This document shows, piece by piece, positions 1-64,000 of a stretch of 64,000 nt of DNA; the first letter of the stretch is position 1; each line of letters opens with the position of its first letter. The stretch is taken from positions 8,259,124 to 8,323,123 of the forward strand of contig CM082596.2 of the NCBI GenBank assembly GCA_040954595.2, read 5' to 3'. This DNA is from Balanoglossus misakiensis. Its lineage: Eukaryota; Animalia; Hemichordata. A program made the translations under genes and the position numbers. The notes below the pieces were generated by a model that searched no databases, was not told the origin of the DNA, and saw only the letters and a program-made list of their open reading frames with translations.

Positions 1-3000
1 AGCCTGGAATTAGGTATGCACATAATTAATGAGATATGCAGGTGTCACAGGTGACCCCCATTTCGGCTTTTCAATTTTAGTCCCAACTCTCCAAACGCCA
101 AGTCTGTACCTGCTCTGGATGCCGAGATATAGGAAAGTAGGTCAAAGGTCACCTGAGGTCACCCAAAAGTTGGGCAAGAAATTTTGACCCTATACTGGTC
201 CATGTTCAACAAAAACCTAACCTATAGCCCTATTGGTTAGCCTGGAATTAGGTATGCACATAATTAATGAGATATGCAGGTGTCACAGGTGACCCCAAAT
301 TTTGGCTTTTCAATTTTAGTCCTAACCCTCCAAACGCCAAGTCTGTACCTGCTCTGGATGCCGAGATATAGGAAAGTAGGTCAAAGGTCACCTGAGGTCA
401 CCCAAAATTTGGGTAAGAAATTTTGACCCCATACTTGTCCATGTTCAACAAAAATCTAACCTCTAGCCCTATTGGTTAGCCTGGAATTAGGTATGCACAT
501 AATTAATGAGATAAGCAGGTGTCACAGGTGACCTCCAAGTTTGGCTTTTCAATTTTAGTCCCAACCCTCCAAACGCCAAGTCTGTACCTGCTGTGGATGC
601 CAAGATACAGGAAAGTAGGTCAAAGGTCACCTGAGGTCACCCCAAATTTTGGCAGGAATGTTTAACCCTATACTGGTCCATGTCCCACAAGAACGAAACC
701 TCTAGCCCTCTTAGTTAGCCCAGAATTAGGTATGCACATAATTAATGAGTTAAGCAGGTGTTACAGGTGAGCCTAAAATTGTGCCTTTTATTTTGGTGCC
801 ATTGTGCTCACTGACCAATAGACAGTCACTGTACAGGACTATTGCACAGACCAGAATTCCACAATAAGACATGGACATAGAGGTATAAGTACAGGTATAA
901 ATTTATTAAAAAAATTAATATAAAAAAATCCGTCGATTTTTCATATTATTTTTTTTCGCTTAAAATTATTGACAAATGCTAGTCTAGCTGCACACCAAAG
1001 TTGGAGATGATTGGCCTAACAGATTTTGAGATATGTATGCATATTTATCCAAAATAATATGTGGTCATAGCTTTACTATGGAAAGTATAGGCCCATGGCT
1101 TGGTAAAAAAATATGAAAAATAATACTTAAAAATCTTCTTCTCAAAATTGGCATGGCCAATGGCCTTGACATTTGGCAAGTAGGACACTGACCACATGGT
1201 CCGCAAAAGTTGCTAAAAGAATTTTGATATCTCCATTCATATGCAAATAAGGCCGATTTGGAAATTTTGCCCATATATGGTCATCAGGTCACGTGACTAA
1301 TTTAACATTCACAAGGGTACTGCACTAGCTCTCATTGGCCTGCACCATTGTGCCAAGTTTGAAATTGTTAGGTTTAGCAGTTTTCCAGATCTACCTCGCC
1401 AAAGAAAACGACAGAAGAAGAAAAAGAAGAAGAAGTAGAAGATTAAAGCTGCGAGCAGCATTGTCGGGCCCAAGCGCTGATCTTGAATTATATATGCACA
1501 GTATGAATGAGAAGAAACAGAATTTTCTATCGGATGTATTATCTCATGACATATCAAGGACGTGTGTATTCTTGCTGCTTAAATAGGGTGAAGTAGGTCA
1601 AAGGTCACCTGAGGTCACCCAACATTTGGGCAATTTTTTTTGACCCATACTGGTCCATGTCCAACAAAAACCAAAACTCTAGCTCTATTGGTTCGCCTGT
1701 AATTAGGTATGTGCATATTTAATGAGGTCAGCAGGTGTCACAGGTGACCCAAAAATGTGGCTTTACATTTTGGTCCCATCCTACCAAATGCCATGGCTGT
1801 ATCTGCTCTGGATGCTGAGATATGCGAAAGTAGGTCAAAGGTCACCAGAGGTCACGCAACATTTGGGCAAAACATTTTGATCCTATACTGGTCTGTGTCC
1901 AACAAAAACCAAACCTCTAGCTCTATTGGTTCGCCTGTAATTAGCTATGCACATAATTGATGAGGTCAGCAGAGGTCAAAGGGGTCATGAAAAGTAGCAA
2001 AATATTTTGATCACACACTAATCCACATTCATCAAAAACCAAACGTCTAGCCCTATAGGTAAGCCTGGAATTAGATATGCAGAAATAATAACGCGTGATA
2101 AGTAGGTCAAAGGTCATGTGAAAAATCGCCAAAAAATTGTAACATATTTTAGTCACATGACGATTGATATCCATAAAAAGAATTTGTATGCTATCAATTT
2201 TTAGACTAGAAAAAGGAATTTCAATTTTTCACTGCTTTTTACAAAATCCAATATGGCCGCCATAATCTTCGACCAATCACAATGCTCTTTGCAAACTTGA
2301 TAGACATCAGTGTAGTGACCATACTCCCCGAATCTTGTGACTCAGTCATCGCCCGTTCTGGAGAGGAAGATTTTTGGAGTTTAACAATGGTTTTTCTAAA
2401 ATCCAATATGGCCGCCATAATCTTCGACCAATCACAATGATCTTCGCAAACTTGATAGACATCAGTTAGGTGACCACATACCCCAAACCCCGTGTCTCGG
2501 TTATCACTGGTTCTGGAGAAGAAGATTTTTGAAATTTAAGCCAGATTTCAGAAAAAAAATTGTAGCAAAAAAACTGCAACATTGACAGCAAAATTTCCAA
2601 TTACAAAAATGATGGGTAGAAGGTAGTCTACCTGCATGCCAAATTTGAAGTCGATCTGACTTGTAGTTTCTGAGATCTGAGATTTGAATTTTTTCAGAAA
2701 ATCCAATATGGCCGCCAGGTCACGTGACTAATTAATTATTCACAAGTCACTGCACATCTACTCATTGACCTTGACCACTGTATCAAGTTTGAGAAGTGTA
2801 CCTGCAGTAGTTTCAGAGATCTCGTTGGCCGAAGAAATTGACACAAGAAAAAAGAAAGAAAGAAAAACCCCAACGAAACCAATAGGGCCCAAGCGCTTGC
2901 GTGCGCTTGGGCCCTAAAAAACCAGGATAATACCAATAGGGCCCAAGCGCTGCATGCGCTTGGGCCCTAAAAAACCCCAGTAATACCAATAGGGCCCAAG

Positions 3001-6000
3001 CCTGCTGGGCTTGGGCCCTAAAAAACCCCAGTAATACCAATAGGGCCCAAGCCTGCTGGGCTTGGGCCCTAAATATAGCTGCAAGCAGCAATAGCGGGCC
3101 CAAGCCAACATAGTACATAGCAACATAGCAATAAGCATATCTGCTCAGGATGCCAAGATATGGTAAAGTAGGTCAAAGGTCACCTGAGTTCAAGCAAAGA
3201 AATGTTGACCCTATACTGGTCCATGTTCAACAAAAACCAAACCTATAACCCTATCGGTTAGCCTGGAATTAGGTATGCACATAATTAATGAGGTAGGCAG
3301 GTGTCACAGGTGACCCCCAGTGTTGCCTTTTCAATTTTAGTCCCAACCCTCCAAACGCCTAGTCTGTACCTGCTCTGGATGCCAAGATATGGTAAAGTAG
3401 GTCAAAGGTCACCTGAGGTCATACAAAATTTGGGCAAGAAATTTTGACCCTATACTGGTCCATGTTCAACAAAAACCAAACCTATAGCCCTATTGGTTAG
3501 CCTGAAATTAGGTATGCACATAATTAATGAGGTAGGCAGGTGTCACAGGTGACCCCCAGTGTTGCCTTTTCAATTTTAGTCCCAACCCTCCAAACGCCAA
3601 GTCTGTACCTGCTCTGGATGCCAAGATATAGGAAAGTAGGTCAAAGGTCACCTGAGGTCACCCAAAATTTGGGCAAGAAATGTTGACCCTATACTGGTCC
3701 ATGTCCCACAAGAATGAAACCTCTAGCCCTCTTAGTTAGCCCAGAATTAGGTATGCACATAATTAATGAGTTAAGCAGGTGTTACAGGTGAGCCTAAAAT
3801 TGTGCCTTTTATTTTGGTGCCATTGTGCTCACCGACCAATAGACAGTCACTGTACAGGACTATTGCACAGACCAGAATTCCACAATAAGACATGGACATA
3901 GCTTAACCATAGAGGTATAAGTAAAGGTATTATTTAATAAAAAAATTAATATAAAAAAATCGGTCGATTTTTCATACTATTTTTTTTCGCTTAAAATTAT
4001 TGACAAATGCTAGGCTAGCTGCACACCAAACTCGGACTTGATCGGCCCAACAGATTTTGAGATATGTTTGCATATTTATCCAAAATAATATGTGGTCTTA
4101 GCTTAACTATGGAAAGTATAGGCCCATGGCTTGGTCGGAAAATATGAAAAATAATACTAAAAAATCTTCTTCTCAAAATTGACATGGCCTATGGCTTTGA
4201 TATTCGGCATGTAGAACCCTGGCCATATGGTCCGTAATAGTTGCTAAAAGAATTTTGATATCTTCATGCATATGTAAATAAGGCCGATTTGAAAATTTTG
4301 CCCATATATGGTCATCAGGTCACATGACTTATTAAACATTCACGAGGGTACTGCACCAGCTCTCATAGGCCTGCACCATTATGCCGAATATGAGATTTGT
4401 GGGATTAGCCGTTTTCAAGATCTAGCTGGACAAAAAAACGACACAAGAAGAAGAAGAAGAAGAAGAATATAGCTGCAAGCAGCAATGGCGGGCCCAAGCC
4501 AACATAGCACATAGCAACATAGCAATAAGCATATCTGCTCTGGATGCCAAGATATGGAAAAGTAGGTCAAAGGTCACCTGAGGTCATGCAAAATTTGGGC
4601 GAGAAATTTTGACCCTATACTGGTCCATGTTCATCAAAAACCAAACCTATAGCCCTATTGGTTAGCCTGGAATTAGGTATGCACATAATTAATGAGGTAG
4701 GCAGGTGTCACAGGTGACCCCCAATTTGGCTTTTCAATTTTAGTCCCAACCCTCCAAACGCCAAGTCTGTACCTGCTCTCGATGCCAAGATCTGGTAAAG
4801 TAGGTCAAATGTCACCTGAGGTCATGCAAAATTTGGGCAAGAGATTTTGACCCTATACTGGTCCATGTTCAACAAAAACAAAACCTATAGCCCTATTGGT
4901 TAGCCTGGAATTAGGTATGGACATAATTAATGAGATATGCAGGTGTCACAGGTGATCCCTATTTTGGCTTTTCAACTTTAGTCCCAACCCTCCAAACGCC
5001 AAGTCTGTACCTGCTCTGGATGCCGAGATATAGGAAAGTAGGTCAAAGGTCACCTGAGTTCACCCCAAATTTGGGCAAGAAATGTTGGCCCTATACTGGT
5101 CCATGTCCCACAAGAACGAAACCTCTAGCCCTCTTAGTTAGCCCAGAATTAGGTATGCACATAATTAATGAGTTAAGCAGGTGTTACAGGTGAGCCTAAA
5201 ATTTTGCCTTTTATTTTGGTGCCATTGTGCTCACTGACCAATAGACACTCACTGTACAGGACTATCGCACTGACCAGAATTCCACAATAAGACATGGACA
5301 TAGCTTAACCATAGAGGTATAAGCAAAGGTATAAATTTAATAAACAAATTAATATAAAAAAATCTGTCGATTTTTCATATTATTTTTTTCTGCTTAAAAT
5401 TATTGACAAATGCTAGGCTTGCTGCACACCAAAGTTGGAGATGATCGGCCTAACAGATTTTGAGATATGTATGCATATTTATCCAAAATAATATGTGGTC
5501 ATAGCTTTACTATGTAAAGTATAGGCCCATGGCTTGGTCAAAAAATATGGAAAATAATACTTAAAAATCTTCTTCTCAAAATTGGCATGGCCAATGGCCT
5601 TGACATTTGGCATGTAGGACACTGACCACATGGTCCGCAAAAGTTGCTAAAAGAATTGTGATATCTCCATTCATATGCAAATAAGGCGGATTTGAAAATT
5701 TTGCCCATATATGGTCATCAGGTCACGTGACTAATTAAACATTCACAAGGGTACTGCACTAGCTCTCATTGGCCTGCACCATTGTGCCAAGTTTGAAATT
5801 GGTAGGTTTAGCAGTTTTCCAGATCTACCTCGCCAAAGAAAATGACAGAAGAAGAAAAAGAAGAAGAAGTAGAAGAAAAACCCCAGTAATACCAATAGGG
5901 CCCAAGCCTGCTGGGCTTGGGCCCTAAATATAGCTGCAAGCAGCAATAGCGGGCCCAAGCCAACATAGCACATAGCAACATAGCAATACGCATATCTGCT

Positions 6001-9000
6001 CTGGATGCCAAGATATGGTAAAGTAGGTCAAAGGTCACCTGAGGTCATGCAAAATTTGGGCAAGAAATTTTGACCCTATACTGGTCCATGTTCAACAAAA
6101 ACTAAACCTATAGCCCTATTGGTTAGCCTGGAATTAGGTATGCACATAATTAATGAGGTAGGCAGGTGTCACAGGTGACCCCCAGTGTTGCCTTTTCAAT
6201 TTTAGTCCCAACCCTCCAAACGCCAAGTCTGTACCTGCTCTGGATGCCAAGATATGGTAAAGTAGGTCAAAGGTCACCTGAGGTCATACAAAATTTGGGC
6301 AAGAAATTTTGACCCTATACTGGTCCATGTTCAAGAAAAACCAAACCTATAGCCCTATTGGTTAGCCTGGAATTAGGTATGCACATAATTAATGAGATAT
6401 GCAGGTGTCACAGGTGACCCCCATTTTGGCTTTTCAATTTTAGTCCCAACCCTCCAAACGCCAAGTCTGTACCAGCTCTGGATGCCGAGATATACGAAAG
6501 TAGGTCAAAGGTCACCTGAGGTCACCCAAAATTTTGGCACGAAATTTTGACCCTATACTGGTCCATGTCCCACAAGAACGAAACCTCTAGCCCTCTTAGT
6601 TAGCCCAGAATTAGGTATGCACATAATTAATGAGTTAAGCAGGTGTTACAGGTGAGCCTAAAATTGTGCCTTCTATTTTGGTGCCATTGTGCTCACTAAC
6701 CACAAGACAGTCACTGTACAGGACTATTGCACAGACCAGAATTCCACAATAAGACATGGACATAGCTTAACCATAGAGGTATAATTAAAGGTATAAATTT
6801 CATAAGAAAATTAATATAAAAAAATCGGTCGATTTTTCATACTATTTTTTTTCGCTTAAAATTATTGACAAATGCTAGGCTAGCTGCATACCAAAGTTGA
6901 AGAAGATTGGCCTGACAGATTTTGAGATATGTATGCATATTTATCCAAAATAATATGTGGTCATGGCTTTACTATGGAAAGTATAGGCCCATGGCTTGGT
7001 AAAAAATATGAAAAATAATACTTAAAAATCTTCTTCTCAAAATTGGAATGGCCAATGGCCTTGACATTTGGCATGTAGGACACTGACCACATGGTCCGCA
7101 AAAGTTGCTAAAAGAATTTTGATATCTCCATTCATATGCAAATAAGGCCGATTTGGAAATTTTGCCCATATATGGTCATCAGGTCACGTGACTAATTTAA
7201 CATTCACAAGGGTACTGCACTAGCTCTCATTGGCCTGCACCATTGTGCCAAGTTTGAAATTGGTAGGTTTAGCAGTTTTCCAGATCTACCTCGCCAAAGA
7301 AAACGACAGAAGAAGAAAAAGAAGAAGTAGAAGAAAATATAGCTGCAAGCAGCGATGACGGGCCCAAGCTTAAGCCGAAGGTCAAAGGTCATAAGAGGTC
7401 ACCCGAAATTTGGGCAAGAAATTTTGACCCCCATACTGGTCCGTGTCCCACAAGAACAAAATCTCTAGCCCTATTGGTTCGCCTACAATTAGGTATGCGC
7501 ATAATTAATGAGATAAAGTGTAAGGCTCCATCAGGAGTTCCATCCCTCCAAATGCCAAGGCTTTATCTGCTGTGGATGCCGAGATATGGTAAAGTAGGTC
7601 AAAGGTCACCTCAGGTCACCCAAAATTTGGGCAAAAAATTTTGACCCCATACTGGTCCATGGTCAGCATAAATCAAACCTCTAGCCCTATTGCTTAGCCT
7701 GGAATTAGGTATGCACATAATTAATGAGATAAGCAGGTGTCACAGGTGACCCCAATTTTGGCTTTTCAATTTTAGTCCCAACCCTCCAAACGCCAAGTCT
7801 GTACCTGCTCTGGATGCGGAGATATAGGAAAGTAGGTCAAAGGTCACCTGAGGTCACCCAAAATTTGGGCAAGAAATTTTGACCCTATACTGGTCCATGT
7901 CCCACAAGAACGAAACCTCTTGCCCTCTTAGTTAACCCAGAATTAGGTATGCACATAATTAATGAGTTAAGCAGGTGTCACAGGTGACCCCCAGTGTTGC
8001 CTTTTCAATTTTATTCCCAACCCTCCAAACGCCAAGTCTGTACCTGCTCTGGATGCCAAGATATAGGAAAGTAGGTCAAAGGTCACCTGAGGTCACCCAA
8101 AATTTGGGCAAGAAATGTTGACCCTATACTGGTCCATGTCCCACAAGAATGAAACCTCTAGCCCTCTTAGTTAGCCCAGAATTAGGTATGCACATAATTA
8201 ATGAGTTAAGCAGGTGTTACAGGTGAGCCTAAAATTGTGCCTTTTATTTTGGTGCCATTGTGCTCACCGACCAATAGACAGTCACTGTACAGGACTATTG
8301 CACAGACCAGAATTCCACAATAAGACATGGACATAGCTTAACCATAGAGGTATAAGTAAAGGTATTATTTAATAAAAAAATTAATATAAAAAAATCGGTC
8401 GATTTTTCATACTATTTTTTTTCGCTTAAAATTATTGACAAATGCTAGGCTAGCTGCACACCAAACTCGGACTTGATCGGCCCAACAGATTTTGAGATAT
8501 GTTTGCATATTTATCCAAAATAATATGTGGTCTTAGCTTAACTATGGAAAGTATAGGCCCATGGCTTGGTCGGAAAATATGAAAAATAATACTAAAAAAT
8601 CTTCTTCTCAAAATTGACATGGCCTATGGCTTTGATATTTGGCATGTAGAACCCTGGCCATATGGTCCGTAAAAGTTGCTAAAAGAATTTTGATATCTTC
8701 ATGCATATGCAAATAAGGCCGATTTGAAAACTTTGCCCATATATGGTCATCAGGTCACATGACTTATTAAACATTCACGAGGGTACTGCACCATATCTCA
8801 TAGGCCTGAACAATTATGCCAAAATTGAGATTTGTGGGACTAGTCGTTTTCAAGATCTAGCTGGCCGAAAAAAGTGCCCAAGAAGAAGAAGTAGAAGAAT
8901 ATAGCTGCAAGCAGCAATAGCGGGCCCAAGCCAACATAGCACATAGCAACATAGCAATAAGCATATCTACTCTGGATGTCAAGATATGGTAAAGTAGGTC

Positions 9001-12000
9001 AAAGGTCAACTGAGTTCATGCAAAATTTGGGCAAGAAATTTTGACCCTATACTGGTCCATGTTCAACAAAAACCAAACCTATAGCCCTATTGGTTAGCCT
9101 GGAATTAGGTATTAATGAGGTAGGCAGGTGTCACAACTGACCCCCAATTTGGCTTTCCAATTTTAGTCCCAACCCTCCAAACGCCAAGCCTGTACCTGCT
9201 CTGGATGCCGAGATCTGGTAAAGTAGGTCAAAGGTCACCTGAGGTCATGCAAAATTTGGGCAAGAAATTTTGACCCTATACTGGTCCATGTTCAATAAAA
9301 ACCAAACCTATAGCTCTATTGGTTAGCCTGGAATTAGGTATGCACATAATTAATGAGATATGCAGGTGACACAGGTGAGCGCCAATTCGGCTTTTCAATT
9401 TTAATCCCAACCCTCCAAACGCCAAGTCTGTACCTGCTCTGGATGCCAAGATATGGTAAAGTAGGTCAAAGGTCACCTGAGGTCATGCGAAATTTGGGCA
9501 AGAAATTTTGACCCTATACTGGTCCATGTTCAACAAAAACCAAACCTATAGCTCTACTGGTTAGCCTGGAATTAGGTATGCACATAATTAATGAGATATG
9601 CAGGTGTCACAGGTGATCCCCATTTTGGCTTTTCAATTTTAGTCACAACCCTCCAAACGCCAAGTCTGTACCTGCTCTGGATGCCGAGATATAGGAAAGT
9701 AGGTCAAAGGTCACCTGAGGTCACCGAAAATTTGGTAAACATTTTTGACCCCATACTAGTCCTTGTCACACAAGAACAATACCTCTAGCCCTATTAGTTA
9801 GCCCGGAATGACGTATGTGCATAATTAATGAGTTAAGCAGGTGTTACAGGTGAGCCCAAAATTTTGCCTTTTATTTTGGTCCCATTCTGTGCACGGGCCA
9901 ATAGACAGTCAGTGTACAGGAACATTGCACAGACCAGAATTCTACAATAAGACGTGGACATAGCTTAACCATAGAGGTATAAGTAAAGGTATAAATTTCA
10001 TAAAAAAATTAATATAAAAAAATCGGTCGATTTTTCATATTAATTTTTTTCGCTTAAAATTATTGGCAAATGCTAAGCTACCTGCACACCAAACTTGGAG
10101 TTGATCGGCCCAACATATTTTGAGATATGACTGCATATTCATCCAAAATAAAATGTGGTCAAAGCTTAACTATGTATAGTATAGGCCGATGGCTTGGCCG
10201 AAAAATATGAAAAATAATACTTAAAAATCTTCTTCTCAAAATTGACAAGGCCTATGGCCTTGACATTTGGCATGTAGAACCCTGACCACATGGTTCACAA
10301 AAGTTACTAAAAGAATTTTGATATCTCCGTGCATATGCAAATAAGGCCGATTTGAAAATTTTGCCCATATATGGTCATCAGGTCACATGACTAATTACAC
10401 ATTCACAAGGGTACTGCACCAGCTCTCATAGGCCTGCACCATTGTGCCAAATGTGAGATTTGTAGGTTCAGCCGTTTTCAAGATCTAGCTGGACAAAAAA
10501 ACGACACAAGAAGAAGAAGAAGAAGAAGAAGTAGAAGAAAAACCCCAGTAATACCAATAGGGCCCAAGCCTGCTGGGCTTGGGCCCTAAATATAGCTGCA
10601 AGCAGCAATAGCGGGCCCAAGCCAACATAGCACAAAGCAACATAGCAGTAAGCATATCTGCTCTGGATGCCAAGATATGGTAAAATAGGTCAAAGGTCAC
10701 CTGATTTCATGCAAAATTTGGGCAAGAAATTTTGACCCTATACTGGTCCATGTTCAACAAAAACCAAACCTATAGCCCTATTGGTTAGCCTGGAATTAGG
10801 TATGCACATAATTAATGAGGTAGGCAGGTGTTACAGGTGACCCCCAGTTTTGGCTTTTCAATTTTAGTCCCAACCCTCCGAACGCCAAGTCTGTACCTGC
10901 TCTGGATGCCAAGATCTAGTAAAGTAGGTCAAAGGTCACCTGAGGTCATGCAAAATTTGGGCAAGAAATTTTGACCCTATACTGGTCCATGTTCAACAAA
11001 AATCAAACCTCTAGCCCTATTGGTTAGCCTCGAATTAGGTATGCACATAAATAATGAGATATGCAGGTGTCACAGGTGACCCCCATTTTGGCTTTTCAAT
11101 TGTAGTCCCAACCCTCCAAACGCCATGTCTGTATCTGCTCTGGATGCCGAGATCTTGTAAAGTAGGTCAAAGGTCACCTGAGGTCATGCAAAATTTGGGC
11201 AAGAAATTTTGACCCTATACTGGTCCATGTTCAACAAAAACCAAACCTATAGCCCTATTGGTTAGCCTGGAATTAGGTATGCACATAATTAATGACATAT
11301 GCAGGTGTCACAGGTGACCCCCATTTTGACTTTTCAACTTTAGCTCCAACCCTCCAAATGCCAAGTCTGTACCTGCTCTGGATGCCGAGATATAGGAAAG
11401 TAGGTCAAAGGTCACCTGAGGTCACCCAAAAGTTGGGCAAGAAATTTTGACCCCATACTGGTCCATGTCCCACAAGAACGAAACCTCTAGCCCTCTTAGT
11501 TAGCCCAGAATTAGGTATGCACATAATTAATGAGTTAAGCAGGTGTTGCAGGTGAGCCTAAAATTGTGCCTTCTATTTTGGTGTCATTGTGCTCACTGAC
11601 CACAAGACAGTCACTGTACAGGACTATTGCACAGACCAGAATTCCACAATAAGACATGGACATAGCTTAACCATAGAGGTATAATGAAAGGTATAAATTT
11701 CATAAAAAAATTAATATAAAAAAATCGGTCGATTTTTCATAGTATTTTTTTTTGCTTAAAATTATTGACAAATGCTAGGCTAGCTGCACAGCAACTTTGG
11801 AATTGATCGGCCAAACAGATTTTGAGATATGTATGTATATTTATCCAAAATAATCTGTGGTCATAGCTTAACTATGTAAAGTATAGGCCCATGGCTTGGG
11901 CGAAAAATATGGAAAATAATACTTAAAAATCTTCTTCTCAAAATTGACATGGCTTATGGCCTTAACATTTGGCATGTAGAACCCTGGCCATATGGTCCAC

Positions 12001-12218
12001 AAAGCATCTGAACAGAATTTTGATATCTCCATTCATATGCAAATTAGGCCAAATTGAAAATTTTGCCCATATATGGTCATCAGGTCACATGACTAATTAC
12101 ACATTCACAAGGGTACTGCACCAGCTCTCATAGGCCTGCACCATTGTGCCAAATGTGAGATTTGTAGGGTCAGCCGTTTTCAAGATCTAGCTGGACAAAA
12201 AAACGACACAAGAAGAAG

Positions 12219-12250
<32 letters not shown>

Positions 12251-12467
12251 GAAGAAAAACCCCAGTAATACCAATAGGGCCCAAGCCTGCTGGGCTTGGG
12301 CCCTAAAAAAAGCCAGTAATACCAATAGGGCACAAGCCTGCTTGGCTTGTGCCCTAAAAAGCCAGTAATACCAATAGGGCCCAAGCCTGCTGGGCTTGGG
12401 CCCTAAAGAAGTAGAAGAAAAACCCCAGTAATACCAATAGGGCCCAAGCCTGCTGGGCTTGGGCCCT
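1..12467 (-). mobile_element. Nested array of >=8 non-autonomous Helentron-associated elements (HINE/DINE-like, GGGCCCAAGC subTIR family), each ~1.4-1.9 kb with 2-4 internal ~240-bp repeats
   Basis: On the minus strand each unit has a 5' hairpin AGGGCCCAAGC..GCTTGGGCCCT, a (TTC)n microsatellite, a body, ~240-bp tandem repeats, a 3' subTIR GCTTGGGCCC and a short GCTGC-TT-GCAGC palindrome ending CTATA-TT. 3' ends lie near 1443, 3073, 4467, 5929, 7337, 8899 and 10590. There is no TSD, insertions are in T-runs, and there is no transposase ORF. This layout matches known DINE-1/HINE architecture. Confidence 0.8.
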
Positions 12468-12526
12468 AATAATAAAAAACAACACGATTTCAAGAGGGTT
12501 TCGAGACCAGAGGGTCTCGAAACCCT
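12468..12526 (-). mobile_element. Orphan 5' cap of a second HINE family (GGGTTTCGAGAC hairpin plus (TTA)n)
   Basis: AGGGTTTCGAGACCAGAGGGTCTCGAAACCCT and flanking CAACACGATTTCAAG are near-identical to the 5' end of the element at 23517-25732. The paralogous site (~34085) lacks it. Confidence 0.75.
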
Positions 12527-14071
12527 AATAAATGTCGACCATCATGCATCGCTTTTGTCTCAGAGATTTGCCCGGAGATTTGTCTATGGTGTTTCCCCAG
12601 ACCCTCTTTCTGGAATGCCCAACGGAAGAAGCAGGGGGGGTCTGGGTAACCGAGACTAATACTTCCAGTGCATTGGGAATCACATCATCTCCACCATCTT
12701 TCCAGCCATTCCCTGTAAAACTTGATTTTTCCAACACTGGCTCCAGCTCAGACATGGAAGTACGCGAGAACGAGATCATACACATAAATAACTCAGTATG
12801 GGCAAGTGGTTCCCCCAAAATTGGACATACTAAATAGCCAAGTCACAAAGCTGAACTTGTACCCTTTTACCCCCAGTTCCCTCTTTAGAGCTCCAACCTC
12901 ACCATAGCAAACAATGGGCTTGGACTGAACCATTGTGGTGAAAGGGCGAAGAGACAAACCATTGACATCAGTGACATACCAGTACTCATTATAGAAAACT
13001 GACTCTTCTTTTGCACCAATAAACACTTCTTCAAACCTAAAGGAAATGTCATAAAACATCAGGCCAGTCAATTAACTTATTAAAAACCATCCATTTGACT
13101 TTGTATCATAAACGGACAATAACTCAAGTTTTCTAGTGGTGTTGTGATGTGGTAAAGATTTTCAGCATCTTTATGTAATTCTATGGGCAGTTTCCAATGA
13201 AAATATTTGAAAATACTTGAAAATTTATGAATTTTAATGCAAGGCAGGTATTTTGAATTTCCCCATGAATCTATCCAAACAACTCAAATATGAATGTGTA
13301 CAACAAACACATAAATGAATATTTGGACACACAAGGCAAATTTCAATAAAACCTTCATCCTATTAAAGAGCATCAATTGTACATATTATTTGATAAAAGT
13401 AAAATGCATTTTTTTTAAATGCTGCCATTAAAAATAAAAGTTATTGGTTCATCATGACTTCTTTGCTTGGTATCATCTGTCTGTCTCTCTGTCTGTCTGT
13501 CTGTCTGTCTGTCTGTGTGTATGCATGTGTGTGTGATTGAAAGTATACTGTACATATTTTTGCACACAAACATTACATATACTTCATTGAGTTTTGACAA
13601 GTTGCCATCAAGAAACATGGAACAGATTGTATGAAAACAAACAGTTGTTCAGAATATCCATAAAAAAACACAAAATCTAACTACACTATTGTACTAGCGC
13701 AAAATGCCTAGGAAAGAAATACCATTCTACCAATCAATATTATTCTACTCTCAGGTAACTTTTCCTTTAGAAGTCTCTCGTTCAAATGAGTGATTTTCTG
13801 GGTAACATAAAATGAGAAAAGATATTAATTTTCTGATTTGTTTGACAAGGTATTAACTCCAAGTAAAGTTATTCATGTTAACTTTATGAATGATTGAAGT
13901 CCATGTCCATGCGTTGCGTCTATTGACATCCTGTGAATAGACAAATTCTTAAAATTCTGATATTCATTTCACACACATGGTTTTGGGTTTAAGTGGGTGG
14001 AATTCGACACAAATGAATTCCGGTTTTGACATATTTTTCTGTCATTTTTCAGCACAAGTTCTGCATTCAGT

Positions 14072-17000
14072 CTATCTGCGTTCTTCCAATTTCTCGAACA
14101 TCTGTTCAATCAATCTGACCATATCGTCTCTTCCCATGGTGCTGAATATTGCCAACAGATTCTCGAAGTTGCTTTCGAAGAGGGGTCCCTCTACATGTGG
14201 ATACTTCTGTTTTGTTGTTTTCTGGTCCCTTGAAACTTGTGAGGATGATGATGTGTGCATTTCTGCAAGACAATCTTTGGTGGCATCTGTGGTATCTGTG
14301 TCATCTGTGTCATATGTCATGGTCTCTTGTCTTCGTTGGAATTGGACGCTTGAGTCTGGTTGTTGTGATGACATTGTTGCAATACCACTATCAACATTTT
14401 GTGTGTCATGAGAAGTGGTCGGGAATTCTGCAGCTGTAGTGGTGTCTTTTCCTCGTCGGAATTGGACACTTGAGCTTCGTTGTTGTGATGATGGTGACAT
14501 TGTTGCAGCTGTGACTGTGTCTTTTCCCATGGTGTTAAACTTCGCAATTACACTATGAACATAGCTTTTAGAAAGAGGTCTCTGTATTGGTCTTTCTGTT
14601 TTCTGAGCCTTCACTTCTTCATCAGCAGAATCTTGTTGGGGTGATGATGTTGATGACTGTGACATTTTTGCTGAATGACCTTTGGTGGCATCTATGTCAT
14701 ATGGGATGGCACTGGCACCTGCAGCTGTAGTGGTGTCTTGTCCTCGTTGGAATTGGACGCTTGAGTCTGGTTGTTGTGATGATGGTGACATCGTTGCAAA
14801 ACCACTATCAACATTATGTGTGTCATGAGAAGTGGCCGGGAATTCTGTGGTGTCTTTTTCCAGTTGACGTCGTCTTGTCCCTACCCATCTACGACACCAC
14901 TCTACAAAGATGTATTCTGTAACTGGTATGCCTGTTCGACCCGCCATCTCTTCAAGTGCCTTGACATCCTGGTACCCGATTCCCATATGTTCGGCCATGC
15001 AGGCGTAGTGCAAAGATGGTGCACGTTGAATGTCCATTCTCATGGTCAGTTTTCTTCTGGTTTCTTCAAGCATCCACATGATGTCACAGCGTTTCCATTT
15101 ATGTCGTAAGATCGTTGTGTCATGACCTTGACAAAGCAGGTCACAAACATCTTCTGCTTTACCAACTCTTTTGTTGTACACTTTCTTTCCCATGTCTTCT
15201 GCACGTAGCACATCGTCGAGAGTGTAAAACCCAACTTGTTCCATATCGTGGTTTGCAAGAGAATCTGCACTCAGGATAAGCTGATTCATCCTGTTGCCTG
15301 GACATGCGATCGAGAAGACATCCTGTATGTCTTTGGAAACCATCTCAAGAAGCTTGTAGCCCTCACCAATCAACTTCTTGTCTTCAACTCGTACGCAGAC
15401 ATTGACTGCCCTTCTGCCATTGGTCATAAAGACAAGACCTTCAACATCATGGCACACTTTGATACCATTTCTCCATAAGCCACTGGGCGGTTTGCCAAGG
15501 TTGGTGAAACGCTTATATAGACGGGTCTGTAATCTTGGGAAAAAGCCTGCCGTAAAGGAATCTGATTCATCATGGCATTCAAACCGTATTCCACGGTAGA
15601 TAGTCTTCATGCGATTCAATTTCCACTGATCTTTAGGCATATCATTGTCTTGAAGCCCTGGTATGAAGAAAAGTTTCTCTCCAGTCTCTGTGATATCATG
15701 TGCCGGACAGAGAAGCTCAAAATCCTCTAGAAGGTCGATGAGAAGTTTGATGTTTACACCTTCACCAAGTACATCTTCTATCTTATCCAAGGTCTGAAAA
15801 CAATTTCTGTCAAATCTGGAACTGAATTCTGCAAATAAAGGGGTGGCCAACATTGGTCCAAATATCCTGTAACACAACCAGTTTGGATCCAATACCACGA
15901 CATCTTCTCTTTCCAGAGATGACTTCTTCACAAACAAAAGCTGTACACAAGAAAAGAAATATTTTGATATATGAAAGTTTGTATGTTGCACATTACAATA
16001 TACAAGCATTTGCACGGCACATTAATCTTTAAAATCCTTAATTACACAAGAACTGTACTTAGAAGTTTAGACCTTTGATAATTTAATTTGGTCAAATTTA
16101 GATAAAACAAAATTAATGACATAGTGTAAGTGTAACCTTTAAATGAATCAATACATTAACAGACTGGTCAATATCATTGTGGAGTGAAATTCAAATATAC
16201 ATGGCCCTGCAAATTTTCTTAAAAAGTGATACTACTGTGTTCTTAGCAATGCGTAATTAATGGAGAATATGTAAATGATCAAATTTGAATGAAATGTTGG
16301 GGATCTGAAACCATATTATGTTTTTTATGATAAATGATTGCAATTATACAATATCTACTATTTGCGAATTGTTAAAGAGAAAAGTTATTGAGAAATTTTT
16401 GAGAAATTGAGAAATTTTTGAGCCTGGTATTTGAAAGAAAATGAATTAGCAACTTGTTGTTTCTTACTGACCTCTCCTATGTCATGCAGATAGTTGGTGG
16501 CTTTTTGTAAGAAACCTTCTTCAGTGATGGGATATTCTAGTATTTGTTTTAATCTTTTCACATACACTGTCCAATAAAGAGCGGGGAACGCCTTGTCACA
16601 TAATTCATTCTTCATTTCCATTATCTTGGCACAAACACTTGGAAGAGTTTTACTTGTCTAAGAATGAATAGAAATTGATAACATGTTTGTGAAGTAGTCA
16701 AGTTATTTATTGCAATAGAAGACTGGCACTCATGGCATCCAGCATTAGCATCTGTATAAGCAAATTTCCTTTCTGCATTTCTTTCAATTCACTGACGACT
16801 GAGCTAAAGTGAGAGATTTTGGCATTTGCTTTACATCATGCTAAATTTGCCAATAAATGATATTTTGTAGCATTTGATGTTTGCACAACACGATGAAGGT
16901 ACATGTTCCGTTTTTAAACATTTAGAAATATATCCTTTATGAAAGTTATAGACTAAATGAGTGGCAAAAGTTTATATATCATTACCTTTTTCTGTTGTAA

Positions 17001-18948
17001 ACAATCACGGAGCTGCTTCATTTTTGTGTCTGTAGAATCACGGCAATTCAGCAGAATTATGTCGTCACTCACTATGTCTAAATAGTCTTGAAACATAGTC
17101 TTTGCTTTTGTCAGAACTTCCTTCAGCATATGGCCAGCTGTGAAATTACATAACATAATGATTAAATACATTTATATCACTCTTTCCCATGTGCCCATTG
17201 TTCAAACCATGCATTTTATTGCATAACCCATCGTCTCGTCATTACCATGTGATGTTCTTTTGTTCCTTTCTTTGTTAGAAATTATCACCACACTCTTTTT
17301 GTTAAAAACTGTGGCTTTTTATATAAATATATAAACACATCCACATGATCCGTCTATTATTTGGCCACTATCAAATTTGGGTGAATTTTACATATCAACT
17401 TAGTTTTCACAAAAAAAAACTGCAAAGGCAACTAGTGGTAGCCTCTCTCTCTCTGATACTCCATGAGGGAATTTCTGTTGGCAACATTTCACAGATGCTA
17501 TTCGAGCATTTAAAGCCCACTAAATGCCACCCACGCTGGACTGCAGTGACAGCTTGAATATTGACTGAGCCGAAGTTCGTGGTATAAGACGCTTAGCGCA
17601 ACACTGTGCCTTGTGAATTTTACAAAATTGATGACCAATATAACGCACCATTACTCGTGCAATAAACTGTATGTACTATCAATTTTGAATGGAGTAGAAC
17701 AAGAAACTAGTGGATGCAAAAATATACTATGACAGAACTTCATGACCTCTGCGCGCGATCTGTGCAGTATGGATGTTATTTTCATGAGTGAGAAGGTGAA
17801 TTCTTCCGAGTATTTTTACGAGCGACAGCGAGTAAAAATACAGAAGAATACACCTTCTCACGAGTGAAAATAACATCCATATTGCACAGATCGCGCGCAG
17901 AGGTCATGAAGTTCTGTTATTATTGCATATGTTTCCCCAGATTTGACGAAAATCAAAGTTTCGATCGTGGCGTATTGATTTTCATTACAGTGATGCGCCA
18001 AAGGCTATGCAACCCAGAGAAGGCCGCTTCATTGGCCAAAATGACGCAACCTTTGTTATGCAAAGAAGGGTCATGTGGGGTCATTCCATCAGTGGGTTAC
18101 CTGAGGTTGTGAGATCGCAGCGATAAATTTTGAAACACTGGCGATAGCGAGAAATTTTCGTAATTTTCGAGGTTCCAAAACACACTGACAACTAAATGTT
18201 CTGTTATTCTGACGATAGTTGGGAAGGATAATAAAACAACGTGCCAGAATGTTGAAAAATCCGCATGTTTCGGCGATCAGGTTGGCTCATTTCATCGTTG
18301 GTTTAGCTCAGGTTGCAAGATAGCATCGGCAATATTTGAGAAACTGGCGATAGCGAGGGATTTTCCGAGGTTCCCAAACATACTGCCAAATAATGTTTTG
18401 TTATTCTGACAAAATTTGGGAAGGATAAGACAATGACGTCTCCGAATGTTGAAAATTCCCCACGTTTCGGCGATCATACTCCAGCTCTGCCGACGGCGTT
18501 CAATGTTTACAAACAAAACGTAGTCCGGCTTGTTTTTACTCATTTGCATATGGGTTGTGAAAAATACCACTTTGTCACGCGCACAACTAAAACAACATTC
18601 GGCTTTTTTGCGACTGAAATAAAACTTTTGTTATATCCTCCGGAGGTTTATATGAACTCCAAGTGATTGTGTAACAGAACGAGGGTTAAACTTTGAAAGA
18701 TACGATCGATTGAAGGAGAAATGGGGGATCTTATTCTTCTGGATGCTCATTTGCATATGAGCTTGCAAAAATACCAGAATTATTATTGCACGGGCCGCTT
18801 GGAATACTGTAGTACATATGCAATAAAACACATTATTATACATCTAGTGCCGAGAACAATAGATTTTGGCGTGCAATAACAAGCCGTACGGAACGGTACG
18901 TACGGAACGCGTGTTAAATATGCCTTTGGGACCGTTCAGTTTTTACGG

Positions 18949-18981
<33 letters not shown>

Positions 18982-21900
18982 AAATCCAGGGGGGGGGGGT
19001 CACTTGAATTTTGAAGTCCTAAAGGGGGGGGGGTCATCTGGTTTTTTTAAACGTTTAGGGGGGGGTCACATACTTTTGCCACCAAACTTTTGCTTTTGAG
19101 TCCACAAAATTGCAGTTTCGCGCTCTTCATTTTGCAAAATTTTCTAATGTGGGAGGGGGACACCCCCTCCCACACCCGCCCCCTTCATTCTCCACCTCAT
19201 TTCATTTTTTGCTAGTTTGTCTAGTGTACCAGGGCAGAGTGCTTGCCACCCCAACCCCACCGATGATAATATTTAACAAAGTAAATACATAAGGGAGAAT
19301 TATCGTTTAAACCATTTCGCATAATTGATAGTTTCGCGCTGCATCTTCTATATACTAGAAGTTTTATAAATGATGTCATGACGTGGATGATGCCAAATCT
19401 TCTACTTTGAGTGGAGTGGTAAAAGTAAAATTGGTCCTCCCAAACATTGAGATAATTTGCTTTTGAGTTCATTAATATGCAACTTTGAGCACCGTATTTT
19501 ACAAAATTTTCTTATGTGGGGGGGGGGGGGGGGGGGTCATCATATTTTTGGGTCTGTCAAAGGGGGGGGTCATCATTTTTTGGTCCTGGACGAAGGGGGG
19601 GTACTCGGCCATGATTTTGAAAACCGATGACACAATCTTGCCAGCCCCCCCCCTGCCGTAAAAACTGAACGGTCCCTTAGTTTCAAGGCGCCCCAAACTC
19701 ACCGTGTACAGGTATGCGTTGTTTTGCGGACGGTTTCAAGACACCCCCGTTCCAACGCACGTGCGCACACGTAAACAAAAAAGAAAGATGGCTGCTCACT
19801 GAGTCAACTGAGCGGTTTTCGATCGATTGTATCGGCATTTTGGGCGTTTTGAAAGCCAAGTAACATGCAAAACAAGAACTAACGGAGATGTAAGATGTAT
19901 AATAATAAGGTTATTACGAAAATACCGCAATGTATGCACTCGGACATTAGCGCAGCGCATCGCCCTCCGCTGCGCGTCGGGCGATACTCAGCGCTAATGT
20001 CCTCGTGCATACTTTGCGGTATTTTCGTAATAACCTCCTCATATTATAATACATCTGGCACTGAGAACAATAGAATTTAGCGTGCAATAAAAAGCCGTAC
20101 GGAACGGTACGTACGGAACGCGTTTTAAATCAGTCTTGAGTTTCAAGGCCCCCCATCTCACCTGTACAGGTATGCGTTGTTATGCGGACGGTTTCAAGAC
20201 ACCCCCACTCCAACCCACGTAAACAAAAAAGAAAGATGGCTGCTCACTGAGTCAACTGAGCGGGTATCGATCGATTGTATCGGCATTTTGGGCGTTTTGA
20301 AAGCCAAGTAACAAGATACTCGGCGCTAGTGTCCTCGTGCATACTTTGCGGTATTTTCGTAATAACCTCATATTATCTGAAGCAATACAAGAATACTTAT
20401 TGTCAATCAGAGCTGACAACACCCACCTAGAGCCATATTGACTCTCTCCAACTTATCAGCTCGACTTGCAACCAATATCACCACTGGTTTCTTGTATCTT
20501 TCACCAGGCTCACCAAAGGAATACCTGTCCATGTGGGTTGTTCCTTTCAGAAACCGCAACCAAAACAAAATCTATAAATAAGAATATTTGTATCATGAAA
20601 TATTATTATTATTTTTGAGGCATATTTATAAAAGGGATCATGAATATGAGATTATAATTCAAGAATTGATATTTTGGGGATGGTCAGTTTCTTCTGCCTT
20701 GGGGCATGGAAAGTGATAAATGATGCAATACATATGGCCTTCCAGTCTCATGCATGTTTAGTCAATTTACTGTGAAGATTCTTACCTGTGGGAACACATC
20801 TTCAAAGGTGTTGAGTTGACCATTCTTGTCTGTAGCTTTGAACACCAATATGGAGATAGCATTGGGTGCTCCCAGAAACATGTTATGAGTGACGTAATAC
20901 TCGGCCTGGCCGGCAAAATCCCAAACACTGCACTTTCCTACGCCAGGAATATGAACACTTTGGACATCAATACCAGGTGTGGGAATGTGTCCACTGTGTT
21001 CAAATTCTGTGGTTGTTTCTTCACTCTTTGATAAGGAAAAGTGAAAGAAAAAAATTTCACTATATACAAACACAAAATGTCAACATTTTTTCAACCATGC
21101 ATATGCTTTAATTATCCAAAGTTTACCTGTGGCATTCTGTTAGTAGTTTCCTAATATGCACCATACATATAATGTGAATGTTACAGCTAAACTAAAACTT
21201 TTATGCAAATTAATCAATATCAACATACCTTCTGAAGTGACTTGAATAGTGTAGTCTTACCAACTCCACCATCTCCAGCAAAGAACAACTTAAAAGTGTC
21301 ACATTCCTCACCTGGTTCCTGCATCAGGTCATTGAACTCATTTTGTTTCTGTTTGAATAAAAATAACAAACAAATACATTTTATGCTATATTCCGAAGTT
21401 TTGACACCAAAGTTGTATCACATTCATATGAATGAACATTTTTAATTCATAAGAATAAGGCTAGCACATTTCAGGTTATATATTGATAAAATTCATGACA
21501 AAAGACAAAAAAAATTACACTCACCCTAATGTAATCCAATAGCACATCCTCAGCAGAGCGACTTTCAGCGACATCAAGTGGTGTCTTTCCGGTCTAGGTT
21601 TTATTAGGAAAAAAAGAATTAACAATGAATTATGATGTTGATATTGATAAGATATTATATTACCATGGCCTGTGCTGCGCATTTTAATTGGTCGAGATGA
21701 ACGACGTCACTGACCACAAATACTCAGTAATGGTTTGTTTACATGCCCGTAAATCTGAATAGTAATATTAGCAAACAGTTCAGTGAATACAACATTTTGC
21801 GTAACACAAGTTCCGGGGCCCCTAGTCTTTTGCGTGGGCTCGAGCAAGGCCACAAATTCATGGGCTCGAAAGCCTCGCCCATGAATTTTTGGCTTTCCCC

Positions 21901-24900
21901 TCGCCCATAAACAAATGTTAATGGTCAGGGTGTCGTCCATTATTTCTATAATAGTAGCAATAATGTACCTGATATAATGAGAAATAATTCGAAAGTTTTT
22001 AAATTCAAAAATAATGTTTAAGTCAATTCTATTAAGAATAACAACATCATGTGACATCATGAACAAAATCTCAATCCAACTAATTTATATTGATATCAAA
22101 ACCCTCTACAATGTAGTAGATTAGCCAACAGATATTGTGAAATTGAATCTTTTACAATTATCAGATAATTTTGAATGATACCATCAAAAGGGAAATGAAC
22201 ATTTATGCATTAAGAGATAAAAATAAAAATAAAGAGTTATAATCGTCCAATGATTAAATCATCAAAAATAATTTTATACTAGATCCCTGCCTCCTTAATA
22301 TTTCAGAAAACAGATTTAAAGAAAAAAGATAACACACAGAGATGTTTAAATAGAAATGTAAGAAATTAGCTGTGTTAGGATTGGCATATTGTCATGAGTC
22401 AACAGTTTTATAACTGACCATGTTGGAAGTAGTTTTGGTTAAACTCGGGCTTATTGGTACATGCCCTACAATTTAACACAAGATACATGTATATGGTGAA
22501 TATGCTTTATCAACATTATTTTGCTTTATGATTGTTTTGTTAAAATAGTTTAATAAATTGCACATATAAACTTTCCTATCATTTCAAAGTCAATGATTGT
22601 GAAGAAACTTACATATTAACAAAATGAAAGTTGATCAGAAAACATGGTAGAGTGTCATGGAATGAAATATTGGAAAATAGAAAAATACCTGATTTTTGCA
22701 GTCAATATCAGCTCCATATTGTAACAGCAGTTTCACAACTTTTCCATAAGCCCCGTGATATCCTTCGGCCATTGCTGCCATATGAAGTGCTGTGTTGCCA
22801 TCCTATACAAAGAAACAAAAGCATAAACAGCGCACCAACAAAGTTACTGGAATCATTATCAGAGGTACAGAAAACTAGTCACAGAATGGTAGTACATTTT
22901 TGTTAAGGCAGTTTCCTTGTGAGTATGTAATTTCTCGCCAAAACTGTAGTGTTCAACTAACCTAAATAGGTTCTCTGTTTGTTGAGAGATATATTTAAAG
23001 AATAACTAAAACAAAAACTAGCTGTCACTGTATCTTCTTTAAAATAAGGATCCATAGCATTATCAAACAAAGAAACATATTTATAAATACATTCTTTATT
23101 GATACATTATCCTGCAGAAGTCATGTTGGTATTTACCTTGTTTTGTATGTTAGCATCAGCTTTGTGTTCCAATAACAATCTGACACGGCCTTCATCACCA
23201 GACCTTGCTGCCTTGTGCAAAGGTGTGTTTCCATCCTGTAAGTAATGAAGGAGGAGCATGAGAATAATGTCACAAAAATTGAAATGTAATGTGAGATTTC
23301 CTTAAACAAACAAACAAACAAACAAATGTTAATATGTTGATTAGAATTAACCCGTAGAAGTCATGGTGGAATTTACCTTGTTTTGTATGTTAGCATCAGC
23401 TTTGTGTTCCAATAAGAATCTGACATGGCCTTCAACAACACCCTCTGCTGCAAAGTGCAAAGGTGTGTCTCCATTCTGTAAGTAATGAAGGAGGAGCATG
23501 AGAACAATGTCACAAATATAGCTGTGAACAGCAATAAGCGGGTTTCGAGACACTACTAGCCCTATTGGTTCGCCTGGAGATAGATTTGTGCATATTTAAT
23601 TACTGCATTAGTTGTTCTATCCCTCCAAATGCCAAGGGTGTATGTGCTGTGGATGCTGAGATGTGGAAAAGTAGGTCAAAGGTCACGTGAGGTCACGCTT
23701 AATATGAGCAGAAAATGTTTACGCTATACTGGTCCATGTCAAACAAAAACCAGACCTGTAGCCCTACTGGTTTGCCTGGAATTAGGTATGCACATAATTA
23801 ATGAGTTAGGCAGGTGTCACAGGTGACTCTAAAATTTGGCTTCTTATTTTGGTCCCGTCCACCCAAACACCTAAGCTGTACCTGCTCTGGATGCCGAGAT
23901 ATGTGAAAGTAGGTCAAAGGTCACCCAAGGACATCCAAAGTTTGGGAAAAAAAATTGTCCCCATACTGGTCCATGTCCGACTAAAACCAGACCTGTAGCC
24001 CTATTGGTTTGCCTGGAATTAGGTATGCACATAGTTAATGAGTTAAGCAGGTGTCACAGGTGAGCCTTAAATTTGGCTTCTTATTTTGGTCCCGTCCACC
24101 CAAACACCTAAGCTGTACCTGCTCTGGATGCCGAGATATGTGAAAGTAGGTCAAAGGTCACCCAAGGACATCCAAAGTTTGGGAAAAAAATTGTCCCCAT
24201 ACTGGTCCATGTCCGACAAAAACCAGACCTGTAGCCCTATTGGTTTGCCTGGAATTAGGTATGCACATAGTTAATGAGTTAAGCAGGTGTCACAGGTGAG
24301 CCTTAAATTTGGCTTCTTATTTTGGTCCCATCCACCCAAACACCTAAGCTGTACCTGCTCTGGATGCTGAGGTATGCGAAAGTAGGTCAAAGGTCACCCA
24401 AGGTCACCCAAAATTTGGGGGAAAAATTTGACCCCATACTGGTCCATGTCCGACAAAAACCAGACCTGTAGCCCTATTGGTTTGCCTGGAATTAGGTATG
24501 TACATAGTTAATGAGTTAAGCAGGTGTCACAGGTGAGCCTTAAATTTGGCTTCTTATTTTGGTCCCATCCACCCAAACACCTAAGCTGTATCTGCTCTGG
24601 ATGCTGAGATATGCGAAAGTAGGTCAAAGGTCACCCAAGGTCACCCAAAATGTGGGGAAAAAATTTGACCCCATACTGGTCCATGTCTGACAAAAACCAG
24701 ACCTGTAGCCCTATTAGTTTGCCTGGAATTAGGTATGCACATAGTTAATGAGTTGAGCAGGTGTCACAGGTGAGCCTTAAATTTGGCTTCTTATTTTGGT
24801 CCCATCCACCCAAACACCTGAGCTGTACCTGCTCTGGATGCTGAGATATGCGAAAGTAGGTCAAAGGTCACCCAAGGTCACCCAAAATTTGGGGAAAAAA

Positions 24901-25647
24901 TTTGACCCCATACTGGTCCATGTCCGACAAAAACCAGACCTGTAGCCCTATTGGTTTGCCTGGAATTAGGTATGCACATAATTAATGAGTTGAGCAGGTG
25001 TCACAGGTGAGCCTTAAATTTGGCTTCTTATTTTGGTCCTATGCTGCAGACTATTGCACCGACCAGAATTCTACAAAACTATGTGGCCATAGCTTAAGTA
25101 TAGTGGAATAAGTATAGGTATAGATTTCATAAAAAAATTAATATAAAAAAATCGGTCGATTTTCCATATTATTTTTTCCAGTTGGAACTGATTGTCGGAA
25201 GGTAGGCTAGCTGCACACAAAATTTGAAGCTGATCAGCCCAGCGGATGTTGAGATATTGGGCATAAATCTAAAATCCTAGGGGGCCATTGCTTAACCATG
25301 GAAAGTATAGGCCAATGGCTGGGTCCAATGGTCATGGAAAATATGAAAAATAATGCTTTAAAAATCATCTCCTCAAAATCGGCAAGGACTTAGACATTGA
25401 AATTTGGCATATAGGACCCTGGCCATATGGTCCACAAAGTTTCTGAACAGAATTTGGATTCTTCATTTTTTATGCAAATTAGACCAATTTAAAAGTTTAA
25501 ATCCAAGATGGCTGCCAGGTCATGTGACCTGTTGCCATAGTGACATGATCAAAAAATTACTTGCTTTGAGTTTTACCTATGAGCCAAATTTCAAGTCATT
25601 GGGTGCAACGGTCTTCGAATAGCGGCTGTTTTTAAAAGTGGGAAGAA

Positions 25648-25684
<37 letters not shown>

Positions 25685-28600
25685 CAACACGATTTCAAGA
25701 GGGTTTCGAGACCCCTCTGGTCTCGAAACCCTAAAAATTGAAATGTAATGTGAGATTTCCTTCAATAAACAAACAAACAAATGATTATATGCTGATTAGA
25801 ATTAACCTGTAGAAGTCATGTTGGTATTTACCTTGTTTTGTATGTTAGCATCAGCTTTGTGTTCCAATAAGAATCTGACATGGCCTTCAACAACACCCTC
25901 TGCTGCAAAGTGCAAAGGTGTGTCTCCATTCTGTAAGTAATGAAGGAGGAGCATGAGAACAATGTCACAAAAATTGAAATGTAATGTGAGGTTTCCTTAA
26001 ACAAACAAACAAATGTTTATATGTTAATAAGAATTAACCTGTAGAAGTCATGTTGGTGTTTACCTTGTTTTGTATGTTAGCATCAGCTTTGTGTTCCAAT
26101 AACAATCTGACACGGCCTTCATCATCAGACCTTGCTGCTGCAAGGTGCAAAGGTGTGTTTCCATCCTGTAAGTAATGAAGGAGGAGCATGAGAACAATGT
26201 CACAATAATTTAAATGTAATGTGGGGTTTCCTTAAACAAACAAACAAACAAACAAACAAACAAATGTTTATATGTTGATTAGAATTAACCTGTAGAAGTC
26301 ATGGTGGAATTTACCTTGTTTTGTATGTTAGCATCAGCTTTGTGTTCCAATAACAATCTGACACGGCCTTCATCATCAGACCTTGCTGCTACAAGGTGCA
26401 AAGGTGTGTTTCCATCCTGTAAGTAATGAAGGAGGAGCATGAGAACAATGTCACAATAATTTAAATGTAATGTGGGGTTTCCTTAGACAAACAAACAAAC
26501 AAACAAACAAATGTTTATATGTTGATTAGAATTAACCTGTAGAAGTCATGGTGGAATTTACCTTGTTTTGTATGTTAGCATCAGCTTTGTGTTCCAATAA
26601 CAATCTGACACGGCCTTCATCACCATACCTTGCTGCAGAGTGCAAAGGTGTGTCTCCATCCTGTAAGTAATGAAGGTGGAGCATGAGAATAATGTCACAA
26701 TAACTGAAATGTAATAAGTGGTTTCCTTCAACAAACAAACAAACAAACAAACAAATGTTAAGTTGTTAATTAAGAATTAACCTGTAGAAGTCATGGTGGA
26801 ATTTACCTTGTTTTGTATGTTAGCATCAGCTTTGTGTTCCAATAACACTCTGACACGGCCTTCATCACCAAACTTTCCTGCTGCAGAGTGCAAAGGTGTG
26901 TCTCCATTCTGTAAGTAATGAAGGAGGAACATGAGAATAATGTCACAAAAATTGAAATGAAATGTGAGATTTCCTTAAACAAACAAACAAACAAACAAAC
27001 AAATGTTTATAATTGTGTTGAGTAGCAATAACCTGTTGAAGTCATGGTGGAATTTACCTTGTTTTGTATATTAGCATCAGCTTTGTGTTCCAATAACAAT
27101 CTGACACGGCCTTTATCAACATACTTTGCTGCATAGTGCAAAGGTGCGTCTCCATCCTGTAAGTAATGAAGGAGGAGCATGAGAACAATGTCACATAAAT
27201 TGAAATGAAATGTGAGGTTTCCTCAAACAAACAAAGAAACAGATAAATGTGTAGTTGTTAATTAGAATTAACCTGTAGAAGTCACGGTGGAATTTACCAT
27301 GTTTTGTATGTTAGTTTTTTTTAATTGTTATTTATATATGCATAAATAATATAATAAAACTCTTAATTGTATCCATAGTGGCCATTCACCCAAAAGAAAT
27401 AACTATTTGCACACTCTTTGCAGCAAGAGAAAACATTTGATTGTGTGCACGGTTTAAATGACACTCTATAAAAGAAATGTTTTATGACATCCATGACTGC
27501 AGTCCATGAAAGATTCATCCACTGTGGTCATGAAGTCGACTACATGTGTAGCCACTTTCATTACCCCTTTAAATGAAGTAATAAGTCAGTTCATGTACCC
27601 TATTCTTAGCATTGACGTCTGCACGATGGCTTATCAACACCCTGACAGCATCCAATCCACCTTCCCAGGACGCTGCATGCAATGCTGTGAAACCATCCTG
27701 AAATGAAGACGTTTAAAGTTGGAATAAAAATGAAAATGACATCATCGTTCAATTTGATACTTTGCATGTGTGTCAACTGCTTACTTTTTCTCGAAGAATT
27801 CAAAAAATGTCATCACTGTGAGCTTCAGTGCACAGCTATTATTATAATAAATGTACTTGAAACCCGATGGATAATAATGGTAATTTTTTCTGAGGTGTAG
27901 TGGTTATTCACTATTACTGAAATACATGTATGACAAAGAATGATTGAACTGACAATTTTTTTCCTTTTGAGAACTGATTTCAGTAACAAAGATGTCTCTT
28001 GCATGCCATATTACCAGGTAATGTACTTATCATGCCTGTTATCAGTACAGGGACTAGCTGTCACACCAGGTACTGGGAATATTGGGACAGGATGGAAGAC
28101 CACAAATTTGATAAGAGCTAGTAGCTTCATTTTCTATTTGAGTAACTCGAACCATTCACATGTGATAAATATTTCAAGTGAAACTGTTTTGAAATGAGCT
28201 ATAAAATGACACAGGGGAATTGTCACAAAACTAGCAATGTGAGATTTGAAATCCAGATGCAGGGCATTAAGCTGCTAGCTGTTAAATTGGTCCATCTAAA
28301 TAAGCTTACTGATAGGTATATACATGAACACCTTATCGATGCCCAATTGAGACTGCATGTCGCAATTTGAACATGCTATGTATTAAAACGGTGCCGCACC
28401 CATTTAATCAGCCTCCATACAATCAGTACACAGCCATCCTGGTATGCGTCGCCAAGAGATGACAAAATGATGCAAATGCAAGTAATATGGCTTATAAATG
28501 GTGAGGATTTTAGACGATAGGGAATATATTTGAAGAATTTACCGTGGAAAAAAATATGCGAAATTTTGCAGCTATAGGGGCTTTAAAGCTTCATGTTTTT

Positions 28601-31204
28601 AAAATAGCAGACTAACTTTGCAAATTTTCAGTACAATCGTGAGTTTAACAAATGTATTTCCTATCACAATTAAGTAATGCTAAAATGGAAATTATATTAT
28701 ATCATGCTACCGTCCGCAATTCTGATTGGACGAGAGCGATGGTAACATACTGTTTTACCACTGCCGGCAGAGGTTAACAGGCCCCTGAACTAGCATGCAG
28801 CAGGGAAAATGTGCGATTAAACCACAGCCAAATAAATAACATAAAAACACTTGAATTTACACTTACTACACTAAACACTAAATAAAACACTTGAATGTTT
28901 TATTTTGGAACTGCTCTGCTATGAATATTTTGCACTTTTGTCACTTTTTGTCACCTGCTTCATGTTTAATGCTCGATCCCGGGCCACTCTGTTTACATTC
29001 ATCGTCGCCATGTTGGTTCACGATCGTAATTTCTCTTTCTGACGCCGTTTCGGTAAGATAATGATATGTCACAAAAACAATAGTTGATATAATTATATAA
29101 TAGCAATAACCCCCGCCTCAGTCGGGTATACACTCGATTTGGGTACAATTCGCTCCATATAGCACTCGCCTAACGGCTCGTGCTATATGTCTCGAATTGT
29201 ACCCAAATCTCGTGTATACCCGCCTGCGGTACTGGTAGGGGTTATTGCTTAATTATATTATACCAGTATATTGATGGTGTAAATCACGCTATTTTATTGG
29301 TCAAGACACGACAGGTGACTGTGATATATTCGTCACATACCACAGTCATATATCACGCAAAACTCATAGTCAAAGAAAATGCCTATTTAAAATGTTTTAT
29401 GCAAAGTTTCAATATACTGGTATAATATAATAGCAATAAAACACCCCCAGCCATGGTATACCACGAGATTTTGACCAGTTCAACTTCATATATGCACGAG
29501 CGATAGCGAGTGCGTATATGTTGTGAACTGGTCAAAATCTCGTGGTATACCATGATGGCTGGGGTGTTTTATGCTTAATTATAATTCTGATATTATAATT
29601 CCAATTCTGTGCTGTTTCACAAATGGTTATCCTTTTGTTATAAAATTTGTTACTATGTGATGACTTATATGAAACACTTACCCAGCCATCGTATACACCC
29701 CTTGCATTGACATCATGTCCATGAGCTATTAGCGACTGAATCGTTTCAATGTCACCATCCCTTGCGGCATTGATGAGAAGCTGTAACATTCAATAAGCAA
29801 AACTAGTCATTTTTGTAATATTCTCCAAATGCAATCATAAACAGAAACAACGTAATAGGAAAAGAAGAATTATGAAGATAAACCGTCAGTGTGGATAAAA
29901 TGATGACATCATATAAATTAAGTGTTGAAGTTTATTGCCAGTCTGTCCATTTATATTTTTCACAATGTGACACACTCTACAACTTCATGTAAGCGTAAAA
30001 ACTGCATCCACCTAATGCTTCAGTCCACCGGAATCATGAATATAATTTCAGTTGACTGCAGACATTATTCTGAAACACCAGTTACAATTAAATCAGTGTT
30101 TTATCTAGATGGGGGGATTCAGCCCCTGTTGAAATGTTGGCACCCCCTAGTAATTTGTCAAGGGGGGACCAGTGCCCCTAAAAATGACGTCATTCACATG
30201 TTAGAGATATTACTAGTATATTCCCCCATTGCCAGAGTGGAATCCCCCCAACAAATTCTGGCAAAGGGGGAATTACCCCCCCCCCCCCCTGTTGAGGCTA
30301 GTTATACTTTGCGAAACAACGAAACAGCGAAACGACGAAACCATTATTAAAATAGGGGCCAGTCATCAAGACGGTGGCGTATGATTTTTTTTAAAGTTTC
30401 CAAATTAAAACGTAAGCGAGCCAAGAAAACTACAGGTCAGATAAATTGTTTTCTCGGAAATTCAACATTAGAATTTGGCGTTGGAAACAAACGGCGGGTC
30501 GCCAGTTCCTGGTCTGCGGCCTGGTACTATGTAGTGGTAGAGTCGACGTCGTGTGCGCGCAAACGATTCATGCCAAACTGCTACATATACACAGTGAATA
30601 TACGCGCACGCACAACGAAACCACAACAGATCGAAACCTCAAAATGCGGCAGCAACTGACACTATTTCCTTAAATACCACAAGGCGGGGAGGCATGAATT
30701 GCAATTAAGATAATAAAGAAATTTCGACAATGGTACTGTGTTGTGTGAGTTACATGTGTTTCTATATATAACTACTACTCTTACCCCCCATCAGTGTTTG
30801 ACCCTCGAAAGCTTACGGACACCACTGCTTTGTTTCAACTAATCCTTAGCCCTGTGAATATACTCGTACATTGACCTTTTGGGGCGGGATTCTTTTTTGG
30901 CGCGCAACCACTAGTACCAGGCCGCAGACCAGGAACTTATTTGGAAACTTTTAAAATAATAATACGCCACCGTCTTGATGACTGGCCCCTATTTTAACAA
31001 TGGTTTCGTCGTTTCGCTGTTTCGTTTCGCTGTTTCGTTGTTTCGCAAAGTATAACTAGCCCCTGTTGATGCCATCCTGGATGAAACACTGTTTAATGTT
31101 TTCATCTTGATCAAACAGACCATATTTTCACTGGTGCAAGCAGCTGAACGCAACTTAGTTCAAAGGTCACTTACCCGTGGGTATTTATATTCCTGGGAAG
31201 CCAT
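14072..31204 (-). CDS. ROCO protein copy A: ankyrin repeats-ROC GTPase-COR-death domain (DAPK1-like, no kinase domain), ~1307 aa, 19 coding exons
   Basis: Exons with GT/AG and consistent phases: 31175-31204 (MASQEYKYPR), 29682-29780, 27599-27697, eight ankyrin cassettes (27058-27156, 26807-26908, 26562-26660, 26315-26416, 26064-26165, 25832-25930, 23377-23475, 23137-23235), 22689-22802, 21525-21593, 21229-21348 (P-loop GDGGVGKT), 20786-21025 (TPGID, WDFAGQxEYYVTH), 20427-20571 (VILVASRAD), 16986-17137, 16472-16657 (YLHDIGE), 14072-15940 (VVLDPNWLC COR, then death-domain-like C-terminus). Confidence 0.85.
17345..20380. mobile_element. Intronic stack of hairpin-bearing non-autonomous elements (possibly Crypton-derived), including a tandem dimer
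   Basis: Long imperfect palindromes at ~17731-17918 and ~19902-20048, and a direct repeat starting at ~18835 and ~20043. The equivalent intron in copy B is only ~244 bp (41348-41591). Confidence 0.5.
18928..19676. mobile_element. MITE with GGGACCGTTCAGTTTTTACGG TIRs and poly-G tracts (PIF/Harbinger-like)
   Basis: TIRs GGGACCGTTCAGTTTTTACGGC / GCCGTAAAAACTGAACGGTCCC with ttt/tta flanks. It is absent from the second copy of the host repeat (~20135). Confidence 0.7.
21657..21970. mobile_element. Interspersed repeat, same family as 45625-46010
   Basis: Shared sequence TATTACCATGGCCTGTGC...TTAATTGGTCGAGATGAACGACGTCACTGACCAC... lies in different introns of copies A and B, implying independent insertions. 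Confidence 0.6.
23137..27320 (-). repeat. Tandem array of 8 single-ankyrin-repeat exon+intron cassettes (~232-251 bp), plus a truncated remnant near 27296-27315
   Basis: Each exon encodes [D/N]G[N/D]xPLHxxAxx(x)xxxGxVRxLLEHKADANIQNK and is phase 0-0. Introns are near-identical and carry a variable (AAAC)n tract. Confidence 0.9.
23517..25732 (-). mobile_element. Complete non-autonomous Helentron-like element (HINE with ~6 central ~236-bp repeats) inserted in an ankyrin-cassette intron
   Basis: It interrupts the conserved intron motif cacaaaaattgaaatg within the A/T run and has no TSD. It carries the 5' hairpin AGGGTTTCGAGAC..GTCTCGAAACCCT, (TTA)n, a 3' subTIR GTCTCGAAACCC and a GCTG-TTCA-CAGC palindrome. 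Its central repeats are homologous to those in 1-12467. Confidence 0.85.
28695..29580. mobile_element. Two adjacent non-autonomous elements ending in long palindromes (Crypton-like structure)
   Basis: Palindromes at ~29100-29251 (AGCAATAAC..CTCGCCTAACGGCTCG..GTTATTGCT) and ~29430-29578. The block is absent at the paralogous position (ggaaattat|aattctga, ~46340). Confidence 0.55.
30296..31061. mobile_element. Non-autonomous TIR DNA transposon with 8-bp TSD (Merlin- or MULE-like)
   Basis: Long TIRs start GGCTAGTTATACTTTGCGAAACAACGAAACAGCG. The TSD CCTGTTGA is on both sides, and the paralogous empty site has a single cctgttga at ~47455. Confidence 0.85.
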
Positions 31205-32274
31205 GGTTTATGTCACTGACATTGTGCTGGAATACATAAACAAATAATTGAGACCAACAACCGTTAGCCAATGCTCATAGTTCTATGGTGTCATCGGGAT
31301 GTAGACTGCATGCATGGATCACGTCTGTAAAAAGTCAATAATTAAATTCAGCATCTACCGGTAGTTGTCAAGATCATGATGTCACACGAATTTGTCCCAG
31401 AACTTCTTTCAATTTTGCAGGAACTCCAAGTTTTACACAGCTATATATACACCAAATGTAGACTTTTAAACTAAATAGAATGTCTACACTCACTGATGGT
31501 CAAGTAAAAAAATACCTATGAAGGACGCTATCCCACACCTTTATTAACACATAAAATCACATCAGCACCCACCCCTGGAGCCCTACTTGTCAGAGAGGAC
31601 AGGTACATGTTCCACTTTGGCAATATCCTGATCGTACCATCGCCTCCTGGTATCTTCCAAATGCAGTGACTTCAAAGTTAAGCAATTAAGATATATTGTA
31701 CGAACAAGTTGGTTTTTTGGACCAAAGCCACGAATGTGATTAATACAGGTGTTAAATGTCACAACGTAGCCACACTGTACCCAAAACTACTTAAACTTTA
31801 AGTATTAAAAGACAGCTTGCATATTAACTCAGAAGTCATCGCAAAACAACATTGTTGATATTTTAAACAGTAACTGGCACAAAGTTACACTGAAGTAGGA
31901 GGGACCTGTTTAATAACTTTGAAGTTTTGTGTAGCTAGGATTTTATCTGTTAGGTGGTACCACGAAGCGACGATCGCGGTACAGTCAGGGTATTGTCGCC
32001 AATTCAAGTGGAACATTTTGCTGCCAAGCACAAGATGAGGTTGGAGTTATGCATGTATATGAGGCTGACAGTTTGTTTACAGAAAATAAAATACTGACTG
32101 GATTTCAAGTCAAAAACATCAAGGCAAATGAAACTACAAATTAATTACATGTAATGATTCTCGTTTCCATTATAAGGTTTGATATGGGCAAGTTTCCATT
32201 AAGGCTTGTTACTTACGGGAACGGACATTCTAAAATGTGACAACTACATGTATTGAGTTTCAGTGCCATGTATA

Positions 32275-32463
32275 CTGTAGAACAGGTTATGTTAGCGAGC
32301 AATAAATTTTCGCGAAATACGCGAGAGCCAAAAGAACGTGAAAATAAAAAGTTGCATAATTTTTTTTCCAGCGATACTGATGCAGTGAAATACGAGAACA
32401 CGAAAATTACTCCCCGCATAACAGTTGCCTCTTCTGAGATCGCAAAAATAACCTGTTTTACAG
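32275..32463. mobile_element. TA-flanked MITE (Tc1/pogo-like), related to 53190-53398 and 62098-62306
   Basis: TA-CTGTAgAACAGGTTAT...ATAACCTGTTTTACAG-TA with the shared core gcgagcaataaattttcgcgaaatacgcgagagccaaaa. Confidence 0.7.
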
Positions 32464-32742
32464 TATATCGATTTGCATGCAAAGAAACTTTAAATGTATT
32501 AATTGCGTGCATGTACAAGTAAAAATTAAATAAACTAGCACGAACCCTGTGCATACATTGTGTCGATCAATTGCATTTTCCATTCAATTTTTTGGGGTTT
32601 CTGTTCTGTTTCATAATTCCTGCCATAAAGTACATTAAAAGCATTAGCAAAACTTTCCCTTGGCACTGAGTGATATTTCCATATGGCGGCTTAATTCCTG
32701 TTTCTCATGTTAACACAAGACAGCTGTTATAAAATGTACTCA

Positions 32743-33140
32743 CCATAAAGTGTCTTGGTGGCAGACTTGGTACTTGCAAAAACGACTTCAAGTTGGAACT
32801 AACGTTTAGACACGAAGGCAGCAACTCTTATATTGGCTGATTCTTCAGATGGCTGTACTTATTGGTAGATCAAGAAAATCGTATGATAAGCACCAACCAA
32901 TCAGTGGCCTCTTGGTATCACACAGATCTGGGGAATTAAGCAAAAAAATTTAGAAGCGATGTTTTTTTTGGACCAAAGCCACAGTTTTTGATAAATGCAT
33001 ATCCCTGCTACGTGCCCTTGGACCACATACCAATCAGGTGGTGTCCAAACTGATCAAAGCTCACGTGGACATGCCTAAAAGTCGTGCAAGAGACAAATGG
33101 GGATTAAAAGTCAACACAAGGTGAATGGAATTTCCCCAGA
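32743..33140 (-). promoter_or_regulatory. Putative first exon and promoter of ROCO copy A (CCAAT boxes, kappaB-like site)
   Basis: A GTGAGT donor at ~32742 is conserved in copy B (~48440). CCAAT/ATTGG boxes lie near 32833, 32861 and 32897. GGAATTTCCCC is at 33127-33137. Confidence 0.35.
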
Positions 33141-33154
33141 CTGTGCTCCCTCCC

Positions 33155-33289
33155 TAGCCTGGCCCCAGACCAGTGTGTTTTAGATATATAGAAATTCTAT
33201 CTATCTAAAAACACACTGGTCTGGGGCCAGGCTGGCATACCCTCATCCCCCCAGAAATCAAAATGTCTGGTATGTCTGGGGCCAGGCTA
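33155..33289. mobile_element. Small TAG...CTA-ended inverted-repeat element (Academ-like MITE) with an internal palindrome
   Basis: TAGCCTGGCCCCAGAC ... GTCTGGGGCCAGGCTA, with an additional inverted copy at ~33219-33233. Confidence 0.5.
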
Positions 33290-33905
33290 CTCCCTCCCCC
33301 ATGCCCCAGTAGATTCCATGGACAATCAGTTCATATTCTTTGCAACCAAAAACTTCTAAACTTTAAAATGCAGTTGTTTATCAGGCAAGACTGAAGATAG
33401 CACCTTTACATATTGACACAAATTTCCCAGAAAAGATTTGTATTTTTGGAAAGTTATTAAGAAAACTTAAAATTATACGGTCACTTATGTAAATTTAGCC
33501 ACAGTTATCATGGAAAGTGGAGAGACTTATAGCCAATCAATTTTCAGTGGGTGGCCATACAAAACAATAGCTGCACCAGGTTTTTCAGAGAACTCAGACA
33601 TGCTGTTTTAGCCATATCTATATAGGGCACATGTTAATTAGAGGTGACTGTATACCTTTATAATAAGGGGAGAACTATTTGATTTCTGGGGGGATGAGGG
33701 TATGTCAGCTATTTTTTGATACCCAATGTTACCGCAATTATTTTCTATTGCCAGCCCTACTTTGTTTTTCTCAAGGCACTGCAGTAGAATATTGTTCCGC
33801 CACCCCCCCCCCCCCCAAAATCAACTGGTCAACCCCTAACCTATAGCGCCACCAACGTTTACATAGTCACTCCTACATAAATGACTGTTCATCACGCAAT
33901 TGGTG

Positions 33906-34215
33906 TAGTCTCGGTTACCCAGACCCCTCTGCTTCTTCCGTTGGGCACTCCAGAAAGAGTAAACATAAAAAAAACATGCTGAGAAGTGCTGGACCTGCTG
34001 AAACTGTCCACGAATTGAAAAGAGAGAGAGAGAGAACTTTGGCAAATAGTTTTCTAATATCGTCATATCATAATATCAAATGTTATTAATGTCGACCATC
34101 ATGCATCGCTTTTGTCTCAGAGATTTGCCCGGAGATTTGTCTATGGTGTTTCCCCAGACCCTCTTTCTGGAATGCCCAACGGAAGAAGCAGGGGGGGTCT
34201 GGGTAACCGAGACTA
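33906..34215. mobile_element. MITE with ~55-bp TIRs TAGTCTCGGTTACCCAGAC (Academ-like termini)
   Basis: Inverted repeats at 33906-33959 and ~34161-34215. The right half recurs at ~12527-12657, where the HINE stack has inserted into it. Confidence 0.65.
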
Positions 34216-35619
34216 ATACTTCCAGTGCATTGGGAATCACATCATCTCCACCATCTTTCCAGCCATTCCCTGTAAAACTTGATTTTTCCAACACTGGCTC
34301 CGGCTCAGACATGGAAGTACGCGATAACGGGATCATACACAACTCTGCAGTCAGTATGGGCAAGTGGTTCCCCCAAGATTGGACATACTAGCCGAGATGA
34401 GAGTAACAAAGCTGAACTTGAACCCTTCGACCCCCAGTTCCCTCTTTAGAGTTCCAACCTCACCATAGCAAACAATGGGTTTGGACTGAACCATTGTGGT
34501 GAAAGGGTGACGAGACAAACCGTTGACATCAGTGACATACCAGTACTCATTATAGAAAACTGACTCTTCTTTTGCACCAATAAACACTTCTTCAAACCTA
34601 AAGGAAATGTCATAAAACATCAGGACAGTCAATTAACTTATTAAAAAAACATCCATTTGACTTTGTATCATAAACGGACAATAACTCCAGTTTTCTAGTG
34701 GTGTTGTGATGTGGTAAAGATTTTCAGCATGTTCATATGATTCTATGGGCAGTTTCCAATGAAAATATTTGAAAATACTTGAAAATTTATGAATTTTAAT
34801 GCAAGGCAGGTATTTTGAATTTCCCCATGAATCTATCCAGACAACTCAAATATGAATGTGTACAACAAACACATAAATGAACATTTGGACACACCAGGCA
34901 AATTTCAATAAAACCTTCATCCTATTAAAGAGCATCAATTGTACATATTATTTGATAAAAGTAAAATGCATTTTTTTTAAATCTAACTACACTATTGTAC
35001 TAGCGCAAAATGCCTAGGAAAGAAATACCATTCTACCAATCAATATTATTCTACTCTCAGGTAACTTTTCCTTTCGAAGTCTCTCGTTCAAATGAGTGAT
35101 TTTCTGGGTATTATAAAATGAGAAAAGATATTAATTTTCTGATTTGTTTGACAAGGATTTAACTCCAAGTAAAGTTATTCATGTTAACTTTATGAATGAT
35201 TGGTGTCCATGTCCATGCGTTGCGTCTATTGACATCCTGTGAATAGACAAATTCTTAAAATTCTGATATTCATTTCACACACATGGTTTTGGGTTTAAGT
35301 GGGTGGAATTCGACACAAATGAATTCCGGTTTTGACATATTTTTCTGTCATTTTTCAGCACAAGTTCTGCATTCAGTCTATCTGCGTTCTTCCAATGTCT
35401 CGAACATCTGTTCAATCAATCTGACCATGTCGTCTCTTCCCATGGTGCTGAATATTGCCAACAGATTCTCGAAGTTGCTTTCGAAGACAGGTTCCGTTAC
35501 ATGTGGATACTTCTGTTTTGTTGTTTTCTGGGCCCTTGAAACTTGTGAGGATAAGGATGTGTGTAGATCTGCAAGACAATCTTCGGTGGGAATTGTGTCA
35601 TATGAGATGGCACTGGCAC

Positions 35620-37358
35620 CTGCAGCTGTAGTGGTGTCTTTTCCTCGTTGGAATTGGACGCTTGAGTCTGGTGGTTGTGATGACGGTGACATCGTTGCAA
35701 AACCACTATCAACATTTTGTGTGTCATGAGAAGTGGTCGGGAATTCTGCAGCTGTAGTGGTGTCTTTTCCTCGTTGGAATTGGACGCTTGAGTCTGGTTG
35801 TTGTGATGACGGTGACATTGTTGCAATACCACTATCAACATTTTGTGTGTCATGAGAAGTGGTCGGGAATTCTGCAGCTGTAGTGGTGTCTTGTCCTCGT
35901 TGGAATTGGACGCTTGAGTCTGGTTGTTGTGATGACGGTGACATTGTTGCAATACCACTATCAACATTTTGTGTGTCATGAGAAGTGGTCGGGAATTCTG
36001 CAGCTGTAGTGGTCTCTTGTCCTCGTTGGAATTGGACGCTTGAGTCTGGTTGTTGTGATGACGGTGACATTGTTGCAATACCACTATCAACATTTTGTGT
36101 GTCATGAGAAGTGGTCGGGAATTCTGCAGCTGTAGTGGTGTCTTGTCCTCGTTGGAATTGGACGCTTGAGTCTGGTTGTTGTGATGACGGTGACATTGTT
36201 GCAATACCACTATCAACATTTTGTGTGTCATGAGAAGTGGTCGGGAATTCTGCAGCTGTAGTGGTCTCTTGTCCTCGTTGGAATTGGACGCTTGAGTCTG
36301 GTTGTTGTGATGACGGTGACATTGTTGCAATACCACTATCAACATTTTGTGTGTCATGAGAAGTGGTCGGGAATTCTGCAGCTGTAGTGGTCTCTTGTCC
36401 TCGTTGGAATTGGACGCTTGAGTCTGGTTGTTGTGATGACGGTGACATTGTTGCAATACCACTATCAACATTTTGTGTGTCATGAGAAGTGGTCGGGAAT
36501 TCTGCAGCTGTAGTGGTGTCTTGTCCTCGTCGGAATTGGACGCTTGAGTCTGGTTGTTGTGATGACGGTGACATTGTTGCAATACCACTATCAACATTTT
36601 GTGTGTCATGAGAAGTGGTCGGGAATTCTGCAGCTGTAGTGGTGTCTTGTCCTCGTCGGAATTGGACGCTTGAGTCTGGTTGTTGTGATGACGGTGACAT
36701 TGTTGCAATACCACTATCAACATTTTGTGTGTCATGAGAAGTGGTCGGGAATTCTGCAGCTGTAGTGGTGTCTTGTCCTCGTCGGAATTGGACGCTTGAG
36801 TCTGGTTGTTGTGATGACGGTGACATTGTTGCAAAACCACTATCAACATTTTGTGTGTCATGAGAAGTGGTCGGGAATTCTGCAGCTGTAGTGGTGTCTT
36901 GTCCTCGTCGGAATTGGACGCTTGAGTCTGGTTGTTGTGATGACGGTGACATTGTTGCAAAACCACAATCAACATTTTGTGTGTCATGAGAAGTGGTCGG
37001 GAATTCTGCAGCTGTAGTGGTCTCTTGTCCTCGTTGGAATTGGACGCTTGAGTCTGGTTGTTGTGATGACGGTGACATTGTTGCAATACCACTATCAACA
37101 TTTTGTGTGTCATGAGAAGTGGTCGGGAATTCTGCAGCTGTAGTGGTCTCTTGTCCTCGTTGGAATTGGACGCTTGAGTCTGGTTGTTGTGATGACGGTG
37201 ACATTGTTGCAATACCACTGTCAACATTTTGTGTGTCATGAGAAGTGGTCGGGAATTCTGCAGCTGTAGTGGTCTCTTGTCCTCGTTGGAATTGGACGCT
37301 TGAGTCTGGTTGTTGTGATGACGGTGACATTGTTGCAATACCACTGTCAACATTATGT
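35620..37358 (-). repeat. Coding tandem repeat, 126-bp unit x ~14 (42 aa: MSPSSQQPDSSVQFQRGQETTTAAEFPTTSHDTQNVDSGIAT)
   Basis: Near-identical units are visible in the DNA and in ORF 35378..37330. About 3 diverged copies lie in copy A (~14320-14850). Confidence 0.95.
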
Positions 37359-37360
37359 AT

Positions 37361-39433
37361 CCCTTACCAAAATCGGGTGCACCCGAAAGGCACCCGAAAG
37401 AACACACCCCGGGTGCACCTTAGGTGGCACCCGAAACACACCCCTCAGAACACACCCGAAACCACCTTAAATTGGTCACTTTAGGTGTGTTTCGGGTGTA
37501 CAAAACAGGTGCATTATAGGTGCACCCGAAAGGCACCCGAAATAGAGCACACCCGAGGTGCACCTTAGGTGGCACCCGAAACACACCCGTATGATATGGT
37601 ATGGATGCACCCGAAACGCACCCGGAACAACATACTCCGGGTGCACTTTAGGTGGCACCTAAAACACACCTGAATGATATTATGGATGTATTATGCAGTT
37701 GCTGCAGTGGCTCATACACACACACACACACACACACACAATGTGAAAAAAACAGCCAATACAATTATTGTTCAATAAAACTAAAAGTCAATATATTGCT
37801 AATTGTAAACTTAATAAAGTTCTTTTGTACAGTACAGTAAAAATAAAATGATGGATAAAATGATAGAGCTACATAGTACAGTTCGACTAGCTATGTACAA
37901 ACACTTGTAATCTACACTAAGTTCGATGGAAATGTGGTCACCGTGATCAGAATATAGTCAGTGGTTTCACAGCAATAATTAAGTTATCCGAGGCATGCTG
38001 CTTCACATTTCTGTCCGGGAACGATATTATGCAACGTACATGCAATGTCCACGCCATTTTGAATGAACCATTCTCGCGGATGCTCGTCCATGCATCATCG
38101 TCCTTAAATGGCGATCGAGATTTCTTGTAATGAGTACGGTCAAATCAACAGCTATCAATGGACACACCACAGGAGTAGGTGTTCGTTCAAAACGCATTTG
38201 GTACTTACAATCGTCCGAGTCGTATCAAAACGCGATGTGTTTGAACGCGACTGTTTACTGACATCGAGAATGGCGGCCACATTGTTATGACCATGTCGAC
38301 CGATGCGCGTGATGAACGTACGTGACTGACCTCCCTTGTCATGATCTTACGTGTTTTGATATCCGCACGTCATCTCTGACGCCTAAAGTAGTCGGAACAA
38401 CGAAACGATTTCACAAATTTTGCTAAAACTGCGTCGAAATGGCTTTCCGACATTGACTTCCGTGTCTACGATGTGGACTTGCCAGTATGACTGTTCAATG
38501 ACGTTATTATGAATGGACCAATCCGGTTACGTATGTTAATGACGTCCCGGGTCAAAAGTCAAGTATTGTACTTCGGCCAGTACAACTTGCAAGGGTTGTA
38601 GTTTGTGGTGAATAAATCGTGGAAAACTTTTATTAAAATCGTGATCTCCAAAATAAAGAGACAGAACTTGATTCCAGTACATATAAATGGACAAAAAAAA
38701 TGTTTTTTATTCCTTGGAGCTGTTAATTATTTAATAAAATATATTCAGAAATTTTCCAACTTCAACAGATGATATAATTTTTCATCAACTAACTGATGTG
38801 AAAAAGTTGCTAAGTCTAAAGCGGGTGTGTTTTGGGTGCCTTCTCGATGTGAAAAAGTTGCAAAGTCGAAAGCGGGTGTGTTTTGGGTGCCTTCTCGATG
38901 TGAAAAAGTTGCAAAGTCGAAAGCGGGTGTGTTTTGGGTGCCTTCTCGATGTGAAAAAGTTGCAAAGTCGAAAGCGGGTGTGTTTTGAGTGCCTTCCCTA
39001 TGTGAAAAAGTTGCAAAGTCTAAAGCTGGTGTGTTTTGGGTGCCTTCCCGATGTGAAAAAGTTGCAAAGTCGAAAGCGGGTGTGTTTTGGGTGCCTTCCC
39101 GATGTGAAAAAGTTGCAAAGTCTAAAGCTGGTGTGTTTTAGGTGCCTTCCCGATGTGAAAAAGTTGCAAAGTCGAAAGCGGGTGTGTTTTGGGTGCCTTA
39201 ACGGCCAGTGCTGATATCAGAAGGTGTATTTCGGGTGCACCCGTAAGACACCTATTCAGTTTATATTGTAGGGGTGGATTTCGGGTGGGTTAGACCACCC
39301 ACCCAAAACCCACCCCATCTTACAGTGGTGTGTTTTAGGTAGGTTACGGGTGGGTCTAAGTGCAATTGGTGTGTTTTGGGTGTATTTTAGGTGCACCCGA
39401 GGTGCACCCGAGCACTCAGAAATTTGGTAAGGG
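37361..39433. mobile_element. Non-autonomous TIR DNA transposon with 2-bp TSD (AT) and CCC..GGG ends (CMC/EnSpm-like)
   Basis: TIRs CCCTTACCAAA / TTTGGTAAGGG with AT duplicated on both sides. Subterminal GGGTGCACCCG motifs and a 51-bp tandem array at ~38795-39200 are present. Removing it restores the reading frame seen in copy A. Confidence 0.85.
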
Positions 39434-42400
39434 ATGTCATGAGAAGTGCCCGGGAATTGTGTGGTGTCTTTTTCCAGTTGACGTCGTCTTGTCCCTACCC
39501 ATCTACGACACCACTCTACAAAGATGTATTCTGTAACTGGTATGCCTGTTCGACCCGCCATCTCTTCAAGTGCCCTGACATCCTGGTTCCCGATTCCCAT
39601 ATGTTCGGCCATGCAGGCGTAGTGCAAAGATGGTGCACGTTGAATGTCCATTCTCATGGTCAGTTTTCTTCTCGTTTCTAGAAGCATCCATTTGATATCA
39701 CAGCCTTTCCACTTCTTCAGTAAGATCGTTGTATCATGACCTTGACAAAGCAGGTCACAAACATCTTCTGCTTTACCAACTTTTTTGTTGTACACTTTCT
39801 GTCCCATGTCTTCTGCACGTAGCACATCATTGAGAGTGTAAAAACCAACTTTTTCCATGTTGCTGTGGTTTGCAAGAGAATCTGCACTCAGGATAAGCTG
39901 ATTCATCCTGTTGCCTGGACACGCGATCGAGAAGACATCCTGTATGTCTTTGGAAACCATCTCAAGAAGCTTGTAGCCCTCACCAATCGACTTCTTGTCT
40001 TCAACTCGTACGCAGACATTGACTGCCCTTCTGCCATTGGTCATAAAGACAAGACCTTCAACATCATGACACACTTTGATACCATTTCTCCATAAGCCAC
40101 TGGGCGGTTGGCCAAGCTCTGTGAAATGCTTATATAGACGGGTCTGTAATCTTGGGAAAAAGCCTGCCGTGAAGGAATCTGTTTCATCATGGCATTCAAA
40201 ACGTCTTCCAAGGTAGATTGTCTTCATACGATTCAATTCCCATTGATCTTCAGGCATATCATCGTCTTGAAGCCCTGGTATGAGGAACAGTTTCTCTCCA
40301 GTCTTTGTGATGCCCTGAGCTGGACAGAGAAGCTCAAAATCCTCCAGAAGGTCGATGAGAAGTTTGATGTTTACACCTTCACCAAGTACATCTTCTATCT
40401 TCTCCATCGTCTGAAAACAATCTCTCTCGAATCTGGAACTGAACTGTGCAAATAAAGGGGTGGCCAACATTGGTCCAAATATCCTGTAACACAACCAGCT
40501 TGGATCCAATACCACGACATCTTCTCTTTCCGAAGATGACTTCTTCACAAACAATAGCTGTACACAAGAAAAGAAATATTTCGATACATGAAAATCTGTA
40601 TGTTGCACATTTCTGTAGGCAAGGCACAATATGAAATTTAACTTAGCTCCAAAAAAAAAAATATGGCTGGCATATGGTGAGGTTTAGATAAATTATTATC
40701 AATGACATACTGAAGTTTCTTGTTACTGACCTCTCCTATGTCATGCAGGTAGTTGGTGGCTTTTTGTAAGAAACTTTCGTCAATCGTGGGATATTTTTCT
40801 TTGATTTTTGCCATGTACAATGTCCAATAAATGCCAGGGAACTTCTTGTCATATAATTTACTCTTCATTTCCATTATTTTGGCACAAACACTTGGAAGAG
40901 TTTTCACTGTCTAAGAATGAAAAGAAATTGATAACATGTCAAATGTTATGTGAAGTATCCACATTTATTTCATTCAGTAAAAAAGTCATCGGGGGAAAAT
41001 TTTAAATAACACCATGACTTGTTCACAAGTCTCACAAAATGACACATAAAACAGAGCATTATGTTTATGCATTCCAGTCAACTTTTGCCAAAGTAGGAAT
41101 TCAAATTTAGCAGACTGAGTATGATACTTGTCCGGTGGTTTTACATTAACTGGACTATTATTATAGTGTATTTATGTTTAGAGGCAAAATATTGTTACCT
41201 TTTTCTGATTTAAACAGTCACGGATTTTCTTCATTTCACTGCCTGTAGAATCACGGCAATTCAACAGAAATATGTCACTCACTATGTCTAAATACTCTTG
41301 AAACATAGTCTGGGCTTTTGTCAGAATTTCCTCCAGCATATGGTTTGCTGTGAATTATAAAGAGATGACAATATTAATTGCCAGATTACTCCATATGCAG
41401 AAAATAAGGCAAAAACAGTTCTGCTGTGAACCTTTCTCTCAATAGTGCATAAAACAGTCATTAACCCTTTCACCCCAGTTCCCTCCACCCATCCGTCCGT
41501 CCGTCCGTCATACATACCGTACATACATACACATTGGTACATACATGTACATATGAGCTAGATTGTTAGATATGCATATGAGCTGACCAACCTAGAGCCT
41601 CGTATTCATTCTCCACCTCATCAGCTCGACTTGCAACCAATATCACCACTGGTTTCTTGTATCCTTCACCTGGCTGATCGAATGAATACCTGTCCATGTG
41701 GGTTGTTCCTTTCAGAAACCGCAACCAAAACAAAATCTACAAATGAGAATATTTGTATAAATTATACAAATATTTTATTAATTTTGAGTCAAATTTAAAG
41801 GGATCATGAATATGAAATTATAATTCAAGAAAAGTGTGATATTTTGACAATGATCAGTTTCTTCTGTCTTGGGGTATGGAAAGTGATAAATGATGCAATA
41901 CATATGGACTTCCAATCTCATGCATGTTTAGTAAATTTTTTGTGAAGATTCTTACCTGTGGGAATACACGTTCATAGGTGCTAAGTTGACCATTCTCGTC
42001 TGTAGCTTTGAACACCAATATGGAGACAGCATTGGGTGCTCCCAGAAACATGTTATGAGTGACGTAATACTCGGCCTGACCGGCAAAATCCCAAACACTG
42101 CACTTTCCCACGCCAGGAATATGAACACTTTGGACATCAATACCAGGCGTGGGAATGTGTCCACTGCGTTCAAATTCCATGGTTGTTTCTTCACTCTTTG
42201 ATAAAGAAAAGTGAAAGAAAAAAAAATTCACTATATACCGGTACATACACAAAATGTCACAATTTCATCAACCATGCGTATACTTTAATTATCCAAAGTT
42301 CACCTGTGGCATTCTGTCAGTAGTTTCCTAATACATGTACATGTATGCACCATACATACAAAGTGAATGATACTGCTAAACTTAAACTTTTATGCGAATT

Positions 42401-43553
42401 AATCAATATCAACATACCCTCTGAAGTGACTTGAATAGTGTAGTCTTACCAACTCCACCATCTCCAGCAAAGAACAACTTAAAAGTGTCGCATTCCTCAC
42501 CTGGTTCCTTCGTCAGCTCATTGAACTCATTTCGTTTCTTTTTTAATAAAAAAAAAATCATGAAAATGCATTTATGCTATATTTGTGAGTTTGACACCAC
42601 AGTGATCTCATCCATATGAATGAACACTTTTAATCCATAAGAATTACCACATTTCAGGTTATATATTGATAAAATTCATGGTAATATGACAATTACACTC
42701 ACCCTAATGTAATCCAATAGCACATCCTTAGCAGAGCGACTTTTAGCTACATCAAGCGGTGTCCTTCCGGTCTAAGTTTTATTAGGATAAAAAGTATTAA
42801 AACTGAATTATTATGTTGATGTTGATAAGATAATAGTAGTATTAAATAATGTAACTGATAACATCAATTATTCAAAATGTATTAAATTCCAAAATAATGT
42901 TGAAGTCAATTCTATTTCATATTTGATGAAAAAAGAATGACAACATCATGTGACATCATGAACAAAATCTAAATGCACCCAATTGAATCTTTTACAATTG
43001 TCAGCAGATTTTGAATGAAACTATCAAGAAACTTACATAACAAAATGAAAGTTGATCAGAAAACATGGTAGAGTGTCATGAAATGAAATATTCGAAAATA
43101 GAAAAAAATACCTGATTTTTGCAGTCAATATCAGCTCCATATTGTAACAGCAGTTTCACAACTTTTCCATAATCCCTGTTATATCCTTTGCCCATTGCTG
43201 CCATATGAAGTGCTGTGTTGCCATCCTATACAAGAAACAAAAGCATAAACAGCGCACCACCAAAGTTACTGGAATCATTATCAGAGGTACAGAACTAGTC
43301 ACAGCATGGTAGTACATGTCTGTTAAGGCAGTTTCCTTGTGAGTATGTAATTTCTTGCCAAAACTGTGGTGTTCAACTAACCTAAATAGGTTCTCTGTTT
43401 GTTGAGAGATATATTTAAAGAATAACTAAAACAAAAACTAGCTGTCACTGTATCTTCTTTAAAATAAGGATCCATTGCATTATCAAACAAAGAAACATAT
43501 TACATTGTAATGGATATTTCTTTCCATTAACCTGTAGAAGTCATGGTATTTAC

Positions 43554-44530
43554 CTTGTTTTGAATGTTAGCATCAGCTTTGTGTTCCAATAACAATTTGA
43601 CACTGTCTTCATCACCAAATCCAGCTGACTTGTGCAAAGGTGTGTTTCCATCCTGTAAGTAATGAAGGAGGAGCATGAGAATAATGTCACAAAAATTGAA
43701 ATGTAATGCGAGATTTCCTTAAACAAACAAACAAACACACAAACAAATGTTTATATGTTGATTAGAATTAACCTGTAGAAGTCATGTTGGTATTTACCTT
43801 GTTTTGTATGTTAGCATCAGCTTTGTGTTCCAATAACAATCTGACACGGCCTTCATAACCATACCCTCCTACTGCAGAGTGCAAAGGTGCGTTTCCATCC
43901 TGTAAGTAATGAAGGAGGAGCATGAGAACAATGTCACAAAAATTGAAATGTAATGTGAGATTTCCTTAAACAAACAAACAAACAAACACACAAACAAATG
44001 TTTATATGTTGATTAGAATTAACCTGTAGAAGTCATGTTGGTATTTACCTTGTTTTGTATGTTAGCATCAGCTTTGTGTTCCAATAACAATCTGACACGG
44101 CCTTCATAACCATACCCTCCTACTGCAGAGTGCAAAGGTGTGTTTCCATCCTGTAAGTAATGAAGGAGGAGCATGAGAATAAAGTCACAAAAATTGAAAT
44201 GTAATATGAGGTTTCCTTACACAAACAAACAAACAAACAAATAAATGTTTGGTTGTTAATTAAGAATTAACCTGTAGAAGTCATGGTGGTATTTACCTTG
44301 TTTTGTATGTTAGCATCAGCTTTGTGTTCCAATAACAATTTGACACGGCCTTTATCACCATCCCTTGCTGCAGAGTGCAAAGGTGTGTCTCCATTCTGTA
44401 AGTTAATGAAGGAGGAGCATGAGAATAATGTCACAAAAATTGAAATGTAATGTGAGCTTTCCTTAAACAAACAAACAAACAAACAAACACACAAACAAAT
44501 GTTTATATGTTGATTAGAATTAACCTGTAA
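43554..44530 (-). repeat. Tandem array of 4 single-ankyrin exon+intron cassettes (copy B)
   Basis: Same cassette design as 23137-27320. Helix-1 cores are SAARD, SAVGGY, SAVGGY and KSAGF. Confidence 0.9.
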
Positions 44531-44558
44531 GAATAAGCACACACCTGTAATGATTACC

Positions 44559-44610
44559 GCTATGTGCTATGTTGGCTTGGGCCCGCTATTGCTGCTTGGC
44601 AGCTATATTT
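44559..44610 (+). mobile_element. Orphan HINE 3' terminus (GGGCCC family)
   Basis: GCTATGTGCTATGTTGGCTTGGGCCCGCTATTGCTGCTTGGCAGCTATATTT is the reverse complement of the 3' ends in the 1-12467 array. Confidence 0.8.
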
Positions 44611-45624
44611 GGAATTGCTATTTAATTTATATATGCAGAATATAATAAAACTCTTGATTGTATCTGTAGTGGCCATTCACCCAAAAGAAATGACTATTTG
44701 CACACTCTTTGCAGCAAGAGAAAACATTTGATTGTGTGCATGGTTTATAAAATGACACTCTAAAAAAGTAATGTTACATGACTGTCCATGAAAGATTCAT
44801 CCAGAGTTTCCATTGTGGTCATGAAGTCAATCAACATGTGTAGCCGCTTTCATTACCCCTTTAAATGAAGTAATAAGTCAGTTCACGTACCTCAATCTTA
44901 GCATTGACGTCTGCACGATGGCTTATCAACACCTTGACAGCATCCAATCCACCATCCCTGCATGCTGCATGCAATGCTGTGGAATCCCTCTGGAATGAAG
45001 GCGTTTAAAGTTGGAATAAAAATGATATCATCATTCAATTTGATACATATTGCATGTGTATCAACCATCTGATTAAAATCAGATGTAGGGAACGGCGACG
45101 TGGTTTTTATGCTGTCCTAAAAAAAATACGTCGCCGTTCCCTACATCTGATTTTAATCAGATGGGTGTGTCAAGTGCTTGATCTTTTGTTGAAGAACTCA
45201 AAAAATGTCATCACTTTGAGCTTCAGTGCACAGCTCTTATTATAATATATGTACTTGAACCCGATGATCTTGGTAATTTTTTCTGAGGATGAGTGGATAA
45301 TTCACTGTACATGTATGAGAGAAAATGATTGAACTGACAATTTACAGGTATTGAGACGGTTTCAGTAAGAAAGATGTCTTTTGCATGCCATACTGCCATC
45401 AGATACAGTGTAATGTATGGCATGTCATTATCTGCTATGTCTTTCACCAAGCAGTATGATGTTTGATTCATCCCATCATGCCTGTTATCAGCACAAGTAT
45501 AACAGGGACCATCACAACAGGTTGGAACATCCATTAATTGTGACAGGGTGGGAGACATAAATTTGATAAGTAGCTTAATTTTCTATTTGACAAACTCAAA
45601 CCATTCACGTATTATTGCTAATTA

Positions 45625-46012
45625 TATTACCATGGCCTGTGCGTCACATTTTAATTGGTCGAGATGAACGACGTCACTGACCACAAATACTCAGTAATGG
45701 TTTGATTACATGCCAATAAATCTGAATAGTAATATTAGCGAACAGTTCAGTGAATACAACATTTTGCGTAACACAAGTTCCGGGGCCCCTTGTCTTTTGC
45801 GCGGGACATTTTCGTAAATTTTGATGGATTTCTTTAGTTCTCTAGTAATATAATGGAAATAACCCACTCCGCCCTGACCATTAACATTTGTTAATGGGCA
45901 CGGGCTCGAGGACAGCCAAAATTCATGGGCTCTGAAGCCTCGCCCATGAATTTTTGGCTTTCCCCTCGCCCTTGCCCATAAACAAACGTTTATGGTCAGG
46001 GCGGAGTACATA
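45625..46012. mobile_element. Interspersed repeat, same family as 21657-21970
   Basis: Direct sequence similarity, with a hairpin region near 45870-46005. Confidence 0.6.
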
Positions 46013-49000
46013 ATATTTTGAGTGAAACTGCTTTTGATGAGCTATAACATGATACAGTGGAAATCTAGAAGGGCATTGAGCTACTAGCAGTTAAAGCTTA
46101 TTCTTTTTTTTAAAACAGCAGACTAACTTCTTTGTAAATTTCTACATCACTCGATCGACACTAAAGTCATATGAAAACCTGTTGATGATACAAGACCTAG
46201 AGAGTGTAGTTGTATGATTGCTTCTCTTTGCCTTTTATATTGGTCAGGTGACTTTCAAGAGAATTAAGGGCTTCAAGCCTATCATGAGTTTTACAAATGT
46301 ATTTCCTATCACAATGACATAATGCTAAAATGGAAATTATAATTCTGATATTAGAATTCAAATTCTTTGCTGTTTCATGAGTAGTTATCCATGTGTTATT
46401 TTTACGAGGGATGACTTCCGGTCGATATGAAACACTTACCCATGGCCAGCCCTTTGCATTGACATCATATCCATCAGCTATCAGCGACTGAATCTTTGCA
46501 ATGTCACCATTCCTTGCGGCATAGATGAGATCCTGCAACATTCAATAAGCAAAACTAATCATTTTTTTTAATATTCTCAAAATGCAATCATAAACAACAA
46601 AAAATATAATAGGAAAACATTGAAATCTTCATTTATGAAGACAAACCGTGACACACTGTGGATAAAATGAAGACATCATATAGTGGGGAAACACTAGACT
46701 GTGTGATTATTTTTCAACAAGATAAAACAGAATCTCAAAAGAGCAATTCATGCAAACTGAAACACAAAAACCTGTGGTGGCACTCCCAAGTAAAACTGGC
46801 ATTGTTTGTTCAGCAAAATTTCAAAATAGCCCTTTTCTTGACAAAAATACACATTATTTTGTGAAATATAGTTAAAAATTAGACAAAAATGCACCCCCTA
46901 ATGTACAAAATCTCTTCAGGCAATACTATTTTTATTACATGCCTCACCAGGTTGGTTTCATTGGATTGCCGTAACCTTGGCAACCAGTCAATACTGCACT
47001 GATTTTGTACTCACATTCAGGCATGTATATAAAACACAAATAAATTAATTGCCAAGCAAATTAAGTTGCAGCCCTTTGATCTATGATGCCGCACTTTATT
47101 GATCTTTAAAGTGTTGAAGTTTATCGACAATCTGTCAATTTATAGTTTTCACAATGTGATACACTCTACAATTTCATGTTCGCGTAAAAATTGCATTGGT
47201 CAAATGCTTCAGTCCACTGGAATCATGAATAATCTCAAACATTATTCTGAAACACCAGTTACAATTAAATCAGTGTTTCATCTAGATGGGGGGATTCACC
47301 CCCTGTTGACATGTTGGCACCCCCTAGTAATTTGTCAAGGGGGGACCAGTGCCCCTTAAAATGACGTCATTTACATGTTAGAGATATTATATTCCCCCAT
47401 TGCCAGAGTGGAATCCCCCCAAAAAATTCTGGCAAAGGGGGACTTAATATCCCCCCTGTTGATGCTATCCTGGATGAAACACTGTTTAATGTTTTCATCT
47501 TGATCAAACAGACCATATTTTCACTGGTGCAAACAGCTGAATGCAACTTAGTTCAAAGGTCACTTACTTGTGGGTCTTTATATTCCTGGAAAGCCATGGT
47601 TTATATCACTGACATTGCGTTGGAATACATAACATCATGTTTGGTCTTAAGTTGAGACCAACAACTGTTAGCCAACAATTATAGTTCTATGGTGTCATCG
47701 GGCTACATAATCATGTGATTTTGAAGACTGCATGCAAGGGTCTGTAAAAAGTCAATAAGTAACTATAAGGAACACTACTCTATATCTAACACTATGCAAA
47801 GAAAAATTAGAATCTAGGGTAGTTGTCAAACCTATTTAACAAAAGACAGGTAGAATATTAACTCAAAAGTCATCGCAAAACAACATTGTTGATAATTAAA
47901 TATTAACTGGCACAAACTTACACTGAAGTAGGAGGGACCTGTTTAACTTTGAAGTTTTGTGTAGCTAGGATTTTATCTGTGAGGTACCAAGAGGCGACGA
48001 TCGCGGTATAGTCAGGGTATTGTCGCCAATTCAAGTGGAACAGTTTGCTGCCACGCACAGAAAATAAAATACTGACTGGATTTCAAGTCAAGAACATCAA
48101 GGAAAATGAAACTACAAATTAATTACATGTAATGAATCTCGTTTCCATTAAAGGTTTGATATGGGCAAGTTTCTGTTATTTAAGGCTTAATTGTTAATTA
48201 CGGGAACAGACATTCTAAAATTAAATATATCAATTGCGTGCATCTGCAAGTAAAAATTAAATTAACTAGCACGAACCCTGTACATACATTGCGTCGATCA
48301 ATTGAACAGTGGTGCCTGATTGCATTTTCCATTCGATTTTTTTGTTTCTGTTTTGTTTCGTCATCCCTGCCATAAAGTACATTAAAAGCATTAGCAAAAC
48401 TTTCCCTTGGCACTGAGTGATGTTTCCCTAAATGTACTCACCATAAAGTGTCTTGGTGGCGGGACTTAGTACTTGCGAGCACGACTTCAAGTTGGAACTA
48501 ACGTATAGACAGGAAGGCAGCAGCTCTTCTGATGGCTGATTCTCAGGAGAACTTTACTTATTGGTAGCTCAAGATAATCATACGATGACCACCAACCAAT
48601 CAGTCGCCTCTTGGTATCACATCACACAGACCTGGTGACATTAAAATGGCGCAATAAATTTAGAAGTGACATGTTTTTTTGGACCAAAGACACACTTTTT
48701 GATAAATGCATATCCCTGCTACGTGCCCTTGGACCACATACCAATCAGGTGATGTCCTAGCTGCAATAATTGTAGCCCTGGTGGGCTGGTTAATCGCTGA
48801 CGGGGGGCTTGATTAACCAACCCACCCGCACGCACCCGTCTTTTCCCATAGGATTATATTAATAATTGCTAGAAAACAAACTTCTACTATTGTCATTTTC
48901 ACAAAATTTTACACATATAGCTCAGTCAAGTAAATATAAATTCATTGGTCAAATAAAATCGTGTGGTCACCGCGCTCTATTTTGAGATGAATTTTGTTAA

Positions 49001-49519
49001 AAATTTTGCCCATAGACAAACCATTGGTGAAAAATGCTGAGTCAGCAGTTTTCTTCTATTATCGACTAAATTCATGGCTCTGGTATTTCAAAAACAAGTA
49101 CGGTGACCCCTATATTCTATCACGGATTACATACACAGGATAATCCAAAAATCAACAATTAAAAGAAACGACAAGACTTTCAATTTTGACAAATGTACAT
49201 CCTTAACACTGTTTTCTGTAACTTTCACTACATGTATGGAAGTTCGTTAATAAGTATTTCATTAAATCACTGAATTACTCTCTTTTCTGCCAGGAAACAA
49301 ATGTAAATATGAGGTCTTTCTAGTGAATGCAAGGTGGTTTGTTACATTTTATGAAAAGTTTTTATTGTCATAAGCCCCAGCAATCCTGTACAAAAAAACC
49401 TGCTGGGATTAGAGTGATTCTGTAATGAATATCGACCCTCCTTTTGATATCAGGGATATTTTGTAACAAATAAAATTTGTTTGATGTGATGTGACACTTA
49501 TTGTTATGAATACACATAT

Positions 49520-50160
49520 TGTATTCTCTCACTCCTGGCCGCTGGGAGTGTGGGATAGAGAGTGTGGGATCAAATTGATCCCACACTCTGTGTTAATGCG
49601 CACACAGACAACTGTTATCTGACACGAGCTCTGATTGGATAATGATATCCATACCCCTCAGAACGAGCAAATATTATCCAATTGTGCGATGTGTTGTACA
49701 CAAACCTGAACTACAATGTGATCAGGTCATGTGCAGACGACAGTGGTGTACGTGGTTGGCGACAGATTAAATAAAAACGGTTTTATTTTCTAGATAACAC
49801 GTGAATTTATGCCACTGGAAACAATCTCCATATTTTAATGTGTTGAGCACATTTTTATAGCATGTGTGTACTGTAAACTAGTGATGAAATGGGGACTATG
49901 TTTTGAGGGGCGGATCAATATATGACTGGTCATGCAGTTATCAGTTGGTATTTTATAGATTTTATTGTAAATAAACGTTAATATCACAAATTTCTGGTCG
50001 TGTGAGAAAAAGAATCTCACACACCAAGGACCTGGGATCGTATTTCTCACACTCGTCGGGGATATTCTGTCCCACATGAGCCGCAGGCGAGTGTGGGACA
50101 GAAAATCCCCAACTCGTGTGAGAAATACGATCCCAGGTCCTTGGGAGTGTGAGATCCTAT
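49520..50160. mobile_element. Hairpin-terminated non-autonomous element (Crypton-like structure)
   Basis: A ~145-bp palindrome at 50013-50158 centred on GAGCCGCAGGCGAG, with a related motif at ~49522-49590. Confidence 0.5.
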
Positions 50161-51116
50161 TAGTCCCATTTCAAATTCGTCAGGAACATGGACAGTCTCA
50201 GATGACGAAGTCCGGCGACTTGTTGGTTTTCTGGAGCCAAGGCATCGTTGGTTTTCTTTTAACCATTAGAATGTATATTTTCTGAAAGTTGACAACTTTC
50301 AGCCTTGGTTTTCCTGGTTTCCGTTGGGCAAAGAACTTCTCTACTCACATTGCTGTCAGTACTAGCATCATTGTCATTCGCTATCTGATCAGATCGGCTT
50401 TGGATGGCTAGATTCCATTCCATGGTCACTCTGCGAAAATGCATCTGGATCCGATAATAATTATTTCATTTATTTGAGATGGATGGCGATGGGGTTTGAT
50501 TGTCAAGGTCTTTATTGAGTGGCAAATAAATGTTCTTTTCGCTTTACCCACTTGGCCATTATGGATGATTGTGTTTCTTTTGTTCTTGTGGTTTCTACCA
50601 ATGGCTTTATACACATATTCTGGTTTGGTCTTTTCGACTTCATTTGCATCGTTGGCAAATAAATATCCTTTTCTTCTATATTATTATGGATGGCTGTGTT
50701 TCTTTTCTTCTTCGTGGTTTCAAATTGTGGCCCCAACTGATGGACAACGTTCACCTCCAGTTTCCCTTTTTTTCTGTTGGGACAAGTCTTCCCCTGGCAC
50801 TTTCGTGGTGCCGAGGTCAGTGATCTCATTACCTCGGCCCTTTTCCGTTGGTTTGTTGTTTTCCGTTGGTTTCCCAGAAGATTTTTCCTTTACTGGAGAA
50901 TATTCACATCCAGTACAAAGAGACATTTGTGACTTCCTTTGGTCACAAATGTCTCTTATATTGTTCGCGAAAATAACCCGTTTTACAGTATTCTTCATTA
51001 TAGACGGGGAATGATTCGATTTCTTGTGCGTATATAACGGTATGTATCATTCAGGTATATATTGTCTATATTTGCATTTTTTTTGCCCAAACTTAGAGGC
51101 CTGAACGAGCTAAATT

Positions 51117-54100
51117 TTATTTAGACTTTCTCTTTATCTTTGCCAGATATGTCCCAATTGTCTTTTGTACAGTTGTCTCTTGGACCATGGAAGTAAACCT
51201 GCTGACATCTTCTTGTCTCTTGGAAATGAGTTTGTTGATAAGGTCTTTCCTCAGTTCTTTCTTTGTAAGAATCCGCGCATGATCTGAAATACAACAAATC
51301 AATTGCAAATTAAATATTCATAATTGCCAATATATTTGCATAAAAGGGAGGGGTTCCAAGGGCAACCGTGTCATCTGGACGACTGTTCGTGGGTTCTCAC
51401 ACTTTGATCAAAACTATGCAGCACTAGTTCAACATGGCCTGTACCGGCAAACTATGAATGCGAAAAAAAAAACGAAAAGAAACTGTGATCTGGGACTGGT
51501 CCCAAATTGCACTTTGTTAAACTGGGAGTCTTAGATTGTGGTCCCTGGGACCGGGGGTTTGGGAGAGAGAAGTTTTATTTGTTGCTATGGTTGCAGATGC
51601 CCATTGGATAGATCTTCGCCAATAGATGAAACAATCTTCAGAAATGAAGAATGGATAGATCTTCACCAATAGGTGAAACAATTTTCAGAAATGAAGAATG
51701 GATAGATCTTCACCAATAGGTGAAACAATTTTCAGAAATGAAGAATGGATAGATCTTCACCAATAGGTGAAACAATCTTCAGAAATGAAGAATGGATATT
51801 TCCAGGGGAATATTGAATATTGTGGCAGTAACAGCCCCTCTATATAATACAATGTAGTGGCACTGTGGTCTAAAATGGGGCCACATGGCACAAACCCGTC
51901 AAAGATGCATGACTTGTTTGTTTACACAAATCAATTGTATACAATGTTGTATGACAGAATTGGTACCTGGTATTTGTAGCCATCTGTTCATCTCAGTTGT
52001 GGCTCGACCTAGAAGTTCCTCAGGGTCACACAGCTCATCTACTAAACCAATTTCCAAAGCTTCACTGCATGTAAAACGACTGCCAAGCTGTACACTCTTC
52101 TCTGCGTGTCTGTGTCCCACAATGTTCTTCAAAGGATCAATGATCCAGAATGGTATGGCAACACCCTGAAAAAGGTAATTTAAAAGCAATCAGGTGATTG
52201 TTTTTCTTAAAAGGTATTTTATTTTGACCAAGCATAGTAAAGCTTGTCCAAAAGGTACAATATTAGAGATGTCATCGTAAATTAATCTGTTCGATCATCA
52301 CCAGAGACTATATGACCAGCAGTTTCTGAGAAAAAAAGTAAATTGTTGATGCACGTGCAGACAACAATCAGATGGAGAGAATCAGTCTGTCTGATAAGCT
52401 CCATGTTGCTATTATTGAAAGCACTAGCATGGTGGTTGCCTGGCAAACTATAATCATTGTAGCTTTGGGTGGGCCCTGGATTGGAATGCACAGCGCCACC
52501 AGTGGCAGAAATGGGAACTAGCATATCAGAGTCAAATGCAAAAGTACATAAATAGATTGACTATTTTTTAAACCGTTGGCCAGCCGACCATGGCTGGAAG
52601 CATAAAACAAATGATGATAAATGCCCTGCCCTCATATCATATAATTTAGTACCGGTATACTGGTCCCTTTAATAAGTTGACATACATCACCAGTTAAAAT
52701 TGTGATATAATCTGCAATCTTGTGTTTTTGTAACAAGTTCCACTAATTTTGGTGAAAATATCTTGGAAACTTGTGCGACTGCTTTGGAATCTATCATACA
52801 GGTTCCTTGGGATAACATTGTACACACTATGATCAAACACGCCACATTTTACTTTCCACAATCAATGTACAAAATCTGATTACCTACCACAAGAGTTTCA
52901 TTGAGTCCTATAGTGAAGTCTCCTTTAGCCATAATTCTATAATCACAGGACTGTGCAAGCATACAACCCCCAGCTGGGCTATGACCCTGGAAATCATGAT
53001 TTAAAAATTAATACTTTGCATGTGAGGCAAATGTATTGTTGCAAATATAACAATGTTTGTCAAAAATTCAACATATAGAGCTAACAATTCTCCAAGGCAA
53101 AACAGTGCAGTGTCTACCCATGGATAAAATGCCCTGGATGCGAAATTATGGCATTTAAACTGAACTTATAGGATATTACACGAGGTATACTGTAAAACAC
53201 TTTATTTTCGCGAGCAATAAATTTTCGCGAAATACGCGAGAGCCAAAATAGCAAGAAAATAAAAAGTCGCGTAAAATTTTTTTTGAAGATAACGATGCAG
53301 TGAATGAAATAAGTGAACACAAAAATTAATACTTGCGAAACAGTGGCCTCTCTCGATATCGCAAAAATTTCAACTCGCGAAAATAAAGTGTTTTACAGTA
53401 TATTGTATACAAAGGTCATTACTAAACACGGACAATTCATATGAAAGTGAACTGACGGCTTGATCCTCCCATTACCATGGCAACTGACGTACATTAATTG
53501 CTGCTATGGTAACCAGGGGTGATCCATAAAGTCTTAACCACATTGTTTGAGATGTACTCCACAACCGATCAAGTTCTTCTGATTTCTTCTGATATAGTTC
53601 AGTGATGTCGAGACCTGCTGAGAAAATGTTTTTAACGCTCTGCAAAGAAACAAAAATAGACTCTTTATGAGTTTTAAAGGCCAATGATCATCTTAAAAAC
53701 TCCCAAGTGTGAGCTAGGCAACTAAAATTGAAATAATACTGATAACATTAGAAAAATAACTCACTGATGTAAATATAACACCTCTGAAAGTCTTTTCCAA
53801 TTTTACCAGCGTCTCACTAAGATCAGTCAAAAGTTGCAAGTTTAAGCTGTTTACTGGTTTACGGTTCATCGTTAAGATGGCAACATCTACATAAAAAAAA
53901 TAATTACAGGGGACCGTCAGTGATCAGTCACGTCACAAAATTAAAATAACTTACTACTCAACCTATTTGTGAGAAACAACTGCCCCAGTCTGCATAAATC
54001 AAAGGACTAAGTGAGGGGAAACTCTGAACAATGCTAAAAGCAATTTAATGGAGACTGTCATAAGGTGGAAATAATGTGCAGAAATTGGACAAATCTGTGA

Positions 54101-54541
54101 TTCAGAGTACATTAAAGGGAAGGGGTCATCGCACCGCGTGGGTGTCCCCCCTTGATGAGAATATGTCCTCCCATACAAGCGCAAACCTCACTGCAGTCGC
54201 CACAACCGTCTAGGATCTTCACTTGCTGTCATGCCCAGTCTACGATGTGCTACAGTTGGCTGCTTCCTTCATTCTAAGAATTATCTAATTTCAGGGATTT
54301 GTGGATGAATTGTAATGTTTATAAACAAACAAATGCGGCGCGACGACCCCTTTGCTTAAAGTGTCTACTTGAGACATTCAACATAACAAACTACTTGTGA
54401 GGAATTGAAAAGAAGCATCACCTTTATTCTCTGGATCACTCTCAACACTAACAAGATCTGTTGATAGAGTTCTGGATGCTTGTCTTGCAGCACTGACCAC
54501 AGATAATTGTCCTTTGTGTGATAGACCGCAATACAACCGCC
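51117..54541 (-). CDS. ECI1: Enoyl-CoA delta isomerase 1, mitochondrial (crotonase fold); first coding exon not resolved
   Basis: Exons 54422-54541 (presequence-like), 53765-53886 (VAILTMNRKPVNSLNLQLLTDL..FRGVIFTS), 53493-53639 (FSAGLDITELY), 52888-52986 (GHSPAGGCMLAQSCDYRIMA..IGLNET), 51967-52165 (AEKSVQLG..EALEIGLVDE) and 51117-51283. Phases are consistent. Confidence 0.9.
51608..51797. repeat. Minisatellite, ~47-bp unit x 4, in the last ECI1 intron
   Basis: Repeated GATAGATCTTCACCAATAGGTGAAACAATTTTCAGAAATGAAGAATG. Confidence 0.9.
53190..53398. mobile_element. TA-flanked MITE
   Basis: TIR CTGTAAAACACTTTATTTTCGCGAG / CTCGCGAAAATAAAGTGTTTTACAG flanked by TA. Confidence 0.8.
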
Positions 54542-55195
54542 CTGTCAATCAAACACCATATTATTGAGGCTGAATAATCAATGCAAGCAGACGGACAGCA
54601 ATAATGTTTGTTGTTTTAGTTGATTAGTATGGGGTTGGCCCGCAGCTGTCCGTGGGGGGTAATAGCCCCCCCCCCCCCCACACACACACACACACACACC
54701 ACGGTACAGCTGCACAGCGAGATACCAGACTACTACAAGGCCTGTACGCGTTATGGGTCGCTTACCAGTAGCTGTAGCGGATACAAGTACTTTTCTAGTA
54801 CTGCACAAAGACCCCATACCCTAAATGACAAGCGGTGACCGCTAAAACACGTAACATTTGTGACATAAACGGAACATATCACAACCGCTCGTTAGGGTGA
54901 CCGCTCGTCATCTGAGTACAGGAGACCAGCAGAAGAGGTCACGCCAGGTCAAACCACGCCCCCATCTCTGAAAAGCCAAAGGTCATATAGACGGCGCCCT
55001 CTGTAGAGGCAACACCAGAATCTGAATAACAATTTGAATCTAAAGCTATTTTCAACGCGAGTTGAATCAATCAGGTGACTGAGGTCAAGATTTGCAAGAT
55101 GGGGATAAGTTGCGCCTGATTTCCGTATTCCCGTTCCCATTTCAACAACCGGCCGGCTTATATGTTATGTACCCGTTGCCGATGTGAATTATATA

Positions 55196-58100
55196 ATGAC
55201 ACATTCATTCGGAAACGAGGTGGTCGTGTCCACCGAACAGTGTTTCCAATTTTTCTGCAACAACTTGAGCCTTGGACAGTGGGAGTTGGCCAGTTCGTGT
55301 GTCGCGCAGCTGATACAGAGAGAAGAAAACACAGTTAGCTGTGTTAAAGACATACTGAAGACAGTAATAGAATGTCCATACGAATTCAGGTATTATATTT
55401 ATTGTCTTGTTTAAGGTGTGTCATAGACAGTGGAAGGGATGCTGGAATATTGTACTGTGCGTGCAAGCACGTCTGTGTTGTTATTGGCTCCGCCTCCAAA
55501 CGCAGTAGTCGGTAACACCACACAGCCCTGTCCACGGCCACGCAAAACTTTAATATAGAGCTGTCATTATGTATTTACGGCCTGAGGTCGGAGGATTTAC
55601 GCTAGAAAATCCCAAATTTTGAGTACATCCCCCTGCCAATAATGCGGAATGTGAGTCACGCCCCTTTCTAAGTTCTAACACAGAAAGTTTGAGTGACCCC
55701 CACCCTCCCCGTTTACCCCTCAACCCGGTACAATGACGTAATATTGTATAAATTATTGCATGACACCCATGGAATTCTTTACTATACAAGGAATCTTAAT
55801 AATAATGGGTTTGTTGTCAAGGCAGCCACTAGCTGTTTTGTATATTTCTAGACATAACTTTCTTTAATATACATTACAAATTATTATTATTTTTGAACAG
55901 TGATAACACATGTCAACTACTGGTTTACCATTAGTCTAATTGCAATATTTTTTTTTGCAGTTATGGTTCTCCTAGTTTACCTTCACCAAACCATTTATCT
56001 TGGCTATGTTTCCAAGAATATGAAAGATTTACAACAATCAAGGTATTTTTGTCAACATTTTTCCACGTGTCAGCTTATATGCAAATTAAAAATATACTGT
56101 TGTATTTAATTTTCAGAAATAAGGTATGTGTGAAATTATATGTTCTAAATACCAGTCTTGAACAATTAAACAAGGAAAATATAAGCCCCACAGGGATTTG
56201 TAGTTGAATGTTGAATTTATGTCTGTGACCTCTGCATTAGTAAACATACAAAGGTCACAGACTTACAAATCAATATATGTATATGATCAAATCACTACCT
56301 CAAGGGCGTTTCGTATGAGCCAGTACATAGAAAACACAGCCAAAGACCAGACATGTAGACAAAAGTGTTTTGCTTTCGGATAAAAAGCTCTTTTATTTAA
56401 AGGGACAATAGCTATATCTTTTGGCTTCATTTGCAGTATTTTTGTTGTGTGTACAAAATGCAATTTCTTGTTCTGCTCCAAACAACATGCTAATAATATA
56501 CCCAGTATGGTATATGTGTGTTCTGTATGCGTTTATGATAAATAAAGTTTAAAGGTCATCATTTGCTTTGCAGGATACCATCCCCAGAACGCTACACAAA
56601 GATGTTGAGTTTCGACTTCTTCTGTTTTGCCTTTGTCATGAAGATACAGCGCCTGAAGCCCTCAAGGTACTCAACTTTTATTTCGGTTCACAGTTTCACA
56701 AAACCTGTCCATAGTGGCCAGTCAAGGGACTTTCCTAAACTGGCCTTCATATGCAGGTCAAGTAATGCACATGTTAATTGCATAGGGACTGTAACAAAGT
56801 GGCCACTATATAGAGGTGGCCAGGCGTCTAACACAGGTTTGACTGTAGACCGTATGTCAGTGTCTGTAATGTTTATAAGACCTTTGACCCACTTTTGCAT
56901 ATCTAACTTTTCATTGCAGACGGACACTAGGTACTTGGTTCATGGGGTTCAGTGAGGGACCACAATCTTTTGTAGAAATGTTATAACGATCTTTGTTTGA
57001 TGTATGCACTTCTTTTGTTCCCTTGCAGGGTCTGTACAACTACCATAATCATGTCCTTGCATATGAAGATGCTGGTGTCAAATTCGTCGGCATTATTCCC
57101 TCGCTGACAGAATCCAGTTTGGCAATTCTCAGCCGAACCCTGAAGAGGGATCCGGTGCTAGCTCACACAATCATCGCCTACCTCACGGTCAAGAATGACT
57201 CGGAACACTTGAAGAATAACCAAAGCCTGCAACAGTTGTACTTGGACTGCATCAACATAGATGCACAGGAACTGCAGGAAAAATCAAATCAGGAAAACAT
57301 TGAAAGATGTGAATTGACAACCATTGCCAGCCACCTGTGCCAGATGCTGATGTTCTTCGATCCGACATCGGATATGGTCGGCCTTCGAATCCGGGATGCA
57401 TTCTGGGAAATTTTAACTTTGATTGAAACGCAACCATTCATCGAAGAGGATACCATCTATTCAACCTTGGTTGGTAGATCCAATGTGTTTCTGATACAGC
57501 AGTATGTTACGGTGCAAAATGAATTCAGATTGAAGAAACAGAAAACCGACAATGTTCCTTGTTCGGAAGACGATGTCAAAATCAGCGCGGAATTGTCGCA
57601 ATCGGAAGATCGTGAGAAGGCCTGGAAAGATATGTTTCACAAATGCTTCACCTTGGAAAGTCACATGTTGGAAAATGTGCTGGTAAGTTAAGATAGATGA
57701 CTCCCCAGATGCAGTGCGTGGTTATCACATGTAATCTTGCGTGTAGAAAGTGATGAAACAGTGTTACAATATTGCCATTTTCTTGACATTTTCACAAAAG
57801 GTGACAAAAGAGGAGTATTATTAAATGATATAAAGAAAACACTATGTTGATAGAACTGTTAAAGCTGCACAGTTGATGGCAAATACCATTTTGGGTATAT
57901 TTGTATTTTGTGAAATAAACATTGATATACAAACCTTTAACACGAAAATAATTGCCCTACCCATGGACTCGGGTCAAATTTACTCATATTTTCACCATAG
58001 AAAAACTATAGCATTAGGAGTGTGAGAAATTGCTGACTTAGCATTTATTAACAATATTTGTGACCCCTAAATGCTAAACAATATATATATATATAAATCA

Positions 58101-61100
58101 GAAAATGACAATATTCTAGAATCTTCATTTTGATGAGTCCACTACCTTGACATTGAATTCTAGAATTATCAATAAGTGTCCAACACCTGTGAACATTTTC
58201 AGAAAATGTCTGCCGACCAGTTTTGCGAATGTGGATGGGTTTTAAGCATTTCATGGCATTTCACCCAAAAACTCTTTTTCTTTTGTTAGGAAACGGCTCT
58301 GGGGTTGATCAAGGAAGGAATGTTCGAACAGTTGAAGTGTATGTTAGAACCAGCAGAATTGGAACCTCTGAAACCATTAGTGTTGCTATTAGGATGGAAT
58401 TACTGCTTCAGCTGTACAACAGCAACTCAGCTGCTAGATGCATTATGGATAACGCAAGTATGTCCATTTTTCATGTCAGTGACTATACAAAATTCACAGT
58501 AATGTCTTTGACAAATTTGCGCAATATACTAGCACTATGTTATGTTGCTATGACTACATCAAGTGTAACTTGGAGGGGTGATAAATTTATCAAGTCCATT
58601 GCGTTCTCTCTCCTAATAATTGAATCCTATGTGATAATGACCAGCTGTAATGTTTCTAAACCTATTATAGAAACACACATATTTGATGTGCCTTGACCGA
58701 ATGTTAGTTCCTCTTGCCCACCTGTTACAAAACATTATGTACATCACACATCGTTTTATAGTTGATGTCTACTTGTCTTGCAGGAAATTCAAACTCAACC
58801 ATTGTTGGAGCAAGCCTGTAATAAACTTTCCTATCAAGTTCAACTTGTGCAATGGTGTCTGCAGAAGGCACAGTAAGTGAACAAACCTTTCTTCTTGTTA
58901 CACATGTAATGTACACTGTCGAAGCAAACTAAATTCGAGTGTCATTTTCAAGTCTTACTTTTGATTTATTAGTGAGGTGGACCGTTCCTGGAGGTACTGC
59001 AATACCAGGTCGATCCGTGGCCAGGACGGAGCAAGCCCCTATTCCATGGCCCATTTCCAAAAATCAGTTTAATATCGAGCTGCTCGGTGAGCAGCGTATC
59101 AGATATTAAGCTGATAAGAACAGATACTACACATGATCTTAGCCAAAAGGCCGAGAAGCGATATTGGCTGTCGGCCCGGAACTTTCGACGGTATCAAGCT
59201 CAACAAAACTTTATGTATGGTTGGGTTGATGGGTTGCTCTCTAATCAAGGTCGCGTGTTTTATTTTCATTAAATCAAAGCTATGAAGAAAATACTAAAGC
59301 TGTTAATATTAAAACAACAAATTGTGAGATCAAGGACTCATGAAACAGGACTGATTTCTCTTATTTTACAATAAAATGGCAAAAAGTGCTTAGCATTTAA
59401 ATTACCATTCATATGCAAATTTTAAATTAGCATCTGAATAACCTTGGTAATCATATGCAAATATAATGTGTGGTCGAATGTTGATTCACTTTATATCCAC
59501 ATGTACATTAACACAAACAGTGTCTTGTATCAAACATAATTAATGGGAAAGAGCAGTGAGAGAGAGAGAGACTTTGTCCCTTTAGGTTTGTCCTCTTAGC
59601 TATTAGAATAAGCATCATCATTTAAAGGGTTTGTGACATACTTTAAAAAGTTTTCATTTTTCCCCGTCAAAAGCTCACCTAGGGTACCTGTCTATGCATT
59701 GCCTATTGTGTCGGTTCCGAAAAATGTGCGCGAATGCAGTAATTTGCCACCTTTTTTTATGCCTGTGATCAGGGAGCCACTTCGCACTCGAGCCAGGCAA
59801 AGGTATTTGCATATGGTCTTAGTGTACCATTCTGCTAACAGTAAGGTGTAATTAGTGGTACGTGAGTAATTAAGTCCACAGACAAAGACAATCTATAAAA
59901 ACAGTGTTCAAAGCAAAGGAGGCCCTTGCCTAACATTACAGGCAGAGGATTTACAAAGGTGTGAAAGACTATTCTTGTTCTTGGTTTCTATCTTCTAGAC
60001 CATTATCATGGACCAGCGAGATGTCCAATACACTTCACCAAAGAGCCAGTCACATGTTTCATGGTTTGGAATCCCATTCTGTTCTGTATGTCCTGCACCA
60101 GTCTCTTCGTCTGGCGGACTTGGATCAGAAATTAGTGCTTGATATTCTGAATGAAAGGCCAGTACTGCCAGCTACAAATGGTAAGTTTAACCCTTCCACC
60201 CCCAGTTCCCTCTTTAGACGTCCAACCTTACCATAGAAAACAATGGGATTGGACTGAACCATGGTGGTGAAAAGGGAAATTAAAAAACGTTTGTACACCA
60301 ATACTTTTGCAGACAATGTCATTTATTGACACTGCCCAGTGGATATTTATTTTGTCTAATCACAGATATGCAGGCATGTATATGTACAAAATATCTCTAA
60401 GCTGGCAAAAAATTTCTGCCAGTGAAAATTATTTATTCAGTGAAACATTATAGACGTTTGCACAAATGGAAACTGCCTCACATTTTCTTGTAATCTGCCA
60501 GACTTTTATTTTGACACCTTTAACAATTTTTTTCATCTGCTAAGTGAGAAAATATCTTCCTCTACCCCCACCCCATACCCTAATTACTGAGAAAATAGCC
60601 CAAACTTGGAGTTACTGGAGCTTTATAGACATGGATCAGCAAAGGAAAAAATCTAGTCTTCATTTGTTTTCTACCGTACCTGCCCCAAGTTTTTTACTTG
60701 TTTGCTTTGCCTAATCATCAATTAATAGCAATTTTTTTTATTTTTCGTCAACAGATGGGAAAGGAACAGAGGCAAAGAAGTCAGTCAGGTTTGCCCCAAC
60801 AGAAGATGAAACTAAACAGCGGGTGTCAATAGAGCAAGAAAGAGACACAGTGATCTATAGAAGTTACTCTTGTATCAAACTCATCATTGATATTATCCAC
60901 TTGTGCAAGCAAAGCATTGTAACCGATAGCGACAAGACCGAACTGTCTCAAGACCCTGTTGGAGCCGCCACTGAGGGCGCACCAGAGATTGGTGACAAGT
61001 CGAACAACGGCGACTTGTCGGCCGAAAGTGGAACGCCGTCAAGATCCTACGAGGATCTGGTCACGAAGAAACTGGAAGCTGCAAGGCAACACTTGTCGCA

Positions 61101-62630
61101 GATATTCCCGCTGTCGTACAGGGTGGAAACACTAGAGAATATATTTTCCCTGTTGTTTGTGAAGCACGGCGACATTAAGGAGAGTTCTCCCATCCACTCA
61201 GAAAGTGGCAGTGAGCGGGAAGAAGATCACGGTGATGTTTACCCGAGACAAGTTCGATCCAACGGGGACATGGGCGTTTGTCCGATGACCCCAGTGTTGG
61301 AGAGGTCGCTTGAGTTGACCGCTGATGCGTTGGAAACCGTGGCGATGCCTGAAATAACAGAAACCATGGAAACCATGGGGATGCCCGAAATAACAGAAAC
61401 CAATCAGATGACACCGCAAATCATAAAGGACGAGACCCTTACAGCAACCAATCAGACGCCGCGATTAACAAGTGATGACCTGCTCAAGAAGGCAACCGGC
61501 CTGTTGCCGACGACAACGGCCGCTGATTCCGGCACAGACAAGATGAAATCTGATAACGCCAGTGGGAGGAGCTCAGTTAGCCTGGAACTGCGAACAGGAC
61601 ACATCATCAACAGACAGGTGACGGGAGATATTCTGCAGATGTTGAAAGACTGCTTGATAGAGATAGGAACAGCCAAGTATGCGCTCAAAGGCGGCCAGTC
61701 ACCGGCCGAAAGTAACCTCAAAGACGCATCAACAGACCCTAATGTGGATCTCACCAATGAGATCCGCAGTTCAGTCTCACCAAACAATTTCCAGCAAAGA
61801 TTAGCCAAACTCAACCAGTACATCAACGAAGCACTGTGGCGATACCAATTGGTTGCGCAATCGTCGAATGACCATCAGGATGAAAGGAAACTGATGGATG
61901 ACGTTTATGATAGTTACACTGACGATGATGATCTCAGTTGCTATGGTGATTCAGATGGTGAAGATAGATTATCGCAGAGAAAAAGGAGACTGCGCAGTGA
62001 TTTGAAATCCAGAAGCTCTTCTGGTAAGTGTCCCAATGAAATCCTACTATCAAACTACCATGATTATCATAGTGAAAATGTGCTACAAGTTTTACTACAG
62101 TAAAACACTTTATTTTCGCGGGCAATAAATTTTCACGAAATATGCAAGAGCCAAAATAGCGTGAAAATAAAAAGTTGCGTACATTTTTTTTTGAAGATAA
62201 CGATGCAGTGAATGAAATAAGAGAACGCGAAAATTAATACTCGCGAAACAGTGGCCTCTCTCGATATCGCGAAAATTTCAACTTGCAAAAATAAAGTGTT
62301 TTACAGTATTCTTACTGCTTGTTTTGTTTCAAACTGTAAAAAGCAATTGGCATTGGTTGCTAGAGGGCCCCATTTGCCAAACTGTGAATGTCCTATTTTC
62401 ATGCTAGGCCTAGAATGGACGAAAGCTACTTTGTGTGAAAATTGCAAGGCAAATTGCAGAATAAATAGAGCCAGCATTTCATTCATTTTCCGTATGCTCT
62501 GCAAACTCTTCCCATTTTTTGTACCTGTGTCTTTGCATTGTCTTTTATACTGCAGTGTGGGATAGTTCTGGAGTTGAAAGTGGTTCACACACAACAAGTT
62601 CTCAAAGGAGTGTAGAGCTGCTTCCATCAG
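55196..62630 (+). CDS. ZFYVE26: Spastizin / zinc finger FYVE domain-containing protein 26, 5' part (continues beyond the window)
   Basis: The N-terminus MTHSFGNE..FQFFCNNLSLGQWELASSCVAQL resembles the spastizin N-terminus as recalled (MNHPFGKE..FGFFCECLRRGEWELAQACVPQL). Later motifs include PLSYRVETLENIFSLLF and INEALWRYQLV. Exons: 55196-55389, 55961-56042, 56574-56666, 57029-57682, 58290-58457, 58784-58872, 59999-60180, 60755-62023, 62556-62630. Confidence 0.88.
58975..59162 (-). ncRNA. U2: U2 spliceosomal snRNA, full length
   Basis: The reverse complement reads ATCGCTTCTCGGCCTTTTGGCTAAGATCATGTGTAGTATCTGTTCTTATCAG... with the branch-site pairing sequence GTAGTA, Sm site ATTTTTG and stem-loop IV CCTGGTATTGCAGTACCTCCAGG. 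Confidence 0.97.
60191..60276. mobile_element. Short CCC..GGG MITE (piggyBac-like ends); related copies at ~12862-12946, ~34423-34507 and a fragment at ~41465
   Basis: TTAA-CCCTTCCACC...GGTGGTGAAAGGG with a shared core sequence at several loci. Confidence 0.6.
62098..62306. mobile_element. TA-flanked MITE (copy of 53190-53398)
   Basis: High similarity to 53190-53398, with the same TIRs. Confidence 0.8.
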
Positions 62631-62658
62631 GTAAATGCTGCATCGTAGAAATCATGTA

Positions 62659-63170
62659 CAGTAAAACCTGTCTAATCTGGAATCCTGTCTGTACCAAACA
62701 CCCTTTCCCTTTGACATGGAAGCATTGTTAAAGGGACAAAGTCTCTCTCTCTCACTGCCCTTTTTCCATTAATTATGTTTGATGCTAGACACTGTTTATG
62801 TTATTCAACATGTGGATATGTAGTTAATCAACGTTCAACCACACACAACTTCCATCCCACTTGTAGACACGAGAGTGAAAATCTCGCCAAAATGAATAAT
62901 CGGTGTTTACCAGTTATTCATTTTGGCGAGATTTTTCACTCTCGTGTCTACAAGCGGGATTGAATGTGTGTGTGGTTGAATGTTGATTCACTATATGTCA
63001 ACATATAGACTAACGTAAACGGTGTCTTGTATCAAACATAATTAATGGAAAAAGGGCAGCGAGAGAGACAGACTTTGTCCCTTTAAAAGAACCTGTACAG
63101 ACTGGACATCTCTACAAACCGAACAGTGTCTTCAGCCCATTTTGGTGTTCGGTTTAGACAGGTTTTACTG
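62659..63170. mobile_element. TA-flanked CAGT..ACTG MITE containing a nested TTAA-flanked AGG..CCT MITE (~62732-63082, Kolobok-like) with a central ~105-bp palindrome
   Basis: Outer TIR CAGTAAAACCTGTCTAA / TTAGACAGGTTTTACTG. Inner element TTAA-AGGGACAAAGTC...GACTTTGTCCCT-TTAA. A half copy of the inner element lies at ~59465-59584. Confidence 0.75.
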
Positions 63171-64000
63171 TATTGTCATTTCAGTCTTCCATGCAATCAC
63201 TAAGCACTGCACATAAAACATCCATTGCTGCTCTGTCAGTCTCATCCTTTCTCTCTGCTTTTGTTAATATTCCTATTTTGAAATCTTTTGTAATGAATAA
63301 CATGTAAATAATGGGGATTTTTATTATGCTTCAAGGTGTTATGCACCTCGAAATAAAAGGTCTTCTGATCATGTTGAAATTAATACTCATGATACTATGA
63401 CTTCTCAACATTTAATCTATGAAATAAAAATGGGGGGTCAACCATCTAGATTTTTGGAAAAAGCTCCCTCTATCTAGCACCTCTTTAAGCTTTTACCTGT
63501 GTTCATAGATCTTTGTAAAACGGCTTCATAAATAAGTATTTTGGGACAGTCGTCATATTTTATCACCATTTATAGAATGTAAACTTACTGAATATTTTAT
63601 TCCTTAAGGAGTCTAGTTTAATCTACTACAGCTATTGTTGGAACTTGACACAATCACAGCTTATATTAAAAAAACAAAATTTATTTGTTTCGATTAAATT
63701 AAACCCCTACCTTCCTTCTTTTCATATAATTTCTTAATATGAAGTGTTGATATCTACTGGACACACAGAGTAACACCTTAATATTAGTCTTTGTCTGTAA
63801 GCACATTTTGAAATATCACAGTATTTGTGAAGTTTAAGTACTTGAGAAGACCAGGAAAAGCTGACCAATTGTGGCATGAGAACATGAATTAAAGGGGAAG
63901 TTTAGTCTAGGTGATTTTAACATATGCGTTATTCTTGGAAGTCTTACTGTATTTTAAGTAATGTTGTATTAAGGATTAACTTTTTACTTCTAAATAAGGA

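Follow-up and report, generated by a model that had tools for sequence, protein, structure and literature searches.

Two tandem neighbouring genes, A and B, lie on the minus strand of the analysed window (64,000 nucleotides of Balanoglossus misakiensis), and both encode kinase-less proteins in which ankyrin repeats are followed by ROC, COR and a predicted death domain. Gene A opens with a first coding exon of 10 codons and a phase-0 donor (31175..31204), which matches the N-termini of the Ptychodera relatives P0007 and P0160 and splices straight onto an N-cap ankyrin exon (29682..29780), followed by ankyrin repeat 2, a non-cassette repeat in one exon (27599..27697). Eight exons that each encode a single ankyrin repeat (cassettes) come next, i.e., A1 to A6 (25832..27156: A1 27058-27156, A2 26807-26908, A3 26562-26660, A4 26315-26416, A5 26064-26165 and A6 25832-25930), with introns of 133-149 nt carrying a (TTTG)n tract, and then A7 (23377-23475, identical to A6) and A8 (23137-23235), which span 23137..23475. 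A terminal ankyrin repeat with a variable 5-residue loop (22689..22802) precedes six exons for the C-cap, ROC (G1 GDGGVGKTT, G3 WDFAGQ) and the start of COR (16472..21593), and the last exon holds further COR and death-domain helices 1-4 (14849..15940), a Ser/Thr/Gln-rich insertion of degenerate 42-aa units predicted to be disordered (14210..14845), and death-domain helices 5-6 with the stop (14072..14167). With all eight cassettes spliced in series, the whole model of gene A runs to 1307 aa without an internal stop. Gene B consists of a first coding exon (47568..47597), an N-cap (46440-46532) and ankyrin repeat 2 (44891-44989; together 44891..46532), four cassettes B1-B4 (43554..44395), a stretch encoding the terminal ankyrin, C-cap, ROC, COR and death-domain helices 1-4 (39434..43225), and the rest of the last exon (35378..37360), in which 13.8 copies of a 126-nt (42-aa) coding repeat are followed by death-domain helices 5-6.

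The eight and four single-repeat exons described in an earlier note on this DNA are borne out: all 12 are 99 or 102 nt long, in phase 0 and bordered by GT-AG, their helix-1 peptides (3-nt indels included) read exactly as listed there, and the downstream non-cassette repeat differs between the genes as stated (MAEGYHGAY vs MGKGYNRDY). Cassette A1 matches Pfam Ank (E 3.2e-7) as a 33-residue repeat with a TPLH-type motif, the ankyrin repeat has 372 PDB matches, and mean identity among cassettes is 78% at the amino-acid and 90.5% at the nucleotide level. Array A is not continuous, being split between cassettes 6 and 7 by a 2.2-kb mobile element with a 237-bp internal tandem repeat (23519..25733, no strand assigned), by its anatomy what we take to be a Helentron/HINE-like element. 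The reading frame of gene B ends inside a 2073-bp element with 11-bp terminal inverted repeats in the last exon (37361..39433, no strand assigned), at 980 aa. Gene B, cut by this insertion, may be a pseudogene. Both genes gather mobile elements. The one Rfam match, a U2 snRNA, lies outside the locus.

The ROC motifs GDGGVGKTT, TPGIDV and WDFAGQ are present in both genes, Pfam Roc matches one exon (E 2.7e-6), and COR follows directly after ROC (COR-B, E 1.1e-7); Foldseek on the modelled structure gave 3DPT/3DPU as top matches (E 7e-9, COR). No STAND NTPase of the NACHT or NB-ARC type was recognized, the P-loop alone matching NB-ARC weakly and below the cut-off. The order ANK-ROC-COR-death is that of DAPK1, and relatives are labelled "DAPK1-like" in databases, which would fit orthologues or fragments of DAPK1 with kinase exons beyond the modelled region. 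We consider this highly improbable and reject DAPK1 orthology: six frames of the window contain no kinase motif, the start exon joins the N-cap, full-length relatives too begin with ankyrins, and in a FastTree phylogeny (58 rows, i.e., labelled or top-ranked matches covering at least 190 of 286 query positions) a true DAPK1 with its kinase sits well away from the clade, on a long branch. The gene model leaves no room for the DAPK1 calmodulin-regulatory segment. The animal ANK-ROC-COR-DD architecture proposed in the earlier note is upheld by the profile matches, the lack of a kinase and a death fold in the predicted model.

In both genes the Ser/Thr/Gln-rich coding repeat interrupts this predicted death domain after helix 4 and before helix 5, and it amounts to ~215 disordered residues in A and ~14 copies of 42 aa in B. 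The predicted model forms a six-helix death fold, and VIA-align matched its residues 284-615 to the IRAK2 death domain 3MOP_K (Z 10.5, rmsd 1.9, 93/93 aligned), to Pelle (Z 10.1) and to MyD88 (Z 9.5), values that lie below the caution line of ~13 for helical bundles, on a list filled by many death domains. Pfam Death gives 12.5 bits for the tail here and 15.3 for relative P0009, against a cut-off of 22.6 (E 0.17 here and 0.022 in the best relative, below threshold), no death domain is among the Foldseek matches listed, and a PDB sequence search with the last exon returned one match (E 0.54) and nothing significant. Profile searches miss the domain because a repeat of 200-600 residues sits between helices 4 and 5: the linker measures 29-68 aa in 18/22 examined relatives, ~248 in gene A and >600 in gene B. 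A death domain that tolerates such an internal repeat of 200-600 residues would be a structural oddity.

Variation among the 12 cassettes touches 16 of the 34 codons, with 1, 3, 4 and 14-21 among them, and is not confined to helix 1 as first described, while codons 22-34 carry no replacement and two silent singletons, in keeping with the nearly invariant scaffold half noted earlier. The introns are not almost invariant, as had been claimed; their mean pairwise difference is 7.4% (11 introns, 36 variants in 121 columns), and variation is low only in the 40 nt that precede the acceptor (4 variants in 39). Contigs from another sample (unphased and short, one sample, 40 of the 65 matches listed) hold more helix-1 variants, and in them 8/10 listed terminal-repeat differences fall in the same variable loop; further runs X4 and X5, with one contig each at depth <4, were left out of this tally. 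The scaffold is less fixed than the 12 copies suggest, since the other sample carries the scaffold change A28V and silent variants at codons 4 and 7. Variation that reaches the helix-capping Gly and helix 2 could destabilise the repeat. In the register given by alignment to PDB 6MOL, the analogy with DARPins drawn in the earlier note holds in part: of what we take to be the seven classic DARPin surface positions five vary and the other two do not change, and many of the variable sites belong to the framework.

The cassettes are under diversifying selection, as proposed earlier, and tree-based and tree-free tests agree on this in a data set of just 12 short sequences with four silent variants. 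Codon models, which recombination can inflate, gave an omega of 3.9 overall (M0) and of 7.9 on 52% of sites (M2a; LRT p 3.3e-5 and 7.4e-5 on two trees). A tree-free count of distinct variants gave, for the entire exon, 30 replacement and 4 silent changes (p 0.02-0.09, marginal at 0.09 for kappa 1); the corresponding figures were 30 and 2 for codons 1-21 (a region picked after inspection, p 0.001-0.006), 0 and 2 for codons 22-34, and a non-significant 14 and 1 at the a-priori DARPin-type positions alone (p 0.09-0.26). For the non-cassette ankyrin exons A-versus-B pN/pS was 1.0, 3.0 and 5:0, and for ROC-COR it was 0.40-0.91. Pure tandem-repeat noise was rejected as an account of the array, as were frameshifted or dead cassettes. 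Recent neutral exon duplication, with the first half of each repeat freed from constraint and drifting, seems improbable to us. The few silent events, the broken gene B and the mobile elements in both genes would suit drift, and young repeats in proteins generally show fast horizontal divergence and are usually under strongly relaxed purifying selection, as far as the accessible part of that work goes (PMC5120217). However, drift predicts an omega of ~1 and a variant density like that of introns, whereas variant density at the first and second positions of codons 8-16 is 1.06 per nt, vs 0.30 in introns (p 3.5e-5), i.e., 3.5 times the intron density; third codon positions have hardly changed (6 variants in 34, compared with 27 in 68 at first and second positions); and all three 3-nt indel variants are in frame, with no stop in 12/12 cassettes.

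One exon per repeat, all in phase 0, means that any gain or loss of a cassette preserves the frame. That cassettes have come and gone, as suggested before, is supported by the unequal counts in A and B, by identical neighbours and by a truncated relic comprising a cassette 3' end and its donor site (27298..27314, minus strand), i.e., a lost or partial cassette. For conversion between cassettes, also suggested before, the signs are suggestive only: A and B cassettes intermix, with 0 silent differences in 21/32 A-B pairs vs 10.8% in COR (at few sites), reticulation p values are 0.008, 0.07 and 0.20, with significance lost under rate heterogeneity, and the PHI test gave p 0.045-0.13. Diversity might also arise within the animal, through combinatorial skipping of cassettes in mRNA or somatic rearrangement, so that one gene yields many binders. 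Phase-0 cassettes with near-identical splice signals would permit it, and the repeat exons of brown-algal ROCO genes are described as alternatively spliced (PMC11378527, in the text accessible to us). Yet the sequence does not require such a mechanism, as the eight cassettes in series form an open frame, and there are no spare or inverted intronic cassettes in the window (12 matches, all within the arrays and 0 on the plus strand), unlike in Ectocarpus, the one truncated relic aside; we regard it as quite unlikely. Obligatory mutually exclusive splicing was rejected.

The nearest relatives are hemichordate proteins labelled "DAPK1-like", the closest being XP_070549583 and XP_070550841 of Ptychodera flava (55% in COR), XP_077996865 of Glandiceps and XP_006815029 of Saccoglossus. 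Deuterostome proteins under this label belong to the same family, with a death-like tail and in some cases high-identity ankyrin arrays of their own. Such arrays occur in 7/37 ankyrin-bearing matches (6 genes), in separate clades, and that of Glandiceps is variable at the same positions 1, 3, 8, 11 and 12. Amphioxus relatives with a close COR end in CARD, death, caspase, GT4-conflict or trypsin tails. Relatives from acorn worms, echinoderms and amphioxus have expanded their ankyrin arrays separately and differ by swapped C-terminal tails (CARD, death, caspase or GT4). In the literature, mostly freely accessible text without supplements, we found no description of the family or of a split death domain.

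We postulate that these genes likely encode germline intracellular sensors of non-self with diversifying ankyrin exons, probably reshuffled by unequal crossing-over and gene conversion. Short, near-identical units would mispair, which would homogenise scaffold and splice signals, while selection would retain new residues on the ligand side. A putative ligand in the ankyrin groove might then switch the ROC-COR GTPase dimer, and the predicted death domain could then seed an assembly of adaptors that triggers NF-kB signalling or cell death; the long disordered stretch separating helices 4 and 5 might tune or space that assembly. It is unlikely, if a little less so than diversity within the animal, that what these sensors track is not pathogens but self/non-self or internal parasites, as in allorecognition, gamete compatibility or the detection of transposon or symbiont proteins. 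The gene model shows no evident signal peptide or membrane segment, which makes a role at the surface unlikely, and we know of no somatic fusion system in the solitary acorn worms, which we count against allorecognition. In its favour, the fungal HNWD proteins are the only functionally proven receptors with such a repeat signature, although the same source, in its accessible part, also argues for general immunity (PMC13449251). Our preferred reading of germline sensors can be widened, tentatively and with considerable doubt, to an unrecognised NLR-like class of ROC-COR receptors in acorn worms, echinoderms and amphioxus. Their death-fold or enzymatic effectors would be interchangeable, their germline-shuffled ankyrin sensor would resemble a natural DARPin library that combinatorial exon skipping enlarges, and the death-domain repeat would be a second tunable element.

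If germline sensors they are, the repeat-shuffling receptor design of brown algae and fungi would also occur in an invertebrate closely related to chordates, built there from a third kind of repeat on a ROCO core, and would offer a candidate means by which animals that lack adaptive immunity vary what they recognise in the cytoplasm. The findings also suggest that a whole family lies hidden under the "DAPK1-like" label, would place the ROC-COR switch of LRRK2 and DAPK1 in an immune-type context, and offer natural data on the ankyrin positions and indels varied by evolution.

The brown-algal parallel drawn in the earlier note stands, with ankyrin in place of LRR: the LRR-ROCO candidate immune receptors of these algae have one exon per repeat (72 nt, phase 2) and positively selected positions, and share with our genes the ROC-COR core, tandem exon duplication and clustered pseudogenes, according to the text accessible to us (PMC3341825, PMC11378527). 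Here, in contrast, the repeats are ankyrins of 99/102 nt in phase 0, in an animal protein with a predicted C-terminal death domain. Fungal HNWD/HET-E NLRs with high internal conservation, for which an allorecognition role is shown, likewise combine near-identical repeats and few hypervariable sites with a transposon-rich setting, repeat gain and loss, exchange between paralogues (suggestive here) and a cell-death effector (predicted here), as far as the accessible text shows; high internal conservation is seen here by identity, whereas the Psim of 0.7 used there is another statistic (PMC13449251). Fungal NLRs carry NACHT/NB-ARC and not a ROC-COR GTPase, whereas here the sensor lies at the N-terminus and the effector at the C-terminus, every repeat occupies a separate exon and helix 1 has 3-nt indels. 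Other animals also join ROC-COR to immune signalling domains, i.e., the ROCO expansion with CARD/death domains of Trichoplax (PMC4104024) and the TIR-ROCO proteins of Aplysia (PMC9334734), with no ankyrin cassette arrays reported in the accessible parts of these sources. Engineered DARPins, as described in the available text (PMC8229355), similarly pair a constant scaffold with a variable hairpin tip and helix 1, but here two usually randomised positions are invariant while framework positions and repeat length vary. From DAPK1, whose domain order they share, our genes differ in being without kinase, multicopy and fast-evolving, with a variable number of ankyrins and an interrupted death domain. 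The ANK-ROCO pair would work like brown-algal ROCO-LRR proteins and fungal high-internal-conservation NLRs, but is neither of these, and it is not DAPK1.

Comparison of the window with itself resolves two tandem paralogues on the minus strand, i.e., gene A (about 14072-32750) and gene B (about 35378-48450), both of which, in models inferred from sequence, share a conserved start exon of 10 codons resembling the N-termini of Ptychodera relatives. The gene A model splices into 1307 aa without internal stop, with GT-AG borders at all 18 introns, in the order N-cap, repeat 2, eight cassettes, terminal repeat (with a 5-residue loop), C-cap, ROC, COR and death domain. Gene B has four cassettes, and its frame as it stands ends at 980 aa inside a disrupting 2073-bp element (37361-39433; 11-bp terminal inverted repeats, internal 51- and 83-bp repeats), whose terminus is single copy in the window; the gene may be a pseudogene or require splicing-out of the element. 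No kinase motif is present in the six frames of the window. Both genes retain a conserved upstream exon end, an ATG followed by a donor site (32738-32754 and 48436-48452), which likely marks a non-coding 5' exon containing an upstream ATG. The ROC intron (17138-20426) measures 3.3 kb in gene A vs 244 nt in gene B, and was probably enlarged by further insertions. The non-coding regions downstream (12528-13420 in A, 34085-34982 in B) are 95% identical and the 3' UTRs differ by only 1.8%, below most introns; recent conversion or regulatory constraint are possible.

A 2.2-kb element in the A6-A7 intron (23519-25733) has an internal repeat of 237 bp, further copies of which cover much of 1-12500; these two regions hold at least eight copies, many head to tail, of an element of ~1.4-2.2 kb that bears an internal tandem repeat of 237-239 bp as well as terminal hairpins and microsatellites, and that by anatomy we take to be Helentron/HINE-like. 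The flanks contain a U2 snRNA gene (58972-59162, minus strand, Rfam 191 bits), an enoyl-CoA isomerase-type exon of a housekeeping gene (51900-52190, minus strand, Pfam ECH_1) and housekeeping gene exons without Pfam match (55100-62100, plus strand), presumably resembling ZFYVE26/spastizin.

A motif scan of the window recovered all 12 minus-strand cassette exons of the earlier note with their helix-1 words, eight (A1-A8) within 23137-27156 and four (B1-B4) within 43554-44395, each 99 or 102 nt long and encoding one ankyrin repeat (Pfam Ank E 3.2e-7 for A1), with phase 0 and GT-AG borders in every case. The 12 cassettes encode 11 different peptides and on average are 78% identical in protein and 90.5% in DNA. 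The introns between cassettes (133-149 nt, the element-bearing A6-A7 intron excepted) had been called almost invariant, a description contradicted by their 7.4% divergence.

Variation falls on 16 of the 34 aligned cassette codons, and codons 22-34 carry no replacement. Variants number 27 at first and second codon positions vs 6 at third, an excess that neither a mutation hotspot nor import from diverged donors would yield. The dN/dS analysis suggested in the earlier note, run on the 12 cassettes, gave an omega of 3.9 under M0, and M2a assigned 52% of sites an omega of 7.9 (p 3.3e-5; p 7.4e-5 on a second tree). Because recombination can inflate codon-model fit, each distinct variant was also counted once: the whole exon has 30 replacement vs 4 silent variants (p 0.09 with kappa 1, 0.02 with kappa 3), and codons 1-21, a region picked after inspection, 30 vs 2 (p 0.001-0.006). 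Relative to the cassette introns, taken as neutral (36 variants over 121 columns), variants are 3.5 times as dense at the first two positions of codons 8-16 (p 3.5e-5) and a sixth as dense in codons 22-34 (p 0.002). The proposed DARPin-type groove fits in part: several of its seven positions vary (position list of the DARPin literature, in a register set by 6MOL alignment), but two are invariant, the set alone is not significant (14 vs 1), and variation extends to the helix-capping glycine and helix 2. Between A and B, pN/pS of the non-cassette ankyrin exons is 1.0, 3.0 and, in one, five replacements to no silent change; in ROC-COR it is 0.40-0.91. Set beside these figures, neutral drift of the cassettes, based on the relaxed selection on repeats treated in the accessible text of PMC5120217 (with PRDM9 the comparable positive case), appears unlikely.

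Cassette gain and loss are evident from the counts of eight vs four, from near-identical neighbours (A6 and A7 are identical, B2 and B3 one change apart) and from a relic upstream of A1 that consists of the 3' end of a truncated cassette and the adjoining donor site. The conversion also invoked in the earlier note is suggestive: incompatible site pairs (122 of 378 informative ones, 17 of 36 among intron sites) exceed clonal simulations under equal rates (p 0.008) but not under rate heterogeneity (p 0.07 and 0.20), so conversion between cassettes is not established. In the cassette tree A and B are intermixed and only the last ones (A8, B4) pair; 21 of 32 A-B pairs show no silent difference at invariant codons (10.7 sites), and divergence between the genes is 2.5-4.7% in introns next to the arrays, 8-11% in ROC introns and 10.8% at silent sites in COR. 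This pattern is consistent with patchy exchange between the paralogues.

Part of the COR exon occurs in five sequencing runs, none of them recorded as RNA; contigs of four of these runs matched 22600-23300 (X1 367 and X2 398, both one sample; X4 and X5 one each). Several places in the X1/X2 sample differ from the window in every contig, and it is therefore another haplotype or a close species. Its loose ends, read by eye, contain the helix-1 words YAARRD, AARRDGGEG and SAARDGDEG, absent from the 12. In its terminal repeat 8 of 10 listed differences lie in codons 12-18 and 8 of 10 are replacements, some residues occurring in neither A nor B; among the matches listed, new cassette variants comprise four amino-acid changes, of which A28V lies in the scaffold, plus two silent ones. 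The repertoire is larger than 12, the extra variants being alleles and/or further loci.

A conserved Trp lies 29-68 aa from an ES(N/T)FENL motif in 18 of 22 relatives examined; this segment is about 248 aa and Ser/Thr/Gln-rich in gene A, and carries 13.8 copies of a 42-aa unit in gene B. The corresponding 126-nt coding tandem repeat inside the death domain occupies 35620-37358 in B (98% matches) and 14210-14845 in A, and in B the second reading frame likewise lacks stops for 640 codons. The Pfam Death profile scores below cut-off on this tail. AlphaFold2, given the last exon of gene A with a 9-row alignment, models helices at 292-364 and 592-621 (pLDDT > 90) around a disordered 366-577; the segment 284-615 overlays the death domain of IRAK2 with Z 10.5 and an rmsd of 1.9 over 93/93 (Pelle Z 10.1, MyD88 Z 9.5), and residues 1-280 match COR. 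The model thus predicts a death domain that closes despite the insertion.

The nearest matches are hemichordate "DAPK1-like" proteins (Ptychodera 55%, Glandiceps 46%, Saccoglossus 42%). In the tree, A and B belong to a clade of 22 rows in which every named member is hemichordate and whose sister group is a multicopy Ptychodera cluster, a placement that makes an acorn worm the likely source. The search gave 193 relatives, the best 150 of them listed. A kinase motif occurs in one of 156 proteins scanned, many being fragments. A and B are ROCO genes, not DAPK1. The tails of 37 relatives were scanned, 20 of the relatives being named; proteins of Asterias, Amphiura and Branchiostoma are among these, with CARD, death, caspase, GT4-conflict or trypsin tails. 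Six Branchiostoma relatives (P0023, P0026, P0027, P0030, P0049, P0052) have close COR domains and differing C-terminal effectors; judged by sequence, this is effector swapping among those five tails in an amphioxus ROCO family. High-identity arrays, at protein level, recur in 7 of 37 proteins with at least three ankyrins (six genes), with differing sequences and in separate clades. The Glandiceps array again varies at positions 1, 3, 8, 11 and 12, which are commonly variable in any ankyrin repeat.

Anatomy, selection signature, cassette-number difference and predicted folds are demonstrated for A and B; by analogy, short near-identical phase-0 units would mispair and so be gained, lost or exchanged in patches without a change of frame, selection would retain new residues on the ligand side, ligand binding would switch ROC-COR, and the death domain would recruit an adaptor. 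We consider it fairly probable that A and B constitute a germline-diversified non-self sensor; a target other than a pathogen is rather unlikely, and diversification within the animal seems quite unlikely as the main source of diversity. Our literature search, incomplete in coverage, found no description of this family, nor do the accessible parts of PMC8195603, on death-fold system expansions in marine invertebrates, mention it. A and B are a new version of an established design, with another type of repeat, in an animal lineage near the chordates and with an unusual split death domain, their function putative. As far as the accessible texts go, animal precedents include the Trichoplax ROCO expansion with death folds (PMC4104024) and the TIR-ROCOs of Aplysia (PMC9334734), and DARPin background is given in PMC8229355. 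From the parts available, A and B would work like brown-algal ROCO genes (PMC3341825, PMC11378527), which are positively selected and alternatively spliced with each LRR on its own exon, and like fungal high-internal-conservation NLRs (PMC13449251), but they lack the repeat type of the former and the NTPase feature of the latter.
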